Part shown: one piece after another, positions 1 to 64,000 of the stretch
How positions within the stretch are numbered: position 1 is the stretch's first letter
How the letters are laid out: each line of letters opens with the position of its first letter
Assembly (NCBI GenBank): GCA_965219685.1
Contig: CBDCOH010000002.1
Span: 3,008,001 to 3,072,000 of the forward strand
DNA length: 64,000 bases
Direction: 5' to 3'
Source: Candidatus Spongiisociaceae bacterium
GTDB lineage: Bacteria; Actinomycetota; Acidimicrobiia; Spongiisociales; Spongiisociaceae
Notes under the pieces: model-generated
What the model saw: only the letters and a program-made list of their open reading frames with translations
Databases searched by the model: none
Told to the model about the DNA's origin: nothing
Translations under genes and position numbers: made by a program

Positions 1-3000
1 TCGATGACGAACAGCCCAGAGTCCTTGGCCTTGCCCTTCAACGTGTATGACAACGCCACCCCGTTATAAGGAGTCCCCGTCACCGGAGTCCCCACCGCCG
101 TGCCGGCCGGTGACCCGTCCAGGACGTCCCGGCTCGTCTTCGCAGTGACAGTTATCGACGCAGTACGGGTGACCTGCCCCCCATAAGCATCACCAGCCAC
201 ATAAGACACCTCCGACGCGCCCTGATTCAACAAGTTCGCCGTCAACACAGCCGACCCCGCCGTGCCGGAGAGGGTCACCCCCACCAGAGCGGGGCGCTCC
301 GCCGACGCCGAATACGTCAACGCATCACCCTCGGGATCCGAGAAGAACGCTCCCGACCCCGTCTCAGACCACGTGAACGACCCGCCCGTCCCCAACGTGC
401 CACCAAGAAAGGACACACTCGAAGCCACAGGAGGCCGATTCGCCATCCCTTCACCAACATCCGACCACGGGCCGGCCCGCACACCGGTGATAACAGGACC
501 CGCCCGCTCGTCGTCGATGATCGTGATGATCGCCCTACCGACGGTCGCTCCCGTGGCCGTCCCCGTGACGATGATCGACTCGCTCCCCTCCGCCAGCGCG
601 TCGTCCATGCCGGTGAACGTCAGGGTCGCCGACCCGCTGGTGTTGCCGTCCGCGATCGTTATGTCAGGCAAAGTCGACACGGAATAGTCGATGGTGGACG
701 TGGCCGTCCCACCCGACAGCGCCAGATCAACGGTCACAGCCCCCGAACTGCCCTGGCGGGTCGCAGTGACAGTGATCCCCTCCGATGTGGCGCTCTCGGC
801 AAAGGAGGCCGGGTTCACACTCAGGGAAATGTCCGGGGTGACGGCCGTCCGGCCCCTTGCCCGTACCTGCACTTCGTAGGTGGCCCCCGCCTCCAAGCCG
901 GGCAGGTTCAAACTGGTAGCCGTAGCCGACAACGCACCCGTGTAATCCGTCCACCCAGCCGCATTCTCACCCTGAGCCGCCTTCTTCCGATACTGCGCCT
1001 CATAACCGGTGATGACCAGACCATTGTCATCCGCGGCCGTCCACGCGGCGTCCAGAGCAGGATCCGACGGCTCAGAGAACTCGGTACGCGTCAACGTCGG
1101 AGCGCCGGGCTTACCGAACTTACGCTCCTGCACACGGATAAGAACGTTGATGACCGAGTCGTGGCCATCCACCGTGTAATGAACCTCACCACGGTAGAAC
1201 TTGGCGAACACCTCACCGTTGTACGTCTCGATCTCCCGATGGGTGTCGTCGGTGTCATAGTCCAACACGGCGCCCTCGGCCACGCTGATCTGCCCAGACG
1301 CCGAATCGATGACGAACAACCCCGAGTCCTTGGCCTTGCCCTTCAACACATACGACAACGCCACCCCGTTGTAAGGAGTCCCCGTCACCGGAGCTCCCAC
1401 CGCGGTGCCCGCCGGCGACCCCTCCAAGATGTCACGAACCGTCTTAGCGGTGACAGTGATAGACGCGGTGCGGGTGACCTGCCCCCCGTAGCCATCACTC
1501 GCCGTATACGACACCTTCGACGCGCCCTGGTTCAACAAGTCCGCGGTCAGCACAGAAGACCCCGCCGCACCGGACAGACTCACCCCCACCAGAGCAGCAT
1601 GCTCCGCAGACGCCGAATACGTCAACGCATCACCATCCGCATCCGAGAAAAACGCCCCCGACCCCAATGGCGCCTGCTCATGCCAAGCAAACGACCCGCC
1701 CATCCCCGCGGTACCCCCACCGAAAAACACACCAGACGCGACTGGCGGCCTATTCGCCGTCCCCTCACCGGTATCTGACCACGGGCCGGTCCTCACACCG
1801 GTGATCACAGGACCCACCCGCTCGTCGTCGATGATCGTGACAATCGCGTCACCCACGGTCGCTCCCGTGGCCGTCCCGGACACGATGATGGACTCGCTCC
1901 CCTCCACATCCGTGTCATCCGAGATGGTGAACGTCAGGTTCGCCGTTCCGCTAGTGCTGCCATCCGCGATCGTTATGTCAGGCAACGTTTGCGCCGTGTA
2001 GTCGGTGCCGTCCGTGGCCGTCCCATCCGACAGTGCCAGGTCAACGGTCACAGCCCCCGACGTGCCCTGGCGGGTCGCAGTAACGGTGACACTGCCAGCA
2101 GTGGTGGGCTCGGCCAAGGAAACCGGGTTGACACTCAGCGTGATATCCGGGGTGCCGCTAGTTCTCCCCACCGCCCGCACCTGCGCCTCATAGGTCGCGC
2201 CCCCCTCCAAACCCGGCAGGTTCAAACTGGAAGCCGTGGCCGACAACGCCCTCGTGTAATCCGTCCACGCAGCCGCACTCTCACCCTGCGCCGCTTTCTT
2301 CCGGTATCGCGCCTCGTAACCGGTGATAACCAGACCATTGTCATCCGCAGCCGTCCAGGTTGCGTCCAGAGCCGGATCCGTCGGCTCGCTGAACTCGGTA
2401 CGGCTCAACGTCGGAGCGTCTGGCTTACCGAACTTCCGCTCCTTCACCTTGATGAGAACGTTGATGACTGAGTCGTGGCCGTCCACCGTGTAGTGAACCT
2501 CTCCCCGGTAGAACTTGGCAATCACCTGACCGTTGTACGTTTCCGTCTCCCGGTAGTCGCCGTCTTCCGCGTGGTAGTCCAACACGGCGCCCTCAGCCAC
2601 GCTGATCTGCCCAGAAGCCGCATCGATAACGAACAGTCCCGAGTCCTTCGCCTTCCCCTTCAACACGTACGACAACGCGACCCCGTTGTAAGGAGTCCCC
2701 GTCACCGGAGCCCCCACCGCGGTGCCCGCCGGCGACCCCTCGAGGATCTCCCGGCTCGTCTTCCCGGTAACTGTCAGAGACGCCGTGCGGGTGACCTGCC
2801 CCCCATAGGCATCACTCGCCACATATGACACCTTCGATGCGCCCTGGTTCAACAAAGACGCCGTCAGCACAGCAGACCCCGCAGCACCCGACAAACTCAC
2901 CCCCACCAGAGCAGCATGCTCAGCAGACGCCGAATACGTCAACGCGTCATCATCCGGATCCGAGAAAAACGCCCCCGCCCCCAAAGGCGCCGCCTCATGC

Positions 3001-6000
3001 CAAGCAAACGACCCGCCCATCCCCAACGTCCCACCAAGAAAATCCACACCAGAAGCGACAGGCGGACTATTCGCGGTCCCCTCCCCAACATCCGACCACG
3101 GACCGGTCCTCACACCGGTGATAACCGGACCCGCCCGCTCGTCGTCGATGATCGTGATGATCGCGTCACCCACGGTCGCTCCCGTGGCCGTCCCGGACAC
3201 GATGATCGACTCGCTCCCCTCCACATCCGTGTCGTCCGAGATGGTGAACGTCAGGGTCGCCGACCCGCTGGTGCTGCCGTCCGCGATCGTTATGTCAGGC
3301 AACGCTTGCACCGTGTAGTCGGTGCCGGAAGTGGCCGTCCCACCCGACAGCGCCAGGTCAACGGTCACATCCCCAGACGTGCCCTGCCGGGTCGCAGTAA
3401 CAGTGACACTGCCAGAAGCCGTGGGCTCGGCCAAGGAGACCGGGTTCACACTCAGGGTGATGTCGGGGGTGCCGCTCTTTCGGCCCACCGCCCGCACCTG
3501 AACCTCATAGGTCGCCCCCGCATCCAAACCCGGCAGGTTCAAACTCGAAGCCGTTGCCGACAGCGCCCCGGTGAAGTCCGTCCACTCGGCCGGGGTCTCA
3601 CCCTGCGCCGCCTTCTTCCGATACTGCGCCTCATAGCCGGTGATAGTCAGACCGTTGTCATCAGCCGCCGTCCAGGACACATCCAAAGCCGGATCCGACG
3701 GCTCGGAGAACTCGGTACGGCTCAACGACGGAGCACCGGGCTTACCGAACTTCCGCTCGTTCACGAGGATGAGAACGTTGATCACCGAGTCGTGGCCGTC
3801 CACCGTGTAATGAACCTCACCCCGGTAGAACTTGGAGAACACCTCACCTCTCCACATCTCGATCTCCCGATGGGTGTCGTCGGTGTAATAATCCAACACG
3901 GCGCCTTCTGCCACGCTGATCTGCCCCGTTCCCGAATCGATAACGAACAGCCCAGAGTCCTTGGCCTTCCCCTTCAACGTATAGGACAGCGCCACATTGT
4001 TGTAAGGAGTGCCCGTCACCGGATCCCCCACTGCCGTTCCCGCCGGTGACCCCTCCAGGATGTCACGGCTCGTCTTCGCGGTTACCGTCAGAGACGCACT
4101 ACGGGTGACCTGCCCCCCGTAGGCATCACTAGCCACATATGAGACCTTCGACGCGCCCTGGTTCAACAGATTCGCCGTCAGCACAGAAGACCCCGCAGCG
4201 CCGGAGAGACTCACCCCCACCAGAGCAGCATGTTCCGCAGACGCCGAATACGTCAACGTGTCCTCGTCAGGATCCGAGAAAAACGGCCCCGTCCCCAAAG
4301 GCGCCTGCTCATGCCAAGCAAACTTCCCGCCCATCCCCAACGTGCCACCGAGAAAGGACACACCCGAAGCAACAGGAGGCCTGTTAGCCATACCCTGGCC
4401 GGTATCCGACCACGGGCCCGTCTTCACCCCGGTGATAACAGGACCCGGCTGCTCGTCGTCGAGGATGGTGATGATCGCGTTACCGACCGTCGCGCCCGTG
4501 TCGGCCGTCCCCGAGAGGATGATCGACTCGCTCCCCTCCACCAACTCGTCGTTCCAGATGGTGAAAGTCAGGTCCGCCGTTCCGCTGGTGCTGCCGTCCG
4601 GGATCGTTATGTCAGGCAAGGTCAACGCCGTAGAGTCGGTGCCGTCCGTGGCAGTGCCACCCGGTACCGCGAGGTCAACGGTCACAGCCCCCGACGTGCC
4701 CTGGCGGGTCGCAGTCACGGTGACACTGCCAGAAGTGGTGGGCTCGGCCAAGGAGACCGGGTTCACACTCAGGGTGATGTCGGGGGTGCTGCTCTTCCGG
4801 GCCCTCGCCCGCACCTGAACCTCATAGGTGGCGCCCGCATCCAAGCCCGGCAGGTTCAAACTCGAAGCCGTTGCCGACAGCGCCCCCGTGTATGCCGTCC
4901 ACTCGGCCGGGGTCTCACCCTGCGCCGCCTTCTTCCGGTACTGCGCCTCATAACCTGTGATGACCAGACCATTGTCATCGGCAGCCGTCCAGGTTGCGTC
5001 CAGAGCCGGATCCGTGGGTTCGCTGAACTCGGTTCGGCTCAACGACGGAGCGCCGGGCTTACCAGGCTTACGCTCGTTCACGCGGATCAGAACGTTGATG
5101 ACCGAGTCGTGGCTGTCCACCGTGTAATGAACCTCGCCCCGGTAGAACTTGGCGATCACCTGGCCGTTGTGTGTCTCGGTCTCCCGGTAGTCGCCGTCTG
5201 CGGCGTCGTAGTCGAGCACCGCGCCTTCTGCCACGCTGATCTGCCCGGTTCCCGAATCGATAACGAACAGGCCAGAATCCTTGGCCTTGCCCTCCAAGGT
5301 ATAGGACAACGCGACCCCGTTGTAAGGAGTGCCCGCCACCGGAGCCCCCACCGCGGTGCCCGCCGGCGACCCCTCCAAGATGTCACGGCTCGTCTTAGCG
5401 GTGACAGTCAGAGACGCCTCACGCGTGACTTCACCCCCATAGGGATCACTCGCCGTATAGAAGACCTTCGACGCGCCCTGGTTCAACAGATTCGCCGTCA
5501 GCACAGAAGACCCCGCAGCACCCGAGAGACTCACCCCCACCAGAGCAGCATGCTCCGCAGACGCCGAATACGTCAACGCGTCACCCTCGGGATCCGAGAA
5601 AAACGGCCCACTCCCGAGAGGCGCCTGCTCGTGCCAAGCAAACTTCCCGCCCATCCCCAACGTGCCACCAAGAAAGGACACACCCGAAGCAACAGGAGGC
5701 CTGTTAGCCATACCCTCGCCGGTATCCGACCACGGGCCCGTCTTCACCCCGGTGATAACAGGACCCGGCTGCTCGTCGTCGATGATCGTGATGATGGCGT
5801 TACCCACCGACGCCCCCGTGTCGGCCGTCCCCGAGACGATGATCGACTCGCTCCCCTCCACATCCGTGTCGCGCACGGCGGTGAACGTCAGGTCCGCCGA
5901 CCCGCTGGTGCTGCCATCCGCGATCGTTATGTCAGGCAAGGTCCAAACCGAATAGTCGGTGCCGGACGTGGCCGTCCCGTCCAGGAGTGCCAGATCCACG

Positions 6001-8438
6001 GTCACCGCCCCTGAACTGCCCTGCCGGGTCGCAGTCACGGTGATCTGGTCAGAAAGGGCGTTCTCGCCGAAAGAGGCCGGGTTCACACTCAGCGTGATAT
6101 CGGGGGCGCCGCTCTTGCGGCCCACCGCCCGCACCTCAACCTCATAGGTCGCCCCCGCCTCCAAACCCGGCAGGTTCAAACTCGAAGCCGTTGCCGACAA
6201 CGCCCCGGTGTAATCCGTCCACGCGGCCGCCTTCTTCCGGTACCGCGCCTCATAACCGGTGATGACCAGACCATTGTCATCAGCAGCTGACCAGGACACA
6301 TCCAGAGCCGGATCGGTCGGCTCAGAGAACTCGGTACGGCTCAACGTAGGAGTACCGGGCTTACCAAACTCCCGCTCCTGCACACGGATGATGACGTTGA
6401 TGACCGAGGCGTGGCCATCCACCGTGTAATGAACCTCGCCCCGGTAGAACTTGGCGATCACCTGACCGTTCCACGTCTCCGTCTCCCGGTAGTCACCGTC
6501 TGCAGCGTCGTAGTCGAACACGGCGCCCTCAGCCACACTGATCTGCCCAGACGCCGAATCGATAACGAACAGCCCAGAATCCTTGGCCTTGCCCTCCAAC
6601 GTGTAGGCCAAGGCCACGTTGTTGTAAGGAGTGCCCGTCACCGGAGCCCCCACCGCGGTGCCCGCCGGCGACCCCTCCAAAATGTCCCGGCCCGTCTTCG
6701 CGGTAACCGTCAGAGACGCCTCACGCGTGACTTCACCCCCATAGGGATCACTCGCCGTATAGAAGACCTTCGACGCGCCCTGATTCAACAGATTCGCCGT
6801 CAACACAGAAGACCCCGCAGCACCCGAGAGACTCACCCCCACCAGAGCAGCATGCTCCGCAGACGCCGAATACGTCAACGCGTCACCCTCGGGATCCGAG
6901 AAAAACGGCCCACTCCCGAGAGGCGCCTGCTCGTGCCAAGCAAACTTCCCGCCCATCCCCAACGTGCCACCAAGAAAGGACACACCCGAAGCAACAGGAG
7001 GCCTGTTAGCCATACCCTCGCCGGTATCCGACCACGGACCATCGCCCTCGTCGGCAACCACGCGTACCTGCACCTCGTAGGTCGCCCCCGCCTCCAGGTC
7101 GGGCAGGTTCAAACTGGTGGCTGTGGCAGACAGCGACCCCGTATAAGCCGTCCACTCAGCCGGATCCTCACCCTCCGCCGCCTTCTTCCGGTACTGCGCC
7201 TCATGCCCGGTGATTGTCACGCCTTCGGTGTCGACGGCCGTCCAAGACACGTCCAGGGCTGGGTCCGTCGGCTCGTCAAAGGTGGTGCGTTCAACGCGAA
7301 GGCCGTCGGGTGTCGGGATGGTCGTTTGCGCAGCCGTCCCCAAAATGGCAATAGTGAATGAAACGCCGACCTGGGTTCCGTCAGAGTCTGTGGCGGTGTA
7401 AGTCATGGCGTGGTCGCCGGCCTCGGCCGGAGTGCCCGTAAGCGAGCGGCCGGCCGAGTCGAAGGACAGTCCCTCGGGAAGGGTCGGCGCCAGGCCGTAT
7501 GTGAAGCCGCCGGCGCCGCCCGCAGCCTCGGGCAGCGTTACCGTGCCGATGTCCTCATCCTGGGTGAAGGTGTATCGGCTGGCAGCTGCCGGGAAGTAGG
7601 GCGGAACCTCCACCTCGGGCGCCGGCTCCACTGCAAACCGCAGAGAGGCGGGAGACCCGCAACCGGCGTCGTTGCACGCCTCTACCCGCACCACCCACAT
7701 GCCGTCGCCATCCACGGTGATCTCCGCACCGGAGGACTGCACTTCCACACCGTCGTTCAACTTGTTGCCGGAGCCGGCCACTCGCCAACGCACCCGGTAA
7801 GAGCTCGCACCCTCGACGTCGTCCCAGTCCACCGACACGTCCAGCGAGCCGACAGCAGTACCAACCGTCAACCCCGCAGGCTTAGCGGGGGGTTCCGGAG
7901 CCGTTGCCGGCTCGGGCTCCGACCGTGGCGCCGGGGAAGGCTCAGGCACCGGTTCTGGCGTCGGCTCAGGCGCCGGAGTTGGTGTTGGCTCAGGCGCCGG
8001 TTCCACCGCAAACCGCAGAGCGGCGGGAGACCCGCAGCCGGCGTCGTTGCAGGCCTGTACACGCGCCACCCACTCGCCGTAGTCGGCCACGGTGATCTCC
8101 GCGTCGGAAGACTGCGTCTCCACACCCTCGTTCAACGAGTTACCAGGGCCGGCCACCCGCCAGCGCACCAGGTAAGAGCTTGCACCCTCGACGTCGTCCC
8201 AGTCCACCGACACGTCCAGCGAGCCGACAGCAGTACCAACCGTCAACCCCGCAGGCTTAGCGGGGGGTTCCGGAGCGGTTGCCAGCTCGGCCGGAGGCTC
8301 CACACCGCCGTCCGCGCCCTTCGGACCGTCCCCTGCCGACGTCACGGGCAGGGCCGGCACCGGCATGGTCGCGATGAGGACCAAGGCAAGGCACACCGCA
8401 AGGAGACGATTGGGGCCGCGGAGTCTGGAGAGTTTCAT
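1..8438 (-). CDS. Giant secreted repetitive surface protein/adhesin (FN3, cadherin-like, Ig-like and Calx-beta-like repeats); runs off the left edge
   Basis: ATG at 8438 (MKLSRLRGPNRLLAVCLALVLIATMPVPALP, signal-like). The same frame reads SGLFVID at positions 1-20. ~1.32 kb tandem units contain W...GYEAQYRKK...YEVQVRA (FN3), LFVID..SGQISV...LDY (cadherin), FSDPEGDALTYSAS (Ig/cadherin-like) and GTAT.G.DY...EG.E.I (Calx-beta). Absent from the ORF track, presumably because no stop lies in the window. Confidence 0.9.
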   Translation of the reverse strand, partial: MKLSRLRGPNRLLAVCLALVLIATMPVPALPVTSAGDGPKGADGGVEPPAELATAPEPPAKPAGLTVGTAVGSLDVSVDWDDVEGASSYLVRWRVAGPGNSLNEGVETQSSDAEITVADYGEWVARVQACNDAGCGSPAALRFAVEPAPEPTPTPAPEPTPEPVPEPSPAPRSEPEPATAPEPPAKPAGLTVGTAVGSLDVSVDWDDVEGASSYRVRWRVAGSGNKLNDGVEVQSSGAEITVDGDGMWVVRVEACNDAGCGSPASLRFAVEPAPEVEVPPYFPAAASRYTFTQDEDIGTVTLPEAAGGAGGFTYGLAPTLPEGLSFDSAGRSLTGTPAEAGDHAMTYTATDSDGTQVGVSFTIAILGTAAQTTIPTPDGLRVERTTFDEPTDPALDVSWTAVDTEGVTITGHEAQYRKKAAEGEDPAEWTAYTGSLSATATSLNLPDLEAGATYEVQVRVVADEGDGPWSDTGEGMANRPPVASGVSFLGGTLGMGGKFAWHEQAPLGSGPFFSDPEGDALTYSASAEHAALVGVSLSGAAGSSVLTANLLNQGASKVFYTASDPYGGEVTREASLTVTAKTGRDILEGSPAGTAVGAPVTGTPYNNVALAYTLEGKAKDSGLFVIDSASGQISVAEGAVFDYDAADGDYRETETWNGQVIAKFYRGEVHYTVDGHASVINVIIRVQEREFGKPGTPTLSRTEFSEPTDPALDVSWSAADDNGLVITGYEARYRKKAAAWTDYTGALSATASSLNLPGLEAGATYEVEVRAVGRKSGAPDITLSVNPASFGENALSDQITVTATRQGSSGAVTVDLALLDGTATSGTDYSVWTLPDITIADGSTSGSADLTFTAVRDTDVEGSESIIVSGTADTGASVGNAIITIIDDEQPGPVITGVKTGPWSDTGEGMANRPPVASGVSFLGGTLGMGGKFAWHEQAPLGSGPFFSDPEGDALTYSASAEHAALVGVSLSGAAGSSVLTANLLNQGASKVFYTASDPYGGEVTREASLTVTAKTSRDILEGSPAGTAVGAPVAGTPYNGVALSYTLEGKAKDSGLFVIDSGTGQISVAEGAVLDYDAADGDYRETETHNGQVIAKFYRGEVHYTVDSHDSVINVLIRVNERKPGKPGAPSLSRTEFSEPTDPALDATWTAADDNGLVITGYEAQYRKKAAQGETPAEWTAYTGALSATASSLNLPGLDAGATYEVQVRARARKSSTPDITLSVNPVSLAEPTTSGSVTVTATRQGTSGAVTVDLAVPGGTATDGTDSTALTLPDITIPDGSTSGTADLTFTIWNDELVEGSESIILSGTADTGATVGNAIITILDDEQPGPVITGVKTGPWSDTGQGMANRPPVASGVSFLGGTLGMGGKFAWHEQAPLGTGPFFSDPDEDTLTYSASAEHAALVGVSLSGAAGSSVLTANLLNQGASKVSYVASDAYGGQVTRSASLTVTAKTSRDILEGSPAGTAVGDPVTGTPYNNVALSYTLKGKAKDSGLFVIDSGTGQISVAEGAVLDYYTDDTHREIEMWRGEVFSKFYRGEVHYTVDGHDSVINVLILVNERKFGKPGAPSLSRTEFSEPSDPALDVSWTAADDNGLTITGYEAQYRKKAAQGETPAEWTDFTGALSATASSLNLPGLDAGATYEVQVRAVGRKSGTPDITLSVNPVSLAEPTASGSVTVTATRQGTSGDVTVDLALSGGTATSGTDYTVQALPDITIADGSTSGSATLTFTISDDTDVEGSESIIVSGTATGATVGDAIITIIDDERAGPVITGVRTGPWSDVGEGTANSPPVASGVDFLGGTLGMGGSFAWHEAAPLGAGAFFSDPDDDALTYSASAEHAALVGVSLSGAAGSAVLTASLLNQGASKVSYVASDAYGGQVTRTASLTVTGKTSREILEGSPAGTAVGAPVTGTPYNGVALSYVLKGKAKDSGLFVIDAASGQISVAEGAVLDYHAEDGDYRETETYNGQVIAKFYRGEVHYTVDGHDSVINVLIKVKERKFGKPDAPTLSRTEFSEPTDPALDATWTAADDNGLVITGYEARYRKKAAQGESAAAWTDYTRALSATASSLNLPGLEGGATYEAQVRAVGRTSGTPDITLSVNPVSLAEPTTAGSVTVTATRQGTSGAVTVDLALSDGTATDGTDYTAQTLPDITIADGSTSGTANLTFTISDDTDVEGSESIIVSGTATGATVGDAIVTIIDDERVGPVITGVRTGPWSDTGEGTANRPPVASGVFFGGGTAGMGGSFAWHEQAPLGSGAFFSDADGDALTYSASAEHAALVGVSLSGAAGSSVLTADLLNQGASKVSYTASDGYGGQVTRTASITVTAKTVRDILEGSPAGTAVGAPVTGTPYNGVALSYVLKGKAKDSGLFVIDSASGQISVAEGAVLDYDTDDTHREIETYNGEVFAKFYRGEVHYTVDGHDSVINVLIRVQERKFGKPGAPTLTRTEFSEPSDPALDAAWTAADDNGLVITGYEAQYRKKAAQGENAAGWTDYTGALSATATSLNLPGLEAGATYEVQVRARGRTAVTPDISLSVNPASFAESATSEGITVTATRQGSSGAVTVDLALSGGTATSTIDYSVSTLPDITIADGNTSGSATLTFTGMDDALAEGSESIIVTGTATGATVGRAIITIIDDERAGPVITGVRAGPWSDVGEGMANRPPVASSVSFLGGTLGTGGSFTWSETGSGAFFSDPEGDALTYSASAERPALVGVTLSGTAGSAVLTANLLNQGASEVSYVAGDAYGGQVTRTASITVTAKTSRDVLDGSPAGTAVGTPVTGTPYNGVALSYTLKGKAKDSGLFVI

Positions 8439-8715
8439 CGTCGGGGTGCCAGCCTAGAGTGAAAGTGAACAAAATGTAAAGTGCAAACGCAAAAGATATG
8501 GGGATAATTCTATGTACAACCCAAATACTGGGAGTCATTCTCTTTTCCAAGAGCAACGGCTGGGGAGCTTCCCCGCCTCTGTCTCACCAAGCCGCGTCGG
8601 ACAGGTGTTCGGGTGAGCAGGATGGGAACGGGGGTTCGGAGCTATAGCATTGGCCAGGGATGAGTGATACAGCGCCGGGCAGTGGCGTAGATTGCCGTTA
8701 CATCGTGTGTTCGAT

Positions 8716-8747
8716 GTTACTATCTACGATTAATAGTAGATAGTAAC
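8716..8747. promoter_or_regulatory. Near-perfect 32-bp AT-rich palindrome (putative operator or recombination site)
   Basis: GTTACTATCTAC-GATTAATA-GTAGATAGTAAC: 12-bp perfect arms around an 8-bp spacer. Confidence 0.45.
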
Positions 8748-9034
8748 CAGCTATAAGCCTATGTCAGTTGATAATAAAGGATAGAGTGTAGTTCCGTTCC
8801 AGGTCGCGGTGTCCAAGTTCCCCATCCGGCAAGGGGGCCTTCCTGGATGAGAAGACTGGGGGACGGCGGACCCGTTTACCAGAAGACACAGATGTAAACG
8901 ACTAGCCACAATGACCGTGCATTGTTGTGCACCCATAGCCATGTGATCGCCTGCGGTCGGATGGCTTAGCTGCTCATCTGGCTCTGGCTCATGACCCGAC
9001 GGTCTCTGCAACATCGAGGATGCAACGGAATGGC

Positions 9035-9083
9035 GGTGGGCCCGGAGGGAATCGAACCCTCGACCTTCGGATTAAAAGACCGC
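9035..9083 (-). tRNA. 3' fragment of tRNA-Lys(TTT); probable att-site remnant, not a full tRNA
   Basis: Minus strand CTTTTAA-TCCGAAGGTCGAGGGTTCGATTCCCTCCGGGCCCACC gives the anticodon loop, T-arm and acceptor 3' strand. The D-arm and 5' half are absent. Confidence 0.8.
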
Positions 9084-9469
9084 GTAAACGCCCAGGTAGG
9101 CACCTCATTCGTAGGATACGTCCCACCACTGATCCCACAGCACACACGATATGGCGTTCTTAGACCCTCCTAGGAGGTTATCAGGTAGGCAGTAGCCTTC
9201 GGAGAGAAGTCAGACCGAGGGAGGGCTGCCGGCGACCGAGTCTTGGTACTACCACGGGCTGCCCTATTCACGCGTACTCGCACATCGTCCGGCAAAGTCC
9301 CAGGCGACGCAGAAGCCGGAGCCGCCCTCTATCGCTCTGGTTTCGGAAGCGATGTGTGGGCGGGGTCCTTCGGACAGATCTGCTTGGCGGAACTCAAGCG
9401 ACCCCCGAGATTGCGCCCTGCTCGCCAAGCGGGATTCGGCTGGTAGCCACAAGAATACGGTCGCGGGGA

Positions 9470-9555
9470 CAGAGACCTTCGGCGACGCCGTAGCCGCCGC
9501 AGCCATGGTCGAGCACTTGGTTCACCAAGCCCACGCCATCGTCTTCAAAGGCAAA
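9470..9555 (+). pseudogene. istB: IS21 IstB helper ATPase C-terminal remnant
   Basis: ETFGDAVAAAAMVEHLVHQAHAIVFKG resembles the IstB C-terminal motif. Confidence 0.6.
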
Positions 9556-10086
9556 GGGGCCCATCGGACTCAGATGCTTCTATGTTCCAGTGGTCGCGAC
9601 TGGGGATTTTCAGTGATCGCCGTCACCGCATCACAGGCCTCGCCCCGTGTCCGCCCCGAGAGTGCTGCGTAACACAGCGGAGGAGGTGTCCGTAGCCGGA
9701 ACCCGCGAAAGCCCAGCTAGGCCCTGTGCTGACCACCGACAGAGTAGGTGAAGTCCCACTCCTAATATCACCTTGCGGGTGTGCGCACTCCGCTGCTGGC
9801 CTCCGGGAGCCTGGAGACCGCGCCCGGAGCGGAACGTTGGGGTGTTCAGGAGTTCAAGAGTCGAGGGTAGCCGCGTATCTTCACCGGCGAAGAGTCAGAG
9901 GAGAAGTCGTAGCGATCTTCTGAGGGACTGACGTTGGACGCCGGTCCGGTGAGCCTCGACTCGAGTTCCGTTGGGTTGCGATGGTCCATGACTCCTGGCA
10001 TTCCGGCTTCTCCTGAACGGGTTTCATCGACACGGGGTTGGGAGTTGGGCTACTGTGGCGGACGTGTTGCCGGTCAGGGAAGGCTG

Positions 10087-12390
10087 ATGGACCGCAGTCG
10101 TGTAGCGCTAATGGGTCTGCTGGTTGCCGTGTCTCTGGGTTGGGTGAGTGGCGTCGCAGCGTCGCCGGGGGAAGGGTTTTCTGACAGTGCTGGGAGTGTC
10201 CACCGTCCCGGGATCGACGCCTTGGGCGATCTGGATGTGTTCGAGGGCACGGAGTGTGGCGAAGGATTGTTCTGTCCCCAGGATTCGATCCATCGCTGGG
10301 TGATAGCCGTGTGGCTGGTGCGGGTACTGGACGAGGTACCTGTCGTAGCGTCGGGCGGTTCCCGGTTCGCTGATGTGGATCCGGAACGGTGGTGGGCGCC
10401 ATATGTAGAGCGGCTTGCCGAACTCGGTGTCACCCAGGGCTGCGCAACTGAACCTCTTCGCTTCTGCCCGGACCAGGCAGTAACCAGGGCACAGATGGCA
10501 ACCTTTCTAGTCGGAGCGTTCGGACTGGAAGAGGCCCACGCAGCGGGGTTTGCGGACACATCGGGCAATATCCACGAGTCGAGCATCGACGCCTTGGCAG
10601 CAGCGGGGATCACAGCCGGCTGCGCTACCGGTCCGCCCCGGTTCTGCCCCAACCAGCCCGTCACGCGAGGCCAGATGGCTACTTTCCTCGCTCGGGCCAC
10701 CGGGCTCGTCGAGGTGCCCGACCCGGCTGCTGAACCGTCGGGGAAGTTTGCAGCGGTTGCTTCGGGTTACCACCACACGTGTGGGCTTCGTGTAGAGGGA
10801 ACCATCGCATGTTGGGGTACGAACTGGTTCGAGGATGTGGTGTCACCCGAAGGCTTGTACACCGCGGTTACGGTCGGTCGCAATCACTCGTGTGGACTGG
10901 GTGTCGACCATACGGTGACCTGTTGGACCGGCTACCGGTCGAGTAGCGGCGTACCTGATGGGGAGTTCACCACCATTTCGACCTCTGCCGGAGGCTTCCA
11001 TTCGTGCGGCCTGCGCAAAGACCAGACGGTTGCATGTTGGGGTTCTAACGGTGAGGGACAGACAGACTCACCTGAGGGGCAGTTCATGGCGGTCACCGCC
11101 GGTGAGAGGCACTCGTGCGCGCTACGCACGGACGGGACCGCCACATGCTGGGGCTGGGACAAGGCCGGGGCTACCAACCCACCGGGGGGTGTGTTCACTT
11201 CGATCTCGTCGGGTGGGAGCATCGACGGTGGTCACACCTGCGCGCTGAAGCCCGACCAAACCGCGGTCTGTTGGGGTAACAACTCGAAGGGGCACGGGTT
11301 CGTCTCCGGGCAAACAGATGCACCCAGAGGCAAGTTCATCAGCGTCACGGCGGGCTACGACCACACATGCGGGATCCGCCCCGACCGCTCCCTGACCTGC
11401 TGGGGCAACAACCCCTACGGTGGCACCGACGCCCCCGCCGGAGAGTTCACAGCGGTGTCGCCCGGGTTCTGGTACACATGCGGGTTGCGAACCGACGAGA
11501 CCATCACCTGCTGGGGACATGACCATCTGAGGGCGACCGCTCCCCCGGACACCGACGAACAGTTCACCGCTGTCGAAGTCAGTTCGGGATGGAACGGCGA
11601 CCACGCCTGTGCCCTAAAGACCGATCAGACGATCGTCTGCTGGGGCGCCGACACGGTCCGGAGGGAGAACCCACCCGCAGGGAAGTTCACCTCCCTCAGC
11701 AGCGGCCAACTACATACATGCGGAATCCGTACCGATGGCACCGTCACCTGCTGGGGTGGCTGGGGTCGCGTTACGACATGCATCATCTATTCCGATCGAA
11801 GCGACTGCCGGACCTATTGGGAACACGAACCACCGAAGGAACAATTCAGCGCTGTCAGCAGCGGCTACTCGTACTCGTGCGGCCTCCGCACCGATGGGAC
11901 CGTCGCCTGCTGGGGAACAACCGGGCGCGGGTCTCCCACATCCGACATACCCGCCGAGACCTTTCCCATCTCCAGCGGACATGGACACTCCTGCGGGATT
12001 CGAGCCGACCAGACCGTCACCTGCTGGGGCACCATCGACGAGAAGGCACCCGAAGCACCCGACGGCAAGTTCGCCTCGATCTCTAGCGGTTGGCGATACT
12101 CGTGCGGGGTCCGCACCGACCAAACCGTCACCTGCTGGGGCAACCATCGACAAACCGAAAGACTCGACGGAGCCTTCACCGCGGTGGCCGCCGCGGGAGA
12201 ATACCCATGCGGGATCCGTACCGACGGAACCGTCACGTGCGACCACTGGCGCTTCAATGCGCCCGAAGGGACCTACACAGCAATCTCGGGCGGCTACGCC
12301 CAATTCTGCGGCATCCGTATCGACGGAACCATCAACTGCTGGGGCCGGGTCCCGGTACCGCCCCCCGACGGTGTCAACTGGATTACCTAA
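10087..12390 (+). CDS. SLH-domain + RCC1-like repeat surface protein
   Basis: Signal peptide; SLH motifs (FCPDQAVTRAQMATFL); many F.AVSAG..HTCGLRTD.T..CWG repeats. Confidence 0.9.
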   Translation: MDRSRVALMGLLVAVSLGWVSGVAASPGEGFSDSAGSVHRPGIDALGDLDVFEGTECGEGLFCPQDSIHRWVIAVWLVRVLDEVPVVASGGSRFADVDPERWWAPYVERLAELGVTQGCATEPLRFCPDQAVTRAQMATFLVGAFGLEEAHAAGFADTSGNIHESSIDALAAAGITAGCATGPPRFCPNQPVTRGQMATFLARATGLVEVPDPAAEPSGKFAAVASGYHHTCGLRVEGTIACWGTNWFEDVVSPEGLYTAVTVGRNHSCGLGVDHTVTCWTGYRSSSGVPDGEFTTISTSAGGFHSCGLRKDQTVACWGSNGEGQTDSPEGQFMAVTAGERHSCALRTDGTATCWGWDKAGATNPPGGVFTSISSGGSIDGGHTCALKPDQTAVCWGNNSKGHGFVSGQTDAPRGKFISVTAGYDHTCGIRPDRSLTCWGNNPYGGTDAPAGEFTAVSPGFWYTCGLRTDETITCWGHDHLRATAPPDTDEQFTAVEVSSGWNGDHACALKTDQTIVCWGADTVRRENPPAGKFTSLSSGQLHTCGIRTDGTVTCWGGWGRVTTCIIYSDRSDCRTYWEHEPPKEQFSAVSSGYSYSCGLRTDGTVACWGTTGRGSPTSDIPAETFPISSGHGHSCGIRADQTVTCWGTIDEKAPEAPDGKFASISSGWRYSCGVRTDQTVTCWGNHRQTERLDGAFTAVAAAGEYPCGIRTDGTVTCDHWRFNAPEGTYTAISGGYAQFCGIRIDGTINCWGRVPVPPPDGVNWIT

Positions 12391-12682
12391 ACCCGCCCGA
12401 GCGTTGTCCCCGACCACGCTCACACAGGACTCTCCCGCCGAAACCACCACAACCCGACGCCCAGTGAAGTCCGTTACGTCGTCGTCTTGCAGCGATCGTT
12501 ATCACTACAGCGGATGGACGGTTCGTTACCCGATCACGAGGGCTTGGGCTGGAATCCTCACTCTGCGCGAAACCACTCGTCCCGGGCGGAGTTTACCCCT
12601 GCCTCTTCGGACTGGTGGTCCACCAAACCGGGTCAACCTCAAACCCGAGTTTGGCGGGTTGGATGAACCGCCCCGGATGCTC

Positions 12683-13915
12683 CTATGTTTTGCAAATCGG
12701 TTTTGTGGTCGGGTCGGTGAGCCATTTCTGGTATCGGGTGGCGAGCTGGTGGTTGTGGTGGAGGCCTCGTTCGAGGAGCGAGAGGAGGGTGGGGTGGACC
12801 TGGAGGTGTTCGGCGGCGTCGGTGAGGGTTAGTCGGGTTTGGTGACGTTGGAGGCGGAGGTCGTTGCCGTCGGGTGTTGCGGACGGTTTGGTTAGTAGGT
12901 GGTAGATCTCGCGTGCGATGTGCCGTTTCAGGCAGCGGATGATCTCGCGGCGAGTTTTGCCTTCGGCTTTGCGTCTGCGGGTGTATTCGATGGTGCGGGG
13001 GTCGGTGCGCATCCGGTTGGTGGCGATTCGCCAGAGAGCGTTGTTGGCTTGGCGGTCGCCGCCTCGGTTGAGCCGATGCCGAACTATCTGTCCCGATGAT
13101 GCTTGGACGGGGCTGAGGGCGCATAGTGCCGCGAAGGACCGTTCCGATTTCATGCGTTGGGGGTTGTCGCCGGCGGCGACTAGGAGTGCTGCAGCGCTGT
13201 GGGGGCCCACTCCGGAGGCGGCTAGGAGCGCCGGGTTGGCCTTGGCGCAGAGACGGCGGATCTCGGTGTCGAGTTCGGCTATTTCTGTGTCGAGGGTCCG
13301 GTATCGGCGGGCCAGGTGCCGCAGCGCCTTTTTCGCGTACGCGGTGGTGGTCTGCGCTTCGCCGGGACGCCAGCGGACACAGATTCTGACCATCGCTTGG
13401 ATACTGGAGCCCCGGAGCCGATGTTTGACCTGCTCAGGGGCGGTTGTGAGGAGGGCGTGGATCTGGTTGGCGGCCTGGATGCGTGCTTTGACCGCTGAAC
13501 GGCGAGCCATCCGAAGCATTCTTATCCCTTCTACGGGTCCGTCCCCGCCTTTGGGTCGCCCGGTGGCATCTCCGCTGAGGGCAGCTCGGGCTGCGGCCTC
13601 GGCGTCGACGGTGTCGGTCTTGCCCCTGAGACGACGCAGCTGGCGGTTGGGACGCATGACCTCCACCACCTCGATGTCGGCTCGGGTCAGATAACGAGCC
13701 AGGCCGGCGCCGTAACTACCGCATCCTTCCACACCGACCTGAACCGGCTGCCCCCAGGAGCGAAGCCACTCCTCCAGCTGCGCGTATCCCGCCGCATCAG
13801 CCCTGAACTGCGCCGACCCCAGTAGGCGACCCGTGTGATCCAGCACCGCTCCAACGTGGACATCCCGATGGGTATCAACCCCTCCATACACATCGACCTG
13901 GTCTTGTTCCGGCAT
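12683..13915 (-). CDS. IS110 recombinase with C-terminal XRE-like HTH
   Basis: GGVDTH, VGVEG, KTDTVDAEAAA (DEDD); ASSG catalytic serine; GGDRQAN; HTH-like tail. Confidence 0.92.
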   Translation of the reverse strand: MPEQDQVDVYGGVDTHRDVHVGAVLDHTGRLLGSAQFRADAAGYAQLEEWLRSWGQPVQVGVEGCGSYGAGLARYLTRADIEVVEVMRPNRQLRRLRGKTDTVDAEAAARAALSGDATGRPKGGDGPVEGIRMLRMARRSAVKARIQAANQIHALLTTAPEQVKHRLRGSSIQAMVRICVRWRPGEAQTTTAYAKKALRHLARRYRTLDTEIAELDTEIRRLCAKANPALLAASGVGPHSAAALLVAAGDNPQRMKSERSFAALCALSPVQASSGQIVRHRLNRGGDRQANNALWRIATNRMRTDPRTIEYTRRRKAEGKTRREIIRCLKRHIAREIYHLLTKPSATPDGNDLRLQRHQTRLTLTDAAEHLQVHPTLLSLLERGLHHNHQLATRYQKWLTDPTTKPICKT

Positions 13916-13929
13916 GCGCTCTGCCTCCC

Positions 13930-14155
13930 CTCTCCTTGTGTCGGAATAGGCTTGTGCGGCAGCGCCGGTCCGAAGCGGGTGGACAAAACACTCAGGGTGT
14001 GGGGAAGAAACGACCAAAGCTCCTATGAGGTCACATCCGCTCCGGGCTGGCTGCCCGTACCCCCCGACCGGTGCCCGGCCGACAGATCCGGGGTAAGGCA
14101 CCACAGCCAGTTTCCCGGTGGGTCAGACCAGGCCCCGGTCGAGGTCCCCTTAAGT
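13930..14155 (-). ncRNA. Putative bridge RNA of IS110-A (boundaries approximate)
   Basis: Guide-like segments CCGGGAAAC and ACCCCGG match the target flanks; CATAGGAGC and TGAGTG match the element's own ends. Confidence 0.75.
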
Positions 14156-14183
14156 ATGAGTGTTTCTCCGGAGACTCGATTAG

Positions 14184-15443
<1,260 letters not shown>

Positions 15444-15559
15444 ACCACTCTCCGGCAAACCCGGGGCGGTTCAGTGGGAGGGATGGTTAGGGGCGTTCGG
15501 GGCGTGTGTGGCTGGGGTTTGGGTGGTTGGTTCCGTTTGCGGGGGCCTGTTGGGTGGGT

Positions 15560-16891
15560 TCAGCAGCGCTGGGGCAGCGTCCGGAGGTTAGCGAGGGTGG
15601 TCTGGTAGGTGTGCGCCCAGGGCCATCGGGCGGGTAGTCGCAGTATGGGGCGTCCGCTGTGGTTGACCACCCGTGCGGGAATCCCGAAGATGCGGGTGCG
15701 GATGGTGCGTCCACGGATCAGCCGCCCGGCCGGCTGTGTTCGTCCCAAGATGGCTATCCAGCGGTAGAGGTTATGCGCTAGAGCGGCGCAGAGAAGCCAG
15801 GCCTGGTTAGCGGCGAACCGTCCCGATGGTAGATGAGCGAGACCCCCGGAGTCTTTGAGGTCGCGGATGGCGAGTTCGCAGACCGCATGGTGTCGGTGGT
15901 GGCGGTCCGCTTGTGGGGCAGGCGCATGCGAGTTGGTCACGAACGCGTGGTAACGCCAGTCGGGCCAGAACTCTTGCTGGGCGCCGGTGAGGCGGGTGCG
16001 GCGCACCACGAGGCGTACTCGGCGTTTCTGCTTACGTTTGCGGGGGTTGGTCATCTCAAGTGTGGTTTCCCCAACTTGTGCCCGGCCGCCTTCGGGATAG
16101 TCGATATCTGCCCAGTCGTCTTCGTCGATAGCCGCTATAGCGGCTAGGACATGGCGGAGTTGTGGGCAGGTGATCGACCAGCCCACCCCGAGGTGGTCCA
16201 AGGTTGCCAACATGGCATAGGACCAGAAGCCCGAATCGGCCCGAACCTCGATCCGTCCCCGAGCCCCGGCCCGTCGCGCGCACCGGATCGTCTCCTGCGC
16301 GAAATGGGCCACACCCCGCCGCGATGCTCCGGCCCTTAGCCGGGCACCCACCGCCTCTCCTGTATCGGCCCGGAACGCCAACAGCGGGTGATAACCCAAC
16401 TCTTTGGTGTACCCATAGGAGGCGCCCTCCTTGCCCCTGCCAGACACTCCACAGATCGTCGAGTCCAAATCCAAGGTCAGCGGTCTCTTCCCCGGGCCGG
16501 CACCCGCTGCCCACGCACGACCCAGCGCCACGCCCAAAACCTTGTTCAACTGGCGGGTGTGGCCCCAGGTAAACGACCGCAGGAAAGTGCCCACCGTCGA
16601 AGGTGCCATCACCTCATGGGACAGCACCCGATGCGTCGACCCCGCCCGCAGCCGATCCACATGATCGATGTGAGAGCCCCCCACCAGCATCGCGGACACC
16701 AACGTCAAGGTCTTACGACCCGGCCGCGCGCCACCCACCCGACCGCCCAAACGGACCACGTCGTCCACCAACTCTTCCAACCCCAGACGGCTCATCAACG
16801 TCGACGCCGCCAACAGACCCCCATCGGCCACCAACCCCTCATCGTCGAAAACCACCTCATACCGGTCAACATTGTGCGATACTCCACTCAC
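15560..16891 (-). CDS. IS1380-family transposase
   Basis: LDLDST, GYHPL, RADSGF, ELAIRDLK, PSGRFAAN; IR-like CCTGGATCCACC upstream at about 17001-17012. Confidence 0.9.
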   Translation of the reverse strand: MSGVSHNVDRYEVVFDDEGLVADGGLLAASTLMSRLGLEELVDDVVRLGGRVGGARPGRKTLTLVSAMLVGGSHIDHVDRLRAGSTHRVLSHEVMAPSTVGTFLRSFTWGHTRQLNKVLGVALGRAWAAGAGPGKRPLTLDLDSTICGVSGRGKEGASYGYTKELGYHPLLAFRADTGEAVGARLRAGASRRGVAHFAQETIRCARRAGARGRIEVRADSGFWSYAMLATLDHLGVGWSITCPQLRHVLAAIAAIDEDDWADIDYPEGGRAQVGETTLEMTNPRKRKQKRRVRLVVRRTRLTGAQQEFWPDWRYHAFVTNSHAPAPQADRHHRHHAVCELAIRDLKDSGGLAHLPSGRFAANQAWLLCAALAHNLYRWIAILGRTQPAGRLIRGRTIRTRIFGIPARVVNHSGRPILRLPARWPWAHTYQTTLANLRTLPQRC

Positions 16892-17049
16892 AGGAAGTGC
16901 CTCCCGATTCTGGACCTAAACCACTTTCGCTAACGGTTATTGTCCCAGATCAGAGGTACTTTCCACGTCTATACCACCCCCCAACCCAAACACCCACCCG
17001 GTGGATCCAGGCTAAGCCGGTGTCGACCCATCTGCTGGGTCGTCACCGT

Positions 17050-17170
17050 CGGCAGATTCCCGACCGGCTGTGTTGGGGGATGCTGATACGGTTGGTGACG
17101 GGCTGTCTCCCGTGGTGCTCCTCCACGGCGTTGAACAGGTCGCTGCGGGCCTTGTCGCCCTCTGTGAGCG
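17050..17170 (-). pseudogene. IstB-like remnant
   Basis: PLT...ARSDLFNAVEEHHGRQP resembles the central IstB segment. Confidence 0.45.
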
Positions 17171-17279
17171 GGTGGGCGATGATCGTATCCCGGCCGTTCG
17201 TCAGTGATTTGGCGTACCTCTCGGTTGTGTACTGCAGGTTCTGGCCGCCGAACTTCGTGCGGAGCGCTTCCTTGAGGCC

Positions 17280-19466
17280 GTGGCGGCTACCCTCGCCAGG
17301 GTTCTTCTGGGGAGTGGAGTATTGAGGCATAAGCGGCCTATCGGCCAGTCGACCTTTCGGGTGAGGGTGCTTCCGGCGCGTGCTGGGTACCTGACAAGAC
17401 CGAACGATGCGTGCGGCGTGGTCGAAGCGATTCGGGAGGCTTCGACGCGTTGGGCGGGCTATTCCGAGCCGATCATCCCTGTCCCGGCCGAGGATGCGGT
17501 TGATGGTTGGTGGCTTCAAACGTTGGAAACCGCCGAAGTGGACGGGTTGGTCAACGTCAACGTCGACGCTGACGTTGACGCTGCCGCAAAGGTCGCTAAG
17601 ACGCTCGGTCTACCGGTTGCCGACTTGGCGGACATCGACAAATCCGGACGGACGCAGTTCACTACCCATCCCGCGAACCTGCAGCAGACACGAACGGGGT
17701 TCGTTTACCAGCCGGCTGTGCTGGCTAGGGACGATGGTGCCCTGTGGGAGAAGGCAGCCGCCGGTGATCTCACCGCTGAGCAAGAAGCAGACTGCGAGGG
17801 CGCGTCGGTACCGGTGTGCCGACCGAGAACCGCAGACCTGATCGGTCGGGCGCAACTCGACGAGACGTGTTGGCTCGATGTCGGAGCGGCCCATTTCGCC
17901 GAACACCGAATCGTGGGCGGTCCGTTAGCTGCACCGATGATTATCTGGGTAACCGAACCCGACAGCGTCGAGGACTGTGTGTACTTCTGGAACCTCCGCG
18001 CTCTACGGTCCCGTCGTCTCAGGCCTGCGCCGTTGCTGCTCTTACCCGCAGAGCAGGTCTTCCGCTGGACAGGCTTCGCTGATGCCGTCGCTGACCGCCT
18101 CTCAAGGCCCGAGCACATCGAACCCGATGTCGTATTGAGCTCTTTGTCTGTCGAGCCGGACCAGCTCGACGAGATCGCCGGACTGCTCCGTCTCGTCAAG
18201 TCGACAGAACCGCCGGGGTCCAAGATCCAGTTCCCACCGCCGCCCCTAAAACATGCACCGTTCACATACAGGTGGGACATTGCCCCCCGAAGCTACTTCC
18301 GTTTCCCGAGGAGATACGGCGAGCCGACCGATGCGCTCGTGCAGGTCTACCGCGACAGCACCGTGGTCGAAGTCGACTCACCTGCACAGTTCACAGGCGG
18401 TGGTCGCGTCCTGGTTCGTGTCTCGTCCTCCACTTTCGACGGCCTACCAAAACGGCCCACCACCGCATCTTTGATCATGGACGACGCGTCCTGGTCCGAG
18501 GACGAACTCGAACTTGCCATGTATGCACAGAACAGATACCGCCTCGAGTTGCGTGTACCCTCGTTGCGCGACGCTGCTTGGGCGCTCCTGAAGAACCGAA
18601 CTGCCCAAGCGGTACTCTCAGCCAAGGGACAGTTGGCGCACCGCCTCAAGGAGCTCGGCGCCGCCGAGGTGCTCTTACAGGACAGCGTGATCCAAGTGAT
18701 CGAGTCCCTGCGTACACGCCGTTCGCAAGACTTGGAACGTGCCCTGCAACAGGCCCTCGAGCACGTCTCACCGGAGGACGGACTCAGGGACCGTCTTGAG
18801 GAACTGGCGTCGGAATGGGGACAGCGATCCAAACGCCGCTTCCTACCGATCTCCCACATCAAGGGTCTCGGAGAAAACGCGGGGAGAGCCGTTGAACTGC
18901 TATGCAACCGATCATGGGCGGAGCGAGGCTTGAAGATCAGATGCGGCCAGTGCAGGATCCGCAGTTTCGTTCCACTTCCCGCGACCACACCAGAACCCCG
19001 ATGTCCCGCCTGTGGAGCAACAAACACACGTTTCGAACCAGCAGGCGGCAACCCGGACAGCGGCCCGGAGATGCACTACAGCCTCAACGCTCGGGTGGAC
19101 CGAGCAGCCGACCAAGGAGTCATCCCGCACCTTTTCGCCAACGCTATCCTGACGGCCGAAGACCCTCAGACGTTCCTGCTACTAGGAGTCGACGTAACGC
19201 TCGGGGATGGCAGGACGAAGGAAGTCGACCTCTACGGGATCACAGCAGGAACCGTCGTTGCTGGTGAAGCAAAAACGAACGCGGCAGAGTTCACCCCCGA
19301 ACAACTCACATCCGACATTCAACTTTCCGCCGCCCTGGCGGCCGACACCCACATGCTGGTAGCCACCGGAGAAATCCCCAGCGCCACACAAGAACAGGCC
19401 CGACAACTCGCAGAAGCGCAAGGCCTCAACCTTCTCCCAATCGACAGCCGACGCCTGACACCCTGA
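17280..19466 (+). CDS. Large hypothetical protein with Zn ribbon and C-terminal PD-(D/E)XK-like nuclease motif (start uncertain)
   Basis: CGQC...CPAC; KEVDLYG...AGEAKT. Confidence 0.7.
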   Translation: MAATLARVLLGSGVLRHKRPIGQSTFRVRVLPARAGYLTRPNDACGVVEAIREASTRWAGYSEPIIPVPAEDAVDGWWLQTLETAEVDGLVNVNVDADVDAAAKVAKTLGLPVADLADIDKSGRTQFTTHPANLQQTRTGFVYQPAVLARDDGALWEKAAAGDLTAEQEADCEGASVPVCRPRTADLIGRAQLDETCWLDVGAAHFAEHRIVGGPLAAPMIIWVTEPDSVEDCVYFWNLRALRSRRLRPAPLLLLPAEQVFRWTGFADAVADRLSRPEHIEPDVVLSSLSVEPDQLDEIAGLLRLVKSTEPPGSKIQFPPPPLKHAPFTYRWDIAPRSYFRFPRRYGEPTDALVQVYRDSTVVEVDSPAQFTGGGRVLVRVSSSTFDGLPKRPTTASLIMDDASWSEDELELAMYAQNRYRLELRVPSLRDAAWALLKNRTAQAVLSAKGQLAHRLKELGAAEVLLQDSVIQVIESLRTRRSQDLERALQQALEHVSPEDGLRDRLEELASEWGQRSKRRFLPISHIKGLGENAGRAVELLCNRSWAERGLKIRCGQCRIRSFVPLPATTPEPRCPACGATNTRFEPAGGNPDSGPEMHYSLNARVDRAADQGVIPHLFANAILTAEDPQTFLLLGVDVTLGDGRTKEVDLYGITAGTVVAGEAKTNAAEFTPEQLTSDIQLSAALAADTHMLVATGEIPSATQEQARQLAEAQGLNLLPIDSRRLTP

Positions 19467-19690
19467 ACCACCAAGGGCACGGATGCTGCCTACCGACGGC
19501 CCTTCAACGGCATCCAAGAGCCATTGGCGAACGGTCACGCCGTCGGCACAAACCGGCTGGCCGTCCAACAAACGGCTATAGACGATTACCGGCACATACG
19601 CCTAAAGGCTCACAGGCTCAGACCGCGTCGACGGTCGGATCGGAGTGACCGCACCAGGCGTGTACGCTCGCCCCTTCGTACGGCTCTGTT

Positions 19691-19744
19691 GGCCCTGCGC
19701 GAAAACACTCATACTTGTAGGGTCCTCTAAACCGGGGCGGTTCA
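19691..19744 (+). mobile_element. Composite scar: ISL3 left IR, IS110 left end, IS3 IR
   Basis: GGCCCTGCGCGAAAAC + ACTCATACTTGTAGGGTCCTC (identical to the IS110-D left end) + AAACCGGGGCGGTTCA. Confidence 0.8.
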
Positions 19745-19942
19745 AACAAACAAACAAACCACCATCAGCCAGGGCATGAGGAGACACCCCCAGCGCCAGT
19801 ACAACGCCAACGACCGCAACCACACCCGACAGCGCAACACACCGACGACCACCCGCACGATGAGCCCGTACCGTCACCAGCATCAACGCGAGACTACAAA
19901 GGCTTCCCTTGGCGTAGTCGGGTTGCCTCGCCTTATTGGGAC

Positions 19943-20310
<368 letters not shown>

Positions 20311-20391
20311 GACACTCGGTAGCCCCCGGCTCGGATACTCCCCCTACCGCGCGCTTGATCCGCCGCTCGGTGGCACGGGCTACATGATCCG

Positions 20392-20835
20392 TCAGAACTC
20401 CTCCGTCGGGGCTGGTGCTGGGTCGACACAGACATGGACGACCGGCCTCGATTCGTCGAGGTTTTTCGGCAGGTCAGCCAGCTGACTCACTTTACGCAGC
20501 TTGGTCTCAAGACCCCTGATTCGGCAGATCAGATCCGACACCTGTTCGTCGTCGCAGTAGACGATCCCCTTCATCGCGTCCAGGATCGGCTTTGCGAGGT
20601 TGTCTACGTCACGCGCTTCGCCCGGGTCCCGCTTGGTGAAGTAGGTGATCGTGACGGCAATCGGGCTGGAGGTTGGAAGCGGATCAGCGTTCCACTTTTG
20701 GCTGGCCGCCTTGTTCACCTGTTCCTTCCACCGGTTCCGCCGTTCCGTGTCGCGAGCTTGCTGCGAGACGGCAGGACCCTCAACGACGAAGGCGAAGGGC
20801 TTCGGCGTGGCGGGTGTAATGTCCATCTTCTTCAT
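20392..20835 (-). CDS. RusA-family endonuclease
   Basis: DVDNLAKPILDAMKGIVYCDDEQV. Confidence 0.8.
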   Translation of the reverse strand: MKKMDITPATPKPFAFVVEGPAVSQQARDTERRNRWKEQVNKAASQKWNADPLPTSSPIAVTITYFTKRDPGEARDVDNLAKPILDAMKGIVYCDDEQVSDLICRIRGLETKLRKVSQLADLPKNLDESRPVVHVCVDPAPAPTEEF

Positions 20836-21665
20836 CCTCGCCCTGTGTGAACAGTCCCGAAGTATGGACCGGCTCACCGGTGTCAGCCAAACGGGCTCTT
20901 GGTAGCTGCACGAGGGCCACGCACAGGCTCATGAGTTCGATGCCTCGGCCCGTACTGAGTTGTCGAAGGTGGCGGCGGAGGTGTTGGCGATCGTTGAAAT
21001 TCCCCAGGCCGGACATACCGGCACCGAACAGCCACCCAATCCTGTACCCACCCAACATGGGATGGCAACCACCCTTAGCCGGGGAAGGCAACATCCGGAG
21101 GGGTGGCTGCCTGTCAGCACTGGTCGTCTACAGTGCTTGGCCGCAGGACCGCTGCTGCCGCAGTAGCAACCTAACGCGCTTCTACAGCAGCTTACAGGCC
21201 AGCGCTGCCCCTAGCTGATGGCGATCACTGAGGTCCCCCAGAGTTGATCACAAGATTCCCCACCATCTGCTGCGGATTCGTCGTCGCGGTGAGAGCCGTT
21301 TCAACCATCGCCGCTCCCGTGTACATGTCGCGGATGAGACGGACGCCTCCCCGCTGGACCCGCACGGCCGGGGTACCGACAGGCTCGCCACCCTACGAAA
21401 CCGCTGTCTTTGTCCGTTTTCTACGGTCACCCCGGCCAGCTGTGGTGAACGACGCCGGCCTGACCTTCTTCAGGGCTGGAGTGTGCTGGGGAGGCCGAAC
21501 CCTGCCCTGACCGCGCTCCATTATGAGCGAGTTTCGACGGTCGTCAACAACGCCACGAGCGCCGTGTTGGTGCCTAGGCCCTGTCCGCATGGCCCGCCGC
21601 ATGGCGACGCGTTCGTGTTCCGTTGACGCAGTGCATGACCTAGCAGATAGCGGGCCGGTGTGTGC

Positions 21666-22010
21666 TCATCCCCAGAAGATGCAGGTGGGGTCCGCGTCGA
21701 CCTCGATAAGTAGCTCGTCGATGTACGGTGTCGGCTGGGCGAGGCTGTAGTGATGGAACCGGAGGTTGCGGTCGCGGTAGTAGAGGGACCATTCGTTGCG
21801 GGCCTTGGTGTAACGGAAGCGGCAGATCGGCCAACGGGTCCATTCGGGGCCGAGATCGTCGTGCCACGGGGGTCTGCATTCCACAACAGTGATCGCTCGG
21901 GGGGAAACATCGATCTCGTAGCGGATCAGGTCCCTCGCCCGGAGGGGAAGAGCGGCGTTGCGTCCCTCGATCCACTTCCGGACCTGGGCGAGCGCAACGT
22001 CGGGTACCAC
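21666..22010 (-). CDS. DUF3024-family protein
   Basis: PICRFRYTKARNEWSLYYRDRNLRFHHY...DPTCIFWG. Confidence 0.8.
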   Translation of the reverse strand: MVPDVALAQVRKWIEGRNAALPLRARDLIRYEIDVSPRAITVVECRPPWHDDLGPEWTRWPICRFRYTKARNEWSLYYRDRNLRFHHYSLAQPTPYIDELLIEVDADPTCIFWG

Positions 22011-22159
22011 AGTGTTGATCGTAGGGACCCGCCAGACAAGGAGGTCAGTTGCCGCCGTGGGCACACACCGGCGCAGCTACCTGGCGCCAAATAGAACGGT
22101 CTCTGCTCAACCCGGAACGGTTGAGCAACGCTCCAAGGTAGACAGGCGGCTACTTGCTT

Positions 22160-22888
22160 TCTGAAGCTGTGGCCAGGGGCTTGGGCGGGATAGAGGCACC
22201 GTTGTGGATCGTGCGCCGACCGAGCGGTCAGCACAACTCGACAGTCACCCGGGTAGTTGGGTTGGCCGGGGCATTCAGCCGATAACGCTAGAGGGGGAAC
22301 GACCGCGAACCCGACCAGCACCGATGTGTCGGTCTCCACAACTTGGGCGTCTCTGAGCGCTCGGCCCATTTTCACGGCCCCCTGCGCATCCCGCTTCGGT
22401 GACCAACAGGACAATTGCCGTGCTGTCGGGACCGGGCGGCGACTCCGCGTCGACGCGCACCAGCCTGGTGGGAAGCACCAAGGCGGGTTCGCAGGGTCGG
22501 CCCCAACCCGACCCGTCCCATTTCCACCCGCCGTTGCCCCGCTCGCATCGGGCGTAGCTGTATTCCTCCGCGGTGAGACCGCGAACGCGACGGCCGCGTC
22601 GTTGTCGATGGTGACCACCACCCAATCCCCCCTCGGCATCGGAGTACCGCCCGGATCCCTGAGCTCGGCGCGTAGCGCGTCGACCGCTGCATGGTCGACC
22701 TCGTCGATCAATAGTGGATCCACCAACTGGGAGTACCGCACCGGAGGGATACCACGGCAGGTAACGAGAGGATCATCCACCCCGGGAACCGGGATCACCT
22801 CCAGCGGCATGACATAGGGGCGAACGATGTAGGCAACCGCTAAGGATGCAGCCAACCCAACAGCGACCAGCACCACCAGCCTCGTCAA
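22160..22888 (-). pseudogene. Frameshifted membrane-anchored or secreted hypothetical protein
   Basis: Hydrophobic N-terminus; plausible coding segments are spread over two frames. Confidence 0.4.
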
Positions 22889-23386
22889 AGGCCAGCGGGC
22901 ACCTGTCGACCGAGACCAGCCCGGCCGCTACCCGGTGGCACCCAGCACCACCGAACAGACCCCGCCCTGGCTTCGCCTGACCGGCTCCCTCCCCACGCCT
23001 CCCGCAACCGGACCGATCATGCAGAACCCCCTCCTCACCTCCGGCCGGTTCCGACACCCCTGGCAGATCCCCAACCCCACCGATTCGCGAAGAGAACAGA
23101 AGGATGAGGCGATACCTGGAGCAACCCACAGGTTCGTGGCTGGCCCGGTTTATGCACTACCGCGACCGCCTACGGATGAAACCGGCTTCTACCTGGGGGA
23201 ACACTCCGCTGCCGGGTTGTCATAAACGTCTGTTATCGGACAACGGGGGTGGGCGACGGCCACCGTGCACAGGCGTGAGTTGGAAACCAACCGCCCCGGG
23301 GGCCGATGGGTCTAGGGTGAACAAATGCCCCCGTCCGACCACCCTCCGGAACCGGAAGTCGCTTCCCGCCATCCGCCGATCGGCGG

Positions 23387-23824
23387 ATGAAGGTCACACA
23401 TCTGGCAGTGGTCATAGCCATAATCGGCTTGGGGACCTGGTACCAGGAGAGAACCGACCCGCCCGTCACCACCGCAGTCGAGGTGCGCACTGTAGAGCCG
23501 CTGATCGCCACTACCGTTCCGGAACCGGTCATCGTCACGACCACGACGCTGCCGCCTGTCGAGTCTGCCCGGGTAAACCTCAACATCGCGCTGTCGGAGG
23601 TCGGCGGTGAGCGGGCTGCTCTCACAGCTCTTGCCGCCGCATACGAAGCTATGGCCCGGGCACTCGACGACAACGACCAGGCCGCCCTCATCGCTCTGTG
23701 GACCGCCCACCGGATCGCCAACAGGTTAGCCCCGAGTTTTGGGTTGGCTGGGCCTGGCGCCATGTCGGTAGCACAAATACGAGGGTTTGTTGGATCCGGG
23801 TTCTCGTACGAGGGCGGTTTATAG
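23387..23824 (+). CDS. Hypothetical membrane-anchored protein
   Basis: N-terminal TM segment, Thr/Pro linker, helical C-terminus. Confidence 0.5.
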   Translation: MKVTHLAVVIAIIGLGTWYQERTDPPVTTAVEVRTVEPLIATTVPEPVIVTTTTLPPVESARVNLNIALSEVGGERAALTALAAAYEAMARALDDNDQAALIALWTAHRIANRLAPSFGLAGPGAMSVAQIRGFVGSGFSYEGGL

Positions 23825-24001
23825 GGGGTCGCTTTCTGGATCGCCAGGCTTCACACGATTCGGGGTGTCAGCCTCTGTCGACGATCATTAATACTCAATG
23901 AGCCATTCATATCCGACGCACCCGTGTTATGGGATTCCTAACCACGTCTTGAACAGTGCGGTTGTACCAACACCACCCAGCACATTGCGAGTACTGATCT
24001 G

Positions 24002-25351
24002 TTAGCGTAACGGTGCAGCCCGGTCCGCTGAGTCGGGACTCCCTGCCATTGAAGACTCTGACCGTGTTAGTAGATGATCTAACACTTGACCGTGAAGGGC
24101 TGTAAAGTAGGTTGGGAATGCCTCACCAATCAAGTTGCGAATCAGGTAAAAGGTACGGTTCGCTCGCGCGCGTCCCCAGTCGTAGAAGCGGGGAACCGTC
24201 TGTAGATCGGCACACTCCAGGATACTGAGCACTCTGTTTTCCCAAGGATGGATCTTGAAGTCGCTCCCTATATGGCTTGAGTTAGTAGTAACCGTGTAGG
24301 CGGGTCGCCCAGGGTGCATTCGTCGGTAACTTGATTCGAAGCCCTTTATAAGCGACGGTCTCCCACCTCTTTCCACGTAGGGGCGATTGCGCATCACACT
24401 GCCGCATTTTGGACATGCTATTAAGCCGATCTCGATCTTCTCCTGACCACAAGAGGGACACTTGTCGTTCTCGTAAGCGCTGCGACCCGAGTTAGCTGGT
24501 ATCTCGTTGATCTGTCGATACCGCTCGGGGCCATAGGCGGGAACGAAGTGCAGAGGGTGGGTACCGCGAGCATCATCCTTGGAGCGTGCGTCCAGAGCTT
24601 CATACTCCATACTCTTCAACCACTCCCCAATCGTGACCCACTGGTTGAGGCCATGCGCGGGCGATTCGGCATGCGTTGGAGCAGGCACGGGATACCGATC
24701 TGAAGTTATCATAGATTTCAAACATGGTTCTCGATTATGAATTCCCACTATAAGCGCGCGTCTCCGAATCTGTGGCACACCATAGTCAGCCATGTTCACG
24801 ATGCTTGAGAAGAACTTATACTCTGGCAGGCGGTTGCTAAGAAGTCGGACCGCTGTAGCCGAAGTACCCTCGCTATGGATTTCCAACGTCAGGACTTGCC
24901 GCACGTTTTCAATTACGATGATCCGCGGTTTTAGCAGAAGCGATATGGGGATCACCTCCAGCAGCAGTCCGTTCTTTTTATCAAGTGCTCTGGCCTTTGG
25001 AGTTCGCCTCTTACCCCTACTCGGATTTGAACTACTCATGCCCTGACACGGGGGTGTAGCCACTAACAAGTCCAGTTGTCTAGATGTGCGCTCGTGATAC
25101 GCACCTGTGATCTTCTTCACGTGATCACGGACATCGAAAGTGAGCCACCGAGAAGTAGGAAAATTATCACGCCCGATGGCTGCACGCCGCGGATCGATCT
25201 CTACTTGTACAACGAATCGAAAGCCCGCCATCTCGTAACCCAAGTCACTGAGCCCAGCTCCCGAAAAAAGGGAGACCGCAGTCCATCGTCTCCTGGTTGT
25301 TGACCCTTCTTGCAGTACAAAGTTCCGAAGCGACTCGTTAGGCATTCTCAT
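24002..25351 (-). CDS. dcm: DNA (cytosine-5) methyltransferase with Zn-finger insert
   Basis: LFSGAG, PPCQG, ENV, YGVPQIRRR; CPSC...CPKC. Confidence 0.92.
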   Translation of the reverse strand: MRMPNESLRNFVLQEGSTTRRRWTAVSLFSGAGLSDLGYEMAGFRFVVQVEIDPRRAAIGRDNFPTSRWLTFDVRDHVKKITGAYHERTSRQLDLLVATPPCQGMSSSNPSRGKRRTPKARALDKKNGLLLEVIPISLLLKPRIIVIENVRQVLTLEIHSEGTSATAVRLLSNRLPEYKFFSSIVNMADYGVPQIRRRALIVGIHNREPCLKSMITSDRYPVPAPTHAESPAHGLNQWVTIGEWLKSMEYEALDARSKDDARGTHPLHFVPAYGPERYRQINEIPANSGRSAYENDKCPSCGQEKIEIGLIACPKCGSVMRNRPYVERGGRPSLIKGFESSYRRMHPGRPAYTVTTNSSHIGSDFKIHPWENRVLSILECADLQTVPRFYDWGRARANRTFYLIRNLIGEAFPTYFTALHGQVLDHLLTRSESSMAGSPDSADRAAPLR

Positions 25352-25814
25352 GCCCGACTGTCCGGGGACCACTATTCGATGATGTCAGCCGTATTATCTC
25401 GACCAATCGCTCAACGGTGTCTACAAGTCCCGACTTCGTACGAATGTCGTGCTCAGGGACCCGAAGCACAGTCCAGCCTGACTGCTCCAATTCTCTGGTC
25501 ACACGGCCATCCCGTCTCCTATTGGTGGCTATCTTATCTATCCAAAAGTGGGAACTCAGCCCTGCATACTTCCTACATTTTCTACATCCATGCCAAAAGC
25601 AACCATCCATAAAGATGACGATCCGCTTACCAGGTAAGACGATATCCGGACGCCCAGGGAGTGTTTCGCCTTTAGTGGAGCGATATCCCTCGTAAGTGAA
25701 GTAGCGCACGCCTTGATGCCACAATCCCGAAGCTAATGCGCGCTCAGGGCCTGTTCGACCGTGATTATTTGCCATGGCACGGGAGCGCTGTGACGGAGTC
25801 ATGATATCGGACAA
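25338..25814 (-). CDS. vsr: Very-short-patch repair endonuclease
   Basis: LPGRPDIV...FMDGCFWHGC...GWTVLRV. Confidence 0.92.
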   Translation of the reverse strand: MSDIMTPSQRSRAMANNHGRTGPERALASGLWHQGVRYFTYEGYRSTKGETLPGRPDIVLPGKRIVIFMDGCFWHGCRKCRKYAGLSSHFWIDKIATNRRRDGRVTRELEQSGWTVLRVPEHDIRTKSGLVDTVERLVEIIRLTSSNSGPRTVGHENA

Positions 25815-25821
25815 CTGTTCG

Positions 25822-27834
25822 TCACTTTCCTAGTGCGAGGTCAGGGAGGTCTCCCTGCATCTTGCCAACGATCTTGAGAAAGTCCTCGTGGCTTCGATGG
25901 GTGGACTGAAGCACATCATGCCATGTCTTCGTAAGGATCGTCTCGTCCTTGTCAATGTTGTTCCTGGCCATTGCCTCTAATCTCAGCGAATCGCAGATTA
26001 TTGTCAACTGAGCCTCTGCAAACGACTCACGTACTTCTTCCGTCTCTTCGATAAACCGTCGCATCGCCGTTAGGTAGCCAAATGCTCTCGCAAACTCCTT
26101 GTCAGTAAGGGCATGTTTAGGTCGTTTAATCTCAATAACTTCCAGCCGGCTTAAGTGGTTGAGCATCACAAAGTCTGGCTGCTTTGTCGGATTGTCAATT
26201 GCCGACGTGACGATCTCTTTATCGAAGTTCAGACGATACCAACTCTCAAAGTTTCTTCGGGTGGAGGCAAGGGTTTGGTTGAAACTGAGCGGTGTCCAGT
26301 CCGGATAAAGAATCCATGGAGCAGTCTCAATAAGTCGCTGTAACTCGCGCTCTACCGTTTCGTGGCTGGAAACTAGCCTCTTGAGTTGAGTGATAGCGTC
26401 GACCCTTTCTTGAGCCACCTGGCCTAGAGAATATGTCTCTACCAATCTCGCTTTCTCAAAGAGATCGAGAATCACATCAGTGGCGCGGTCGACCACAGTC
26501 GATACCTCACCTAGAGTCGTAAGCAGTGTGGAGTGTGGACCGACGGCATATGCTAGTCGTACTACACGGTCAATATGGTCGGGATCTCTTAGAGAATCTC
26601 GGTCGGTACCTGCCACAAGTGATCGCGCCGCTCTCTCAACCGACTGTCGTATAGTAGCGTCGTTTGTGTGTGCTACCCGCAGCCGATCCCGCAAGCGAGA
26701 CTTCTCAAGAAAGATTTCCCACGTACGCCTCCCCGTACTTACTTCTGCTTTAGCTGCGAGTTCCTTCAGAAGCTGGCGGCCCCACTCCTGTAACGGTGTT
26801 CCCAAGTCGGAGTTCCAGATTATATCCTGCCTGTCTGTACGGACATAGTCTTCTTCATCATCAAGCCACTCGGCATGGATGGCTCCGGTGAGATAGCTCC
26901 TCATCTTGAATTCACCAGTGAACCCGGTCTTGATATCGAAGTCTCTTGTTTGGGAGACAATTTTGCCTCTAGAATACAGACGAACGCCAGCCATCACTTC
27001 GTCCTTATACGGATCTTTTGCGTAAGCTACCCAACCAGATACGGGCAGGAACTCATTTTCCACCTTGACCGGGCGATTTCCTACATCTATACGGGTATTG
27101 GCCATGATATCGACGTTTAGCGTTCCGAGTTCGATTGGTTCCTCCGTCTTAGTACTATCCTCTAGGCGGACGCTCCAATTGCTTTGTGTTAACCCGAACC
27201 TAGCAGCTAGCTGGCGATCCAGTTCTTCCCTCGTAGGCACGCGGCGACGATCAAAGCATCGCAGAATCAGTTTTGTATAGCTAGATTCGCAATAGGTTCC
27301 ATCCCGTGGTCCGGGAACCGGGTGATACGGTAAGGTGTGACCAAGTTCATCAAACTTCTCATCCGTCATCTTGCTGAGTTCGAGAATCAAGTGACATACC
27401 TCATAACCGCGGTTGGTTGACGGACCGCCCGCTGTGATAACGTCCACTTGATGACAGATACCGAAAGGTGCTAGCTTACCGATACCCTTTCTACCCATGA
27501 CACGGCGGTTATACCTAGCAGTCCTATCGCCGCGCTTAGTCCGTCGGTTATACCCCACATTCAGGTAGTAGTCGTTCACTTCTTTTACGGTCATCCCAGA
27601 ACCATCGTCTTCGATAACGATCTTGAAGCCCTGATCTTCTATCGTCCCGCGGACCTTTCGGGCTAGGTACTGGCCGAAAGGCAGCGTGATTGTAACGTTC
27701 TCAGCGTCTGCGTCGTAGGAGTTGGCGATTAACTCAGCTAACACAGCCGATACTCTGTCGTACATCTTGATTCCCAACTTGTCAATAGTAAGATGGGAAA
27801 TCCGCATGGTGTACTTCTCGTAGGCTTGTGACAT
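25822..27834 (-). CDS. GHKL (MORC/Hsp90-like) ATPase fused to a probable restriction-type nuclease
   Basis: ELIANSYDA, DDGSGM, GRKGIGK; C-terminal PDF...EIKRP. Confidence 0.85.
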   Translation of the reverse strand: MSQAYEKYTMRISHLTIDKLGIKMYDRVSAVLAELIANSYDADAENVTITLPFGQYLARKVRGTIEDQGFKIVIEDDGSGMTVKEVNDYYLNVGYNRRTKRGDRTARYNRRVMGRKGIGKLAPFGICHQVDVITAGGPSTNRGYEVCHLILELSKMTDEKFDELGHTLPYHPVPGPRDGTYCESSYTKLILRCFDRRRVPTREELDRQLAARFGLTQSNWSVRLEDSTKTEEPIELGTLNVDIMANTRIDVGNRPVKVENEFLPVSGWVAYAKDPYKDEVMAGVRLYSRGKIVSQTRDFDIKTGFTGEFKMRSYLTGAIHAEWLDDEEDYVRTDRQDIIWNSDLGTPLQEWGRQLLKELAAKAEVSTGRRTWEIFLEKSRLRDRLRVAHTNDATIRQSVERAARSLVAGTDRDSLRDPDHIDRVVRLAYAVGPHSTLLTTLGEVSTVVDRATDVILDLFEKARLVETYSLGQVAQERVDAITQLKRLVSSHETVERELQRLIETAPWILYPDWTPLSFNQTLASTRRNFESWYRLNFDKEIVTSAIDNPTKQPDFVMLNHLSRLEVIEIKRPKHALTDKEFARAFGYLTAMRRFIEETEEVRESFAEAQLTIICDSLRLEAMARNNIDKDETILTKTWHDVLQSTHRSHEDFLKIVGKMQGDLPDLALGK

Positions 27835-29306
27835 TCTTACCTCAACTAATAGGGCAGGCTGAGTTCTGACTCGGTAATTTGTGCTGTTCCGCTGATCACC
27901 ATCAACTCCACTCGGATACTCTCCTCGTATTCGGTATAGTGTTACGGTGTAGCCATACGGCTTGGTGGGGACGAGTGGCAGCCGTGAGAGTGCCGCTCCG
28001 TCTTACTGTTTGGGTACGGGCGCTGAATAGTTTCTTGCCCTAGGTCCGCTACCCGTTTCTCGCGCAGACCCATAACCTCAGAGGTTAGTCGCCAGCAAGT
28101 GCAGGGAGTGCTGTGTCACTGGGGCGGCCTTCCCTTCGAGCGCCGGGAGAGTTTCACCCAGCGGTATCCGGTAACTGTGTGTGAGCACTGTGTAAAGGGT
28201 GCAGGATCGGGCAATCGGGGTATAGAGTGGATAGGGAGGAGTACGATATAAGAAAAGAACGTGTAAGTGGGTAACGACATACGATATATGTAAATCGTAC
28301 ATGGGGCGCCTGAGCGGAAGGTTGGATTGTGTGCAGGGGAAGGAACGACCAAAGGACAGTTCAACGTACCCCGCTGGCCAGTCTCTCTTCGGTCAGTTCC
28401 TCGTGTTGCCACGGCGGGCTGGCGCCGGAGGTGACTCATGTCTCGACTATGCGGCGGAGGGTGTCCAGCAGGTAATCGCCGCCCTGGCGGTCGATCCGTT
28501 CGTCGAGACCGATGTATCCGATGAGGCGTTGCTCAACCGCGCCGACGAGGGAGTATGCGGCCTGCTCCGTCTCCCGATGGTGGTAGTCGACGAAGAAAGT
28601 GCCAGGCTTCCTGCATGACCTCGACGCGTCCAGCAGACCACTTGATGGCCAGCCCCGGTGTGTCGGCAGGGCCGGTATCGCGGATGGTATCCGTGTCTGG
28701 CGGCTGGTTGTCACATACAATCTCTTGCAGTCCGTTCCTTGGCTGATTGCCGAAGCGCAGCGGCGGTCTTCTGACGGCGTTCATGTCACGGACGGGAGCC
28801 TCCGCTTGCTTTAGTTCCGGTCGCTTGCCCAATGAGGTGATGGTCGTCTGGGGTGGATCCGGGGTTGGGTGGCTTTGCCAGTTCGGTAGGAATCGGCACC
28901 CGGGTGCTGGTTTCTGCCGAATCCGCCAAGGCTTGGTCCTCCGGCCACTCGAAGGTTTGGCGGCGCGCAGATCGGGTTCCAGGCGCCTGTACCTCGGGCC
29001 GTGTTCCCCGGATTGGCCAAGCTTCGACGCGGACAGGGAACGGGGCCGTCTGCGGGATGGGGGAGGTGTCTCGGGTTGGCGGGGTCGACCTAGCCGGTCG
29101 TATCCGGCTGGCGCTTCCGTTGTGCTGACTCCCCGGTCGTGGGGTTCTTGTTCGCGTAGGGCTCGTTTCGGGGTTTAGGTGGGGTGGTGGCCCCAGCGTT
29201 GCGCGCCGAGGTATCGGCCGGTTGCTAGGTCGTGGTCCTCGAGGGTTTCGATGAGACGTTCTGCGGGGCTGTTGGACCAGCCGAGGCGGTTGGTGTCTTG
29301 TTGGTC

Positions 29307-30656
29307 GGCCCTGCGCGGAAATGTGGGATGGGTGGGTTGAAATCCTTGGATTGGGGGTGAGGCCCCGCTGGAATCGGTGAAGACCAAATCGCCGAATCCC
29401 AGGAGGGGCCTCGATGTCTGATGTTATGTCTGTTCGTCTGCACTTGTCGGGTGTTCGCGTTAAGGGGGTGCCGGTCGATTCCGTTGATCGCCTCGAGGTT
29501 GAGGTGGAATCGACCAGGGAGTGGTCCCGGTGTCCTCATTGTGGGTTCCGCTGCTCCAAGGTGTGGGACCGGCGAGCGAAGCGGGTTCGTGACTTGGAGG
29601 TGAGCGGCCGGCGCACGACTCTGGTGTGGCGTCGCCGCCGGTTCTGGTGTGGTAACTGTGAGGAGCGGCACCTGGAGGACCACGACCAGTTCCGGGCGGG
29701 GTTGACTCGCCGGTTCGCGCAGCGTCTTGTTCAGGACGCCAGGCGGATGTCGATTAGGGCGGCTTCCCGTCATCACGGGGTGGGTTGGCATCGGATCATG
29801 GGCCTGGTGAGAGCTGAGGCGGCTCGGGTAGCGAAGCGTCGCCGCTCCCGACCCTGTCGGGTGTTGTTGGTGGACGAAACGTCGATCCGGCGCCGGCATC
29901 GTTATGTGACCGTGGTTGCTTGTGGCGACACCGGCAAAGTGTTGGCGATGATCCCAGGCCGGACGAAAGCGTCTCTGACCAGGTTCTTCAGAGACCAGGG
30001 GGCATGGTGGTGTCGGCAGGTGGAGATCGTCGTCTCCGACGGATCACGCTCATACCAGGCAGCCATCGCCCAGTACCTGCCCGACGCCCGCCACGTCCTC
30101 GACCGGTTCCACGTCGCGCGGTGGTTTACCGAAGGCTTGACCCTGGTACGCCGTGAACTGCAACGCCGCCCCCCAGATCAGCGGCCCCCCACATACGAGC
30201 CGGACCTTTTCCGAGCCCGGTTCACCCTCCTACGGCGGGCGGATCATCTCACAGACGGGCACCACAAGCACCTCGACCGCCTATTCGACGCTCACCCCCG
30301 GCTCCGCACCGCCTGGGACGCTCTCCAAGAGCTCTACCAGCTGTACCAATCCGAAGACCTCGACGGCGCCAACCAGGCGCTGGGGCGGTTCGCCGACCTC
30401 TACGCCACCGGTCAGATCCCCGAATACCACGACATCGTGGACACCATCATCGCCTGGGGAGAAGAGATACTGGCCTACCACCGCAGCAGACGAGCAACCA
30501 ACGGACCCATCGAAGGAATCAACAACCTGCTCCAAGTCCTACGCCGCGTCGCTCACGGGTTCACCAACACCAACAACTTCGCAGCCCGAGGAATCCTCGT
30601 AACATGACCCACCACACCGACCACAGCGCCCAAAACCCACGAAATCGCGAAGCCTC
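29307..30656 (+). mobile_element. ISL3-family element with 8-bp TSD TGTTGGTC
   Basis: TSD at 29299-29306 and 30657-30664; ends GGCCCTGCGCG and GAGGCTTCGCG (reverse complement). Confidence 0.92.
29414..30607 (+). CDS. ISL3 transposase
   Basis: CPHC zinc finger; VDE; DRFH; TNGPIEGINN. Confidence 0.92.
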   Translation: MSDVMSVRLHLSGVRVKGVPVDSVDRLEVEVESTREWSRCPHCGFRCSKVWDRRAKRVRDLEVSGRRTTLVWRRRRFWCGNCEERHLEDHDQFRAGLTRRFAQRLVQDARRMSIRAASRHHGVGWHRIMGLVRAEAARVAKRRRSRPCRVLLVDETSIRRRHRYVTVVACGDTGKVLAMIPGRTKASLTRFFRDQGAWWCRQVEIVVSDGSRSYQAAIAQYLPDARHVLDRFHVARWFTEGLTLVRRELQRRPPDQRPPTYEPDLFRARFTLLRRADHLTDGHHKHLDRLFDAHPRLRTAWDALQELYQLYQSEDLDGANQALGRFADLYATGQIPEYHDIVDTIIAWGEEILAYHRSRRATNGPIEGINNLLQVLRRVAHGFTNTNNFAARGILVT

Positions 30657-31789
30657 TGTTGGTCGGGGATGTGTGCGTCGGCGTATAGGGCTGCTCGGCA
30701 GGCTGCCCATCCGAGGGTTTCTACGAGCCGGATGGACGGTTCGGAGCTGTGCCGTGTCGGTCGGGGCAAGGGGTGTTCGTACCAGGCGGGGATGGTCTTC
30801 TCGTGCCAGATGCTGATCCAGTAGGGAGTGGGCGGGGTGAGGAGGTGGTCGAAGTTGGTGCGGTGGGGCTCGACTAGGCGGTCGCACAGCCTGGAGATGT
30901 TGTGTCCCCAGGTTGTGGTACCCGGCACGGCTGCGAGGTGGATGAGCGCTCGGATCGAGTCGGCAACCACCGCATGCGCCGCCGCGCATGCCCACAGCAG
31001 GGCGGTCCGGTACCCGTCGGGGTCCTTGGCTTGTTCTCGGCGGTTCCGGACCGCGCCTTCTAGGTAGCTGCGCAGCTGTGCCACACCCATGTCTACCGAC
31101 CCGAGCATCGACCGGGCTTCTTCCAGCGCGTTGGTGGCCGACACCATCGGCTTGTCCCAGTTCACCACCACAGCGGGTGGGCGGTCTGCGAGGACCCGTC
31201 CGTAGGAGGCCACATGCCGTTCCATCGACGTTTCGATCCCTTCGGTGCGGGTTTTCCACTCGGGCCGGTCGGTGACCACCAACTGCACCGGATATCCTGA
31301 CGCTTCTTCGGCAGCGTCCCGCAGCGATTCGGTCAGATGGTCGCGCTGGTCGTAGTCCAGGTCGTCGTAGACAGCGACCAGGTCGATGTCGCTTCGGGCG
31401 GTTTGTTCACCACGGGCGACGGAGCCGAACAGCACCACCCCGCCAACACCAGCCGCTACCAGCACCTCCACGGCCCGTTCCGCGTCGCGCAGCGACGGCG
31501 GAACCCCCGAACCGGCCCCTACATGTTTGTTCACGCTCATCCCGACACTCCTCCCTTCCCCTATTCTGTCAGCAGACCAGCCGCTCCCCCGAAGCCCGGT
31601 GTCCGCATCCATCCCGTGGCTGCACCGGTCCGGCATCCCCGCTCTGCGGATCCGACGTTCGGACCAACTCCCGGAGTTGTCAGGATCGCCCTCGACCCCC
31701 GTCGCGCGAGATGGCACACTCCGGGAACGACTATCTCCATACATGATTCGGTCCGTGCCTTCGGTGTTCGCTGGTCCCGTAGCCGGGGT

Positions 31790-33935
31790 TTATGGTGCCC
31801 ACTGGACTCCTTCGGGGGGCGGCATGAGACCTCTCCGGCCCCAGCATGCGGCTAGGCCGTCTTTTCTTGTGCCGCAGGATGTGTCTCCGAACAGGTAGAG
31901 GGAGGCGAATTCGCCTTCGGGAGCGTCTGTTTGGCCGTGGTGGTTGGGTCCCCAGCAGGCGACGGTGGCGTCTGTTCGTATCCCACAGGAGTGGCTGCCG
32001 TGGATGATGCTGACGGCTACGACGCTGAACTGGCCGTCGGGGACATCGAGGCTGTTTTCGTTGTCGTGGCCCCAACAGGCGATGCTGCCGTTTGTGCGGA
32101 GCCCGCAGATGTGGTCGTAGCCGCCCGAGATGGCGGCGAATTGGCCGTCTGGTGCTTGGGTGTATCTGCCCCAGCACGCGATTGTGCGGTCGGTGCTTAT
32201 GCCGCAGGTGTAGTCAATACCGACAGCCACGGCGGCGAACTGGCTGTCGGGGGCCGATAGCGCTGCTGCCGGTGCTTGGTCGCCCCAGCATGTGATGGTG
32301 CCGTCCGCTCCGATCGCGCAAGAGTGGGAGATGCCGGTAACGAGCGCTGTGTGCTGACCGTCGGGTACGTTGAGTTGTCCTTGGTCGTTGTTTCCCCAGC
32401 AGACGATGCCACCGTCGGTGCGGAGCCCACACGAGTGTTGGGCCCAGGCCGACACCGCGGCGAATTGTCCGTCGGGTGGGTCGGACTGTCCTTGGTTGTT
32501 GTTTCCCCAGCAGGCGACACGACCGTCGGTGCCGAGCGCGCATGTGTGGCCCGATCCGGCGGTGAGGGATGTGTACTGCTCGTCGGGTACGTCGAGTTGG
32601 TCGGGCGCCGCCTGCCCAGCAGGAGACGGTGCCGTCCGCTCGGAGCCCGCACAGGTGGTGGGTGCCGGCGACTACTGACGTGAAGGCCCCGTCTCGTATC
32701 CGGCCGCCCCAGCAGGTGATGGTGGCGTCCTGGCCTAGCCCGCAGGTGTGGTTGGATCCCCCGCTTATTGCGGTGAAGCGCCCGTCGGGTGGGTCGGACT
32801 GTCCTTGGTTGTTGTTTCCCCAGCAGACGATGGTGCCGTCTGCCCGGAGTCCGCAGGAGTGGGACGCTCCTGCGGTGATCGCCGCGAACGATCCATCAGC
32901 AGGGTCGGATTGCCCGTCGGTGTTACGGCCCCAACACTGCGCCGTGCTGTCCGCTCGCAGCCCACAGGTGTGGAGGGGTCCTGCGGCTATGGCGGTGAAG
33001 GTTCCGTCTGGCGCGTCGAGCTGGCTAGCGAAGTCGTTGTCGCCCCAGCAGACGACAGTGCCGTCCTCTCGGAGGCCGCACGTGTGGACCGACCCGGCCG
33101 TGATCGCCGCGAATGTTCCGTCGGGGGCGTCGAGTTGCCCGTATTCGTTCCACCCCCAACACGCTGCGGTGCCGTCCTCTCGGAGGCCGCACGAATGCCC
33201 GAACCCGGCGGTGATCGCCGCGAAGCTTTCGTCGGGGGCGTCGAGTTGCCCGTATTCGTTCCACCCCCAACAGGCGGCGGTGCCGTCGGTGCGGAGGCCG
33301 CACGAATGGGCGATCAGGGAAGCGATGTCGGTGAACTTGCCGTCGGGGGCGTTCCCCTGTCCCCGATTGTTGAAGCCCCAGCAGAAGACAGACCCATCGG
33401 CTCTCAGGCCGCAGGTGTGGTCGGTGCCGGCTGCGATCTTGGTGAACTCGCCTGCGGGTGCCGTTGCCCCACCGTCGTCGCGTGGGGGTAGCAGCCCGAA
33501 CGCCCGGGTGAGGAAGGTGGCCATCTGCGCGCGGGTCACCGCTTCGTAGGGGCAGAACCGCAGCGGCTCTCGGGCGCATCCGGCTGTGACACCGAGGTCT
33601 GCGAGCCGTTCAACATACGGTGTCCACCACTCGTCGGTGTCCACGTCGGCGAACCGTGTTCCCTCCCCAGCCGTGGTGGGCGACTCGCCCAACGCTCGGA
33701 CCAGCCACACGGCCATCACCCAACGCTGGATCGGCTCCCCAGGACAGAACAGGCCTTCCCCGCACTCGGTACCCGCCAGCAGCCCTTCGGTGGCCAGAGC
33801 GTCAATCGCTGGTTCGTGCACCGACCCGTCATCGTCGCCGAACCAACCCACCGCGGACACACCTGTGGCCAACACAACAATTAGCAGCAGTATCGCTGCG
33901 GTGGGCCGACAGCATCCACACACGGCGGCGGCCAC
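31790..33935 (-). pseudogene. SLH + RCC1-repeat protein, frameshifted near 32610
   Basis: SLH motif and CWG repeats continue in a second frame (31790-32455 ORF). Confidence 0.85.
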
Positions 33936-34129
33936 GCGTCACGCATCTATCTGCAGACATGTTTCTCTCCCTGGATCAGCCTTCTACGCATCCGGGTTCC
34001 CCCTTTGCCACCAGCGGAATCCCAACACCCATCCCCGCCATCGCGCATAGTTAATGTGATAGTCTCACGCTATGAGCATACCATCGGGGTTCGTGTCGCT
34101 AAGGGGCATCGGCCGGTACAATCCGAGAG

Positions 34130-34594
34130 ATGGCAGACGGCACAGGATTAGGCACCCGGATCCGCGCCCGTCGCACAGCGCTAGGGCTAACACTCGCCCA
34201 AGTAGCAGAACGCGCCGGCCTCTCGAACCAGTACATGTCCAACCTTGAGAACGGTCACCGCAGCCCGAGCCTGGCCGCGCTCCGCTCCATCGCCGCAGCC
34301 CTCGGACAAACCGTCGCCGACCTCCTCGGCGACGGTGCGGACACCATGAACGTCGACCTCCTAGCGACAGCGCTGGCCGACGCTCCCCAGTCGCTGCTCA
34401 CCTTCCCCCGATCCGAACACTTCCGAGACGCCGTCGACCGCCTCGCCGACGAGCAAGGCATCGATCCCCAGGACATACATACACGGCTCACCATCGGGAT
34501 GGCCATCGCCCCCCGACACCCTGGCGGCATGCCCAGCGACCACGACTGGCGTCGCCTCCTCGACGCCTACACCCTCATCCTCCGAGACGGCTAA
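34130..34594 (+). CDS. XRE-family HTH regulator
   Basis: IRARRTALGLTLAQVAERAGLSNQYMSNLENG. Confidence 0.9.
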   Translation: MADGTGLGTRIRARRTALGLTLAQVAERAGLSNQYMSNLENGHRSPSLAALRSIAAALGQTVADLLGDGADTMNVDLLATALADAPQSLLTFPRSEHFRDAVDRLADEQGIDPQDIHTRLTIGMAIAPRHPGGMPSDHDWRRLLDAYTLILRDG

Positions 34595-34623
34595 CCACAG
34601 CCCAGCACCGCGAGAGGCAGGGC

Positions 34624-35070
34624 ATGACACGCACAGAAGCGCAGAACAGCCGACCAGAAGCGGTCTACACCGAAGAGCCCGCACCCGGCGAGGTGATCAT
34701 CCGGGACCAGACCGGATACCGCTACGGCTACGGAGCCATGTACGACGGACCCGTCGCTGTGGCGCTGCCCGACGACGTAGCAGACCCGAACACTCCCAAA
34801 GCGTCCGGCATTGTCGACCTCCCCCGCCATCTCGGACCGTCGCCGCCGATCCCCTTCGACCTCGACGACTGGGTAGACCGCCGAGCCGTGTACGCCAGAG
34901 TCCTCGAGGACGGCACCCCAGACGACGTACGCTGGTTCATCGACGTACACAAACTCGCAGAGATGTGGGACCGGATCATGCTGTCAGACTACGTGCTGTC
35001 GGTGTGGGAACCGTGGCTGCGCGAGAACGGCTACCTGCCCAAGACCAGCCAGCCGCTACCCAGACCATGA
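34624..35070 (+). CDS. Hypothetical protein resembling actinobacterial type IV TA antitoxin-like partners
   Basis: G.VDLP..L...FDLDD...R..VY..VL.DG...D...FID...L...W; family call from memory. Confidence 0.55.
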   Translation: MTRTEAQNSRPEAVYTEEPAPGEVIIRDQTGYRYGYGAMYDGPVAVALPDDVADPNTPKASGIVDLPRHLGPSPPIPFDLDDWVDRRAVYARVLEDGTPDDVRWFIDVHKLAEMWDRIMLSDYVLSVWEPWLRENGYLPKTSQPLPRP

Positions 35071-36506
35071 ACCACCAAACACGACACGTATCGCCGCCAC
35101 CCGCCGATGCTCCCCATACACCTTCGACCGACCAAGCCGAGTAGCCAACATGCAATCATTCGCACCGGCACCGTCCCTCTCGTTAAGACGCGGCGACAGT
35201 GCTGCCGGTTGAACTCCACCCAGCCGAGATCCCCGAGGTCGTCAGGCTGGAACCTGCTCAGAGCCATACTCACCGCGGTGTCCGTAGCGAATCGTGTTAC
35301 CGCGGAGGGTGCGGCCCTGCAGCCGGAACTCGACCACCTGGGAGTAACCCTCGAGGTTCGAGAACGCTTGAAGGGGGCTGTCATAGCCTTCGTTCCTGGG
35401 TTCAGTGATCAACACCGTTCCGGCAGGGATCGCTCAACGGGCTAGAACTGGAGTTCTTGGGATGCTGCGGCGGGGCCGGCAGACGGCCGTGGACTTCCGG
35501 CGGGTGCGCACAGGTCCGCCCGGCGGACGGACATGCGCCGCTGTTGGCGGCTCCAAGGGGTCGGGGCGGCTCGCTCTCCGGGGCTGGAAGCCGCCCTCGA
35601 CCAGGGTTCGCTGAACGTCATCTCGGACCGTGATAGTCCCGGTCAACGGCCCCAGACCGTTACCGGGCCCGATGCGGGGATGACACGAAATCCCAGGTCA
35701 GAGGGAATCGCGCGCGCTCGCGCGCGGGCCGCGGCTAGGTTCGGGAACATCGGCTGGTTCCTGCGCCACAGATGTCGGCGGGCGGACGAACGGGGAGGGG
35801 ACGGACAAGCCGCAGTATCGGGCAAGAGACTGTCGACAACTGCCTGTTTCCCCAGGTAGACAGGCATTTGGAGAGGGAGCCGATCGTACCCGGTCTCACT
35901 ATCCGGTAATACTTGGTGATCGGAGAGGTGACGAGCGACACTTGGACGCCGACTACCCAGTACCGACCCAGTCTCGACGAATTCAAGGCGGGGATGCGGT
36001 AGCAGCATTGCCCGTTGCCGCCACTTGCGGGCTTGCGTCGGCAGTGATGTTGGTGCCCAGCCGATGGTGTGATACTGAGGTCGGATCCGGGTTCCCAACC
36101 CGTAGTACTCATCGGCGATCACCAGTCCGAACATGGCCAACGCCTGGTTGATGTCGATGCCACCGGCTACGAGCTTCTGGAAGGACTGGTTCCGTCGTGC
36201 CAAGTCGAACCTCGTAGGCCTAACGGCGGCGGGGCGAGCACTGAGTCTCGATGAGCCGCTTTCAATTCCGACCGACCCGACCGACGCGGCCAAACGCCCG
36301 ACAGCGACAGCCACATCGGCGTTCACTCCGGTATATCGTCTCCAGTGTTGTGTACTATCGGTTATTACTACTCACCGTCGGCTAGGGCACTGCGAGCGAT
36401 CCGACGTTCGGTACCTAGCCAGCGGGCCGCATCTCCACGGCCATACGCTACTATTCCGCCTTGTCATCAGCCCGCACCGTGCCGCCTATAGGAGCTTCGA
36501 CTGTCC

Positions 36507-39146
36507 ATGGATCCAAGTACCGCCGTCAGTTCGGCCGTAATCTTACCCCTCCGGAGGATGTGGGAACGCGTCGACCGAACTGCACCCGAGTCTGACGTCG
36601 CCTACTTTTATGACCTTCTTAACTTAGGTGAACTTCTGCTAAAATTGGTTGTCGCTGCGTTGGTCACGTCGATCGATAACCGGGATGGCCACCGATATCT
36701 TTTGGAACGGAGCCTTATTCATGCTAATGGTCTAGGTGTTTGGGTGTCTGCTCTTGATGAAGCCCTTAGCGGGCCATCTCGTACGATGATGAGAAGAGAG
36801 GCATATCCGTACCAGCAGGAAATCACTCAGAAATGGTCCCCGACCGAGCAGGCCTGGCAACGAGATGCTATCGAGTATCTAGACCTTACATGTCGGGAGA
36901 TCGATCGAGATCTACCTCAGCCACCACCCAAGGTCTCCCTTGAGTGGTGGTTTACGACCTTCGTCTTGATCCGCAACCGTACGCGTGGGCACGGATCGAC
37001 TCTACCTGGTAAGTCCGCAGTAGCCGCCGTCCCACTTGCCAAATCACTCAGTATCGTTACAAATAATCTCGCTACCTTACGCATACCTTGTGCAGTGATC
37101 CGTCGCAATCTCTCGGGAAAATATAGGGTCGTCCCATTGACAGCACTCGACGATACCCTTAAGGTATTAAAGCAAAAGACTACCCTCAGTTACCCAGACG
37201 GAGTCTACTTTAGTCTTGGCGATCTGCGCTTGACTCCTGTATGCTACACTGACATTGATCTTAGCGATGTCCACATCGCTAACGGCGACTTTCGCCCGTC
37301 TTCCGAGGGAGCCACTTATGAGGTACTCTCCTATATAACCGATAGTCGGGAGCACATTGATGGTTCTGACTACTTGGAACTTATTCGGCAACGTACCGAT
37401 AGCGAAACTCACGGTACATCTGATTTGGAAGTGATCGGTAAAAGTTTCACTAACCTGCCGCCACAGGCCGACGGATACGTTACACGCACTGTGCTAGAGC
37501 AAGAGCTAACCACCGTACTACTTGATGAGCGGCACCCTATGGTGAGTTTGGTAGGCCGTGGGGGAATAGGCAAGACATCTCTTGCTCTTAAGGTACTCCA
37601 CGAACTGTGTCACACGGACGCATTCGATTTTATTCTCTGGTTTAGTGCGCGTGACATAGATCTATTGTCTGAAGGGCCACGAAGCGTTCGACCACAGGTC
37701 TTAACGTTCACAGAGATTGCTAAAGAGTTCATTGCTCTTCTCCGAGACTATGACGTGGGCGATACGACTCTTGACGCGGACGAGTACCTTACGCGCACCC
37801 TTTTGGGTGAACTGACAGGTTACCGCTATTTGGTGGTTGTTGACAACTTCGAGACTGTGCGCAATCCCAAGGAACTCTTTCGTACACTTGATACCCATGT
37901 GCGTCTACCGAACAAGGTTCTAATAACGGGTCGCCACCGGGATTTCAAGGCAGACTATCCCGTCGAGGTGACCGGAATGGTCCGCTCGGAGTATGACGAG
38001 TTGGTCCGCTCCCTCGCCATTAGGCTCAATATATCATCATTGTTGTCCACCGACTACCGGACGAACTTGTATGAGGAGACGGAAGGGCATCCATATCTGA
38101 TCAAGGTGATACTTGGTGAAGTAGCGACGAACCGTAGAGCTACCAATGTTCAGCGCGTGCTTGCTCATCGAGATCGGATGCTTGATGCACTGTTCGAGCG
38201 GTCCTATGCGACCCTGACACCAGCAGCACAGCGTGTCTTCTTGACACTTTGTAATTGGCGCTCTGTAGTATCACAACTCGAACTAGAAGCTGCTCTCATG
38301 CGACCACAGGCTGACTATCTCGACGTCACGACAGCTGTTGACAGTTTGTCACGATACTCAATGGTGGAGGTTCTCAGGAGCCAATCGGACATCGCATTCT
38401 TACGGGTACCCGACGCTGCAAGGATCTTCGGGAAGAAGAAGCTGAAGGTTAGTCATGTGAAGCCGGTCGTCGATGTTGACACTCGAATCCTCCAGACGCT
38501 AGGCGACGTCCGGACCGGTGACATTCGTCGAGATTTCCATCACAGGCTCACTCGGATTTCTCACAATGTAGCTAAGCGAGCTGCACTGGAAGAAGATGTA
38601 AGCACTTATATGGCTATTCTAGAGTATATTGCAACTATCTACCCGCGCGCTTGGCTCGCCATCGCTGGTCTTCGCTTGGAGAATCCCCAGCTTGGTGACG
38701 CGATAGCTTCCCTGGATGCTGTGGAACGATATCTGCAGGAGGCCCCGGATGATGCAGACGCATGGCGAAGGTTGGCAACCTCAGCCCGGGACTTAGACAT
38801 GCACGATCGTGAAATGAATGCTCTGTACCGTTTAGCCAATCTCCCTGGTGCACCTCTTGAGAGCGTATCACGGGCGGCGGCGTGCCTGAGTCGCCACTGG
38901 GTAAGTGGCTTGACGAACGTTGGCCTTGACGAGAAACGGCTTATGGCAAGGCGGCTAGCCCAGTTGATGAGTTCCAAACGATCCGGGGCGAACGGAACCG
39001 ATTTCTCCCGTCTAGCTTGGCTTCATCTCTACCTTAAGGAGGCACACGAAGCTCGTGCGTGTGTTCAAGAGGGTCTGGAGACTGACCCAGGCAATACACA
39101 CCTGCTTAAGCTAGAGTACCGCCTCAGTGAAAAATCTTGGAGTTGA
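36507..39146 (+). CDS. STAND/NB-ARC P-loop ATPase with C-terminal TPR-like repeats
   Basis: GRGGIGKT, LVVVDNFE, LITGR, GHP motifs; lower GC than the flanks. Confidence 0.85.
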   Translation: MDPSTAVSSAVILPLRRMWERVDRTAPESDVAYFYDLLNLGELLLKLVVAALVTSIDNRDGHRYLLERSLIHANGLGVWVSALDEALSGPSRTMMRREAYPYQQEITQKWSPTEQAWQRDAIEYLDLTCREIDRDLPQPPPKVSLEWWFTTFVLIRNRTRGHGSTLPGKSAVAAVPLAKSLSIVTNNLATLRIPCAVIRRNLSGKYRVVPLTALDDTLKVLKQKTTLSYPDGVYFSLGDLRLTPVCYTDIDLSDVHIANGDFRPSSEGATYEVLSYITDSREHIDGSDYLELIRQRTDSETHGTSDLEVIGKSFTNLPPQADGYVTRTVLEQELTTVLLDERHPMVSLVGRGGIGKTSLALKVLHELCHTDAFDFILWFSARDIDLLSEGPRSVRPQVLTFTEIAKEFIALLRDYDVGDTTLDADEYLTRTLLGELTGYRYLVVVDNFETVRNPKELFRTLDTHVRLPNKVLITGRHRDFKADYPVEVTGMVRSEYDELVRSLAIRLNISSLLSTDYRTNLYEETEGHPYLIKVILGEVATNRRATNVQRVLAHRDRMLDALFERSYATLTPAAQRVFLTLCNWRSVVSQLELEAALMRPQADYLDVTTAVDSLSRYSMVEVLRSQSDIAFLRVPDAARIFGKKKLKVSHVKPVVDVDTRILQTLGDVRTGDIRRDFHHRLTRISHNVAKRAALEEDVSTYMAILEYIATIYPRAWLAIAGLRLENPQLGDAIASLDAVERYLQEAPDDADAWRRLATSARDLDMHDREMNALYRLANLPGAPLESVSRAAACLSRHWVSGLTNVGLDEKRLMARRLAQLMSSKRSGANGTDFSRLAWLHLYLKEAHEARACVQEGLETDPGNTHLLKLEYRLSEKSWS

Positions 39147-39295
39147 CGCTGTTCGAGATTTGTGAAGACCCGCCCCTACTGATACGCCGATCCGGGTTAT
39201 CGAATCGGCGACTAGGGAGGTGTGATCGAAAGTAATCCTCTGTAGGTCATCAGACAGCGGCGATTTCAATGAGAGTTTGTAATATCCCAAGGCAT

Positions 39296-39362
39296 CCTCC
39301 GATAGGCGCAAGCCCATCGGTGCTAGCACCGATGCTACTTCATCCCGCAGCGCTTCAGCGTC
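39296..39362 (-). pseudogene. Possible group II intron RT fragment
   Basis: DAEALRDEVASVLAPMGLRLSED resembles RT domain 6/7; no YADD motif. Confidence 0.4.
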
Positions 39363-40056
39363 GTTGCAGGTTGCTGTGGCTATAGAGCAGGCTGGGGATT
39401 TCGAGTGGGCATCGTGGGTCGCTGGGCGGGGACGCTTGCCGCGGGAGGGTTGGCTTCGTGGTTCGGTTGACGACCTGGCTGCGTTCGTGGACAGGGCAGG
39501 CGAGGACGCGGCCGGCCTGTCGGGGCTGGTGGACGACGTGCGTGACACGCTGTCGGCGGCGGCTCTACAGGTGGAGAACTATCCTAACGGCGAGGCCATC
39601 TCCGCGGAGTTCGGGGACGTGCTCTATCAGGCCGGGGGGGTGTCCCTGTCTTGTTGTCAAGCCGCTTTGGGCAGTTTCTCGGGTTGGCGGGGTTGGTAGG
39701 GCGTTTGGGTCTTGAGCATGTGATGGCGATCGAAACCGGGGCGGTTCACACAGGGTGGTGATGCTCCTATGACGCTCCTATATTGTGCAAGTCGGTTGTC
39801 GGGTGTCGATCCATTGTTGGTATCGGGTGGCGAGGTGGTGGTTGTGGTAGAGGCCCCGCTCGAGTCGCGATAGGAGGGTGGGTTGGGTATCGAGGTGGTG
39901 GGCGGCCTGGGTGAGGGTGATCCGGGCTTGGGTTCGACGGTTGCGTAGGTGGGTACCGTCCGGTGTTGGGTGGGGATTGGTCAGCAGTCGGTAGATCTCT
40001 CGGGCGATGTGCCGCTTGAGGCAGCGGATGATCTCTTTTCGTTTCTTTCCCTCGGC

Positions 40057-42002
40057 CCCGAGTTTGGCGGGTGTTTTGTGTTTTGCCTGGTCAGGGGGGA
40101 TTTGGGGTTGGGGTGTTTCCACTACATTGGCGGTGTGGGGGCTGGTGAGGGGGTTTAGGTGATGGTGGCTTTGTCCCAGGTGCGGGTATCTGCTCCGATG
40201 GCGGTGAGGGTTCGGGTTTGTAGGGGGCTGCGGCGGGTGGTGAGATGGATTCGGCGGCCGCTGGTGGTGAGTTGGTGGCGGCGGACACGGTTGAGGTCGC
40301 GCAGGGCTCGGGCGGCGGTGAGGTGCTGGTCTGCGAGGTCGGGGTCACGAACGTCGGCTGCTGCGAGAGCTTGGCTGATGAGGGTCTCGATTAGAGCGGC
40401 GTAGACACAGACCGCGACGTGGCCGCGGACTCGTTGTTCGGTCCAGTGTCTTATGGGGCGGAGCCGTAGGAAGTCTTTGAGGACCCGGAAGCGGGTTTCG
40501 ACTGCTTGCAGTTGGCGGTAGTAGTCCACGACTTGGGCGGTGGGGGCCTGGGTGGGTGTGAGGCTGGTAGCTAGCACGTAGCGGCCAGCGAGGAGCTCTT
40601 CGTATACGTGGGCGTCTTCGTTGTAGTGGTAGAGAAACCGTCCAGGTTCGATCTCGACGTCGAAGAGCCGCCCAGCCCCAACAGTGGCGAGGATACGCTG
40701 CGCGGCTGCCCCGATCTTGGCGGGGTCCTTCAGCCGGCCGGCACGGACGCGGAGCTCCAGCGCCCGCAGTTCGGTTTCGGCGGCGGCGACGATCTGGCCT
40801 GTGCGGGCGGTGTCTCGGCGGGCGCGGGCGTCGGATTCGACCACAACCGCCCGGGTGCCGTCCTCGAGGGTGATATCGGCGGCGCGGCAGCCGCGCTGGG
40901 GGAGGTCGACCCAGACGGTGTCGTCATCAAGAGCGCCAAGGGCTTGTTTGCTGATACGGTCACGACGCAGCTTTGTGGCCAATAGGTGGTCGAACCCGGC
41001 TTCGGCGACCGCCTCCACGTTGGCAGCTGACATCAGGCCCCGGTCGGCGACTACACAGATCCGGCCCACCGCGAACCTCGCCGCTAAGTCGCCCAACACG
41101 GCGGCCAGGGTGGTGGCGTCGCTGGTGTTCCCCGAGAACACATGATGGGCGATCGGGATCCCGTCGGAGGTGCATAGGAGGCCGATCACTATCTGGGGAC
41201 GATCAGCACGATGGTCCCGCGAATACCCGAACGCCCGGGAGGGGAACCGTCCAGAGGACCGTGTCGAACCCTCGAAATATGTGGAAGTCAGGTCGTAGCA
41301 AACCAGCCGCAGGTCCAGGTTCGTCAAGTCGCACAACCGGGCATACAGATGCGTCTCCGTTTGGTCTTTGGAGGCGGCGACCGCGTCCAGAGCCCGGTAA
41401 TACTGATCAAGGGACGGAGCCGACCAGCCGTCGGGCATCACCACATCCACCCCAGCCCACTCGGCCAGCCGCCGCTTCGAGCACGGCGCCACCAGGCGGT
41501 TTGCCACCATCGCGAACACCGCATGCTCCAGAGCCTTCGCGCCCCGCCTCGCGCCGACCTGAGCGAACCACTCCCCGAGGCCCAGCCGCTGCCACACCGA
41601 CCACACCGCCGCTACCGCCCCCACCGCAGGCGCCCCCTCAGCTGCCAACCCGCCGACATCGACACGTTCCCGCACCAGATGACGCTCCAGGGCGGCGACG
41701 ATGCGTTCCAGCTGACCGGACTCGCGCAAAGCGGTCACCTCCCCCAGCCGCAGAAGGGTCCGGTGACCGACCTTCGACCCGTGGCGGAAAGACTCCACCA
41801 AAGACAAATACTCGTACACCTTGTCGCCCCTGCGACGGCGGGTCGTCTTCACGAACATACCCAGAACCATACCACTAACAGCCCACCTATCCAACCATAT
41901 GTCGCCCCTACAAATCCCCACCCAAACCGTGCCCTACACCAAGAAACCCCAGGTCAGAGAACCGACCACCCCCACAAAGCCCCCCAACCCGCCAAACTCG
42001 GG
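40057..42002 (-). mobile_element. IS1634-family element with 5-bp TSD TCGGC
   Basis: IRs CCCGAGTTTGGCGGG; TSD at 40052-40056 and 42003-42007. Confidence 0.92.
40155..41858 (-). CDS. IS1634 transposase
   Basis: YDLTSTYFEG, GYSRDHR, VADRG, VETRFRVLK. Confidence 0.92.
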   Translation of the reverse strand: MFVKTTRRRRGDKVYEYLSLVESFRHGSKVGHRTLLRLGEVTALRESGQLERIVAALERHLVRERVDVGGLAAEGAPAVGAVAAVWSVWQRLGLGEWFAQVGARRGAKALEHAVFAMVANRLVAPCSKRRLAEWAGVDVVMPDGWSAPSLDQYYRALDAVAASKDQTETHLYARLCDLTNLDLRLVCYDLTSTYFEGSTRSSGRFPSRAFGYSRDHRADRPQIVIGLLCTSDGIPIAHHVFSGNTSDATTLAAVLGDLAARFAVGRICVVADRGLMSAANVEAVAEAGFDHLLATKLRRDRISKQALGALDDDTVWVDLPQRGCRAADITLEDGTRAVVVESDARARRDTARTGQIVAAAETELRALELRVRAGRLKDPAKIGAAAQRILATVGAGRLFDVEIEPGRFLYHYNEDAHVYEELLAGRYVLATSLTPTQAPTAQVVDYYRQLQAVETRFRVLKDFLRLRPIRHWTEQRVRGHVAVCVYAALIETLISQALAAADVRDPDLADQHLTAARALRDLNRVRRHQLTTSGRRIHLTTRRSPLQTRTLTAIGADTRTWDKATIT

Positions 42003-43039
42003 TCGGCCTTGCGTCGGGTGACGTAGGCTTTCGTGGCGGGGTCGGTACGCATCCGGTTGGTGGCGATCCGCCATAGCGCGTTGTTGGCTTGGCGGTTGCC
42101 GCCCTGGTTGAGCCGGTGGCGGATGGTCTGTCCGGATGATGCGGGGACGGGGCTGGTGCCGCAGAGGGCAGCGAAGGCTGCCTCGGTGCTCATGCGTTGG
42201 GGGTTGTCGCCCGCGGCTATAAGCAGAGCTGCTGCTGTGTCAGGTCCGACCCCACGAGCTGCCAGAAGCGCCGGGTTTGCCTGGGTGCAGAGACGGCGGA
42301 TCTCCGTGTCGAGGTCGGCGATCTCGGCAGTCAGCGACTGGTATCTGCGGGCCAGGTGCCGCAGGGCACGTTTCGCGTGGGTGGTGGTGGTGTGGTCTGT
42401 GCCGGGTCGGAAAGCGGCGCAGACCCGCACCCGGGCTTTGAGATTCTTGCCTCGGAGCTGGTTCTTTACCGACTCTGGGGCTGTTACCACCAGGGCGTGG
42501 ATCTGGTTAGCGGCCTGCGTGCGGGCTTTGGTGGCGGATCGGCGTACCACCCGCAGCATCCTGATCGACTCCACAGGCCCATCGGCGGTCTTAGGGCGGG
42601 CTGTCGCTTCGCCGTTAAGAGCAGCCCGAGCGGCGGCTTCGGCATCGGTGGAATCGGTCTTGCCCCGGCGGCGGCGTAGCTGGCGGTTGGGACGATTCAC
42701 CTCCACCACCTCGATGCCGACCTCGGTGAGGTGACGGGCCAACCCTGCCCCGTAGCTACCCGTTCCTTCCACCCCGACCCGGATCAGGCAGCCCTGCGAT
42801 CCCATCCAGGCGACCAACCCCCGATACCCGACACCATCCGCCGCGAACGACTCAGACCCCAGCAGCCGGCCTGCGTTATCAACCACCGCCCCAACATGGA
42901 GATCCCGATGCGTGTCCACTCCGCCGACCACAACCCCCTCGGTTCGAACCTTCTCTGCCATGATGCCCTCCCTCCGTGGGCCGCTTAGAATCCAACCCCC
43001 TGGCCCGGGCAGAGCGGCGGACAGAACACTCTGTGAGTA

Positions 43040-43270
43040 TCGGGTGGGTCTCGTTGAGGTTGCCAGGATTGGCGTCAGCGGCGGGGTCGTGACCCGAGAA
43101 CACTCTGACCTCTGTGTCTTTACCGTGATGCGTCCGACACCGCCGCTGCGCCGCCTGGGCGTTCCGTTGCTGGCCTGATCAGAAGCTTGTCCACCGTCCG
43201 GGGTGTGACCCATCACAGTCCTGCCGTCACGGTCTGCGCCTTTAGGAGGCGATAGCCCAGTTCGCACAAG
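43040..43270 (+). ncRNA. Putative bridge RNA of IS110-C (boundaries approximate)
   Basis: AGAACACTC and ACCGTG match the target flanks; AGAAGC and TCACAG match the element's own ends. Confidence 0.75.
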
Positions 43271-43287
43271 AAAGAGAGCGTCTTCTT

Positions 43288-44361
43288 ATGTTGGCCACGA
43301 TGGTAGAGCACGTGATCGGAATCGATCCTGACCGGGACCGGGTCACCGCGTCGGTGGTGGACACTGCCACCACCGGAGAGCAGGCATCTGGGGTGTTTGG
43401 CGCCACCCGGGTGGGTTACGACCGTCTGCTGAAATGGGCAGGCACCCACACCCGGGTAGGTGACCGGGTGTGGTCTGTGGAAGGCACCGGCAGCTATGGA
43501 GCTGGCGTGGCCGGCTACCTTTCTGCCCGTGGTGAGTGGGTGGTGGAGTTCGGGGATCCCACCCCGACCCGCGACGGCGCCAAGACCGACGCCCTCGACG
43601 CACGGCGGGCCGCCCGCCAGGTCCTAGGCCGTGGTCGGCTGCCAGCTCCCCGCGCTCGGGGAAACCGCGAAGCGCTGCGAGTGTTGGAAACCACCCGCCG
43701 AGGAGCCCAAACAGCCAGGGTGGCGGCGATCAACGAGTTGAAAGCCCTGGTAGTAACCGCACCGGTTGGTCTGCGGGACCAACTCGGGGGCCTCACCACC
43801 GCTGGCCTGGTCGCCAAGTGCCACAGATTCCGGCTCCGAGGCGGGACCCTCACCGAGCACACCGCCACCAAGACAGCCATGCGATCTGTCGCCCGACGTA
43901 TCAAGACTCTCACCACCGAGATAGCCGAACTAACCGCGCTCATCGCCGAACTCGTCGAAACAGTCGCTCCCCACCTGGTTGACCAGCCCGGAGTCGGACC
44001 CATCACCGCCGCTCAGATCTATGTCGCCTGGTCACACCGGGGCCGCTTCCGTAACGAAGCAGCCTTCGCCCGCCTCGCCGGCGTAGCACCACTCGAGGCG
44101 TCCTCCGGACAAAACAGCCGCCACCGGCTCAACCGCCACGGCGACCGAACCCTCAACCAAGCCCTCCACACCATCGTCATCACCCGCACCCGCACCTGCC
44201 CCAAGACCCAGGCCTACATCGCTAAACGAACCGCCGAAGGCAAAACCCCCCGAGAAGCCCGACGCTGCCTCAAACGCTACATCGCCCGCCACCTCTACCG
44301 GCTCCTAGAGAACCCACCCAACCACAACACCCATACAGGACCCCCCGCCGGCAGCGGCTAA
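43288..44361 (+). CDS. IS110 recombinase
   Basis: GIDPD, SVEGTGSYG, KTDALDA, ASSG, HGDRTLN. Confidence 0.92.
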   Translation: MLATMVEHVIGIDPDRDRVTASVVDTATTGEQASGVFGATRVGYDRLLKWAGTHTRVGDRVWSVEGTGSYGAGVAGYLSARGEWVVEFGDPTPTRDGAKTDALDARRAARQVLGRGRLPAPRARGNREALRVLETTRRGAQTARVAAINELKALVVTAPVGLRDQLGGLTTAGLVAKCHRFRLRGGTLTEHTATKTAMRSVARRIKTLTTEIAELTALIAELVETVAPHLVDQPGVGPITAAQIYVAWSHRGRFRNEAAFARLAGVAPLEASSGQNSRHRLNRHGDRTLNQALHTIVITRTRTCPKTQAYIAKRTAEGKTPREARRCLKRYIARHLYRLLENPPNHNTHTGPPAGSG

Positions 44362-44410
44362 CCGAACCTCTCCCCACCCCCAACACCGGATTTGCACAAC
44401 ATAGAAGCAT

Positions 44411-44572
44411 CAAGGTGGTGGAGAACGGACAAAGCTCCTATTAGGTCACATCCGCTCCCCGGGCCTAGGGACCTCCCCCAAGGCCGGGAACAGGCCGACA
44501 GGTCATAGAAAAGGCACAACGGCCAGTTTGTCAATGGGTCAGACCCGCCCCGGCCAAGGGGGTCCTACCAGT
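44411..44572 (-). ncRNA. Putative bridge RNA of IS110-B, 5' part (remainder at about 42970-43031)
   Basis: Target guides TTGACAAAC and TTCTATG; donor guide ATAGGAGC. Confidence 0.72.
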
Positions 44573-44583
44573 ATGAGTGGTTG

Positions 44584-45520
44584 TCAAATCGGCGAAGGGG
44601 CCGCCTCGTGAGTTCGGAGCCACCTCTGGTATCGGGTAGCGAGTTGGTGGTTGTGGTCTCGGCCTAGCTCAAGTGCTGAGATGCAGCTGGGGTGGGTGCT
44701 GAGAGCTCGGGCGGCCTGGGTGACGGTGATGCCGCCTTGTTGGCGTCGGGTGCGTAGCCCGGCGCAGTTCGGGGTTGGGGGCGGGTTGGTCAGGAGCCGG
44801 TAGATCTCTCGGGCGATGTGCCGCTTGAGGCAGCGGATGATCTCCCGCTTCTTCTTGCCCTCGGCCTTGCGTCGTGCCACGTAGGCTTTGGTGGCGGCGT
44901 CGTGGCGCATCCGGGTGGTAGCGATTCGCCAGAGGGCGCTGTTGGCTTGGCGGTTGCCTCCGCGGTTGAGACGATGCCGGATGGTCTGGCCTGATGACGC
45001 CTGGACGGGGCTGGTGCCGCACAGCGCAGCGAAGGACTTCTCCGATTTCATACGTCCGGGGTTGTCGCCGGCGGCGACCAGCAGAGCGGCGGCTGTGTCA
45101 GGGCCGATACCTTTGGCGGCTAGGAGAGCAGGGTTGGCCTTCGCGCAGAGGCGACGGATTTGGGCTTCGAGTTGGGTGATTTCTGTGTCGAGGGCCCGGT
45201 ATCGGCGGGCCAGGCGCCGCAGGGCACGCTTCGCATAGGCGGTGGTGGTGTGGTCTGTGCCGGGTCGGAAAGAGGCGCAGACCCGGACCCGGGCTCCGAT
45301 ATCGAGGTCCTTTAGCCGGCGTTTCACACCCTCAGGAGCGGTAACAGCCAGAGAATGGAGCTGGTTGGCAGCCTGGGTGCGGGCCTTGGTAGCGGACCGG
45401 CGGACCACCATCAGCATCCGTATGCACTCGACCGGACCATCACCAGATTTGGGAACGGCGGTAACTTGGCGGCTGGCAGCCGCCCGGGCTGCCGCCTCGG
45501 CGTCTACGCTGTCCGATCTG
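44584..45520 (-). pseudogene. IS110-E recombinase, N-terminally truncated, with HTH tail
   Basis: Begins near SDSVDAEAAARA; highly similar to the 49447-50682 protein. Confidence 0.85.
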
Positions 45521-45530
45521 ATACCTGTAA

Positions 45531-46265
45531 CTATGGCCCGGGTACGCCCGGTCCATAGTGAGCGTCATGGGCCTCGACCGCCGCGGCCTCCGCTGAGAGC
45601 AGCTGCCAGACCCTCCTGAGGACAACGCCGACTAACAGCGGTACGGCCAGGGCGACAAGGGATAACGGCACCAAGCCGCCGGCAATGGCCACGTCGACGC
45701 CCGGAGGCGGGTCCGCCCTGGCTACGACACCGAGCAGGGCGCAGGCCGACATCGCTGCGACCAGCAAAAGCAGGAGGGCGACCGCTTCGTCGATCATCTC
45801 CCGGATGTGGTCGGGGAGGGGTGAGCGGCCTAGAGGCACAAGCACGCCGATTCCTCCGAGGGCGGCCACCGCCCCGGCCACACCGACGGGTACGGCCACG
45901 TTGAGGCGGTCCAAGACCCCGGGGAGGCGCCCTATCTGGACGCTCGCCGAGTTGAGCGCTGCGATGAACCCCTCGTGGACGCCAGCGAGGCCGGACACGG
46001 CGGCGGCGCCCACCATCAGTAGGAGGCCACATGCCCACAAGAGCCCCAGCCACGACCACCAGCCGCCGGGTTGCTCCTGGCGGTACCGCCAGCCGAGTGT
46101 CAGAGCGGTACTCGTTGCGGCCCCGCTCAGCACGAGCCACACCGCCCACCACACTCCTGACGTCTCGGTACCCGCGTACACGAGCACCGCAGCGATCACC
46201 GCAAGCACAGGCGCAAGGTACGGGCGGAACCTCCGGTAGATGCCCCTGACGCGGTCGTAGTCCAT
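45531..46265 (-). CDS. Multi-pass membrane protein of unknown function
   Basis: Several hydrophobic helices. Confidence 0.65.
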   Translation of the reverse strand: MDYDRVRGIYRRFRPYLAPVLAVIAAVLVYAGTETSGVWWAVWLVLSGAATSTALTLGWRYRQEQPGGWWSWLGLLWACGLLLMVGAAAVSGLAGVHEGFIAALNSASVQIGRLPGVLDRLNVAVPVGVAGAVAALGGIGVLVPLGRSPLPDHIREMIDEAVALLLLLVAAMSACALLGVVARADPPPGVDVAIAGGLVPLSLVALAVPLLVGVVLRRVWQLLSAEAAAVEAHDAHYGPGVPGP

Positions 46266-46797
46266 GCGGGGTTTCAAAGGCTTTGACCCGCGGTCAACGT
46301 CGAGGGGGCCTGCTTCGAGCTGCTGACCCTCGATGTGGCCACACCGCCACCCGGTCTGGGAGCACGGAGCGGCTGTGGAGGTGGGTTCGGCGTTGGCGCG
46401 GTGCCCGAGGTCGCGGTTGGCGGTGGCCACGCTGAGCAGCCCGAACTGGTCCAAGACTGGGTGTAACCAGTCGGTCCAGCCAACGCCGCAGTACCCCCTT
46501 GGGTAAGCCCCCATGCTCCCGCATCCCCGGTTAATAGTCCAACACCCGAGACTACGCCCCGGAGGCTCACACACACAGCCCGCGGGCGAGCAGCAGCGGG
46601 CGGCGCCGCTCCCGTCAATCCCCTGGGCATGCCCATTCCGCCGCTATCAGGGCCAGAGAGGCCTCCTCGTCCGAAAGCGTCCCGGTCTAACCGCCTAGCG
46701 CGACCCGAGCGGCGCCTTCCCTGGTCGTTGCCGCCTGAAGGCTCGCTGATCAGTTCGGTCTCGTCGGACCGTAAACGGGTGCCTAAGCATCCCACTG

Positions 46798-47055
46798 TCA
46801 CGTCTCGGTCTCTGGGAAGGCCCGGAGGTCTGCCAGTGTGCGGCCGTCCGGTACCCGCCACGCCATCCACCCGTTCGTCGCTTGTCCGCTGGCCGCGTGG
46901 GCGGCAGCCGATGGAGCGCCGTAAGTCCGGTCTCCGTGGCGGATAAGCGCTGACGGCAATAGCTCGGCGTGGTGAGTTACTCCGTGGTCGGGCCGACACC
47001 AGGTCAGAGGGACAGTGAACTCGATGTCCGGCCTCGATAGGGTGTCCGAAGACAT
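46798..47055 (-). CDS. RAMA-domain-like small protein or fragment
   Basis: YGAPSAAAHAASGQATNGWMAWRVPDGRTLADLR. Confidence 0.6.
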   Translation of the reverse strand: MSSDTLSRPDIEFTVPLTWCRPDHGVTHHAELLPSALIRHGDRTYGAPSAAAHAASGQATNGWMAWRVPDGRTLADLRAFPETET

Positions 47056-47939
47056 GTTGCCATTCCGCCGGATGCTAGTAAACCGTCCCGAAGCGAGGGT
47101 TGGTGGCTCATCGGATTTCCGAAGTGCTGGGTTGGTGCGGTGCCTCGACATCAACATGGTTCTCCGCCGCCACCCCCCACAGGTCACCAACCCGAGGCTC
47201 CATTGAACCGCCGACTTGTATGTCGCTGAAGGTCCCCGTGTCTAGCGGAGAGCGTGCCCACCTAATCGGGTCAACCTCATATAGCATCCGTAACTACAGC
47301 ACAAGACGGTGCCACGCGCATGATCAGAACGCCCCACCGCCGCTGACCGCCTGCCGCGCGATGTTCCATCCCGCGGCCACCAGGACCGGAACTCAAAGGC
47401 CACCATCGGGGAACCGCACACCCGTAGCGTGGTACTAGAAGTGGGACTTCAATCGCCCGGTCGTCAACCAGCACACGGTCTAGCTGGCTGTTCGCCGTTT
47501 ACAGCAGCGGACAGCTCTTCCGATGACGGTCAACACGGTTACTCAGAAAGTGCCGAGTCACGCTCATGCGTTTGGGCCTCGGCTAGATGGCCAAGCGACA
47601 CCAAACGTCTTGGGGTGCAGCGGGGGAAGTCCAATGGGTACGGTCCGGCCGCATTCCTACAGTGAGTCGTCCTGCTGGCCTGTGTGACTGTCTTCTCTTA
47701 GGTTGCCCTGCCTGCCAGCTGACTTGTACCGCCGCCTCGCGTTATCAGCCTTCGGATCCTACTGCCTCTTGACTCCACTCCGCGCCGGCTTCCGTGTTGG
47801 CTGTGGGTCGGACTCGGAGGGCTGGCGGATCGACTGTTGGCCGCGGGGGAAGAGGGTTGCTGGTGACCGGCCCTACAGAACCACCGCGTAGTTTTCAACC
47901 GGCCAAGTCCGCGCAACTTTCGACCGGCGTTGACACCGA

Positions 47940-48270
47940 TGTTGTCGAGCCTTTCCTGCGTGCCAGCTTCCGTGGTTGGATCTACTGCCGCGACAACCCC
48001 GACAGCTGCGTAGACACAGTCCTAGCCGCCGAACCTACACTTGGCCGCAGCCACCAGACATGGCAGATCAACGGCTCATCTGACCGTCACCGGCAGGTAG
48101 CGGCGTGATGGATGGAGCGCTATGGCAGCCGACCACTGGCGTGGCTACCAGCGCAGGGTGTTATCCAGGGAACTCTGCCGGCCGGCTCGCACCGGGCCGA
48201 CTTCGTCCAGAACGCGGTCGACGCGCTGGGGGACGAGCGACTCGATACTGTCGGAAATAACTGGCAGAGG
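47940..48270 (+). pseudogene. ABC substrate-binding protein (NMT1-like) remnant
   Basis: FLRASFRGWIYCRDNP...HQTWQIN; frames are broken. Confidence 0.45.
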
Positions 48271-48492
48271 TCACAGTGCAGTCGAAACCCGGTGGCGAGT
48301 AGAAGCTCGGAGCGCCGCAGGCTCGTCACCGAGATCGAGTGACTGGAGAGAGAGGTGGCGAACATCCGGGCCGAGGTTTTGCAGCGCGCACGGACCGGTG
48401 ACCGGGAGCCGACGATAAGCGCGCCCACTTCGCGTACGAGGCGGCCGACCGAGCTGCACCGACGGCTTCGGGTCTTGTCGGCCCGGGATCGT

Positions 48493-49182
48493 TTATTGCT
48501 GACCTCGCGAAGGGCACTCAGAAGGTGGTGGATCGAGTTGGGCCTTGAGGAGAGAGGTCGATGGAAGCGTATTCGCGACGGTCTGGGCTAGTGAGCGGTA
48601 GGTACACGGTTGTACGAGGTCTCTTAGCGGGTTGAGGCCGATGGACTGTTGGCCTGGTGGAAGCTCCGCCTCGGGAGTCACGTAGAATTCCCACTGTCCG
48701 GCTTCTCGGTGGTCAGCAACGGCGTGTTCTGTTGTGCCGTGCCAGGCGAACACATAGATGTCGGCATGCCGTTGTCGTTCTGTGCTGATCGTGTGGTAGC
48801 CGCCCTCGGAGCACTTCCACGATTTGTTGCGTCCCTCAGAGCACGTCGTCCAATATGTATCGTGTGTAGCGATATCGAACGATGGGTAGGCCGGTCGATT
48901 CGTGGAGTCCGGGCTGGACCAGCTCTGGAGCCTGCTGGACTGCTTGACTTCGAGACGAGCACCGGTTCTGGCGTGTTCGAGGTCCCATGGCGCCCATGGT
49001 TCGGTAAGGCACCAGCCTTGGTCAACACTCCTTAAGATGAGCTCCACCAAGCACTCTACGTAGTCGGCACGTTTGATGTTGCTGATCAGCGGTCGGTTGT
49101 ACATGTGGTCCGCTAAGCGTTTCAGGACCTGAGTCGAGATCGTGCGTTGCTCGGTCAACTCGTGATGACTAGTCCTCGCCAT
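48493..49182 (-). CDS. PD-(D/E)XK-like hypothetical nuclease
   Basis: E.LV...WDL...RLEVKQS...ADIYVFAWH. Confidence 0.65.
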   Translation of the reverse strand: MARTSHHELTEQRTISTQVLKRLADHMYNRPLISNIKRADYVECLVELILRSVDQGWCLTEPWAPWDLEHARTGARLEVKQSSRLQSWSSPDSTNRPAYPSFDIATHDTYWTTCSEGRNKSWKCSEGGYHTISTERQRHADIYVFAWHGTTEHAVADHREAGQWEFYVTPEAELPPGQQSIGLNPLRDLVQPCTYRSLAQTVANTLPSTSLLKAQLDPPPSECPSRGQQ

Positions 49183-49224
49183 GAGGTGATCTCCTCTCCT
49201 GAGGCTTCGCGAAAACACTCATAC

Positions 49225-49430
49225 TTGTAGGGTCCTCCTCGGCTGGGGGCCGGGTCTGACCCACGCGAAAACTGGCGTTTGGTGCCTTTCCCACGATCTG
49301 TCGACCTGGCCCTAGCCGGGAGCCCTGAACCGGGGAGCGGGGTGACCTTATAGGAGCTTCGACTTCTCCACCTTGAGTGTTCTGTCCGCCGCTCTGTCCG
49401 GCTCAGGGGGACTTGGAATTGTAGGCAGTT
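49225..49430 (+). ncRNA. Putative bridge RNA of IS110-D (boundaries approximate)
   Basis: CGCGAAAAC and TCCCACG match the target flanks; ATAGGAGC and TGAGTG match the element's own ends. Confidence 0.8.
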
Positions 49431-49446
49431 GGCGGAAGGTGGGCAC

Positions 49447-50682
49447 ATGGAAGAGCAAGATCGAGCCGATGGCATGGTTGTGGTCGGTGGGGTGGACACG
49501 CATCGGGATACCCATGTTGGGGCGGTGGTCGATAGCGCGGGTCGGCTGTTGGGATCGGCCCAGTTCCGGGCTGATACGGCCGGCTATGGGCAACTTGTCG
49601 CCTGGATGGAGTCGTGGGGTCGGATCAGCCGGGTCGGGGTGGAAGGGACTGGCAGCTACGGTGCCGGCTTGGCCCGTCACCTCACCGGCGCCGGTATCGA
49701 GGTGGTGGAGGTGAACCGTCCCAACCGCCAGCTACGCCGCCGGCGGGGCAAGGACGACCACACCGACGCCGAGGCAGCAGCTCGGGCAGCTCTGAATGGT
49801 GAAGCAACCGCGGTGCCCAAGTCCGGCGACGGGCCGGTCGAGTGGATACGGATGCTGACAGTGACGCGCCGCTCCGCCGTCAAGGCCCGCACCCAGGCCG
49901 CCAACCAACTCCATGCCTTGGTGGTTGGTGCCCCAGAGCCGATAAAAGACCAGGTAAAGGGCATGAAACTCAAAGGCCTGGTTAAGACTTGTGCCCGGTT
50001 CCGACCCAGCGGAGAGTCCTCCCTCAGCTACGCTAAGCAGGCTCTCCGCCGCCTGGCCCGCCGCTACCAGGTCCTCGACACCGAGATCGCAGAACTCGAT
50101 GTCGAGATCCGCCGCCTCTGCGCCAAGGCCAACCCGGCGCTCCTAGCCGCCGACGGCGTCGGCCCCGACACAGTCGCCAAGCTCCTAGTCGCAGCCGGCG
50201 ACAACCCCCAGCGCATGAAATCGGAACGATCCTTCGCTGCGCTGTGCGGTGTCAGCCCTGTGCAGGCGTCATCTGGGCGAAGGGTTCGGCATCGTCTCAG
50301 CCGAGGCGGCAACCGCCAAGCAAACAGCGCCCTGTGGCGGATCGCTACCAACCGGATGCGGACCGACCCCGCCACCCAAGAATACGTCGCCAGACGAGAG
50401 GCTGAGGGCAAAAAGCGAACCGAGATCATCCGCTGCCTCAAGCGGCACATCGCCCGAGAAACCTACCGGCTCCTCACCAACCCGCCACCAACCCCGAACT
50501 GCGCCCGGCTACGCAGCCGACGCCAACAACGCGGAATCACCGTCACCGAGGCCGCCCGAACTCTCGGAACCTACCCCAGCCGCATCTCAGCACTCGAGCT
50601 AGGCCGAGACCACAACCACCAACTCGCTACCCGATACCAGAGGTGGCTCCGAACCCACGAACCGGCCCCATCGCCGATTTGA
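49447..50682 (+). CDS. IS110 recombinase with C-terminal XRE-like HTH
   Basis: GGVDTH, VEG, KDDHTDA, ASSG; tail LRSRRQQRGITVTEAARTLG...ISALELG. Confidence 0.93.
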   Translation: MEEQDRADGMVVVGGVDTHRDTHVGAVVDSAGRLLGSAQFRADTAGYGQLVAWMESWGRISRVGVEGTGSYGAGLARHLTGAGIEVVEVNRPNRQLRRRRGKDDHTDAEAAARAALNGEATAVPKSGDGPVEWIRMLTVTRRSAVKARTQAANQLHALVVGAPEPIKDQVKGMKLKGLVKTCARFRPSGESSLSYAKQALRRLARRYQVLDTEIAELDVEIRRLCAKANPALLAADGVGPDTVAKLLVAAGDNPQRMKSERSFAALCGVSPVQASSGRRVRHRLSRGGNRQANSALWRIATNRMRTDPATQEYVARREAEGKKRTEIIRCLKRHIARETYRLLTNPPPTPNCARLRSRRQQRGITVTEAARTLGTYPSRISALELGRDHNHQLATRYQRWLRTHEPAPSPI

Positions 50683-50889
50683 CAAACATAGGAGCATCGT
50701 GGGGTAGGGCTGCTGTTGTCGGTGCGGGGGCTCATGTTACGAGAACTCCTCGGGCTGCGAAGTTGTTGGTGTTGGTGAAGCCGTGAGCGACTCGGCGTAG
50801 GACCTGGAGCAAGTTGTTGATCCCTTCGATGGGTCCGTTGGTTGCTGGTCTGCTGCGGTGGTAGGCGAGGATTCCTTCTCCCCATGCAC

Positions 50890-51132
50890 CCATGTCCGCA
50901 TGGACAACAGCGCCGGTCGTCGTTACGACGACCGCAAGATCAACGAGGGCAAAACCCACAAAGCAGCAATTAACGATGCCTCAAACGCAAGATCGCATCA
51001 CGCGTCTGGCGCCTCATGCCCGCCGACGAACACCACCGATCCAGTGTCGCCAGAGCGCAACCAAAGGCCGCTTGACAAACACAGAGGCACCCCGGGTATC
51101 ACCCGAGTTTCCGGCAAACCCGGGGCAGTGCA
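50890..51132 (+). pseudogene. IS110 3' remnant followed by an IS3-like IR
   Basis: YDDRKINEGKTHKAA; TTGACAAACACAGAGGCAC end; CCGGCAAACCCGGGGCAGTGCA. Confidence 0.6.
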
Positions 51133-51754
51133 TCGGTCATCGTTGAAATGCTGACCACCTGAGGGGGGAGTTGGCCCGGGAGGGGTCGCGGTGCCCCGAC
51201 GGTTGGTCAAGTGTCTCAAGGTGTTGGACAGGCGGCGCAAACGGGTCACAGACCTGTAGGTGAGCGGCCAGCGCACCAACTCTGGTATGGCGCCGCCGGT
51301 TCGGCTGAGAAGCTGTCGCGACCGGCACTAACGCGGCCAGGCTGTGAGTGGGGGAAGCTTGGGGCCTTGGCGGCTGTTTACTCCGTCGGGGACAGCGTGT
51401 ACGGGGTGGTCGAGTGGGAAACCGAAGGCGTTCGGCTAGTGGTCACCGCCGACTTTGTCGGCCTATGCGGCCCGCTCCGCCCCCGTACCCCGTTCCCGGC
51501 TGGCGGAGTGGGTAGCCTCAGGGGGATGTCACGAGCCGAGGGGGTGCCCTGTCGTCCCCTCTCGATCGGACTTCAGCGAATGCACCCACCCGAAACCATT
51601 CGGTGGTCTCCCAGCGGTGCTCCGATCGCTCCGGCGGCGGGGAACTATCCGCCGGGGTGTGTAGAGCCCGCGTGGGCGAGGGTGCTTGGCGTGGGCCGGA
51701 TACCGGCTCGGTGGGTACTTATGTGGCCTTACGTGCTTGGGCCTCACAGCACAA

Positions 51755-54700
51755 TCACGACCGGGTTCCCGGCCCGATTGATGCATTTTGCGTGGCCCAG
51801 TCGACTCCGTCGGGTGCTGGGGTTGGTGTGTGGCCCCAGCAGGTGATGGTTCCGTCGCTGCCTAGCCCGCAGAAGTGGGAGTCACCCGCGGAGATGGCTG
51901 TGTAGGTCCCGCCGGGTACGTTGACCGCACGGTTGCCGCAGGTGATGGTTCCGTCGGTGCGTAACCCGCACGGATAACTGTCCCCGCTGGCCAATGCAGC
52001 GAACCTACCGTCGAGTGGCATAGTGGTTCCCCGGTTTGTCGTGCAGCTGATGGTCTGGTCGGTGCGTAGCCCACACGTATACCTAGGCCCGGTCGATACC
52101 GCCGTGAATGTCCCTTCTGGTGGTTCGGGTACCTCCGAGTCCTCAGCGCCCCAGCATGCAATGGTCTGGTCGGTGCGTAGCCCGCACGCATACGCTCCGA
52201 TGGAAACGGCGACAAACGTCCCTTCTGGTGGTTCCGACAAGCCGCCCCCCGCCGGGGTTCCCCAGCATGCAATGGTCTGATCGGTGCCTATCCCGCAGGA
52301 AGACTCATAGCCACTGCTGACAGCGGTGTAGGAGCCTTCGGGACGGTACTCCGAGAAGACCATGCAAGACCATCTGCCGTAGCTCGGAACACACTTCGGG
52401 ATCGCTCCCCAGCAGATTACGGTTCCGTCCGTGCGTATCCCGCACGAATGGGTCCTGCCGCTGCTCACCGAAGTGAACGTCCCGGGCGGCGGTTCGGCTT
52501 GGCCCGAGTTGTTGGCTCCCCAGCAGGTAATCGCCTGGTCGGCTCCTATTGCACAAGAATGGGTCCTGCCGCTGCTCACCGCGGTGAACTGTTCGTTAGC
52601 TTTTGGGGGGGAGACCACCCACAAGCTCCTGTCGCCCCAGCAGGTGATGTTGCCTCCCGCGCGTACCCCGCAGGTGTACCGCTGGCTAGCAGCGACCGAG
52701 GTGAACTTCCCAGGTGGCGGCTCCGCCTCGCCTCTGTTGTTGGCGCCCCAGCAAGTGACGGTTCCGTCGGCGCGTAGTCCGCACGAGTGGGTGTAACCGG
52801 CGGTGACGCTGACGAACCTGCCCCCGGGCGCGTCGGTTTGCCCACCGACGAAACCGTGTCCACGTGAGTTGTTACCCCAGCACTTGACCGTCTGGTCGGT
52901 TCGCAGCCCGCAGGTGTGACCACCGTCGATACTGCCACCCGCCGAGATAGCTGTGAACAGCCCTTGGGGCGGGTCGGTAGCGCCGGCGTGGTTCCAGCCC
53001 CAGCAGACCACGGTCCCGTCGGTTCGCAGCCCGCACGAGTGCCTGAAACCGGCTGTTACTGCGGTGAACCGCCCATCAGGAGCGTCCGCCTGTCCGTCTG
53101 TGTTGGTGCCCCAACAGGCAATCGTCTGGTCGGTTCGTAACCCACAGGAGTGGTCTCCGCCTCCGTAGGTAGAGATCGAGGTGAACTTTCCTTCCGGAAC
53201 ATGGACCCGGGTGGTGCCGTCCCAGTTACCCGACCAGCAGACGACTATCTGGTCGGGGCGTAGCCCACACGAGTTGCTAGCACCGGCTGTGACCGCGGTG
53301 AAGGGTCCGGGAGGTGGGTCCACCCCGCCGTCCCTGTTCGGGCCCCAACAAGCGACGGTTCCCTCGGTTCGGAGCCCACAGGTGTGGGAGTCTCCGGTGG
53401 CTACCGCGGTGAAGGTCCCAGATGGTATCCCCGCCTTACCGCCGTGATCGTATGCCAAGCAGGCAATGGCCCCATCCGACAACACCTCACACGAATGCGA
53501 CCAGCCCATCCCGGAGAAAGACCCAAACGGCGGCGACACCTGCCCAGACTTGTTGCTACCCCAGCAGATGATCGTATGGTCGGTTCGGAGCCCACACGAA
53601 TGCGACCCACCCGCTGATACCGCCGTGAAAGTCCCCGCCGGTGCCTCTGTCCGCTCCTGCCAGTTGCTACCCCAGCAGATGATGGTGTGGTCGGTTCGGA
53701 GCCCACACGAATGCCTTTCACCGGCTGATACCGCGGTGAAAGAACCCGCTGGTGCGTCCGCCCGTCCCCACGCGTTGCTGCCCCAGCAGATGATTGACAG
53801 GTCCGACAGCAGCCCGCACGAATGCGACTCACCAGCGGCTACTGCCGCGTAAGATCCGGTGGGTGCCTCTGTTTGTCCTGATGTATTGGCGCCCCAGCAG
53901 ATGATCGTGTGGTCGGTTCGGAGCCCACAGGTGTGGGAGTCTCCGGCGGATACCGCGCTGAAAGATCCAGGCGGTGCCTCTGTCTGTCCCCATGAGTTGG
54001 CACCCCAGCAGATGACGGTGTGGTCGGTTCGGAGCCCACAGGAGTGCGACCTACCGGCGGCTACTGCCGTATAAGACCCGGCCGGTGCCTCTGTCTTCCT
54101 CTCCCAGTTGCTGCCCCAGCAGGTGACCGATCCGTCCAGCAGTAGGCCACACAAGTGCGAGTAACCGGCGGACACCGCGGTGTAGGACCCAGACGGGGGT
54201 GACAGCTGTTGGTCGTCGGGCCAGCAGGTGACTGATCCGTCGGACAGTAGCCCACACGAGAAGTCCCCGTGACCGGCGGACACCGCGGTGAAATCCGAGC
54301 CGGAGGTACCTGCCTCTGGGGTTTCGCGACCGACCGTAGAAGCCCGCCGCAGGAACGTGGCCATCTGAGCGCGGGTAACCGGCTCGTCAGGGCAGAACCG
54401 CGGTGGCTCGGTCGCGCATCCCGCTGTAACCCCAGCAGCCCATAACGCCTCGATGTTCGCCTCGTGCCTGTTGCCGCCAGTATCTACAAAGCCCGCGCCA
54501 GACGCCACTGCGTCAGCCAGCCCGTACGCCCGCTGCAGGAACGTGGCCATCTGAGCGCGGGTAACCGGGTCGTCAGGGCAATAGCGGAGCGGCCCGGTCG
54601 CGCATCCCGCTGTGATCCCGGTCTCCGCTAGACGCTCAACATGATCCTGCCACCAAACCCCCGCCTCAACATCGGCAAACCCCGAGCCGGCCGCCGGGAC

Positions 54701-55075
54701 CGGATCCCCACCATCGAGAATCCGTACCAGCCACACAGCCATGACCCACCGCAGCAGAGGCGCCCCCGGACAGAACTCACCATCCCCACACTCAGTACTC
54801 TCGAACACTCCCTCAGACGCCAAGCGGCGAATGGCCTCAGCATGCACCGACCCATCGTCCACATCCTCGAACCCCCCAACAGCACCAACAGCACCACCCG
54901 ACCACCCGAACTCCCGTGCTCCTGCCGCGGATGGAACAGCTACAGACACCACCAGCATCGACACAACCGAAAGTACCAGACCAACACGACCCGCCCCACC
55001 CAAATCAAACCTCCCTGCGGCCGCCACCGGATGTTCGACCATCCTAAGAGCCGGACTCACGCCAACCGCCTCCAA
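51755..55075 (-). CDS. SLH + RCC1-repeat surface protein (start uncertain)
   Basis: SLH motifs and many CWG repeats; shares idiosyncratic inserts with 10087-12390. Confidence 0.9.
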   Translation of the reverse strand: MEAVGVSPALRMVEHPVAAAGRFDLGGAGRVGLVLSVVSMLVVSVAVPSAAGAREFGWSGGAVGAVGGFEDVDDGSVHAEAIRRLASEGVFESTECGDGEFCPGAPLLRWVMAVWLVRILDGGDPVPAAGSGFADVEAGVWWQDHVERLAETGITAGCATGPLRYCPDDPVTRAQMATFLQRAYGLADAVASGAGFVDTGGNRHEANIEALWAAGVTAGCATEPPRFCPDEPVTRAQMATFLRRASTVGRETPEAGTSGSDFTAVSAGHGDFSCGLLSDGSVTCWPDDQQLSPPSGSYTAVSAGYSHLCGLLLDGSVTCWGSNWERKTEAPAGSYTAVAAGRSHSCGLRTDHTVICWGANSWGQTEAPPGSFSAVSAGDSHTCGLRTDHTIICWGANTSGQTEAPTGSYAAVAAGESHSCGLLSDLSIICWGSNAWGRADAPAGSFTAVSAGERHSCGLRTDHTIICWGSNWQERTEAPAGTFTAVSAGGSHSCGLRTDHTIICWGSNKSGQVSPPFGSFSGMGWSHSCEVLSDGAIACLAYDHGGKAGIPSGTFTAVATGDSHTCGLRTEGTVACWGPNRDGGVDPPPGPFTAVTAGASNSCGLRPDQIVVCWSGNWDGTTRVHVPEGKFTSISTYGGGDHSCGLRTDQTIACWGTNTDGQADAPDGRFTAVTAGFRHSCGLRTDGTVVCWGWNHAGATDPPQGLFTAISAGGSIDGGHTCGLRTDQTVKCWGNNSRGHGFVGGQTDAPGGRFVSVTAGYTHSCGLRADGTVTCWGANNRGEAEPPPGKFTSVAASQRYTCGVRAGGNITCWGDRSLWVVSPPKANEQFTAVSSGRTHSCAIGADQAITCWGANNSGQAEPPPGTFTSVSSGRTHSCGIRTDGTVICWGAIPKCVPSYGRWSCMVFSEYRPEGSYTAVSSGYESSCGIGTDQTIACWGTPAGGGLSEPPEGTFVAVSIGAYACGLRTDQTIACWGAEDSEVPEPPEGTFTAVSTGPRYTCGLRTDQTISCTTNRGTTMPLDGRFAALASGDSYPCGLRTDGTITCGNRAVNVPGGTYTAISAGDSHFCGLGSDGTITCWGHTPTPAPDGVDWATQNASIGPGTRS

Positions 55076-55531
55076 GCGACCCCATACTTGTGTCAGCGGA
55101 TCCTGGGGACTCTGCAGTGCTCTAGCCTCTTAGGCCACTGTTCATGAGTGTTTCCATTCGAAGCCGACAGCGACGCTAGAACCAGCGACGACCAGATCGT
55201 CCCGTCGGCCGACGGCTAAGCGGGGAACTCCACCGAGTGGTGTTAGACCTATGGAAGAGTGAAACCGAAGAGTCCGGACACTGCCAAGGCGGAAACCGAC
55301 GAGTACCAATGAGTCGATCTGGGAAGCGTGTGAGGCGGGCCGAGTTGGAGGGAGAGGGCTTCAGCAGAGGGAGTCAGGGCCTGGCGGTGAGACGAGTCGC
55401 AAGGGCCAGATCGCAGTTGGCGGCTAAGACCTCCACCGCCTCGGCCAGGGACAGCACAGCGTGGAGTGGATTAACGGGCTCGAGAGCTGCTGAAGGGAAA
55501 CGGACGAATAACCTATGGCTTCGAGTATTCA

Positions 55532-55600
55532 GAGGCTTCGCGAAAGACGTATGGTTGGGGTGTTCTGGTGGTCGGTGTGGAAGTCATGATTCCGCGGGCT
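55532..55600 (-). mobile_element. ISL3 right-end remnant
   Basis: GAGGCTTCGCGAAA end; ARGIMTS resembles the ISL3 C-terminus. Confidence 0.55.
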
Positions 55601-58600
55601 CGCATCGGGTCCACACGCCCAGGACGTGGTACCAGAAGTGGGACTTCAACCGCCCGGTCGTTAGCCAGCGCACGGTTCAGCTGGCGGTTCGCCGTTTGCA
55701 GCAGCGGACAGCACATCCGTCACCGGTAACCAATCACCCCTCATCGTTAGGACCACTTAGTCTATGTGTATTCCCGCGGTCCAGAGAACGGAGGCGGCTG
55801 CTCTTCGATGCCCTTCGTATCGCCTCCGAGTGGATCAAGCTGAGGTTGTTTTGGTTCCGATCGTGTTGCTGTGACAGAGCCTGATGGATGAGGAGCGAGC
55901 GCTTAGGAACGGGTGAGGCGCTTGCCTTTCGTAGGATTCGTCGTCGTGGGCGGGCTACCGATGTTAGTCGTGGGTTGATGATGGTGCTTCCCTTCCCACG
56001 ACTGACGACGTTTCGCTGGTCTGTAGACTCACCGGGACGGAAACGTCGGTGAAGGCTGAGCGGGTACAGTTGAGTTGGTGACGGCGTGGACGTGTCGTGT
56101 GGTTGCTGGTCGGTGGGTAGCGTTGGTGGTGGTGTCGGCTGTTGTCGGAGTTGTGGTGGGGGTAGGGGTTTCTGCACCAGCTGCGGCTGCTGATTCTGGT
56201 TCGGGGTTTTCGGATATTGGTGAGGCTGGGTCTCATCGGGGTTCTGTGGAGGCGTTGGCGGCTGAGGGTGTTCTGGCGGGGACGGAGTGCGCTCCGGAGA
56301 TGTTCTGCCCTGCTGAGCCGGTCCACCGGTGGGTGATGGCGGTCTGGCTGGTTCGGGTGATCGACGGCGCAGACCCCGACCGGTCAGGGGTGTCCCGGTT
56401 CGCGGATGTGGGTGCGGGCGAGTGGTGGGCGCCTCATGTGGAGCGTTTGGCCGAGTTGGGTGTTACTGCTGGTTGCGCTACCGGGCCGTTGCGGTTCTGC
56501 CCGTCCGAGGCTGTTACCCGCGCTCAGATGGCGTCGTTCCTGGTTCGGGCTTTCGGCCTTCCGGAGGGTTCGTCTGGTGAGTTCGCCGACATTGACGGAG
56601 ATGCTCACGCGGCGAATATCGATGCGTTGGCGGCTGCTGGTGTGACATCGGGCTGCTCGACCGATCCGCTCCGATACTGCCCTGGTCGGGATACCACTCG
56701 GGCTCAGATGGCAACGTTTCTGAGCCGTGCTCTGCAGTTTGGTTCGTCCAGACCGGTTGAGACACCGGAGGGTGGGGGGTTCAAAGCGGTTTCGGCTGGT
56801 AATGGTTTCTCGTGCGGGATCCGCGCCGATGGGACGGTTGCCTGCTGGGGTGCGAACTGGAGGGGTCAGGCAACCGCCCCGGAGGGGGAGTTCAGCACGG
56901 TAACCGCTGGCTTTGAGCACTCGTGTGGGGTACGCAGCGACGGGACTGTTGCCTGCTGGGGTGGGAACTGGGCCGGTCAGACCGATGCCCCCGAGGGGAA
57001 GTTCAGCACGGTTTCTGCCGGGTTTGGGCACTCGTGTGGGGTACGCACCGATTGGAGCGTTGTCTGCTGGGGCCAGAACTCCCATGGCCAGACCGACGCT
57101 CCCGCGGGCAAGTTCACCACAGTGTCCGCCGGATGGGCACATTCGTGTGGCGTACGCAGCGACCGCAGCGTTGTCTGCTGGGGAGACAACACCCATGGCC
57201 AGACCGACGCTCCCGGCGGCAAGTTCAGCGCCGTTTCCGCGGGACAGTCGCATTCGTGCGGGATAGGTAGCACTGGAAGGGTTGTCTGCTGGGGTGCGAA
57301 CTGGTGGGGTCAGGCTTCCGCCCCCGGGGGGAGGTTTAGCGCTGTCTCCGCGGGACGATCGCACTCGTGTGCGCTGTTTGATGATGCAACGGTTGCCTGC
57401 TGGGGTACCAATACCGATGGCAGAGCCGACCCACCCGACGGCCAGTTCACCAGCGTGTCCACTGGATGGGCACATTCGTGTGGGCTGTTTGATGATGCAA
57501 CGGTTGCCTGCTGGGGCAACGACAACGATCGCCGAGCCGGCCCGCCCGAAGGTGGGTTCAGGTCGGTATCGGTGGGAGGTGGGCACACATGCGGGATCCG
57601 CACCGATGGGACCGTCGCATGCTGGGGTTACGGCGCCGGTGGGCCTTTCGACCTATCGGACGGCAAGTTCATGAGTCTGGCTGTCGGGTTCGCTCATTCA
57701 TGTGGGATCCGCACCGACGGCACCGTTGCATGCTCGGGAGCCGATGCCGATGGCCGAACAGAGGCTCCGCGAGGAGAGTTCCGGTTGGTATCGGCAGGGT
57801 TTGCTCATTCATGTGGGATCCGCACCGATGGGACGGTCGTCTGCTGGGGCCAGAACTCCGATGGTCAGACCGATGCACCCGAGGGCAAGTTCACCACAGT
57901 GTCCGCCGGATGGGCCCACTCTTGTGGGATCCGCACCGATGGGACGGCTGTCTGCTGGGGTAACAACTGGGCGGGTCGCGCTGACGCTCCTAGCGGGAGT
58001 TTCAACGCTGTATCGGCCGGGAATGGGCATTCGTGTGGGATCCGCACCGATGGGACGGCTGTCTGCTGGGGAATCAACTGGGCGGGTCGCGCTGACGCTC
58101 CTAGCGGGAGTTTCAACGCTGTATCGGCCGGGGATGCGCATTCGTGTGGGATCCGTACCGATCGGACTGTTGTCTGCTGGGGGGACAACACCGACAGCCG
58201 AGCCGACGCACCCGAAGGCAAGTTCAGCGCGGTTGCCGCCGGGTGGGCGCATTCGTGTGGTGTCCGGTCGAGCGGGATCCCAGACTGTTGGGGCCGCGAC
58301 CCGGTTGTCCCGTTTCCCGCCGGTGTGCGACAAGCCGCATGGCCCGGGGGTCCGGACCCGCAGATGTGTCGTCCTAGGGGAGTGGAACGTCACACAGCCG
58401 GTTTCCCCCTCCCAGGCTGGGCGGTGCCGCCTAGCGGGAAACTACGGGTAGCGGTCCTCTTTGTGGACTTCCCCGACGCGGTGGCCCGACACTCCACCCA
58501 GCGCGAAGCCGCCGGGCGGTTGCGGGAGGTCGAAGAGCGCATCGAGCGTTACAGCTACGGAAAACTAGAAGTCGAGTTCGGAGTGCTACATGGCTGGCTG

Positions 58601-59121
58601 CGCGCCCAACATGGCTACAGGCACTACGAGGCTGACTCTGTGGCAGGTGGAGTCCAGATCGAGGCGGACACCGTCAGGGAGGCTGTGCGGCTCGCCGACG
58701 ACCGTTTCGACTTCGCCGGCTACCACCAAGTACTGGTCGTCGCACCCAGTTCACACTTCGGGGGCGGCGTCGCCGTTGACGGAGTCCACACCGATGAGGG
58801 ACCGATCGGCCGAGCGGCCGTGATCAACTCTTACAGACATGACAAGGACACAGACCCCAACGACTGGAGTTATGCTGCAGCTCACGAAATCGTCCACGGA
58901 CTCGGACTGCTAGACCTGTATCCCTTTGACCAGGCGCGGCACCGGCAACCAGCTCCCCCCAGAGACCGCAAATGGGTACCCTCCAGGTTCGGTCTCATGA
59001 ACCTATGGGCCTACTTCCTCACAGACGAAAGAGACCCACGCCTCGCGCTTACTTGGCATTGGCCCGACGGCAACACCACCACCGATCTGAACCGCCCCGG
59101 TTACCCCGGAGACTCGATTAG

Positions 59122-60380
<1,259 letters not shown>

Positions 60381-61061
60381 AACACTCTCCGGCAAACCCG
60401 GGGCGGTTCAATCACAACCTGGGTTCAGTGCTGGCTGAGGAAATGCTGGCGTGGAGTCGCTGGCAACTCGGTTGGCTCGAACCCGACCAAGTCCTGTGTG
60501 TCACCGACAAACACACAACCGTAACCCTGACTCCTGTTGCCGACCCCGGCCGGGGCACAGCAATGGTCGCAATCCCCCTATCCAGGTCCGAAGTCATCGT
60601 CATCGAGAGCCGACACAGGATCGGCTATGACAAGGGCCAAGAATACCAAGCCCCGAACGGGGCGCAGACCACCTTTCCAGCCCTCCTCACCGAGGGCGTC
60701 CTCGTATACACAGTCGACGCCACCCTCGGATCAGGGAACCTACCTGTGAAAGTGGCTGGCGACTCGGGAAACGGACAAGTAGACGACTACCCCATCCTCA
60801 CCCGCGGCCAGAGTGTCACCACCCACGGCTACACCATCACCGTGATCTCTACAACACCCAACACCACGATCACAATCACACAAGAGTGAATCCTCCTGAG
60901 CCGCGCTGAACATCCGTGGGTTAGGTAGGGGCCCTTCGCGTGTGTGGGCGTTGGGCCCCCCTTCCTGTTGTGTTGGTGGGTCCCGGCAGCCGTTTTGTTG
61001 TGGTGGTGGCTGGTGGGGGTCGAGTAGCTGTTTGAGGTTGACCCGCTTTGGTGGACACTAC

Positions 61062-61086
61062 TCTCCGGCAGACCCGGGGCGGTTCA
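61062..61086 (+). mobile_element. Orphan IS3 right IR
   Basis: TCTCCGGCAGACCCGGGGCGGTTCA. Confidence 0.7.
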
Positions 61087-61289
61087 CCCCTTCCAAACCC
61101 GAGTCATCACCCGAATCCCCGACTAGCCCCCATCCCTCCTAGCCGACCGAACCTACCCCCCAAACCGTCCCACAACACCCCGACCCGGAGGGCCGGAGAA
61201 CCCGCCGGCACAGACACCCTACGAACGCGACTACCCCCTCGTCAGATACCCACCTCAGCAACCCATAACGGGGTAGGTCGATCGTCGGG

Positions 61290-61432
61290 GTGGCAGCAGG
61301 ACGGGACCGGTGCCCGCAGCCAGACCCCGGTCCGACCTGTCCGCTCTGGATGTCCATGCCGTGCGCTGCCGCGCCATGCCTGGCGGTGCCATGCCAAGCT
61401 TTCCGTGCCTTGCCAAGCCAAGCCCCGCCTCG
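61290..61432 (-). ncRNA. Putative guide-like ncRNA: GGC-NN pentamer array plus 3' hairpin
   Basis: Lies directly after the stop of the RAMP-like gene; array followed by a GGACCGG/CCGGTCC stem. Confidence 0.65.
61351..61429 (-). repeat. Tandem 5-nt repeat array (constant GGC, variable NN), 16 units
   Basis: GGCgg GGCtt GGCtt GGCaa GGCac GGAa AGCtt GGCat GGCac CGCca GGCat GGCgc GGCag CGCac GGCat GGAca. Confidence 0.9.
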
Positions 61433-62029
61433 CTAGTCGACCGTTTCGATGTTCTCCACTTCGAAGCGTCCGTACTGTCCCGACTTCTGGGGTCGCCAGT
61501 CCCCGATCCCGAGCCGCCGCCCACCGATGTCCAGCCAGGTGAGCAGCTGGTCACGGTCGACGAGTTCGTCGTCCACATCGACGACGAAAGTGACCGCCCA
61601 CCGCTCGAACCGGGCCCGGGTGCGCAACACTCGGCGGCCGTTCACCATCACCCCGGTCGTGAACTGGCAACTACGCGCCAACTCGGCGGCGGTGGTACCC
61701 AGCGACTGGTCGTAGTCGAAGGCCTCGACCGTCTGGACGTTGAGTCCTTCCCGTACTAGCGGTCCCTGGCGGAGTTTTCGGGCGGCGTACTCGATGTTTG
61801 ACCGAAGCGCCGCCGCCGGGACCGTAGGCGCTCCGATCTCGTCGAGGTAAAGCGAAACGAGGCACTCCAACTCCCGGAGGCGGACCTCGTCGGTCTCTGT
61901 CCGGTTACCCGCCCGTTTCTTGGTGATCTCCGCCTTCTCGATGTTGGCAGCCGATCGGGTGTCCAATCCGGCCGCTCCGTTGTTAGTGATGAGGGGGCTA
62001 ACACCCCGAATTGTGATCCGATACCGCAT
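61433..62029 (-). CDS. Solitary Cas7/RAMP-like protein (candidate RNA-guided effector)
   Basis: ITIRGVSPLI (first strand + SPL), PTVPAAALRSNIEYAA (IPGSSLKG-like), GIGDWRPQKSGQYGRFEV (G-rich loop); RBS GGAGGT upstream. Confidence 0.75.
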   Translation of the reverse strand: MRYRITIRGVSPLITNNGAAGLDTRSAANIEKAEITKKRAGNRTETDEVRLRELECLVSLYLDEIGAPTVPAAALRSNIEYAARKLRQGPLVREGLNVQTVEAFDYDQSLGTTAAELARSCQFTTGVMVNGRRVLRTRARFERWAVTFVVDVDDELVDRDQLLTWLDIGGRRLGIGDWRPQKSGQYGRFEVENIETVD

Positions 62030-62391
62030 TCCGCGATCACCTCCCTAAAGCGAGCCACGAACTCATACACGCTGCCCCCAGCCCGACTGAACCGGCGCAG
62101 GCTGGTAGCCAGCCGATGACACAGCGAACACAAACCCACCAGATCCGACGCCACGAGCTTGGGCCGCCCACAGCAGGCGTCGTCCCGCCCGCACGGATAC
62201 ACCAGGGCGCTGTGATGCGCTTCTGCGGCTGCTCGGAGCCCGCAGAAGGAACAGCAGCCCCCGTTACGGGCCAACACGTAGGACCTCAACAGCAGGTACC
62301 TCGGCCCGTACGCATCCCCGCAACGCGCCACGACCGGCTTGTCCGCCCTGGCCGATACACGGTCCGGCGCCGATCCTTGCTCTGTGTTCAC
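61756..62391 (-). CDS. HNH-like Zn-binding endonuclease (domain in the first ~110 aa; tail overlaps the RAMP gene)
   Basis: VLARNGGCCSFC...EAHH...DLVGLCSLCH; RBS GGAGGT upstream. Confidence 0.65.
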   Translation of the reverse strand: MNTEQGSAPDRVSARADKPVVARCGDAYGPRYLLLRSYVLARNGGCCSFCGLRAAAEAHHSALVYPCGRDDACCGRPKLVASDLVGLCSLCHRLATSLRRFSRAGGSVYEFVARFREVIAECGIGSQFGVLAPSSLTTERPDWTPDRLPTSRRRRSPRNGRVTGQRPTRSASGSWSASFRFTSTRSERLRSRRRRFGQTSSTPPENSARDR

Positions 62392-62414
62392 CCGTCGGGA
62401 CCTCCCCGGGCTTC

Positions 62415-62495
62415 ATGGTACCGTAGCCCTATAGGCCTATGGTACCATACCATAGTAAGGGATAGAAGGGATCCGGTGGTTAGGGTCGGTACCAT
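62415..62495. promoter_or_regulatory. Divergent control region with three GGTACC-centred palindromes
   Basis: ATGGTACCGT (62415), TATGGTACCATA (62438), TCGGTACCAT (62486), plus ATAGGCCTAT (62431). Confidence 0.55.
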
Positions 62496-62523
62496 CGGGG
62501 CGTACCCGATCCCCCTTCTCAGT

Positions 62524-62760
62524 GTGAGTGTCCGGCACCCAGACCACAGCGATATCGAGCAGCAGACCCTCCAAGCGTGGGAGACCTATCGGAGGGCTAA
62601 TCGGGCGCGTGTGGAGGCCTCGGCCGCTGTGGACGCGAAACTCGCTGCTGCCCGCTCGGAGGGGGTTTCCATGTATCGGATGGCCAAATGGCTCGGAGTC
62701 ACTGAACGGGCGATCAAGGTACGGCTCGAGAAGTACGACCGAACACACCCCAAGCCCTGA
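62524..62760 (+). CDS. Small HTH DNA-binding protein (start uncertain)
   Basis: AARSEGVSMYRMAKWLGVTERAIKVRL. Confidence 0.7.
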   Translation: MSVRHPDHSDIEQQTLQAWETYRRANRARVEASAAVDAKLAAARSEGVSMYRMAKWLGVTERAIKVRLEKYDRTHPKP

Positions 62761-63494
62761 AGCCCCACCGAGGACAGGCACCACATCTGTAGCGCGTGCC
62801 GTTTCCGGGAGGACACCGTTTTGGACAGCGGCGCGAGGGTTGGTTTGTGCGGGGCGGGAGGCCGCGGATTGTTGTCTGGGTTTTCGTGTAGTGTCTGGTG
62901 GTGTGGGTTAGCGATCCGTCCGGGTCTATGGTGATCGGGTGACGACCCGACGCGACGGCTCCTATCCCGCTGCCCGACCCGGTTTTCCCTATACCGGGCT
63001 CGTTCCGCTGCTGTGAGCTTCCTCGCGGCGGAGATTGCCGCTCTGGGCGGGCTTGCGCAACGTGTCCGTATCCGGTTTCAGTGCCGTCCCAGCCAGGTCC
63101 GACCGAACGGCTTCCTCCGTGTCGAAATGGTCGCTCGCTGTTTCAGCCGGGGTCTGGTTCTGCGAGCGCTCGCCGCTCTTGTGGCCCGCCAGGCCGCTAA
63201 GGGAGTGGCTGCCGGCAGTCGGTTGGCGGGTGGGGGTTGTCCGGGCGCTGGGCTGGGCGTTGTTGTGGGTTGCAGCCGCCGAAGCCTGATCCGGATCGGT
63301 GTCGGAGCGTGGGCCGGGCCGCCACTCCTGGTTGCTGAGGATCGGGACAGTTAGCTGTCGAGGGTGTCTCGAGCGGCTGCTACGGCGTTTCGGGGTTGGT
63401 GAGGGTTGGCGGGGTCGAGCCGGGACCGTCCCAGACCGGTAGTGCCGAACCCGCATGTGCGACGTTCGTGTTTTGGTTGGGGCTGGTGTCGCGG

Positions 63495-64000
63495 TTAGGT
63501 GGGGTGGTCACCCCAGCGTTGGGCGCCGAGGTATTGGCCGGTTGCTAGGTCGTGGTCTTCGAGGGTTTCTATGAGGCGTTCGGTGGGACTGTTGGACCAG
63601 CCGAGCCGGTCTGCGGCTTGTGGGTCGGGGATGTGGGTGTCGGCGTACAGGGCTGCTCGGCAAGCCGCCCACCCGAGCGCTTCTGCCAGCCGTCCGGACG
63701 GTTCGGCACCGTGCCGTGCCGGTAGGGGCCGGGGATGCTCGAACCAGGCCGGAATGGTCTTCTCGTGCCAGACGCTGATCCAGTAGGCACCGGGTGGGGT
63801 GAGGAGGTGTTCGAAGTTGGCGCGGTGCGGCTGGAGCAGGCGGTCACACAGCTCGGAGATGTCATGTCCCCACGTTGTGGTACCGGGAACGGCTGCGAGG
63901 TGGATGAGCGCTCGGATCGAGTCTGCGACCACAGCATGGGCCGCTGCGCACGCCCACAACAGCGCGGTCGAGTACCGGTCGGGGTCTTTGGCCTGTTCTT
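63495..64000 (-). CDS. MNT-HEPN-like paralog, C-terminal part (runs off the right edge)
   Basis: Highly similar to the 29175-31540 product (WACAAAHAVVADSIRALIHL). Confidence 0.8.
   Translation of the reverse strand, partial: EQAKDPDRYSTALLWACAAAHAVVADSIRALIHLAAVPGTTTWGHDISELCDRLLQPHRANFEHLLTPPGAYWISVWHEKTIPAWFEHPRPLPARHGAEPSGRLAEALGWAACRAALYADTHIPDPQAADRLGWSNSPTERLIETLEDHDLATGQYLGAQRWGDHPT

Follow-up and report, generated by a model that had tools for sequence, protein, structure and literature searches.

The window analysed here, a stretch of 64,000 nucleotides, carries on its minus strand a 1485-bp IS110-family element, IS110-A (12677-14161), inserted 12 bp from the outer tip of the left inverted repeat (IRL) that belongs to an IS3-family element. 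We consider it highly probable, at roughly 90%, that IS110-A is an autonomous IS110-family element whose bridge RNA specifies the IS3 left inverted repeat for insertion. A preliminary description of this DNA had proposed that the bridge RNA is programmed against the IS3 inverted repeat, and the proposal is supported by the sites that the copies use, by the covariation of guides with flanks and by the covariation in the RNA fold. The wording "programmed against" holds because the flanks are all IRL-like and the guides covary with them.

Read on the plus strand, the sequence across the insertion is TGAACCGCCCCG-G[IS110]G-TTTCTCCGGAGACTC, in which the outer 12 bp of the IRL (TGAACCGCCCCG, 12664-12675, plus strand) are severed from the remaining IS3, and the inner 16 bp (GTTTCTCCGGAGACTC) lie at 14162-14177 of the same strand. 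Comparison of the occupied with the empty site places the right junction copy of the core C at 12676 (minus strand), with a second copy at 14162, while the empty site has a single C. That empty site is seen in an uninterrupted IS3 at C2:3159433-3159460, which carries the identical 28 bp unbroken, and in all six uninterrupted IS3 copies the outer 12 bp runs directly into GTT(T/A)C.CCGGAGACTC. The plus-strand junctions, together with these contiguous IRLs, confirmed the earlier statement that the element splits the IS3 left repeat; the element itself had been recognised correctly, but its boundaries had been set at 12664-14175, and the extra 13 and 14 nt are IS3 repeat. The left end ACTCATACTT... 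and the right end ...CATAGGAGCAT form no inverted repeat with each other, leave no multi-bp target duplication, and are kept in 16 related copies. At position 8, just before the core C, the target has A where the donor has T; the "dinucleotide" core is therefore common at one base only, and the junctions are uniform in every copy, with the target base at the left and the donor base at the right.

The remainder of the interrupted element occupies 14162-15473 (plus strand), and its right inverted repeat (IRR) ends at 15473. It is a member of the IS3 family, with an HTH orfA (14202-14525, plus strand, Pfam HTH_Tnp_1), an rve orfB region (14522-15443, plus strand, Pfam rve), a frameshift pseudoknot (14480-14596, plus strand, Rfam ALIL, 102.8 bits), TG...CA repeats (ends TGAACC...GGTTCA) and 3-bp duplications (CTT, ATC, ATG) at 3 of the 5 other complete copies. 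In 5 other copies orfB occupies the -1 frame; the window copy is frameshifted and has it split between two frames.

The recombinase gene of IS110-A (12683-13915, minus strand) is intact and encodes a DEDD/Ser recombinase of 410 aa (P0001), with an N-terminal DEDD (RuvC-like) domain (PF01548, E 3.7e-22, residues 12-158) and a C-terminal Tnp domain (PF02371, E 3.6e-18, residues 230-312). A profile of 5 homologues was needed to reach solved structures, because P0001 used alone gave nothing at E <= 0.001 and only spurious matches at E <= 10; the profile matched the IS621 transposase 8wt6 (E 2.2e-14). In the profile alignment, D14, E63, D101, D104 and S274 of P0001 align with the catalytic residues of IS621, the four acidic residues being invariant across the 5 homologues, and the SSG of P0001 (S273/S274) stands opposite the ESG of IS621, for which the accessible part of PMC11208158 gives S241 as the catalytic serine. 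Residues 352-386 of P0001 also gave a weak HTH_31 match, below the Pfam cut-off. Weak Xre/HipB matches were obtained as well.

On the 5' side of the recombinase gene lies a non-coding region of 246 nt, within which the bridge RNA body was placed at 13960-14136 (minus strand). The consensus fold of 13 elements consists of two stem-loops with internal loops and 32 pairs in total, one target-binding (14070-14136, minus strand) and one donor-binding (13960-14050, minus strand). In this alignment fold 94.2% of cells are paired, against 34-52% in slid-partner controls, compensatory changes occur in 11 pairs, and the covariation score was matched by 0 of 500 shuffles. We adopted it because the window RNA folded alone as a single strand was uninformative (z = -1.76), its guide segments pairing with each other. 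An Rfam scan of 12000-16500 at E <= 1 returned no bridge RNA family, its sole match being the IS3 ALIL pseudoknot, and a tRNA scan of window positions 8000-16000 returned none.

A candidate promoter for this RNA is split between the two ends of the element, with a -35 box, TTGCAA, in the right end (12690-12695, minus strand) and a -10 box, CATACT, in the left end (14153-14158, minus strand). These boxes come to stand opposite each other only when the RE-LE junction is circularised, giving TTGCAA-17-CATACT (4/6 and 4/6, by consensus match only). We infer from this arrangement that the RNA would be expressed from the junction promoter of a circular intermediate, and the order of strand exchange is likewise a deduction; a hybrid junction promoter is described for ISPpu10 in the available part of the ISPpu10 preprint. 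All 23 sequencing runs consisted of contigs, and X1-X4 among them may be the source sample. The contigs of four runs (X1, X2, X5, X19) contained neither a circle junction nor an empty-site joint, which is uninformative because all runs are contigs. Loose ends at 14162 and 14168 in the run contigs belong to other IS3 copies with an intact IRL, and X19, an RNA library in which DNA carry-over is possible, covers only parts of the stretch.

The guides could be located in both loops of the minus-strand RNA. In the target loop, the left target guide (LTG), CCGGGAAAC (14110-14118), is the sense of the target left half plus core, and the right target guide with core and handshake positions, ACCCCGGAT (14086-14094), is complementary to ATCCGGGGT, that is, to donor AT, core C and then target CGGGG. 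In the donor loop, the left donor guide CATAGGAGC (14019-14027) matches the element right end ...CATAGGAGCAT, with a mismatch at position 7 and a G-U pair at position 9, and the right donor guide with its handshake, TGAGTGTTTT (13985-13994), is the complement of AAAACACTCA, made up of AAAC from the target and then ACTCA from the left end; the TGAGTG of this guide complements CACTCA at the left end. The preliminary description had listed CCGGGAAAC at 14110-14118, ACCCCGG at 14088-14094 and CATAGGAGC at 14019-14027, and all of these are found there on the minus strand; for its fourth segment, TGAGTG does occupy 13989-13994, but the GAGTGT given earlier is one base off, at 13988-13993. That the four segments are target and donor guides, as had been suggested, agrees with the guide-flank and guide-end covariation among sister elements, since the left target guide covaries with the left flank and the right target guide with the right flank over classes A-F, and in class E (GTAGGAGC) and class F (ATAGAAGC) the right end and the left donor guide vary together.

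In the mechanism we propose, the sense left guide CCGGGAAAC and the antisense right guide ACCCCGG of the target loop would together specify ...GGGAAAC|CGGGG..., the point in the co-resident IS3 IRL where its outer 12 bp meet its inner 16 bp, and in the donor loop CATAGGAGC would recognise the element's own right end and TGAGTG its own left end. The DEDD and Ser recombinase with its bridge RNA would then insert the element at the single C in the IS3 repeat. The right target guide and the right donor guide each complement the other partner's base at position 8. Such cross-complementarity agrees with the handshake principle as published, where the pairing arises only after strand exchange (guide definitions and handshake principle as set out in the accessible parts of PMC11208160 and PMC11208158).

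The preliminary description had also found the left target guide to fit the right repeat better than the site in use. For the LTG alone this stands, the IRR (CCGGCAAAC) matching at 8/9 and the window site (CGGAGAAAC) at 7/9. With the second guide and the crossover register taken into account, however, the preference for the right repeat vanishes. An additional C precedes CGGGG in the IRR, so the right guide and the handshake position fall out of register, and IRR-type tips in the genome are occupied in 0 of 11 cases. The window copy's own site has one or two mismatches, two when counted over the 9-nt left guide; the LTG fits the flanks over the last 7-8 nt at two other copies in its own genome and at the copy in the related genome G001 (GGGGAAAC).

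The sites used by other copies follow the same pattern. Among the A-type copies of this genome, 5/5 preserved left flanks and 4/4 preserved right flanks are IS3-IRL-like at the identical position, and farther out these flanks have five different contexts. The copy in G001, with 92% nt identity, also lies in an IS3-like IRL. A variant in a second related genome, G002 (84%), occupies an IRL-like site in which LT and RT stand one nt further apart, and the right donor guide of this variant is altered to fit (GAGTGG, with target C at position 8). When the flanks of all copies were checked (5/5 here, one in G001 and the one G002 variant), none with these guides was at an unrelated site.

Two of the copies, L002 and L003, are in 28-bp IRL-like stubs followed by unique DNA without a recognisable IS3 body. 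A search around both for a second IS3-type repeat found none within 1.6 kb, and an Rfam scan of the two loci found only a tRNA. L002 lies 385 bp past a tRNA-Val, and the relatives match only as far as this tRNA; for L003, none of the 7 genomes of the genus matches the left flank or the first 550 nt of the right flank, and among the relatives and these 7 genomes we found no empty orthologous site for either stub. By inspection, the ORFs beside L002 and L003 are not transposases. Such stubs, where IS3-like sequence stops after exactly 28 bp and no IS3 body follows within 1.6 kb, might be expected if the flanking 12 and 16 bp were part of a longer mobile unit and not a target chosen by RNA. We nevertheless regard this as very improbable, for the 16 bp beside the window copy and beside the G001 copy continue into a full IS3-like element, six IS3 copies carry the 28 bp uninterrupted, and no target duplication is present outside the 28 bp. 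Moreover, the flanks vary between copies (GGAGAAAC, GGGGAAAC, GGGGTAAC, GGGGGAAC, and CGGTCC in L002) as independent targets would, and the sister classes obey the guide-flank rule with unrelated flanks. With varying flanks, empty IRLs and unrelated sister flanks, the idea of 28 bp travelling with the element was rejected.

Sister classes B-F provide a further comparison: their ends are common with class A, their flanks differ, and both target guides change with the flanks. On a 15-position guide-flank score, cognate combinations reached 11-14 (9 elements), versus a mean of 6.25 and a maximum of 10 for non-cognate combinations (n = 64 pairs). Further loci agree with the guide-flank rule, and one class C copy, L047, lies in a poorly matching site. 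In classes A and A2 the target loops are identical, and the crossover register and the right donor guide differ. We also considered that a protein feature, such as the C-terminal HTH-like tail, or DNA structure picks the site and that the guide matches are incidental. The weak HTH_31 (residues 352-386, below cut-off) and Xre/HipB matches would suit such a choice, as would the finding of 5/5 insertions in inverted-repeat context although, of 51 unoccupied sites within one mismatch of the 12-nt guide-matching word, 44 lie outside such context and only 7 within it. This bias, which also speaks against a chance association with the repeats, hints at an extra layer of specificity or at selection. 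Two exact 12-nt matches, C2:4334267 (outside any inverted repeat) and C2:4317395 (in an IS3 IRL), are left unoccupied, which counts against the guide reading. Both target guides, however, covary with the flanks among classes whose proteins are 53-74% identical to P0001, and because a common protein motif cannot yield class-specific RNA-DNA matches, we find site choice by protein or DNA structure hardly credible, and RNA-specified insertion remains our reading.

The targets of the sister classes extend beyond IS3. Class B is aimed, by the same guide logic, at the terminal repeat of an ISL3 element, from which its insertion severs the outer 16 bp, as class A severs the outer 12 bp of IS3, and the class D target resembles a subterminal ISL3 site. 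It is possible, although we think it rather doubtful, that this IS110 clade radiated by retargeting onto the ends of other insertion sequences, acting as sequence-programmed inactivators of competing transposons. Under such retargeting, which concerns Acidimicrobiia-type genomes, class A may have settled on the IS3-type left repeat and class B on the ISL3 terminal repeat, and class D would probably have been retargeted onto an ISL3 subterminal site. Position 8 and the handshake guide, and not the main guides, would then distinguish between near-identical sites, namely the left repeat and those variants in which, as in the right repeat, LT and RT stand one nt further apart, and the uniform junctions would be the natural footprint of products determined by the top strand.

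What the insertion does to IS3 is the part of the preliminary description, a hyperparasite that disables the repeat, on which the readings part. The outer 12 bp, once severed from the rest of the repeat, should inactivate that end; on this ground the interrupted IS3 end would lose its function, and it is reasonable to infer that the insertion disables IS3. The orfB of this IS3 copy is, in addition, frameshifted. With the same anatomy and mechanism, and departing only from that claim, the data fit equally well if IS3-type repeats are a safe, multi-copy and mobile landing pad used for hitch-hiking, where IS3 inactivation is a side effect and not antagonism; we give this an even chance. The advantage of such repeats would be that an insertion in them damages no host gene and moves along with IS3. 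Since lineage B uses the ISL3 terminal repeat and the class D target is like a subterminal ISL3 site, other insertion sequences as sites appear to be a habit of the clade, and the sites described for relatives are REP sequences, attC sites and the inverted repeats of transposons, according to the accessible parts of PMC11187229 and PMC12288879. Some A copies, moreover, lie in repeat-only stubs and in a 49-bp IRR+IRL mini-element, where there is no transposase to disable. Hitch-hiking sits less easily with the position of the cut, which always frees the outer 12 bp (class A, IS3) or 16 bp (class B, ISL3), the spot likeliest to kill an end.

In the main texts of the openly available literature we found no description of an IS110-type element with an IS3 terminal repeat as its target, and no paper that mentions IS110 together with hyperparasitism. 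Elements of this kind could already be listed among the targets tabulated in the supplements to PMC11187229 and PMC11208160. Related elements (ISEc21, IS4321/IS5075) have made both the mechanism and this general behaviour known, and the gain is incremental: IS110-A adds a case of one insertion sequence programmed into the terminal repeat of another, and its clade offers a clean natural data set for bridge-RNA rules, with differing, readable targets and with handshake and core changes included. If the interrupted repeat is dead, such insertions would act as an inherent check on the spread of IS3 and ISL3 in symbiont genomes rich in insertion sequences.

The natural target of IS621 is a REP sequence, whereas that of IS110-A is an IS3-type inverted repeat. 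IS621, as described in the accessible parts of PMC11208160 and PMC11208158, shares with IS110-A a DEDD and Ser recombinase, a left-end non-coding RNA with target and donor loops, left guides in top-strand sense, and antisense right guides with the handshake positions 3' of them. IS621 also has a -35 box in the right end and a -10 box in the left end, where IS110-A has its candidate boxes. P0001, however, is very distant from the IS621 protein in sequence and has about 65 extra C-terminal residues, and the IS621 core is a common CT, whereas that of IS110-A is a common C with A (target) or T (donor) at position 8. The host of IS4321 and IS5075 is a Tn3-family transposon, not IS3. Like IS110-A, these two elements have a single insertion position within terminal inverted repeats, those of Tn21-family transposons, but they belong to the IS1111 group, in which the inverted repeats are subterminal and the guide-RNA region usually follows the transposase gene, whereas the IS110-A RNA lies upstream (PMC11187229, as far as accessible). 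IS1111 membership of IS110-A was considered and rejected: the accessible part of PMC11187229 defines the group by inverted repeats in subterminal position and by a non-coding region on the downstream side of the transposase gene, whereas IS110-A has only 6 nt after its stop codon (12683 to 12677), has its 246-nt non-coding region upstream, and shows no visible subterminal inverted repeats in its ends. ISPpu9 and ISPpu10 of Pseudomonas putida, also of the IS110 family, insert site-specifically into repeated sequence as well, according to the accessible part of PMC12288879, but they target REP or intergenic repeats where IS110-A targets the end of another insertion sequence. ISEc21 is likewise an IS110-type element with an upstream non-coding region and a natural target within IS3-family elements; the two differ in that ISEc21, in the accessible part of PMC11187229, targets IS3-family transposase genes, whereas IS110-A enters the terminal IRL, 12 bp from its tip.

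The IS110-family element at 12677-14161 (1485 bp; IS110-A, whose near copies we call A-type) carries its gene on the minus strand, and this gene (12683-13915, minus) encodes P0001, a 410-aa recombinase with both IS110 domains in Pfam (PF01548, E 3.7e-22; PF02371, E 3.6e-18). As a single sequence P0001 matched no solved structure; a profile of five homologues searched against solved structures matched the IS621 transposase 8wt6 at E 2.2e-14, and in the profile alignment the GxDT, VEGTG, K.DTVDA and SSG motifs align with their IS621 counterparts. D14, E63, D101, D104 and S274 are invariant across homologues of P0001, and catalytic roles of the IS621 counterpart residues are described in excerpts of PMC11208158. 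The non-coding parts comprise 246 nt before the start codon and only 6 nt after the stop, a long 5' and short 3' layout that corresponds to the IS110 group rather than the IS1111 group as excerpted from PMC11187229. Unlike IS621, P0001 has a C-terminal extension (residues ~345-410, window 12683-12880), in which an Xre-type helix-turn-helix is weakly indicated by HTH_31 (21.7 bits, below cut-off) and by weak HipB/Xre matches in the structure search. Among named records, the closest come from metagenome-assembled genomes that carry the label Acidimicrobiia or Candidatus Spongiisociaceae.

The IS3-family host, which extends rightward from the insertion (14162-15473), has HTH_Tnp_1 in orfA, rve in orfB (both Pfam) and an ALIL frameshift pseudoknot (102.8 bits). 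Five complete and one truncated IS3 copies occur elsewhere in the genome, three of the five complete ones with 3-bp duplications, and their uninterrupted left repeat (IRL) reads TGAACCGCCCCGGTT(A/T)C(C/T)CCGGAGACTC. In the window copy, IS110-A splits the IRL into an outer 12 bp (12664-12675) and an inner 16 bp (14162-14177), and a single C (minus strand) is found at both IS110 junctions. The window IS3 is ~89% identical to the other copies and one base longer, and its orfB (14522-15443) is split over two frames, whereas the five other complete copies keep an open 326-aa orfB. With its split IRL and broken orfB, this copy is probably dead in two ways; the IS110 insertion alone may disable IS3.

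L002 (C2:215870-217382) and L003 (C2:4231539-4233049) are two further full A-type elements in the genome, each with its 410-aa gene open; the genome also holds a frameshifted nested copy containing two other insertions (C2:3129998-3134360), a left-end fragment (C2:3094678-3094833) and a decayed fragment that has lost its terminus (C2:1705684-1705831). An IS3-IRL-like 16-mer closes all five preserved left flanks (...CCGGAGAAAC, CCGGGGAAAC twice, CAGGGGTAAC and CCGGGGGAAC), and the IS3 tip opens all four preserved right flanks (CGGGGCGGTTCA, but CGGTCCGGTTCA in L002). The outer contexts are not alike, so the insertions are separate events. In related genomes, a 92%-identical copy in G001 also sits in an IS3-like IRL, and an 84%-identical variant in G002 occupies an IRL-like site with one additional C ahead of CGGGG. 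L002 and L003, both in strain-specific DNA and the former 385 bp downstream of tRNA-Val, lie inside 28-bp IS3-IRL-like stubs that give way to unique DNA; the outer tip of the L003 stub is tandemly doubled. No IS3 body or duplication beyond the stub was found at either locus. Elsewhere, a 49-bp mini-element (C2:2939823-2939871) is made up solely of one IRR-type (right) and one IRL-type IS3 repeat, back to back. Another mini-element of this kind (C2:3129977-3134372) houses the nested pile built on A-type IS110, which is broken by a 42%-related IS110 and, in its right end, by an insert of ~1.5 kb.

An alignment was made of 13 left ends, drawn from elements in G000 (the source genome), G001, G002 and G007 that have ACTCATACT... 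and ...CATAGGAGCAT as common termini but differ in insertion site. The consensus fold comprises two stem-loops, both of which contain a large internal loop. Its 32 retained pairs are paired in 94.2% of cells, compared with 34-52% when the partners are slid, and 11 of them show compensatory change; none of 500 shuffles reached the covariation score, a control inflated by relatedness. The first loop has the sense of the left flank in the 9 nt ahead of the conserved (T)GGC hairpin and is antisense to the right flank in the 6-7 nt ahead of GATCTGTCG. Class A has guides CCGGGAAAC and ACCCCG for a site reading GGGGAAAC then C-CGGGG. The sister classes read as follows: B, CGCGAAAAC and TCCCAC for CGCGAAAAC then C-GTGGGA; C, ACTGAAATC and TTCATC for ACTGAAATCC then C-GATGA; D, CTCCTTGTAAC and GTCAT for CTCCTCGTAAC then C-ATGA; E, CTGAAATTC and CTGGG for TTGAGATTC then C-CCCA; and F, CCTGATTC and ATGAA for CCTGATTC then C-TTCAT. 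Over 15 positions, nine cognate guide-site pairs match at 11-14, compared with a mean of 6.25 and a maximum of 10 among 64 between-class pairs, and additional loci obey the same rule. The exception is a class C copy (L047/L069, a G002-type locus) whose left side matches at ~6/10 and whose right side hardly matches at all; it may have inserted off target or on a half match, or have been rearranged later. In a related MAG, L066 300-624 repeats the left-end head, through the left target guide inclusive, as 6.4 perfect tandem copies of a 51-nt unit (100% matches). The DNA copy of this guide resembles half of the element's target, and the array looks like the outcome of repeated recombination by the element at that point.

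These data confirm the preliminary description of an IS110 element with matching guides that splits an IS3 repeat, as seen in the 12- and 16-bp halves, the uninterrupted copies and the guide coordinates. Its further claim, that the bridge RNA is programmed against this repeat, is supported by the IS3-like flanks and by guides that track sites across classes.

Unoccupied sites were also surveyed. Six IS3 IRLs are empty (four GGGGTAAC, one GGAGAAAC, one GGGGAAAC), and none of the 11 IRR-type tips in the genome holds an IS110. The exact 12-nt guide-matching word GGGAAACCGGGG has two unoccupied occurrences, one at C2:4334267 with no IS3 repeat around it and one in a truncated IS3 at C2:4317395; allowing up to one mismatch gives 51 sites without an insertion, of which 7 lie in IR context.

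In the donor loop, CATAGGAGC (14019-14027) is identical to the right end ...CATAGGAGCAT, and this left donor guide covaries with the right end (class E GTAGGAGC, class F ATAGAAGC); TGAGTG (13989-13994) is complementary to CACTCA, the core C plus left end. The base preceding the shared C is position 8; empty IS3 and ISL3 sites have A there, and the right end has T. The right target guide runs on ...GGAU, the complement of donor A-T-C, and the right donor guide runs on ...GUUUU, the complement of target AAAC, so positions 7-8 of each right guide are complementary to the other partner. This agrees with the handshake rule in excerpts of PMC11208158, by which non-cognate-strand pairing after exchange helps and cognate-strand pairing before exchange blocks. 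The G002 variant shares the A target loop, yet position 8 is C in its site and G in its right donor guide. We infer that position 8 decides between the IRL and variants with an LT-to-RT spacing one nt longer, from which the empty IRR tips would follow. All copies keep the target base at the left junction and the donor base at the right; among possible explanations, a top-strand-determined product, as claimed in the excerpted bioRxiv 10.1101/2025.10.25.684509, would give these bases.

A second IS110 lineage also targets an IS end, because the class B copy (49217-50697, plus strand, 69% protein identity to A) is aimed at CGCGAAAAC followed by GTGGG, inside an ISL3 terminal repeat. An ISL3-family element of 1.35 kb carries the uninterrupted target word 16 nt into its terminal repeat, at C2:105044, 107116, 108440, 3147615 and 3147701; the window holds an ISL3 copy at ~29304-30656 (transposase 29414-30607, PF01610 E 1.3e-60). 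The class D site (L049, G007), CTCCTCGTAAC then ATGAGCCC, resembles by eye the ISL3 subterminal AATCCTCGTAAC ATGACCC (window 30590-30612). Insertion into the ends of other ISs is therefore habitual in this IS110 clade, with class B in the ISL3 repeat and class D at a site resembling its subterminal sequence. The window (G000, C2:3008001-3072000) falls within a stretch of C2 that is dense in ISs (about 3.02-3.16 Mb), and further IS110 end fragments lie at 9573-9584, 19707-19744, 39760-39771, 44400-44411 and 44569-44578. Apparently through rearrangement, a B-type left-end head of 21 nt in an ISL3 repeat runs at 19707 directly into TAAAC and an IS3 outer tip.

The predicted mechanism of IS110-A is IS621-type bridge recombination. 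Over the hypothetical circle junction, TTGCAA (right end) and CATACT (left end) stand 17 nt apart as a candidate promoter, a consensus match only, with TTGACA in the sister classes; excerpts of PMC11208160 give IS621 the same layout over its RE-LE junction. The openly accessible literature, apart from ISfinder and the target tables in supplements, yielded no account of an IS110-type element directed at the terminal repeat of an IS3. Published precedents exist for other mobile elements as natural targets: according to excerpts of PMC11187229, ISEc21 (IS110 family) targets a coding segment in transposase genes of the IS3 family, and the targets of IS4321/IS5075 (IS1111 family) are the terminal repeats of Tn21-family transposons.

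Follow-up and report, generated by a model that had tools for sequence, protein, structure and literature searches.

An IS110-family insertion sequence probably guided by its own bridge RNA into the bridge-RNA genes of another IS110 lineage

Within the window, i.e., the whole 64-kb stretch of DNA analysed here, an IS110-family insertion sequence called C (1380 bp; 43032-44411, plus strand, including the right-hand core TC at 44410-44411) lies inside another IS110-family element, B. C is a known type of element with a new kind of target, namely the guide-RNA gene of another lineage, which is struck repeatedly. In the reading that we consider probable, C homes under RNA guidance into the bridge-RNA genes of the IS110 lineage referred to here as the D family, with a preference for the 3' arm of the donor loop. 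This is in line with the initial annotation, which had described C as a bridge-RNA-guided element aimed at the donor-loop arm of another IS110 lineage and which is upheld by recurrent independent insertions and by the covariation of guides and flanks.

The limits of C were obtained by empty-site comparison between intact D-family copies and the two pieces of B. A second copy of C in the genome (C2) is about 99.6% identical to this one (C1) within 43032-44411, and the two diverge beyond both limits. The span annotated at first, 43023-44416, holds as that of the element plus the flanks that it recognises and is wider than the element proper. The core dinucleotide TC is found at both junctions (43030-43031 and 44410-44411), intact D-family sites contain a single TC (GA in the orientation of D), and C is devoid of terminal inverted repeats. 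Its recombinase gene (43288-44361, plus strand) encodes 357 amino acids, with the Pfam domains PF01548 (DEDD/RuvC-like, N-terminal) at residues 10-155 (44.2 bits for a cut-off of 29, E 2.3e-11) and PF02371 (Transposase_20, C-terminal) at residues 232-311 (68.7 bits for a cut-off of 21.3). The protein is similar in sequence to the structurally solved recombinases of ISCro4 (E 4.4e-12) and IS621 (E 1.3e-9). Only 50 nt (44362-44411) follow the stop codon. The IS1111 group was ruled out for C because its long non-coding region, of the guide-RNA type, is located upstream and not downstream of the recombinase gene. By its sequence, C looks active and falls in the IS110 group of the IS110 family, with a bridge RNA encoded upstream of the recombinase gene. 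Joining of its ends would give TTGCAC, 17 nt and GAGTAT, a putative promoter across the right-end/left-end junction.

The bridge-RNA-encoding left end of C (43032-43287, plus strand, 256 nt) shows two stem-loop modules, with an internal loop in each. The consensus fold from eight C-family left ends comprises both modules and 55 pairs, with compensatory changes in four; the scaffold is so conserved that covariation remains modest. No Rfam family reached its gathering score across the whole window, and none was found at E<=1 for 42950-43300. In bridge RNAs of the IS621 type, the left target guide (LTG) has the sequence of the left target's top strand and the right target guide (RTG) pairs with the right target, both guides including the core (available part of PMC11208160). 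The LTG of C, AGAACACTC (43097-43105, plus strand), is on the 5' side of the first internal loop and equals the left flank at 43023-43031 at 9/9 positions, as had been noticed initially; with TG added, the identity reaches 11/11 (AGAACACTCTG, 43023-43033 versus 43097-43107). On the 3' side of this loop, the RTG ACCGTGA (43122-43128, plus strand) is the reverse complement of TCACGGT. It matches the right flank in B, TCAAGGT, at 6/7 positions with the core included; the 5/6 first reported for ACCGTG (43122-43127), from its reverse complement CACGGT and CAAGGT (44411-44416), was reproduced. In the second internal loop, the putative left donor guide (LDG) region CAGAAGCTTG (43180-43189, plus strand), on the 5' side, resembles the right end of C, AGAAGCA-TC, with 7/9 matches between the LDG AGAAGCTTG and the right end AGAAGCATC, and its invariance across the family precludes covariation. 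The putative right donor guide (RDG) TCACAG (43213-43218, plus strand) was assigned by its position on the 3' side. It agrees at 6/6 positions with CTGTGA, i.e., the second core base C followed by the left-end start TGTGA of C, the ends being family-invariant.

The 9-mer AGAACACTC occurs exactly three times in the window, at 43023 (plus), 43097 (plus) and 49375 (minus), versus 0.31 expected from shuffles of the window, of which 0/100 reached three or more occurrences. Chance was ruled out as the source of the guide-flank match by this rarity and by the covariation of the guide columns with the flanks. Indeed, the LTG and RTG alignment columns change together with the flanks across C-family subfamilies, and besides C1, four guide sets covary in this way (L034, L039, L038 and L035/L036). 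In L034, LTG and flank are identical (AGACCACTC). In L038, the LTG is CACAAGGTC for a flank CACAAGGCC, and the reverse complement of the RTG, TCACGAC, equals the flank. Likewise, L035 and L036 have an LTG CAATTTGAC for a flank GAATTTGAC and an RTG whose reverse complement, TCAAGCC, is found in the flank. The guides of L042 are as in L035/L036, with a different right flank.

The host, B, is a D-family IS110 element on the minus strand that is now composite (39771-44580). Its left end starts at 44578, and its right end extends to 39773, followed by the core at 39771-39772. Its recombinase is interrupted (N-terminal part 41954-42962, tail about 39790-40092, minus strand), and a DDE (IS4-like) element is present inside B at about 40155-41921. 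The bridge-RNA gene of B is separated by C into a distal piece (44412-44578) and a proximal piece (42963-43031), both on the minus strand. The left target of C, AGAACAC (7 nt) plus the core TC (43023-43031, plus strand), belongs on the minus strand to the 3' arm of the donor loop of B, GAGTGTTCT, while the right target, AAGGT (44412-44416, plus strand), reads on the minus strand as the ACCTT that precedes TGAGTG in B. Intact D-family copies have ...CCACCTTGAGTGTTCTG... where B has ...CCACCTTGA, then C, then GAGTGTTCTG...; the insertion thus falls in the 3' arm, TTGA/GAGTGTT, of the second (donor-binding) loop of B. This comparison confirms that the TGAGTG donor guide of B is cut, as first claimed. 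The left donor guide region of B (AATAGGAGCTTTG in B orientation, 44430-44442, minus strand) is now 1380 bp from the remnant of the right donor guide (43023-43031), with C in between. A loose end at 43031 in sequencing run X1 (AAGGTGGAGAAG...) was considered as excised B and rejected, as it corresponds to a paralogous intact D/D2 copy. The insertion of C accounts for the nested IS110 structure of this genome region.

An intact member of the D family, element D, is present at 49217-50698 (plus strand), with its right end ACATAGGAGCATC at 50686-50698 and guides at 49264-49272 (LTG), 49290-49296 (RTG), 49350-49360 (LDG) and 49373-49383 (RDG region), all on the plus strand. The target used in B is unoccupied in D, as the initial annotation had also stated: AGAACAC-TC-AAGGT, i.e., the full 14-mer AGAACACTCAAGGT, is found on the minus strand at 49370-49383 (genome position 3057370). 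The D-family RNA is predicted to fold into two modules as well, the C site being on the 3' side of the loop of the second. The closing stem of this module shows compensatory changes, for instance at columns 169/240, where GC is replaced by AU in four sequences. The candidate core dinucleotides of the D family differ between the ends, the left junctions having AC (or CC) and the right junctions TC. TGAGTGT is invariant in 10/10 diverse D-family 5' regions, among which the target guides vary; its complement is found in (C)ACTCA, with which the D-family left end invariably starts. In D, the reverse complement of the segment, AACACTCA, is the left junction itself, and in the host of L034 the donor-loop segment and the left junction are both altered to ACCACTCA. 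The segment is tentatively assigned as the right donor guide from its position, its complementarity and this one covarying position, covariation being weak because the left-end start is otherwise invariant. On this reading, the segment TGAGTGTT would be constrained by the need to match the element's own left-end start. The invariance of TGAGTGT and its complementarity to that start are consistent with a donor guide that would be hard to change.

Of the close C copies, six have a left junction that can be read, a small sample, and five of these share the same position in D-family 5' regions. These five come from this genome (n = 2), two other genomes (n = 1 each) and a metagenome contig (n = 1). 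At this site, the copies of genomes G007 and G013 each face, head-to-head, a D-family recombinase gene whose product has 72% (G007) or 64% (G013) amino acid identity to D, and the copy on a contig of run X6 has a G-type D-family flank. Among more distant relatives, L034 is inserted in a D-family 5' region and L037 has a D-family right flank. The orientation of C is opposite to that of its host. Over 200 nt outside the junction, identity is 65-80%, versus 83-100% in the left end of the element (95-100% for close copies), which points to independent insertions. Sequencing runs were compared as Logan contigs, in which no circle junction of C appeared; X7 contigs with a flank of 6-13 nt only were excluded from the counts, and runs X1-X4, which probably represent the source sample, were not counted as independent. 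In a sample of 401 genomes of the class, no further close copy was found beyond those of G000 and G013. The scan of genome contigs yielded 10 relatives with 57-81% amino acid identity, of which L040 and L041 were dropped from the junction counts as a motif search detected no recognisable C-type left end. The G011 relative (71% nucleotide identity), weaker matches and L080 were left out of the analysis of relatives. The scan of metagenome contigs gave five relatives, i.e., four at 55-59% amino acid identity with different guides and L080, a partial match at 74%; these relatives are uninformative about the target of C itself.

By analogy with IS621, pairing of the guides probably drives the choice of site by C. 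Together, the LTG AGAACACTC and the RTG ACCGTGA would specify an ideal site of 14 bp, AGAACAC-TC-ACGGT. This site would correspond to the DNA encoding the 3' arm of the D-family donor-binding loop (right donor guide ...TGAGTGTTCT), an arm predicted to pair with the invariant start of the family's own left end. C would then enter by RNA-DNA pairing, in the orientation opposite to the host, with recombination at the core TC. As the donor guides of the host become split by 1.4 kb, the bridge RNA of that copy should be disabled in cis, and C therefore presumably inactivates the host bridge RNA. In return, C would gain a multi-copy and conserved site, neutral for the cell, that travels with the D family.

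A stronger version of this proposal is antagonistic specialisation, a form of hyperparasitism or arms race in which the guides of C have been selected to disable or exploit D-family elements and co-evolve with their constrained donor guide, C possibly being carried as cargo when another D-family copy provides a bridge RNA in trans. Such mobilisation of a B::C composite is conceivable because B's own ends are intact. Guide and host arm do covary in two lineages (AGAACACTC in C1 with GAGTGTTCT in B, and AGACCACTC in L034 with GAGTGGTCT in its host), the invariance of TGAGTGT next to variable target guides points the same way, and an unrelated IS110 lineage, K, strikes the opposite arm of the same donor loop as well as the right-end terminus that matches it (three of five copies in this genome, two loci in G002). 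However, this covariation amounts to two data points, seven of the nine D-family sites of this genome are empty and two occupied, and L039, which shares both its genome and its guides with L034, is inserted in a helicase gene. A neutral safe site accounts for the same pattern, and we regard antagonism, which the initial annotation had put forward as an attack on a rival, as unlikely. The broader picture, to which we give slightly more credit while still finding it doubtful, is that of a C lineage specialised as a hyperparasite of the D family, with guides that track a host right donor guide fixed by the host's own end. Together with K, the donor-recognition code might then be a habitual landing pad for RNA-guided transposons, with C possibly hitch-hiking in D::C composites mobilised in trans. 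If true, one would be dealing with an ecology in which guide RNAs are directed at guide-RNA genes.

Conversely, C might have no evolved preference and insert at any guide match of about 9-14 nt, the copies located in insertion sequences being those that survive as the least harmful (survivorship bias). Off-family insertions do occur. A 98% identical copy from a metagenome (run X5, record 11) has a 9/9 left target between non-D-family flanks (30 nt on both sides), and two of the four relatives at 72-81% with C-like guides are elsewhere, L039 splitting a UvrD-like helicase gene and L043 lying beside an integrase gene. Moreover, AGAACACTC is found 29 times in the genome, close to the 34 or so expected by chance, and the available part of 10.64898/2026.08.31.748434 reports half-site ("half-match") recombination by IS621. 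Against this, the guide pair fits the D family best. All four genome sites within one mismatch of the ideal 14-mer, including that of D, are D-family and unoccupied, no perfect match exists in this genome, and the D-family site variant CCGTGAGTGTTCT, from genome G002, fits the two guides at 14/14 positions (7/7 for the RTG). Among the 14 sites with two mismatches, three are D-family and none of the 11 others is occupied. The same site was also struck in at least five diverged hosts. An absence of preference thus appears improbable. In all the occupied D-family sites examined, the RTG has a mismatch at the same position (TCAAGGT, TCAGGGT and TCACATG for an expected TCACGGT), which, like the occupation of only two of the nine D-family sites of this genome, speaks against guided homing. 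The D-family left junction (AAAACAC-TC-ATACT) was considered as another landing site and rejected; it shares the left half-site, its right half matches the RTG at only 2/5 positions, and none of the copies examined is located there. The expectation that copies of C reside in bridge-RNA genes is borne out for five of six close copies and fails for X5 record 11 and for the relatives L039 and L043; C prefers the D-family site without being confined to it. Finally, the duplication or inheritance of one ancestral B::C composite that later diverged, suggested by the head-to-head arrangement common to all cases, was rejected as extremely improbable, because identity falls exactly at the junction and the hosts are different D-family subtypes with different target guides.

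REP sequences, attC sites and transposon ends are conserved repeats known to be chosen by bridge-RNA elements, and homing of C into D-family bridge-RNA genes would add another. In this case, the donor-guide segment within the bridge-RNA gene of a different element serves as the repeat, and its choice recurs across diverged hosts. Guide-coding DNA and element termini emerge as natural targets within IS110 elements. C offers a testable natural example in which the guide gene of one RNA-guided mobile element is what another is programmed against, and natural guide/target pairs with tolerated mismatches, such as those of the RTG in occupied D-family sites, could inform the specificity rules of bridge recombinases. 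Our literature search found no description of an IS110 element inserted in the bridge RNA of another, although the supplementary target tables of PMC11208160 or 10.64898/2026.08.14.744561 could hold such cases.

C resembles IS621 and ISCro4 by its DEDD and Transposase_20 domains, its sequence similarity to the solved proteins, its non-coding left end upstream of the gene and its two-loop fold. This similarity is distant (E 1e-9 to 4e-12); the core of C is TC whereas that of IS621 is CT, and the natural target of C is the bridge-RNA gene of another IS110 element, instead of repetitive extragenic (REP) elements for IS621 and ISCro4. IS1111-group DEDD elements reportedly home into a protein-binding inverted repeat of another mobile element, and C, also a DEDD element, likewise enters another mobile element at a sequence that the latter needs in cis. 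However, those elements have their non-coding region downstream of the gene, where C has only about 50 nt, and their target is a protein-binding inverted repeat instead of a guide-RNA gene. The LTG/RTG logic of C is that given in the available part of PMC11208160, with the core dinucleotide at both junctions. According to the accessible portion of PMC11187229, the IS1111-attC group (ISKpn4, ISPst6) targets integron attC sites, and ISPa11, ISPpu9 and ISPpu10 target REP sequences. Like C, they select a conserved multi-copy sequence site-specifically and under RNA guidance but, as far as that portion goes, none of their targets belongs to another IS110-family element. The available part of 10.64898/2026.08.14.744561 describes IS110 loci that are expanded or in tandem, where insertion recurs in regions already occupied by IS110 and non-coding units are repeated in tandem. 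A tandem unit of this kind, running from the left-end start to the LTG and present seven times, was observed at locus L056 of genome G021. That part of the preprint deals with the local expansion of one element and with its half-matched donor arms, and not, as in C, with target guides that specify the donor loop of another lineage.

The stretch between 39.7 and 45.6 kb of the window (G000:C2:3008001-3072000) consists of nested insertion sequences. Among them, element C carries a recombinase ORF (43288-44361, + strand) with both IS110-family domains, PF01548 and PF02371, and with distant similarity to recombinases of solved structure, those of ISCro4 and IS621; to its left lies a second IS110-type recombinase gene, that of element B (41954-42962, minus strand). 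BLAST comparison of 42900-44600 with the genome revealed a 1380-bp insert interrupting B, on either side of which intact copies of the D family, the IS110 lineage including B, were collinear with B. To set the junctions of C, each piece of B was given its own row in an alignment with these intact copies. The intact site reads ...CCACCTTGAGTGTTCTG... and the occupied one ...CCACCTTGA[insert]GAGTGTTCTG..., which places C at 43032-44411 with a core TC at each junction, its target being AGAACAC-TC-AAGGT in the orientation of C. The same genome holds a second copy, C2 (3130182-3131560, minus strand), which matches the first (C1) at about 99.6% identity within these limits and diverges right outside them. 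C is typical of the IS110 group in all features tested.

The left ends of the C family (n = 8) fold into two modules, with the same geometry as that given for IS621 in the available text of PMC11208160. In the first module, a long stem surrounds an internal loop that has the left target guide (LTG, AGAACACTC, 43097-43105, + strand) on its 5′ side, the right target guide (RTG, ACCGTGA, 43122-43128, + strand) on its 3′ side and a 3-bp hairpin between them. These two segments are variable columns in an otherwise conserved alignment and vary along with the flanks. This is illustrated by relatives of C in other contigs: LTG and left flank are both AGACCACTC at L034, AGACCACTC and ATACCACTC at L039, CACAAGGTC and CACAAGGCC at L038, and CAATTTGAC and GAATTTGAC at L035 and L036, while the reverse complement of the RTG and the right flank read TCACGGC and TCACGGG (L039), TCACGAC in both (L038) and TCAAGCC in both (L035, L036). 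In the second module, CAGAAGCTTG (43180-43189, + strand) on the 5′ side and TCACAG (43213-43218, + strand) on the 3′ side flank a conserved hairpin. The second-loop segments are similar to the element's own ends (AGAAGCTTG versus AGAAGCATC and TCACAG versus CTGTGA); because these ends are invariant, the donor-guide assignment in C rests on position.

The initial annotation had proposed that C targets the donor loop of another IS110 element's bridge RNA, from a 9/9 identity between guide and left flank. Its coordinates for the guides and flanks all proved correct against the sequence, and the match stands with a larger extent, 11/11. AGAACACTC has only three occurrences in the window (the C flank, the C guide and the unoccupied site in D, an intact relative of B) for an expected 0.31, and none of 100 shuffles attained three. 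The same target is free in D, as had been noted, the full site AGAACACTCAAGGT lying at 49370-49383 (minus strand).

About ten D-family copies or fragments are present in this genome, G000, and the recombinases of B and D (the latter at 49429-50682) share 74% protein identity. Ten diverse D-family 5′ regions, from G000 and six other genomes, also fold into two modules, in agreement with a separate RNAalifold run. The loop segments of the first module covary with the flanks: D-type loops carry CGCGAAAAC, identical to the left flank, and CCCACGA, reverse-complementary to the right flank TCGTGGG, the G type has GGGAAAC and CCCCGGA/TCCGGGG, and other types carry CCTTGTAAC and CCTCGTAAC. The second module, whose closing stem shows compensatory changes, has on its 5′ side (T/C)ATAGGAGCTT, similar to the family right end ACATAGGAGCA-TC, and on its 3′ side TTGAGTGTTCT, the site hit by C. 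There, TGAGTGT is invariant in 10/10 regions, and the reverse complement of the hit segment, AACACTCA, is the left junction of D, where the final bases of the flank meet the left-end start ACTCA. The L034 host has ACCACTCA in place of AACACTCA in both the segment and the left junction. Position, complementarity and one covarying position in these sequences thus support the earlier claim that C cuts the putative donor guide of B; extensive covariation is absent as proof because the left-end start is almost invariant.

G000 was scanned for the 14-mer AGAACAC-TC-ACGGT, specified by the LTG and RTG of C together. No perfect site was found in this whole-genome scan. The 1-mismatch sites, four in all, belong to the D family and are unoccupied (D, D2, H and J), and three of the 14 2-mismatch sites are G-type copies; the occupied sites have one mismatch in B and two in F, the host of C2. 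A D-family variant of genome G002 (..CCGTGAGTGTTCT..; loci L046, L055, L074 and L075) fits both target guides 14/14, and no close C copy was found in G002 among the matches listed. In our reading, the guides of C are tuned to this D-family segment and tolerate a single right-guide mismatch in the hosts seen.

Close copies of C, defined by at least 90% nucleotide identity and a readable left junction, form a small sample (n = 6), from which X7 contigs were excluded as too short. Five of these six informative copies, C1 included, sit in the D-family site, which was the check called for by the initial annotation: C1 in B; C2 in F, a G-type D-family pseudogene; the G007 copy, arranged head-to-head with a recombinase that shares 72% identity with D, its right junction lying on a separate contig and leading into a D-family distal 5′ region; the G013 copy, from another genus and present as a 207-bp left-end fragment, also arranged head-to-head with a recombinase (64% identity to D); and a contig of metagenome run X6 flanked by G-type D-family sequence. 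The exception is record 11 of run X5 (98% identical), which matches the left target 9/9 and whose flanks, judged from 30 nt per side, are unlike the D family. The host flanks are 65-80% identical to one another over 200 nt, and the C left end is 95-100% identical among close copies (83-90% in comparisons with L034). Since the flanks are far more diverged than the element, these are separate insertions. Relatives with 72-81% amino-acid identity and C-like guides formed a further set: L034 occupies the D-family site; the right flank of L037 is D-family and its left side is rearranged, with a truncated ISL3 gene abutting; L039 (L039:371-3387, 74% amino-acid identity, guides AGACCACTC and GCCGTGA) lies at ATACCAC-TC-ACGGG within a UvrD-like helicase gene, which it divides into a left part with the UvrD N-terminal domain and a right part with UvrD_C; and L043 adjoins an integrase gene. 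Related elements derive from Acidimicrobiia and Microthrixaceae MAGs. Separately, record 10 of run X5, a contig of high depth (109) aligned to 42998-43038, matches the B proximal 5′ region and junction, then the first 7 nt of the C left end, beyond which the sequences differ. The contig may represent a different element that shares this left-end start and occupies a D-family site, or it may be misassembled.

The nest itself has three levels (39760-45519, minus strand), E being split by B and B by C. E (recombinase at 44587-45519, minus strand) is a D-family element with a truncated 5′ end, and B (39771-44580, minus strand) is inserted in its right end. The target guides in the first loop of B (minus strand), TTGACAAAC at 44526-44534 and CTATGA at 44503-44508, match the E right end TTGACAA-xC-ATAGGAG, whose last 11 nt, ATAGGAGCATC, resume at 39760-39770, beyond B's own end. 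Here, too, one IS110 element has entered another, with the right-end terminus, TTGACA box included, as its target. The 3′ part of the B recombinase gene also contains a 588-aa ORF (40155-41921, minus strand) encoding a DDE_Tnp_1 (IS4-like) domain, and the tail of the recombinase gene resumes at about 39790-40092. K, a third lineage of the IS110 family, is about 1.49 kb long and encodes a 427-aa recombinase bearing PF01548 and PF02371. It is inserted at ATAG/GAGC (break at the slash) in the donor loop of D-family elements, on the arm holding the left donor guide, in L074 and L075 of G002 and in H of G000, and it also lies in the matching right-end terminus of F. Of its five copies in G000 (G000:C2 3082041-3083513, 3088162-3089649, 3132870-3134353, 130167-131656 and 2495988-2497477), three lie within D-family sequence and two elsewhere, at unrelated CAC-CTA-GCT sites. 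The K and B insertions strengthen the theme of IS110 elements landing in IS110 elements. At L056 of genome G021 (G021:C1, about 1560248-1563551), a 51-nt unit that begins at the D-family left-end start and ends with the LTG is tandemly repeated, with seven left-end starts in the array and two each in L048 and L073. Tandem units of the same kind are described in the accessible part of 10.64898/2026.08.14.744561, and such repeats are as expected if guide-coding DNA serves as a half-site in the element's own recombination.

In the D family (49208-49224 and 50686-50704) and one C subfamily (L035, L036), the first core position differs between junctions: the left junction and the LTG and right donor guide (RDG) have AC (or CC), the right junction and the left donor guide (LDG) and RTG have TC, which may reflect a tolerated target-donor core mismatch. 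Insertion sequences are generally abundant in the window. Three matches to the ALIL pseudoknot (RF01497; 14480-14596, 19977-20093 and 59418-59534; 73-104 bits), which we take to be the frameshift element of IS3-family insertion sequences, were also recorded.

By analogy with IS621, C would recombine at TC with a circular donor. After insertion, the RDG remnant of B (43023-43031) is 1.4 kb away from its LDG region (44430-44442), so the B donor loop should be unable to form in cis. As a target, the D-family segment would offer several advantages, the first being that it is multi-copy. It is also conserved, probably since complementarity to the element's own end must persist; in IS621, as the available text of PMC11208160 states, mismatches between RD and RDG are poorly tolerated. 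Moreover, insertion there would be harmless to the cell, and the site would spread with the D family. The superfamily is described, in the accessible text of PMC11187229, as homing site-specifically into repeats and other mobile elements, such as REP sequences, attC sites and Tn21 inverted repeats. A literature search, supplements aside, returned no lineage that naturally targets another lineage's bridge-RNA gene at the donor-guide segment. Homing as such is already known, and what seems new here is the choice of natural target.

What the first reader, a model, noticed from the sequence alone, without database searches (positions are those of the whole stretch)
44500..44590. IS110-B is guided to the right end and -35 box of sibling IS110s
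Seen: guides TTGACAAAC (44526-44534) and TTCTATG (44504-44510) spell the target TTGACAAAC-ATAGAA. The site used is TTGACAACC-ATAGGA in E. D's right end matches the left guide 9/9, and C's right end matches the right guide 7/7. B's own end (TTGCACAATATAGG) matches poorly. Inference: B parasitises its kin while avoiding itself. The insertion also places a TTGACA next to B's left end and breaks the victim's donor site.
Basis: partly seen in the sequence, partly recalled or inferred. Interest (0 to 1): 0.75.

Follow-up and report, generated by a model that had tools for sequence, protein, structure and literature searches.

The report
Bridge-RNA transposon aimed at sibling transposons
A dead IS110-type jumping gene carries a guide RNA that spells the conserved right end of its sibling elements, and it sits exactly at that spot in one sibling, which is a tidy natural case of one RNA-guided transposon targeting its own family.

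Summary
Element B (minus strand, 44578 to 39771) is an IS110-family element. Two later insertions have broken it. Its 5' non-coding end encodes a bridge-RNA target loop. The left guide is TTGACAAAC (44526-44534). The right guide, reverse-complemented, is GTCATAGAA (44502-44510). A guide-to-flank rule calibrated on 22 sibling copies and on real empty sites gives the predicted target TTGACAAAC|ATAGAA. B lies at TTGACAACC|ATAGGAGCATC, 11 bp inside the right end of truncated sibling E, with no base lost or gained. In the 4.4-Mb genome, all 3 sites within one mismatch of the predicted target are intact right ends of D-type siblings (0.026 expected by chance). A second B-like right-end relic elsewhere in the genome also abuts a sibling's 11-bp tail. 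A relic of the same guide pair survives in another species. Self-avoidance holds descriptively: B's own end has 5 mismatches, including the core base. The promoter idea fails, because TTGACA lies only 6 nt from B's -10-like hexamer. The victim's 11-bp donor arm stays intact but is cut off from its body and its -35 box. The machinery is ordinary IS110. The target class, its own family, appears undescribed in the papers I searched. The lineage is rare and appears extinct in the genomes sampled.

The parts
44579..45504 (-). E: truncated sibling IS110. It keeps the C-terminal two thirds of the transposase gene (ORF 45417-44584) and the right end up to the 9-mer TTGACAACC (44587-44579). The stop codon TGA (44586-44584) lies inside the TTGACA box. 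The left end and N-terminus are lost.
   Evidence: Pfam Transposase_20 3e-21. 84% inverted match to D over 661 nt, 71% further on up to 45504. tblastn.
44412..44578 (-). B left end, part 1. It starts with ACTCATACT at 44578. It holds the bridge-RNA target loop and the left donor guide ATAGGAGC (44441-44434). X cuts it at 44411/44412.
   Evidence: Homologous to the left ends of A, D and 12 others. The stem-loop is 93.8% paired, against 39-57% when slid.
44526..44534 (-). B left target guide TTGACAAAC, in the same sense as the target's left arm plus core.
   Evidence: It occupies the same alignment columns as the left guides of A (CCGGGAAAC) and D (CGCGAAAAC), which match their own left flanks.
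44502..44510 (-). B right target guide TTCTATGAC (reverse complement GTCATAGAA). GTC equals the last 3 nt of B's own right end. ATAGAA is the target's right arm.
   Evidence: Same columns as the right guides of A and D. The first 3 nt equal the own right-end tail in 9 of 9 siblings whose right end was found, and in B.
43032..44411 (+). Its own left guide AGAACACTC matches the site in B.
   Evidence: Comparison with intact A gives exact ends. A second copy, 99.4% identical in protein, sits at the homologous site in an A-like element. Pfam.
42003..43031 (-). B left end part 2 (right donor guide region) and the N-terminal three quarters of the B transposase gene.
   Evidence: Pfam DEDD_Tnp_IS110 6.3e-25 and Transposase_20 1e-18. 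74% aa identity to D.
40057..42002 (-). Unrelated DDE insertion sequence (588-aa ORF, 40155-41921) that splits B's transposase gene. Terminal inverted repeats CCGAGTTTGGCGGG; 5-bp duplication GCCGA.
   Evidence: Pfam DDE_Tnp_1 2e-12. Sequence read.
39771..40056 (-). B transposase C-terminus and B right end, ...GACTTGCACAATATAGGAGCGTC.
   Evidence: HTH_31-like tail as in D and E.
39760..39770 (-). E's severed last 11 nt, ATAGGAGCATC (its left-donor arm), followed by E's own flank ACCACCC...
   Evidence: Intact sibling right ends in relatives read the 9-mer and this tail as one contiguous string.
49217..50698 (+). D: intact sibling (1482 nt). Its right-end site TTGACAAAC|ATAGGA (50679-50693) is a 14-of-15 match to B's predicted target and is unoccupied.
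   Evidence: Circle-junction promoter TTGACA-17 nt-CATACT scores 10/12.
12676..14161 (-). A: intact sibling (1486 nt), used to calibrate ends and guides. Real empty sites exist.
   Evidence: The empty site ...CTCCGGAGAAAC|CGGGGCGGTTCA at genome C2:3159437 has the same flanks as occupied A.

Best explanation
B is an IS110-group insertion sequence with a DEDD recombinase gene preceded by a bridge-RNA gene. The target-binding loop of that RNA is programmed for the subterminal right end of sibling IS110s: the 9-mer that holds the -35 box and the transposase stop codon, plus the first 6 nt of the 11-nt left-donor arm. B entered sibling E by ordinary bridge recombination at that site, in the same orientation as E, 5 nt after E's stop codon and 11 nt before E's tip, with no duplication or loss.

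The same guide pair in a relic from another species, and a second B-type right end abutting a different sibling's tail, indicate that sibling right ends were the habitual target of this lineage (about 0.6 for that sub-claim). B's own right end escapes because it differs at 4 of 9 left-arm positions, including the core base.

Inferred, not shown: the insertion separates the victim's -35 box and body from its donor arm. The victim can then move only as a composite carrying B, and it loses its junction promoter. B can still excise cleanly. B itself was later killed by X and by a DDE element.
For: - Family and layout: Pfam domains; RNA gene upstream of the ORF.
- The target loop is a conserved stem-loop with two variable 9-nt stretches.
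- Ends and guide register are fixed by real empty sites for A and X.
- The rule holds in 15 of 22 copies (left arm) and 7 of 9 (right arm), against 0.25% and 0% in cross pairs.
- B's flanks match at 8/9 and 5/6, and together they rebuild a canonical right end.
- Genome-wide, 3 of 3 sites with 1 mismatch or fewer, and 2 of 3 sites with 2 mismatches, are sibling right ends. Expected by chance: 0.026 and 0.73.
- A second B-like right end (84% identity over 88 nt, also with the unusual GCGTC tail) lies next to ATAGAAGCATC plus a different flank.
- A B-like target-loop relic in G002 is 91% identical over 80 nt. Its left guide is identical and its right guide differs at 1 nt.
- A contig of run X2 bridges the E|B junction with 0 differences. 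E-like contigs in X5 and X6 read an intact right end, TTGACAAAC followed by the tail.
- The -35 box in the right end and the junction promoter are established for IS621 (PMC11208160, passages). They are reproduced here as TTGACA-17 nt-CATACT for D.
Against: - B is a single dead copy.
- No intact B-lineage element was found in 185,579 species genomes or in the metagenome collection.
- No sibling-right-end|left-end junction was found in the 28 other genomes of the family.
- No junction was found in G001, G002, G007 or G021. This is despite the 4 of 4 G002 loci examined carrying exactly E's type of right end.
- Three near-perfect sites in this genome are unoccupied.
- The site used has 2 mismatches to the guides.
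- The two events in this genome and the G002 relic are few and are not fully independent of shared ancestry.
- No activity, RNA or circle was observed.
Confidence: 0.8

Rival explanations
1. A one-off. B's guides drifted to a sequence that happens to occur in sibling right ends. There is no lineage-level habit and no selective logic. Siblings are simply one more conserved multi-copy 'safe harbour', like the IS3- and ISL3-family ends that A and D use.
For: - Every sibling studied here targets some other insertion sequence's end, so hitting an IS end is the clade's norm.
- B-type junctions are absent from the 28 other family genomes and from both collections.
Against: - A second B-type right end abuts a different sibling subfamily's tail with a different flank.
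- The same guide pair is kept in another species.
- Both B-lineage right ends carry T at the core position. Every other sibling right end seen carries C.
Confidence: 0.15
2. Donor half-match event. B, or any sibling, was inserted by its donor-binding loop recognising the victim's donor-like tail ATAGGAGCATC, not by the target loop.
For: - Half-match (left-donor-only or right-donor-only) insertion is reported for IS621 (preprint 10.64898/2026.08.31.748434, abstract and passages).
- Tandem expansions that keep left-donor matches are reported in preprint 10.64898/2026.08.14.744561 (passages).
- B's left donor guide ATAGGAGC matches E's tail.
- A metagenome contig (L027) shows a duplicated 11-bp tail.
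Against: - A left-donor half-match would recombine at the core at the end of the tail, which is E's tip. B sits 11 nt upstream of that.
- Both arms of B's target loop match the actual flanks (8/9 and 5/6).
Confidence: 0.03
3. Not an insertion. The E|B junction arose from homologous recombination between sibling copies or from misassembly of repeats.
For: The region is a dense nest of related repeats. The assembly source is unnamed.
Against: - The two flanks, 4.8 kb apart, rebuild a canonical right end with no base gained or lost.
- The junction falls exactly where B's guides predict.
- A 257-nt contig from run X2 (probably the source sample, so not independent) bridges it with 0 differences.
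Confidence: 0.02

Closest known systems
IS621 / IS110-group bridge-RNA elements (Durrant et al. 2024, PMC11208160; Hiraizumi et al. 2024, PMC11208158)
   Same: - DEDD recombinase with Transposase_20 domain.
- Bridge RNA encoded in the left end.
- The left guide has the sense of the left target arm plus core. The right guide is complementary to core plus right arm.
- -35 box in the right end and -10 box in the left end across the circle junction.
- No inverted repeats.
   Different: - Only the second core base (C) is shared between target (AC or CC) and donor (TC) in the A/B/D clade. IS621 keeps CT in both.
- The guides are 9 + 9 nt, and 3 nt of the right guide match the element's own tail.
- The transposase has an extra HTH_31-like C-terminal tail.
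- The target is the family's own right end rather than a REP sequence.
- No Rfam model matches.
ISEc21 (IS110 family), which targets a conserved stretch of IS3-family transposase genes (Siddiquee et al. 2024, PMC11187229, passage)
   Same: An RNA-guided IS110 member whose natural target lies in a conserved part of another insertion sequence.
   Different: ISEc21's victim belongs to an unrelated family and the site is coding. B's victim is its own family, and the site is the -35 box / donor-arm boundary.
[quoted passage not shown]
   Same: Site- and orientation-specific insertion a few bases inside another mobile element's end.
   Different: IS1111 layout (RNA downstream, subterminal repeats). 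The victim is unrelated.
Expanded and tandem IS110 loci and half-match recombination (preprints 10.64898/2026.08.14.744561 and 10.64898/2026.08.31.748434; abstracts and passages)
   Same: IS110 copies accumulate head to tail in loci that are already occupied.
   Different: Those events are attributed to donor-arm half matches and duplication. Here a full two-arm target-loop match to a sibling's subterminal sequence explains the position.

Membership tests
IS110 family, IS110 group (bridge-RNA elements) | Recombinase with an N-terminal DEDD/RuvC-like domain and a C-terminal Transposase_20 domain | tested here: met
   B ORF: PF01548 6.3e-25 and PF02371 1e-18. D and X have both domains. E keeps only PF02371.
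IS110 family, IS110 group (bridge-RNA elements) | Long non-coding left end upstream of the recombinase gene that folds into a stem-loop whose internal loop holds the target guides | tested here: met
   15-sequence alignment. 22 pairs are 93.8% paired, against 39-57% in slid controls, and 4 pairs have compensatory changes. The two 9-nt guide stretches are the least conserved columns.
IS110 family, IS110 group (bridge-RNA elements) | Guides covary with the flanking target DNA | tested here: met
   Left arm at 8/9 or better in 15 of 22 copies, against 0.25% of cross pairs. Right arm at 5/6 or better in 7 of 9, against 0 of 160. B scores 8/9 and 5/6.
IS110 family, IS110 group (bridge-RNA elements) | Second (donor-binding) loop whose guides match the element's own ends | tested here: inconclusive
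   The left donor guide variants ATAGGAGC, GTAGGAGC and ATAGAAGC go with matching right-end tails. RNAalifold gave no convincing fold for this loop. In B the loop is split by X.
IS110 family, IS110 group (bridge-RNA elements) | Insertion without terminal inverted repeats and without a multi-base target duplication (only a shared core) | tested here: met
   Empty and filled sites for A (1 shared base) and X (core TC). B's flanks rebuild the site exactly.
IS110 family, IS110 group (bridge-RNA elements) | Promoter assembled across the right-end/left-end junction of a circular intermediate | tested here: met
   At sequence level only. D: TTGACA, 14 nt to the tip, then 3 nt of the left end, then CATACT (17-nt spacer, 10/12). 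A scores 8/12 and B 7-8/12. No circle was observed.
IS1111 group | Guide RNA downstream of the transposase gene, and subterminal inverted repeats | tested here: not met
   The RNA gene lies upstream of the ORF in A, B, D and X.
Mobile-element-targeting IS110/IS1111 members (ISEc21, IS4321/IS5075 type) | Repeated independent insertions at one conserved position of another mobile element | tested here: inconclusive
   Two B-type right ends abut sibling tails with different flanks, and there is one left junction. None were found in the 28 other family genomes.

The most novel reading that the evidence does not exclude
Bridge-RNA transposons can turn their programmable guides against their own family. 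In this clade two lineages do so. B-type elements hit the -35 box / donor-arm boundary of sibling right ends. X-type elements hit the part of the sibling's bridge-RNA gene that encodes the right donor guide (3 cases in 2 species). Each is immune through changes at its own equivalent site. For B that change is a T at the otherwise invariant core position. This would be RNA-guided hyperparasitism and competition within one transposon family. It disables the victim's junction promoter or its bridge RNA while the parasite rides on the victim's mobility and transcription.
Probability: 0.3. Interest if true: 0.7.

Novelty: new member of a known kind. Interest (0 to 1): 0.45.

Why it matters
It shows, in natural sequence and at base resolution, that the programmable target loop of an IS110 bridge RNA can be set to a functional site of its own family, and that a few changes including the core base are enough for self-immunity.

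If this is a habit of the lineage, it is a simple model of conflict between RNA-guided mobile elements. It would also be a natural mismatch-tolerance experiment: the site used has 2 of 15 mismatches, and the element's own site has 5.

It also offers a compact set of orthologues (A, D, X and the G002 type) with known natural targets and real empty sites. These have a core that differs between donor and target, which may interest people engineering bridge recombinases.

As it stands, this is one dead copy plus two relics in a sponge-associated lineage. The main value is descriptive.

Tried and rejected
- Rfam 15 scan of 39000-51500 at E up to 1 gave only two chance hits (a lncRNA and a miRNA model) and no bridge-RNA family.
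- Promoter scan of the real E|B junction found 0 sites.
- Scan of all species genomes for the B target loop found only the G002 relic. The same pattern in the metagenome collection gave 0 hits.
- The tail-to-tail pattern in the metagenome collection gave 5 hits. Four are simple tandem repeats in unrelated DNA. One (L027) is a sibling right end with its 11-bp tail duplicated, not a B insertion.
- One search used a pattern I mistyped with one position too many. It did not even find the window's own junction, so it is void. One search is the valid repeat.
- Junction patterns in G001, G002, G007 and G021 found nothing.
- RNAalifold gave no trustworthy fold for the donor loop.
- Read laying: B's left end has no cover in X5 or X7. 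X6 has only short pieces there, including a 79-nt skip with a 20-nt side that probably comes from other siblings. I draw nothing from these gaps. The X|B junction is not formally bridged, because only 29 nt lie on one side.
- I first considered cores CA, AC and TC for the A/B/D clade by eye. The empty site settled the ends.
- Not tried: structure prediction, complex prediction, protein database searches. The protein family is not in doubt.
- Literature. Searches gave listings and abstract openings. I read passages of PMC11208160, PMC11187229, 10.64898/2026.08.14.744561 and 10.64898/2026.08.31.748434. I saw no description of an IS110 whose target loop is aimed at IS110 ends. This is not proof that none exists. 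Supplements were closed. Durrant's supplementary target tables and the preprints' supplementary lists could hold such cases.

Full report
**What is at the locus**

The window lies in a 4.4-Mb, 65% G+C genome. Around 39.7-45.5 kb it holds a nest of IS110-family elements. E (45417-44584) keeps only the Transposase_20 domain, because its N-terminus is lost.

I mapped B on the minus strand as follows.
- Left end part 1: 44578-44412.
- Nested X: 43032-44411, on the plus strand.
- Left end part 2 and most of the transposase gene: 43031-42003.
- An unrelated DDE_Tnp_1 insertion sequence: 42002-40057, with a 5-bp duplication.
- Transposase C-terminus and right end: 40056-39771.

Without the two inserts B is about 1.48 kb, like D (1482 nt) and A (1486 nt).

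**Fixing the ends and the guide register independently of B**

Element A has three full copies with similar flanks (a fourth, A-like, copy is interrupted by X). The genome also holds unoccupied copies of the same site. The string ...CTCCGGAGAAAC|CGGGGCGGTTCA is contiguous at C2:3159437 and is split by A in the window. So these elements run from ACTCATACT... to ...ATAGGAGCATC and share one base (C) with the target.

X is defined just as exactly. Intact A reads ...AACAC-TC-AGGGTG... where an A-like copy carries X, flanked by TC on both sides.

In the left ends of A, D, B and relatives, two 9-nt stretches vary while their surroundings are conserved. RNAalifold on 15 left ends places them on the two sides of an internal loop, between a long outer stem and an invariant 3-bp inner stem. 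The 22 pairs are 93.8% paired, against 39-57% when the partners are slid. Four pairs show compensatory change. This is the layout of the IS621 target-binding loop as described in PMC11208160 (passages).

- The 5' stretch has the sense of the left flank and ends on the core.
- The reverse complement of the 3' stretch reads 3 nt that equal the element's own last 3 nt, then 6 nt of the right flank.

Over 22 distinct copies from this genome and five relatives, the own left guide matches the own left flank at 8/9 or better in 15. Only 0.25% of 394 cross pairs do as well. The right arm matches at 5/6 or better in 7 of the 9 copies whose right end was in the locus. None of 160 cross pairs do. Rows left out of that count: loci that duplicate parts of G000, and copies lacking a recognisable loop.

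**The observation**

B's left guide is TTGACAAAC (44526-44534). Its right guide is TTCTATGAC (44502-44510), whose reverse complement is GTCATAGAA. GTC equals B's own unusual tail ...GCGTC, where the siblings have ...GCATC and ATC.

B's first base (44578) follows TTGACAACC, the end of E's body. That 9-mer holds E's stop codon TGA inside TTGACA. B's last base (39771) is followed by ATAGGAGCATC and then by unrelated flank. The matches are 8/9 and 5/6.

Put side by side, the two flanks are a canonical sibling right end. The same 9-mer and tail are contiguous in 5 of the 7 sibling right ends found in the relatives' loci scanned (L002, L009, L014, L019, L003).

In runs X5 and X6, which come from other studies, contigs about 93-96% identical to E stop matching at 44581. 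Their loose ends read on through TTGACAAAC and the tail. That is an intact right end with a perfect 9/9 left arm. E's single left-arm mismatch may therefore be later decay, although the G002-type siblings carry the ACC form natively.

A 257-nt contig of run X2 bridges the E|B junction with no difference. It is probably from the source sample, so it argues against misassembly but is not independent support.

**Is the target really 'siblings'?**

I scanned the whole genome for the 15-nt predicted target.
- One mismatch or fewer: 3 sites. All are intact right ends of D-type siblings, one of them D in the window. Expected by chance: 0.026.
- Two mismatches: 3 sites. Two are sibling right ends, one of them a distant relic at window 51072. 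Expected by chance: 0.73.

B's own right end, TTGCACAAT|ATAGGA, has 5 mismatches and does not appear even at the 3-mismatch level.

**Is it a habit of the lineage?**

- B is single-copy.
- A second right-end relic at C2:3576887 is 84% identical to B's over 88 nt and has the same GCGTC tail. It is followed by ATAGAAGCATC and then by a flank (TTCATGTCC...) that begins another repeat family.
- That flank, and the tail variant ATAGAAGC, fit the guides of a different sibling subfamily seen in relative G001 (L011: left guide GCCTGATTC, right arm TTCATA, donor guide ATAGAAGC). So this is a separate event in a different kind of victim. Its right arm matches B's guide 6/6.
- Relative G002 carries a roughly 90-nt relic of the same target loop, 91% identical over 80 nt, with the left guide identical and the right guide TTCTATGAT. 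Its left flank is lost. One search gives its record title as a Candidatus Spongiisociaceae MAG.

Against a thriving habit:
- The loop pattern occurs nowhere else in the species-genome collection, and not at all in the metagenome collection.
- The junction pattern occurs in 1 of 29 family genomes, the window's own.
- G002's many siblings of E's right-end type are not occupied, as far as the patterns could show.

**Consequences: what is shown and what is inferred**

For D, the right end places TTGACA 14 nt from the tip, and the left end has CATACT after 3 nt. A circle would therefore carry TTGACA-17 nt-CATACT, scoring 10/12. This matches the junction promoter, with its -35 box in the right end, reported for IS621.

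B's insertion separates E's -35 box and body from E's 11-nt tail. That tail equals the left donor arm, because the donor-guide variants ATAGGAGC, GTAGGAGC and ATAGAAGC go with matching tails in different siblings. The arm itself is intact.

I infer that the victim could then excise only together with B, and without a correctly spaced promoter. B could excise cleanly and restore the site.

Read-through from E's gene, 5 nt upstream, is possible but untested.

Self-avoidance: both B-lineage right ends have T at the core position of the 9-mer. All other sibling right ends I saw have C. These are related copies, not independent trials. Given the poor tolerance of mismatches reported for IS621, 5 mismatches including the core should protect B. 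Whether that was selected cannot be shown from two sequences.

**Rivals**

- A donor half-match event would recombine at E's tip, not 11 nt inside it.
- Homologous recombination or misassembly would not rebuild a perfect site from flanks 4.8 kb apart.
- The serious rival is that this was an occasional outcome in a clade where every member targets some insertion-sequence end. A sits 12 nt inside the terminal repeat of an IS3-type element (rve domains). D sits in the end of an ISL3-type element.

**Comparison with what is known, and novelty**

The machinery is that of IS110 bridge-RNA elements. Targeting of other mobile elements is known for ISEc21, which hits IS3-family transposase genes. It is also known for IS4321/IS5075, which hit Tn21 ends; I saw that only as a reference entry. 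Tandem and expanded IS110 loci are described, but they are attributed to donor half matches.

In the searches and passages listed under Tried and rejected I found no description of a target loop aimed at the family's own right end. Supplements were closed and may hold such cases.

I file B as a new member of a known kind, with a moderately interesting target.

Noticed in passing
Its left guide AGAACACTC and right arm match the stretch of a sibling's left end that encodes the right donor guide (AACAC-TC-ARGGTG). Both copies in this genome sit there, one in B and one in an A-like element. An X-like right end sits at the same place in a more distant sibling in species G007. That makes 3 junctions in 2 of 29 family genomes.
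   Followed up: partly
L005, L012, L016 (G021): Siblings in a related genus carry 2-3 tandem copies of a 51-nt unit running from the left-end start to the end of the left guide. It looks as if the DNA encoding the left guide served as a half-target for the element itself. Compare the non-coding repeat arrays in preprint 10.64898/2026.08.14.744561.
   Followed up: partly
window 12676-14161 and 59088-60410; genome C2:3159437: A-type siblings insert 12 nt inside the terminal repeat (...GGGGAAAC|CGGGGCGGTTCA) of an IS3-type element, whose ORF 59460-60380 has rve domains. Unoccupied copies of the site exist.
   Followed up: partly
window 49203-49216, 50699-50887 and 30452-30670: D-type siblings sit in GGCTTCGCGAAAAC|GTGGGG, apparently the tip of an ISL3-family element. 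The transposase ORF is 29414-30607. A variant of the site that looks unoccupied lies near 30650.
   Followed up: partly
window 50679-50684, 44582-44587: The transposase stop codon TGA of D and E lies inside the -35 hexamer TTGACA of the junction promoter. One 6-mer therefore serves both roles and is part of B's target.
   Followed up: no
window 49429-50682, 44584-45417, 39778-40122: These IS110 transposases carry an extra C-terminal tail of about 90 aa with weak helix-turn-helix hits: HTH_3 just above its Pfam cut-off in D, and HTH_31 and HTH_19 below their cut-offs. X lacks this tail.
   Followed up: no
A/B/D-type junctions, e.g. window 14161/14162 and 12675/12676: The first core base differs between target (A or C) and donor (T). 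The left guide spells the target's version and the right guide spells the donor's. In IS621 the CT core is the same in both.
   Followed up: no
L027 (metagenome contig Ga0307278_10057774, 1639-1660): The right end of a sibling-like IS110 (TTGACAGAC) is followed by two tandem copies of its 11-bp tail ATAGAAGCATC. This may be a trace of a left-donor half-match event.
   Followed up: no
window 1-8438, 9934-12390, 31790-33935, 51755-55075, 56075-59248: Very large ORFs built of repeats with a 111-nt period (motif ...CWG...) or a roughly 1.3-kb period surround the IS nest. I did not examine them.
   Followed up: no

Follow-up and report, generated by a model that had tools for sequence, protein, structure and literature searches.

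A structurally intact IS110-group element with a predicted bridge RNA matching the ISL3 terminal inverted repeat in a Candidatus Spongiisociaceae bacterium

The element described here, IS110-D, lies in a 64-kb stretch of the genome of a Candidatus Spongiisociaceae bacterium (the window; all positions below are counted from its first nucleotide), and its sequence makes it very probable that it is a structurally intact IS110-group insertion sequence placed in the terminal inverted repeat (IR) of an ISL3 element by RNA-guided site-specific recombination. The domains and catalytic residues of its transposase, the presence of uninterrupted target sites elsewhere in the genome, and the covariation both of guides with flanks and of the two strands of an RNA helix all bear this out, and they uphold the proposal of an earlier note on this DNA that an intact IS110-group element with a guide to the ISL3 IR is present. 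IS110-D adds a convincing but ordinary member to the family of RNA-guided bridge recombinases described in 2024 (Durrant 2024, PMC11208160).

The ends of D were defined by comparison with ISL3 ends elsewhere in the genome that carry no insertion. These read ...GAGGCTTCGCGAAAA followed directly by CGTGGGG..., and D proper is therefore the 1481 bp segment given in Table 1; four uninterrupted copies of its ISL3 target end elsewhere in the same genome are perfect and unoccupied. A single C (49216 or 50698) is common to D and its target and can be assigned to neither side, and the empty-site comparison reveals no target duplication beyond it. The element sits 15-16 nt inside the ISL3 terminal IR, and the duplicated left flank ends at 49200. 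The same ends are found in copies E, F, A, G and H, and in 18 complete elements among the 24 loci that were fetched. No terminal inverted repeat of D is present among the 25 longest inverted repeats of 116 pairs. The left end is non-coding over 230 nt (49217-49446) and the right end extends 15 nt beyond the stop codon (50683-50697); a long left end with a short right end is the published criterion for the IS110 group rather than the IS1111 group. The ISL3 element that hosts D is a decayed remnant of 190 bp, in which similarity to other ISL3 copies ends at 50887 and restarts only at 51164-51302, with a PF01610 match at 50732-50959 on the reverse strand. The span of 49201-50704 given previously for the element does enclose D, but 16 nt and 7 nt of it are target DNA.

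Table 1. Features of IS110-D and its ISL3 target, with positions in the window
Feature	Position	Strand	Basis
ISL3 terminal IR, outer 16 nt: left target (LT) plus shared C at 49216	49201-49216		Empty ISL3 ends
IS110-D proper	49217-50697	+	Empty-site comparison; ends common to other copies
Right donor (RD) ACTCA, read by RDG	49217-49221	+	RD/RDG covariation in L014, L018, L019
-10-like hexamer CATACT	49220-49225	+	All 25 scored copies have CATACT or CATAAT
Predicted bridge RNA, about 180 nt	49231-49410	+	Start: -10 position and first helix; end: outer donor-loop helix
Target-loop basal helix, 5' strand (partner 49300-49313)	49247-49260	+	Helix covariation
Left target guide (LTG) CGCGAAAAC	49264-49272	+	9/9 identical to flank 49208-49216
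Target-loop apical hairpin (GGC...GCC)	49274-49286	+	3 pairs invariant in 14/14 sequences
Right target guide (RTG) TCCCACG (49289-49295) and handshake AT (49296-49297)	49289-49297	+	Reverse complement = right junction ATCGTGGG(G)
Target-loop basal helix, 3' strand	49300-49313	+	Helix covariation
Donor-loop basal helix, 5' strand (partner 49384-49408)	49323-49346	+	Inverted repeat I6
Left donor guide (LDG) ATAGGAGC	49350-49357	+	Identical to right end 50688-50695
Right donor guide (RDG) TGAGTG (49374-49379) and handshake TT (49380-49381)	49374-49381	+	Reverse complement AACACTCA = left junction 49214-49221
Donor-loop basal helix, 3' strand	49384-49408	+	Inverted repeat I6, duplex folding
Transposase (bridge recombinase) CDS, 411 aa plus stop	49447-50682	+	Pfam, IS621 alignment, family invariants
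-35 hexamer TTGACA, overlapping the stop codon	50679-50684	+	Sequence
Left donor (LD) ATAGGAGCAT, last bases of the element	50688-50697	+	Sequence
ISL3 end remainder with right target CGTGGGG (50698-50704), then 3' end of ISL3 transposase gene	50698-50887	-	PF01610

The D ORF is uninterrupted and contains the DEDD_Tnp_IS110 and Transposase_20 domains together with a C-terminal HTH; the Pfam matches to the protein include PF01548 (E 7.5e-24), PF02371 (E 9.9e-21) and, at about residues 355-395, HTH_3 (24.3 bits against a cut-off of 23). All five catalytic residues (D17, E66, D104, D107 and S276) are in place; the family alignment shows no variation at any of them, and they line up with the motifs of IS621. 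The serine lies within ASSG and corresponds in the alignment to that of the IS621 ESG motif, and the third acidic motif reads KDDHTDA as compared with a family consensus of KTDxVDA. The protein matches the IS621 recombinase (8wt6) with an E value of 1.3e-10 as a single sequence and 1.7e-15 as a profile.

By its sequence, the left end of D has the two-loop layout (target and donor loops) of a bridge RNA, and we infer that the RNA runs from 49231 to 49410. The match of the LTG to the left flank, pointed out in the earlier note, is complete, and the pairing that the note described between TCCCACG and the right flank was also recovered: TCCCACG is the reverse complement of CGTGGGA, and therefore pairs with CGTGGGG at 6/7 positions with one rU-dG wobble. 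In the donor loop, the reverse complement of TGAGTG is CACTCA, found at 49216-49221, and the 2-nt handshake positions of D fit too. Both the handshake-guide concept and the strand rule, in which the LTG equals the top strand and the RTG is complementary to it, are described for the IS621 bridge RNA.

The basal helix of the target loop is well supported among relatives, with 97.8% of cells paired as against 32-49% in slid controls, nine compensatory cells, and three pairs that are changed on both sides; the apical-hairpin pairs are invariant and hence uninformative on covariation. The donor-loop helix was derived by hand and checked by duplex folding and by inverted repeat I6, and its inner duplex is formed in 14/14 classes, L018 and L019 having C-G in place of U-A. 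RNAalifold finds the helix of the target loop and the complementarity of RD and RDG but misses the donor loop, placing a portion of the LDG in other pairs. In folding energy the left end is ordinary (z = -0.90, with 36/200 shuffles folding at least as well), so that this measure does not by itself mark out the region, and a search of Rfam gave nothing at the element at the gathering threshold and, at a threshold of 10, only two chance matches with E > 6.

By analogy with IS621 and ISEc21, excision would abut the right and left ends of D, and the end junction would create a sigma-70-type promoter (TTGACA, 17 nt, CATACT) from which the left-end RNA of about 180 nt, and then the recombinase gene behind it, would be transcribed. 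The RNA would fold into two internal loops, of which the donor loop would read the element's own junction via the LDG, ATAGGAGC, and the RDG, TGAGTG, and the DEDD/Ser recombinase would swap strands at the shared C. Transcription, circle formation and present-day activity of D are likewise inferred.

It is quite possible, even if we lean against it, that D is instead an old, fixed insertion, still intact in sequence but immobile. The exact sequence of D is single-copy, its nearest relatives being copy E (C2:1190919-1192414) at 94.4% and the frameshifted copy F at 92.8%, and because it has no near-identical sister and its ISL3 host is so reduced, the insertion is probably old. The single-copy state of D and the decay of the host are points in favour of immobility, as are the four perfect targets that are still unoccupied and the lack of any abutted right-end/left-end junction in the assembly or the 24 loci (0 matches at 3 edits or fewer). 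The assembled contigs of the four best-matching sequencing runs (X1-X4), which come from one sample that may be the source of the assembly, end at the repeat boundaries and contain no joints, a result that is uninformative on circles and excision. On the other hand, the ORF is open with every catalytic residue present, the promoter hexamers are intact, and dN/dS between D and E is 0.21. The two copies differ at 79 of 1233 nt of the CDS (dS 0.16) but at no position before element position 181, and the absence of change in the 180-nt RNA region at such a dS argues for functional selection after D and E split. Copy E is no less intact than D, and its guides and TTGACA are the same as those of D; to call D the best candidate for cloning, as the earlier note does, is therefore a matter of judgement only.

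The joined ends of D do give TTGACA-17 nt-CATACT, as had been claimed, the spacing being made up of 13 nt from the right end, the shared C and 3 nt from the left end, and arising with exactly this join. At the level of sequence the joined motif scores 10/12 and passes the scan criteria, as it does in 19/25 copies; one of the six rows failing them is L006, for which the right end was mis-assigned by the script (length 1912). In the integrated state the -35 position matches at 0-3/6, and no promoter-like sites were found in the linear region 49000-50900. That the motif exists only when the ends of D are joined is supported by the sequence. The variant hexamers TTGCAA (copy A) and TTGCAC (a fragment near 39781) listed in the earlier note are present, and its statement that the circle creates a promoter for the bridge RNA in IS110 elements agrees with the literature on IS621 and ISEc21. 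We think it rather unlikely that TTGACA and CATACT are a by-product of donor-end conservation, with transcription coming mainly from read-through or from an internal promoter while the element is integrated. CATACT overlaps the RD near the recombination site and is therefore conserved for other reasons too, IS621 shows low-level transcription without the junction promoter, and A-type copies with the weaker -35 (TTGCAA, 8/12) have still spread to three sites. However, TTGACA is placed outside the LDG-matched stretch and is exact in 16/25 copies scored despite differing protein C-termini, the hexamers stay 17-18 nt apart, which in L014 involves a compensating 1-nt change, and the linear locus is without a promoter-like site.

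Among the relatives, guides covary with flanks over ten guide classes drawn from several genomes of Acidimicrobiia. The LTG scores 8.1/9 against cognate flanks and 4.06 against non-cognate ones, the corresponding values for the RTG are 5.4/7 and 2.70, and 0/100,000 permutations reach the observed total, on the left side and the right side alike; donor ends covary with the RDG as well (Table 1). This ten-class comparison omits copies that are redundant or of the same class (A, G, E, F, L004, L005, L006, L008, L009, L015, L017, L020, L022, L023 and L024), L001 and L021, which have no left flank and are a fragment respectively, and L010, L011 and L013, in which the left end is truncated or replaced. 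The fit of guide to flank is poor in L017 (5/9 and 2/7), L018 (3/7) and L023 (3/7), and the handshake positions mismatch in L008, L012, L014 and L016. That the identity of guide and flank reflects chance or a captured piece of the ISL3 IR rather than RNA guidance is scarcely credible, for although a single locus offers just a 9-mer and a 6/7-mer, a hairpin separates the two matches, which fall on opposite strands, an arrangement that would not result from capture, unrelated guides fit unrelated flanks in ten classes, and the 9-mer CGCGAAAAC, expected 0.51 times in the whole window, occurs three times (0/100 shuffles reach three), the third copy (19698) being the left junction of a further IS110 element in an ISL3 IR.

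The left junction of D reads ..AAAA-C-ACTC, the right junction ..GCAT-C-GTGG and the target AAAA-C-GTGG. An identical core dinucleotide at both D boundaries and in the target is thus absent, the C alone being shared and both of its neighbours differing between donor and target. The core frames NC and CN were both considered for D and rejected, since neither is identical in donor and target, and the core was therefore kept as one certain nucleotide. By our reading, the NC frame agrees in 3/10 classes and the CN frame in 4/10; L014 and L016 have TC on both sides. An identical core dinucleotide is a feature specific to IS621 and does not define the IS110 family.

D shares with IS621 of Escherichia coli (Durrant 2024, PMC11208160; Hiraizumi 2026, PMC13626964) a DEDD RuvC-like domain and a Tnp domain with a catalytic serine, a long left end coding for an RNA of about 180 nt (predicted in D) with target and donor loops, left guides (LTG, LDG) identical to the top strand and right guides (RTG, RDG) complementary to it, each right guide being followed on its 3' side by a 2-nt handshake position, a -35 in the right end and a -10 in the left end that are joined only in the circle, and the use of a repeated element as target. 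It is unlike IS621 in its distant protein (E 1e-10) of 411 aa rather than 326-328 aa, its extra C-terminal HTH_3/HTH_31 domain, and its high-GC Acidimicrobiia host; moreover, donor and target share one C only where IS621 has CT at both boundaries, and the target is the terminal repeat of another IS rather than a REP element. For ISEc21, the report describes an upstream non-coding region that is needed for circle formation and transposition, a seekRNA, creation of a promoter by the circle, absence of target duplication and targeting of the IS3 family (Siddiquee 2024, PMC11187229). Going by that description, D resembles this IS110-type element in targeting another IS family without target duplication and in its junction promoter motif, and differs in targeting the tip of the ISL3 IR rather than an internal IS3 coding region. 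Muller is said to have reported in 2001 that IS1383 of Pseudomonas putida integrates into the inverted repeats of IS1384. D is like this IS110 family element in having the terminal inverted repeat of another IS as its specific target; a reading of IS1384 as an ISL3 family member was dropped, as a published table places it in the IS5 family, unlike the ISL3 target of D. Similarly, Partridge and Hall reportedly found in 2003 that IS4321 and IS5075, of the IS1111 group, target the terminal IRs of Tn21-family transposons. D resembles these in its site- and orientation-specific insertion at a fixed distance inside the terminal IR of another transposon, but the IS1111 group has a right-end guide RNA and sub-terminal IRs, whereas D lacks such repeats and its long end is the left one.

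A non-exhaustive literature search found no description of IS110 insertion into ISL3 IRs, or of the C-terminal HTH of this clade. Targeting of other ISs is expected of IS110 elements, and D therefore confirms the known model without changing it. As a tentative wider reading, which we regard as doubtful, the HTH-bearing Acidimicrobiia IS110 clade, whose relatives derive from metagenome bins of sponge and other origin, may be a specialised IS parasite in which the target loop has been repeatedly re-programmed onto the tips of ISs resident in the same genome, with a core of 1 nt or one tolerant of mismatches, and an extra HTH that supplies a protein-level contact or autoregulation. The idea of an IS parasite fits three classes with IS targets: that of D, which reads position 15 of the ISL3 IR, that of L002 and L006, which reads the ISL3 transposase stop region in the opposite orientation, and that of copy A, which reads position 13 of an IS3-family IR.

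In summary, one IS family disables the ends of two others within one genome, and the documentation of D is unusually complete, with exact ends, six guide segments, four free targets, and relatives in which guides and targets have changed together. Bridge recombinases are under development as programmable DNA-insertion tools, and natural orthologues that differ in core, domains and host range give such work useful material to start from. If the wider reading of the clade is true, it would provide a natural series of guide re-programming events together with an orthogonal, differently constrained bridge recombinase.

A self-search of the genome (4.42 Mb, two contigs) recovered ISL3 ends without an insertion, which read GAGGCTTCGCGAAAA/CGTGGGGTAGGG, and since these fix the junction, IS110-D (D), an IS110-group element inside an ISL3 terminal inverted repeat, extends from 49217 to 50697 (1481 bp), one C at the boundary being assignable to either side. 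The span of 49201-50704 proposed in the earlier note contains the element, but 16 nt and 7 nt of it are target DNA; the motif positions it had claimed for D are all correct. Insertion took place 15-16 nt into the ISL3 terminal repeat, and the ISL3 hosting D is a remnant, with 190 bp left to the right of D (50698-50887) and a further piece at 51164-51302. No terminal inverted repeats of D were found among the longest inverted repeats. A census of the genome gave four perfect uninterrupted target sites (3147714, 3147628, 108453 and 105057 on contig C2) and two with one mismatch. The 9-mer CGCGAAAAC occurs three times in the 64 kb window against 0.51 expected, a count reached by none of 100 shuffles, and its third occurrence, at 19698, coincides with the left junction between another ISL3 repeat and a truncated sister element.

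Several neighbouring structures were also recorded. The left flank (48400-49200), which holds a 241-aa ORF without a Pfam match, is duplicated in inverted orientation at 99.9% identity at C2:3097590-3096790, and the duplication stops exactly at the ISL3 tip. The interval between the two ISL3 remnants (50888-51163) translates, in a by-eye reading, to an IS110-like C-terminal fragment (..RRYDDRKINEGKTHKAAIN..), and 51755-55075 (minus strand) encodes a 1106-aa protein with an SLH domain and 14 RCC1_2 repeat matches.

Features of D and of related elements (window coordinates unless prefixed C2; LTG/RTG and LDG/RDG, left/right target and donor guides)
Feature	Position	Strand	Remarks
LTG CGCGAAAAC	49264-49272		repeated in left flank, 49208-49216, 9/9
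RTG TCCCACG	49289-49295		right flank, opposite CGTGGG(G) at 50698-50704, 6/7 plus rU-dG wobble
LDG ATAGGAGC	49350-49357		equals right end, 50688-50695
RDG TGAGTG	49374-49379		complement of CACTCA, 49216-49221
TTGACA	50679-50684
CATACT	49220-49225
D transposase ORF	49447-50682		three Pfam families matched
D-type copy E	C2:1190919-1192414		94.4% identical to D, intact, outside any ISL3
D-type copy F	C2:3093118-3094647		92.8% identical to D, frameshifted, within ISL3 inverted repeat
Two D-type left-end stubs	19698; C2:1368307
A-type copy A	12676-14161	minus	intact; guides CCGGGAAAC and ACCCCGG
A-type copies G, H	C2:215882-217378; C2:4231550-4233050		97-98.5% identical to A
ALIL frameshift pseudoknots	14480-14596; 19977-20093; 59418-59534		IS3-family markers

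The near-perfect guide to the ISL3 repeat that had been claimed for D is borne out by both target guides, and the RTG matches 7/7 on the ISL3 variant carrying copy F. As far as the excerpted accounts of IS621 go, the bottom strand is bound by LTG and LDG, which hence read as top strand, the top strand is bound by RTG and RDG, which are its reverse complement, and the core forms part of every guide pairing (PMC11208160, PMC13626964). The D guides obey this strand rule exactly; unlike in IS621, however, the donor and target of D have only one nucleotide in common, a C. All four guides fit the integrated junctions, because AC is carried by LTG and the RDG complement, and TC by LDG and the RTG complement; in two relatives, L014 and L016, TC stands on both sides. 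The AU 3' of the RTG can pair with the final AT of the left donor, and the UU 3' of the RDG with the final AA of the left target, an arrangement of 2-nt positions named handshake guides in accounts of IS621 (PMC11208160, PMC13626964). The fit of all four guides to the junctions is expected under the handshake model for a core made up of C and one neighbouring mismatch.

Guide and flank covary among relatives. We parsed 25 insertions with both flanks from 24 related loci, all in metagenome-assembled genomes, and six complete copies of the genome itself; the loci are titled mostly Acidimicrobiia, Acidimicrobiales or Candidatus Spongiisociaceae, with one Actinomycetes and five, from three bins, only 'bacterium'. 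LTG (of 9) and RTG (of 7) scores range from 9/7 (L007, L009) to 5/2 (L017), and fits are also weak for the RTG in L018 and L023 (3/7) and in L014, L019 and G (4/7). With one insertion per guide class (10 classes), cognate means were 8.1 against 4.06 for non-cognate pairs (LTG) and 5.4 against 2.70 (RTG), and the observed total was reached by none of 100,000 flank permutations on either side. Donor end and RDG change together in L018 (TCTCA with GAGAG), L019 (ACACA with GTGTG) and L014 (ACTCC with GGAGT). In L018 and L019 the handshake positions change in concert (UC against GA); no handshake match is present in L008, L012, L014 and L016.

The basal helix and hairpin of the target loop are paired in 97.8% of cells, compared with 32-49% when the partner is slid, with changes on both sides in nine cells. 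For four of five measures no shuffle of 500 reached the observed value; for the fifth, pairs changed on both sides, 103 of 500 did so. The inner duplex of the donor loop (5'-GCGG..UG.GAC with GUCC.CCGC) is found in 14/14 classes; a U-A pair is replaced by C-G in L018 and L019, and in D the inverted repeat I6 lengthens this helix. The minimum-energy fold of D alone contains the target loop and pairs part of the LDG; the stability of the left-end fold is ordinary (z = -0.90).

In the integrated arrangement a promoter scan found no sigma-70-like site in 49000-50900, and the hexamer at the -35 position matches at 0-3 of 6. Joining the ends of D in silico reproduces the TTGACA-17 nt-CATACT reported earlier (10/12, with A2 and T6 present), as it does the TTGCAA of the A type. 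Nineteen of 25 copies, D included, pass the scan; the six that fail are five A-type copies (TTGCAA, 8/12) and L006, whose right end was wrongly assigned. In L014 the right end is one base shorter and the left end one longer, and the spacing is therefore kept. That circle junctions form a bridge-RNA promoter, as the earlier note held for IS110 elements, is stated in the available parts of the sources for IS621 (PMC11208160, PMC13626964) and ISEc21 (PMC11187229).

The D ORF matches DEDD_Tnp_IS110 (E 7.5e-24), Transposase_20 (E 9.9e-21) and, at its C-terminus, HTH_3 (24.3 bits against a cut-off of 23). Judged by sequence similarity, its product is distantly homologous to the IS621 recombinase of known structure (E 1.3e-10 as a single sequence, 1.7e-15 with a 10-sequence family profile). 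Residues D17, E66, D104, D107 and S276 are invariant in the family alignment and fall on the IS621 motifs GIDT, IEATG, KTDTVDA and ESG in the profile alignment, from which the register of the third motif (KDDHTDA in D, consistent with K-x-D-x-x-D-A) was taken, the single-sequence phmmer alignment being out of register there. The family is large (7981 of 8000 scored candidates at E <= 1e-10); the best 120 of the 8000 are 68-91% identical, and 63 of these carry a precomputed HTH family. The C-terminal HTH of D has no counterpart in the IS621 and ISCro4 proteins (326-328 aa), and is also lacking in a second IS110 lineage of the window (43312-44319, plus strand; 45% identical). That element is situated between fragments of an IS110 nest at 39790-45519, with D-like transposase residues 307-407, 1-320 and 102-411, all on the minus strand.

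D and E differ with a dN/dS of 0.21, and their four left-end differences all lie at element position 181 or beyond, so that the RNA-coding 180 nt are identical, in contrast to a CDS dS of 0.16. The A type and D share about 71% identity. With 98% identity to one another, copies G and H have a premature transposase stop in common (..SSI*AMV..), yet occupy different sites, which suggests that a defective lineage was mobilized in trans. A scar at 19686-19745 combines three pieces, one from the tip of the other type of ISL3 repeat (GGCCCTGCGCGAAAAC), one of 21 nt from a D-type left end and one of 17 nt from an IS3-repeat tip (..AAACCGGGGCGGTTCA), and may have arisen when two IS110 target or donor sites recombined.

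D-like elements of two other genomes also adjoin ISL3 ends; L011, L013 and L001 do so at the other repeat type from L010. The guides of the L002/L006 class are directed, in the opposite orientation, at another part of ISL3, the stop region of the transposase (..CCTCGTAAC/CATGA..), and thus ISL3 is the target family of two guide classes within one clade. The A type targets an IS3-family repeat tip, 13 nt from the end (TGAACCGCCCCGG/...); eight IS ends in the genome, including one near 59090, retain such a site uninterrupted with one or two mismatches to the 18-nt pattern, and the targeted IS3 copies are marked by neighbouring ALIL frameshift elements. Ahead of its full element, L005 (OZ219922.1, about 872-2451) carries the initial ~100 nt of a left end from another copy, a stretch that stops exactly at that copy's own LTG; the full element seems to have inserted into its sister's guide sequence, a target mimic.

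Targeting of repeats and other mobile elements is already known in the IS110 family; IS1383 reportedly targets IS1384 repeats, and IS4321/IS5075 are said to target those of Tn21. The excerpted sources likewise give REP elements as targets of IS621 (PMC11208160, PMC13626964) and IS3 elements as those of ISEc21 (PMC11187229). The sequence and the comparisons support the reading of D as an IS110-group element with a putative ISL3 guide and junction promoter. It is a good candidate for cloning, since its ends, its guides, its natural target and a predicted promoter have all been delimited; to call it the best one, as had been proposed, is a judgement, copy E being equivalent.

Follow-up and report, generated by a model that had tools for sequence, protein, structure and literature searches.

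The window analysed here, a stretch of 64,000 nt from the genome of a Candidatus Spongiisociaceae bacterium (C2:3008001-3072000; two contigs, 4.42 Mb, 65% G+C), carries on its reverse strand a gene for a 198-aa RAMP protein, which homology and a structural model place in the Vipr family (vipr; 61433..62029, stop codon included). A Shine-Dalgarno motif, AGGGAGG, can be read 10 nt 5' of the vipr ATG (62040..62046, reverse strand). Vipr proteins and their vrRNAs make up the VIPR (Viral Interference Programmable Repeat) systems, whose founding example is the type II system of Escherichia phage SUSP1 (10.64898/2026.04.26.720920; this preprint and the related ones are cited throughout from the parts of their text that were available). 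Directly 5' of vipr and on the same strand is a 211-aa HNH-nuclease-like ORF, a candidate VIPR accessory gene (vap; 61756..62391, reverse strand), which overlaps vipr by 274 nt; the C-terminal ~90 residues of the vap product are encoded in this overlap.

The vipr stop codon, TAG (61435-61433), is followed by CGA and, after this 3-nt gap, by an array of 16 units with a 5-nt period, one unit being an irregular one of 4 nt (61351-61429, reverse strand). The gene, the gap, the number of units, the list of variable dinucleotides (NN) and the hairpin behind them are thus as an earlier sequence-only reading had described them, while the one 4-nt unit listed in that reading is part of a recurring 9-nt mark that splits the array into 5 + 8 units. 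Candidate vrRNA tract a (61405..61429, reverse strand) consists of the five units GGCGG GGCTT GGCTT GGCAA GGCAC, with NN = GG TT TT AA AC. It is followed by the punctuation mark GGAAAGCTT (61396..61404, reverse strand), composed of GGAA (61404-61401) and AGCTT (61400-61396), which shifts the register by one base. Candidate tract b (61356..61395, reverse strand) has eight units, GGCAT GGCAC CGCCA GGCAT GGCGC GGCAG CGCAC GGCAT, where NN = AT AC CA AT GC AG AC AT and two units have CGC instead of GGC. The last 5-nt unit of the array, after tract b, is GGACA (61355-61351, reverse strand), and a terminal mark, GGACATCCA, spans 61347..61355 on the same strand, comparable to the tract ends GGACATCGT in locus L006 and GGACATCGA in L004.

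A GC-rich stem-loop lies 3' of the array (61293..61344, reverse strand; -35.6 kcal/mol, z = -1.87) and may serve as a 3' cap or as a terminator; 9 of 200 shuffled sequences fold equally well, and the fold of the whole region has z = -0.38. When both strands of the 4.42-Mb genome were scanned for GGY/NN runs, tract b had the highest score of all (11) and tract a tied for second (10), which indicates that chance in a GC-rich genome does not account for the array. Tandem Repeats Finder reported only weak rows of period 10 and period 20 at the array, as expected for a repeat in which two of the five positions vary from unit to unit. No Rfam family matched at E <= 1 between 60800 and 62600, and a promoter scan at the locus found none. 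Neither the CRISPR repeat families of Rfam (gathering thresholds) nor a scan for CRISPR-like tandem arrays gave a match within the window, in agreement with the sequence-only reading; the nearest Cas1 gene of the genome (C2:2872770-2873609) is ~196 kb away, outside the window.

The Vipr protein and its HNH-like neighbour

Searches of Pfam, NCBIfam and PADLOC gave no family match for the 198-aa protein, which among the PHROGs falls in phrog_4652, a family of unknown function (E = 1.9e-31). A large protein collection yielded 1617 candidate homologues, 814 of them at E <= 0.001, and a tblastn search with the window protein hit 146 phage records, including 77 Escherichia, 17 Mycobacterium and 8 Gordonia phages, with identities of ~20-30%. 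A profile built from 33 homologues matched the PDB chain 36pp_D, 'SUSP1 Vipr protein', over residues 4-193 (E = 6.9e-19); this was its sole PDB match at E <= 1, and no Cas chain was found at that level. Judged by this profile, the family shares ancestry with the SUSP1 Vipr of known structure, in line with the resemblance to a VIPR-type architecture that had been suggested earlier.

The AlphaFold (AF2) model calculated on the 33-sequence alignment (pLDDT 88.8, pTM 0.83) bears out the earlier proposal of a RAMP protein. The best structural match by VIA-align is a Csm subunit (Z = 10.9, rmsd 3.3 over 136 residues), followed by a Cmr-beta subunit (Z = 10.4) and then Csm3 (Z = 9.3), and Foldseek returned 39 matches at E <= 0.001 (best 1.3e-4), the top rows among the matches listed being CRISPR RAMP chains. 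As modelled, the protein has the RAMP fold, with an RRM core, a glycine-rich loop (G174-P180) that comes after helix 159-173, and a thumb formed by the beta-hairpin 122-141, which bears R136 and R138. Residues R136, T137, R138, G174, G176, D177, W178, R179 and P180 are invariant in 33/33 sequences. In SUSP1 Vipr the GGY triplet is reported to be contacted by H17, D177, R138, W178 and R179, and silencing to be abolished by D177A and by R138A (10.64898/2026.04.26.720927). Four of these five contacts are kept in the window protein, since R138, D177, W178 and R179 align to identical numbers in SUSP1. The fifth, H17, which contacts G1, aligns to position 16, where the window protein has Asn and most homologues have His; this Asn and the two CGC units of tract b were counted against the locus.

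Contrary to the earlier claim, the gene is not solitary, since the HNH-like gene lies directly upstream. An orthologue of this gene is found 5' of vipr in 9/15 related loci with at least 400 nt of upstream sequence (present in L001-L007, L011 and L012; absent from L009, L010 and L013-L016). The ORF is open, and its conserved core (~residues 26-124) follows the pattern CxxC...HH...CxxCH with the Cys and His residues conserved. Comparison with the PHROGs gave weak HNH matches (phrog_740, E = 4.4e-4), and a profile of seven orthologues matched the HNH domains of IscB (1.8e-5), ZRANB3 (4.3e-4) and Cas5-HNH (6.3e-4) in the PDB. The model of the vap product is poor overall (pLDDT 58.5) and good only in the core; a Foldseek search with it gave no match at E <= 0.001, the top rows being HNH domains with a best E of 0.07. 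In all nine loci the vap frame has no stop before vipr, overlaps it by 232-298 nt and keeps the same relative frame. Selection for the open overlap frame was not seen in synonymous-codon shuffles of these nine loci (per-locus P from 0.03 to 0.52). Complex prediction for Vipr and the HNH protein gave run scores of 0.35, 0.00 and 0.00, which speak neither for nor against binding. A small HTH-like ORF on the forward strand (62116-62760) is not conserved beside homologues.

Repeat tracts and GGA marks among homologous loci

Altogether 57 homologous loci were gathered, two from genomes, three from viral contigs and 52 from metagenomes. Among the 54 in which at least 60 nt follow the gene, a tract of at least five GGY/NN units was found within 300 nt downstream in 32, compared with 4/736 control windows of the same loci, while an upstream tract was found in 7/53. 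The array therefore recurs beside homologues with different NN, as had been anticipated. One example is G007, a genome of the same genus, in which vipr is intact and is accompanied by 15 units whose NN series is another one altogether, the ending being likewise GGAAACCGA. We also compiled the tracts of the window and of 15 closer loci, which gave 306 units in 29 distinct tracts (left out were L003, which has no downstream sequence, L005, which equals L004, L013-L015, which have no downstream array, and L083). At the two NN positions the entropy is 1.83 and 1.97 bits, near random; positions 1-3 were chosen by the tract caller, and their low entropy is not independent evidence. Since tract length and content vary from locus to locus, the array does not encode a conserved peptide. 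Moreover, a constant triplet with free NN beside homologues in unrelated contigs rules out slippage, and in this respect the array is unlike a microsatellite, as the sequence-only reading had argued. A constant triplet with free dinucleotides is the signature of vrRNAs as published (10.64898/2026.04.26.720920), and VIPR arrays are reported to have been recovered by their 5-nt entropy periodicity (10.64898/2026.10.21.760802). The vrRNAs of type II are described as having 9-16 repeats (10.64898/2026.04.26.720920), a range below which the 5- and 8-unit tracts of the window fall, and this was counted against the locus. Short tracts (4-8 units) beside long ones also occur in other members of the clade.

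In closer relatives the tracts are separated by marks of nine bases with GGA first, such as GGAAACCGC, GGAATACGG, GGACATCGT, GGAAATCGA and GGATTTCGA. The pattern is GGA, then mostly A/T, often with CG last, and it stands between tracts in L001, L004, L006, L008, L012 and L018; the tract after a mark begins in a register shifted by one base. GGA lies directly 3' of 16/29 distinct tracts, and the window carries the mark twice, as GGAAAGCTT between its tracts and as GGACATCCA at the end. A hairpin after the last tract is found in other loci as well, where the sequences differ and none is conserved. According to the structural preprint, the pocket for the third base of GGY excludes purines (10.64898/2026.04.26.720927). 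Because such a pyrimidine pocket would shut out the purine of GGA, we infer that each mark terminates a Vipr filament, in which case the locus would hold two short guides, one with 5 units and one with 8, and not a single 16-unit guide. 'Staggered arrays', with vrRNAs that share a 1-nt overlap, are mentioned in the first VIPR preprint (10.64898/2026.04.26.720920), and, to judge from that legend text, the GGA-marked tracts may be arrays of this kind.

Chromosomal setting and target searches

The locus is surrounded by insertion sequences, namely an IS3 element with a frameshift pseudoknot, several IS110 transposases and an IS1634-family element, together with three SLH-RCC1 surface-protein genes, a gene for an NB-ARC/TPR protein and a nucleotidyltransferase gene that matches candidate defence families (PADLOC PDC-S09). 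The ORFs scanned between position 36000 of the window and a point ~20 kb past the window end yielded no phage structural gene; one match to a PHROG 'tail protein' was rejected, as it falls on RCC1 repeats. Over the same ORFs no viral or proviral setting was recognised, and the 'viral' part of the VIPR name, which has no counterpart at this locus, was counted against it. In the published survey ~71% of VIPR loci are viral or proviral and 25.5% lie in cellular chromosomes (10.64898/2026.04.26.720920), and given the latter share a chromosomal location is no bar to membership.

Within the 41 related genomes vipr is present in three, the window's own genome included, and it is found in none of the other 33 relatives searched. 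The same genus holds one intact copy (G007) and two truncated copies in one genome. A second, frameshifted vipr fragment lies in the own genome 60 kb away (C2:3129756-3129982); this broken fragment and the IS-rich surroundings were also counted against the locus. The patchy distribution of vipr fits a mobile element, and the overall impression is of a cassette gained by horizontal transfer and lodged in a plastic region of the chromosome.

According to the published target rule, one free base stands in place of each GGY, so that a target reads NN-x-NN-x (stated in the available text of the preprints). Tract b under this one-base-skip rule reads ATnACnCAnATnGCnAGnACnAT, with 16 informative bases, while tract a has 10 and is too short as a search query. 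The gapped target pattern offered by the sequence-only reading, which started from the TT of AGCTT, probably spans the tract boundary at the mark GGAAAGCTT. In the own genome, searched with skips of 0-3, no match to tract b exceeded 14/16 under the one-base skip; a perfect match under a skip of three was discarded, being the array itself. Six sites reached 14/16, compared with means of 1.38 (60 unit-order shuffles) and 0.37 (60 base shuffles) for sites at 14/16 or better. Because three of these sites belong to copies of a single IS, four are independent (Poisson P ~0.05), and we judged the excess as not significant and regard it as a lead, not a result. The copies in question are three identical 1957-bp elements of the IS1634 family. 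In each, the match lies over the first ATG of the transposase reading frame (MFVKTT...), and the skipped base falls at the wobble position. The IS1634 family model aligns from ~30 codons further in, and the true start codon is uncertain.

The viral collections were searched with exact patterns. Viral contigs gave 15 exact matches to tract b (10 distinct, mostly low-GC) compared with 23 for the reversed pattern, and the matches are therefore at chance level. A viral sequence of 64% GC, represented by three contigs, matches tract b at codons 4-11 of a small ORF and has no match to tract a; we treat it as a lead. Tract b had no match at one mismatch or fewer in any of 29 family genomes. The 15-unit guide of G007 likewise gave no match at up to three mismatches in eight genomes of the genus, and its first half gave one viral match that fails in the second half. 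The gapped-pattern search suggested by the sequence-only reading thus yielded viral matches at chance and a best score of 14/16 in the own genome, and the absence of a significant natural target from the own-genome, viral and family-genome searches was counted against the locus.

Interpretation and relation to known systems

We interpret the locus as a chromosomal VIPR system in which an HNH-like vap and vipr form an operon followed by a vrRNA array, and put the probability of this reading at roughly 0.9. It draws on the homology and fold of the protein, its conserved RNA-contact residues, the array, with NN that vary from relative to relative, and the HNH-like gene conserved next to vipr. The published mechanism has one protomer per repeat and NN pairs that pair with the target while one base is skipped (10.64898/2026.04.26.720920 and 10.64898/2026.04.26.720927), and the earlier proposal that one protomer binds each GGC and that the NN form a gapped guide would fit this mechanism. 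By homology to the SUSP1 system, the array would be transcribed with vipr or just after it and its RNA processed into guides, on which Vipr protomers would polymerise at one per 5-nt unit. Each GG with its pyrimidine would be gripped by the thumb (R136/R138) together with the G-loop (G176-D177-W178-R179). The NN left exposed would then pair with double-stranded DNA reading NN-x-NN-x, with one base skipped per unit if the rule holds in this clade, and tract b would recognise ATnACnCAnATnGCnAGnACnAT. The GGA marks would end each filament, and the HNH-like partner would likely act by cutting or nicking the bound DNA, not by repression alone.

Regarding the type, the vaps of types III-V are described as nucleases or helicases and those of types II, VI and VII as DNA-binding proteins, and an HNH domain is named in a legend spanning types II, III and VII; type III is characterised by a nuclease-type vap, by enrichment in defence islands and by being aimed at viruses (all 10.64898/2026.04.26.720920). 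Since the types of that legend leave only type III once the DNA-binding types II and VII are removed, the locus would fit type III, an assignment by elimination on descriptive text and not on phylogeny or type tables.

Several other explanations have to be weighed against a working chromosomal VIPR system. It seems extremely improbable that an orphan CRISPR Cas7/Csm3 gene happens to stand beside an unrelated GC-rich microsatellite, the array being slippage DNA or coding sequence. Structurally the protein does come closest to solved CRISPR RAMPs, and the genome does have a Cas1 gene at another place, but the sequence profile matches Vipr and no Cas chain, with a sole PDB match at E <= 1, and there is no CRISPR array within the window. 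Neither slippage nor coding accords with an array that is found again next to homologues on unrelated contigs, where the triplet persists while the NN change, and whose length and content differ too much between loci for a conserved peptide. An unlikely, less extreme alternative is a decaying relic, i.e. a VIPR descendant that no longer works, with guides too short for specificity in an IS-ridden region. The tracts of only 5 and 8 units with two CGC units, the Asn at position 16 in place of the His of most homologues, the IS3, IS110 and IS1634 elements all around, the frameshifted fragment at C2:3129756-3129982 and the two truncated copies in a same-genus genome would all suit such decay. However, the vipr ORF is intact, keeps every invariant residue of the family and has a strong Shine-Dalgarno, the HNH ORF is open with its Cys and His conserved, and tracts of 4-8 units beside long ones are also found in other clade members.

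A further question is whether the 16 units are one guide or two. That the whole array is one vrRNA, with its internal degeneracy tolerated and the GGA marks without a boundary role, appears doubtful, while deserving more credit than the relic. Internal degeneracy is reported to be frequent, and some systems to encode a single vrRNA (10.64898/2026.04.26.720920). Nevertheless, in several related loci too the tracts end in the 9-nt mark and the new tract starts one base off-register, GGA follows 16/29 tracts, and the position-3 pocket is described as excluding purines (10.64898/2026.04.26.720927), all of which argues for the two-guide form of the VIPR reading. A more far-reaching extension of that reading, which we consider rather improbable, is that the HNH-linked chromosomal sub-clade, with vrRNA boundaries written into the array and an 8-unit guide against the transposase frame of the resident IS1634 element, represents a host-domesticated VIPR that restrains a transposon and is not a phage weapon. 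In such a system the purine of GGA could not enter the pyrimidine pocket and the Vipr filament would stop, leaving the A/T-rich 9-nt mark as the sole exposed stretch, which host RNases would cut to give very short guides.

The VIPR system type is already in print (bioRxiv 2026), and this locus adds another member. The preprints date from April to October 2026 (10.64898/2026.04.26.720920, 10.64898/2026.04.26.720927 and 10.64898/2026.10.15.759431) and, according to their available text, have already brought together thousands of Vipr proteins, the first of them having a table of 664 loci with their types; our literature search on VIPR found nothing earlier. The locus is a clean and compact example of the less-studied, nuclease-linked chromosomal VIPR in a high-GC bacterium, and it illustrates that the VIPR architecture is recognisable from bare sequence. 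Of interest are the HNH partner, whose frame reaches ~90 codons into vipr, the GGA mark that recurs among relatives, guides that are very short, and the IS-rich chromosomal setting. If GGA does set the guide boundaries, this would explain how an array is measured out without a Cas6-like processing enzyme, and short natural guides bear on the specificity demanded by a gapped code.

Compared with the type II VIPR of SUSP1, the locus shares a homologous protein with the same G-loop and thumb residues, the lack of a CRISPR array, GGY/NN repeats of 5 nt that adjoin the gene on the same strand with a tract 5' of an end predicted to be structured, NN that are hypervariable among relatives, and a minimal layout with one accessory gene. 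It differs in that this accessory gene is HNH-nuclease-like, whereas the type II Vap is DNA-binding, and in that a short GGA mark, plus a hairpin whose sequence is not conserved, stands in place of a long conserved tail or pseudoknot. Its tracts are also shorter (5 and 8 units), and it lies in an IS-rich chromosome, whereas the SUSP1 system resides in a phage. With type III VIPR, as described, it has in common the HNH-domain accessory gene, the cellular location and candidate defence genes nearby (the NB-ARC/TPR protein and the nucleotidyltransferase of PADLOC PDC-S09). Csm3 and Cmr4 of the Cas7 family share with it the RAMP fold, the thumb, the glycine-rich loop and the principle of one protomer per fixed RNA step, and Cas5-HNH of type I-E Cascade likewise joins an HNH nuclease to a RAMP effector, its HNH domain being among the best matches of the vap product. 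Unlike the CRISPR RAMPs, the protein would follow a step of 5 nt instead of 6 nt and has no detectable sequence relation to Cas proteins, and unlike CRISPR systems the locus showed no spacer-repeat array, adaptation genes, or large or small subunits among the families scanned.

The HNH-like reading frame that overlaps vipr

The HNH-like ORF upstream of vipr (61756..62391, minus strand), a candidate VIPR-associated gene, lacks a stop codon ahead of the vipr start, both in the window (61756-62029, minus strand) and in relatives. It extends 232-298 nt into vipr in one common relative frame at 9/9 loci examined (the window, L001-L004, L006, L007, L011 and L012). The tail encoded by this overlap is rich in Arg and Ser, and is predicted by modelling to be disordered. 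Synonymous-shuffle tests at the nine loci did not establish selection for an open overlap frame (P = 0.03-0.52).

Matches to the guide in a viral contig and an insertion sequence

The pattern of tract b, the 8-unit GGY/NN guide, has an exact match in L076, a viral contig of 64% G+C, where it covers codons 4-11 in a short ORF (MTTITQIASTIDELVH...; 7932-8435, plus strand). This ORF belongs to a series of small genes in which one shared upstream motif precedes several members, and the series looks like a phage early region. Overall, the count of viral matches to the pattern was no higher than the chance level. A match at 14 of the 16 informative bases covers the first ATG of the transposase frame of an IS1634-family element (1957 bp, with terminal inverted repeats). 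The genome possesses three identical copies of this element, all outside the window (C2:3117013-3118969, ~3134373-3136330 and ~4049088-4050944), and two at ~88% identity, one around C2:120540-121669 and the other inside the window (40155-42004), where 13/16 bases match as counted by eye.

Mobile elements and candidate defence genes around the VIPR locus

An IS3-family element (59122-60380, plus strand) with two overlapping transposase frames and an ALIL frameshift pseudoknot (59418-59534; 104 bits) is located ~900 nt away from where the VIPR hairpin ends. It is flanked by ORFs 56075-59248 and 60221-60889, which may be two halves of a single gene interrupted by the element, and further ALIL matches at 14480-14596 and 19977-20093 indicate additional IS3 copies in the window. 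The former ORF (plus strand) is one of three large SLH-RCC1 paralogues that flank the locus, together with 51755-55075 (minus) and, in L058, a stretch reaching past the window end, 6824-9181 (minus); they carry SLH domains and 12-13 RCC1 repeats, and the window's only strong tandem repeats are the 111-nt repeats of these genes. An NB-ARC/TPR (STAND-type) protein (36507-39146, plus strand) and a 334-aa nucleotidyltransferase (from 63495 to past the window end, L058 5495-6499; minus strand), the latter matching the PADLOC candidate defence families PDC-S09 and PDC-M05A, are possible defence genes close to the VIPR locus. A full Cas1 gene (C2:2872770-2873609, plus strand; 296 bits) is found outside the window, ~196 kb from the locus, and the genome therefore also possesses a CRISPR-Cas system.

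Other vipr copies and distant relatives

A second vipr in the same genome, at C2:3129756-3129982 (plus strand) outside the window, is a fragment covering residues ~89-164; it contains both a frameshift and an in-frame TGA and is not followed by an array. Two truncated copies (L082 and L083) are present in a genome of the same genus, one of them with a 7-unit array remnant. In low-GC metagenomic relatives of ~30% identity (L022-L024 and L043), the downstream sequence appeared by eye to follow a 5-nt rhythm whose constant part differs from GGY. Repeat units of alternative kinds are described in the VIPR preprints of 2026.
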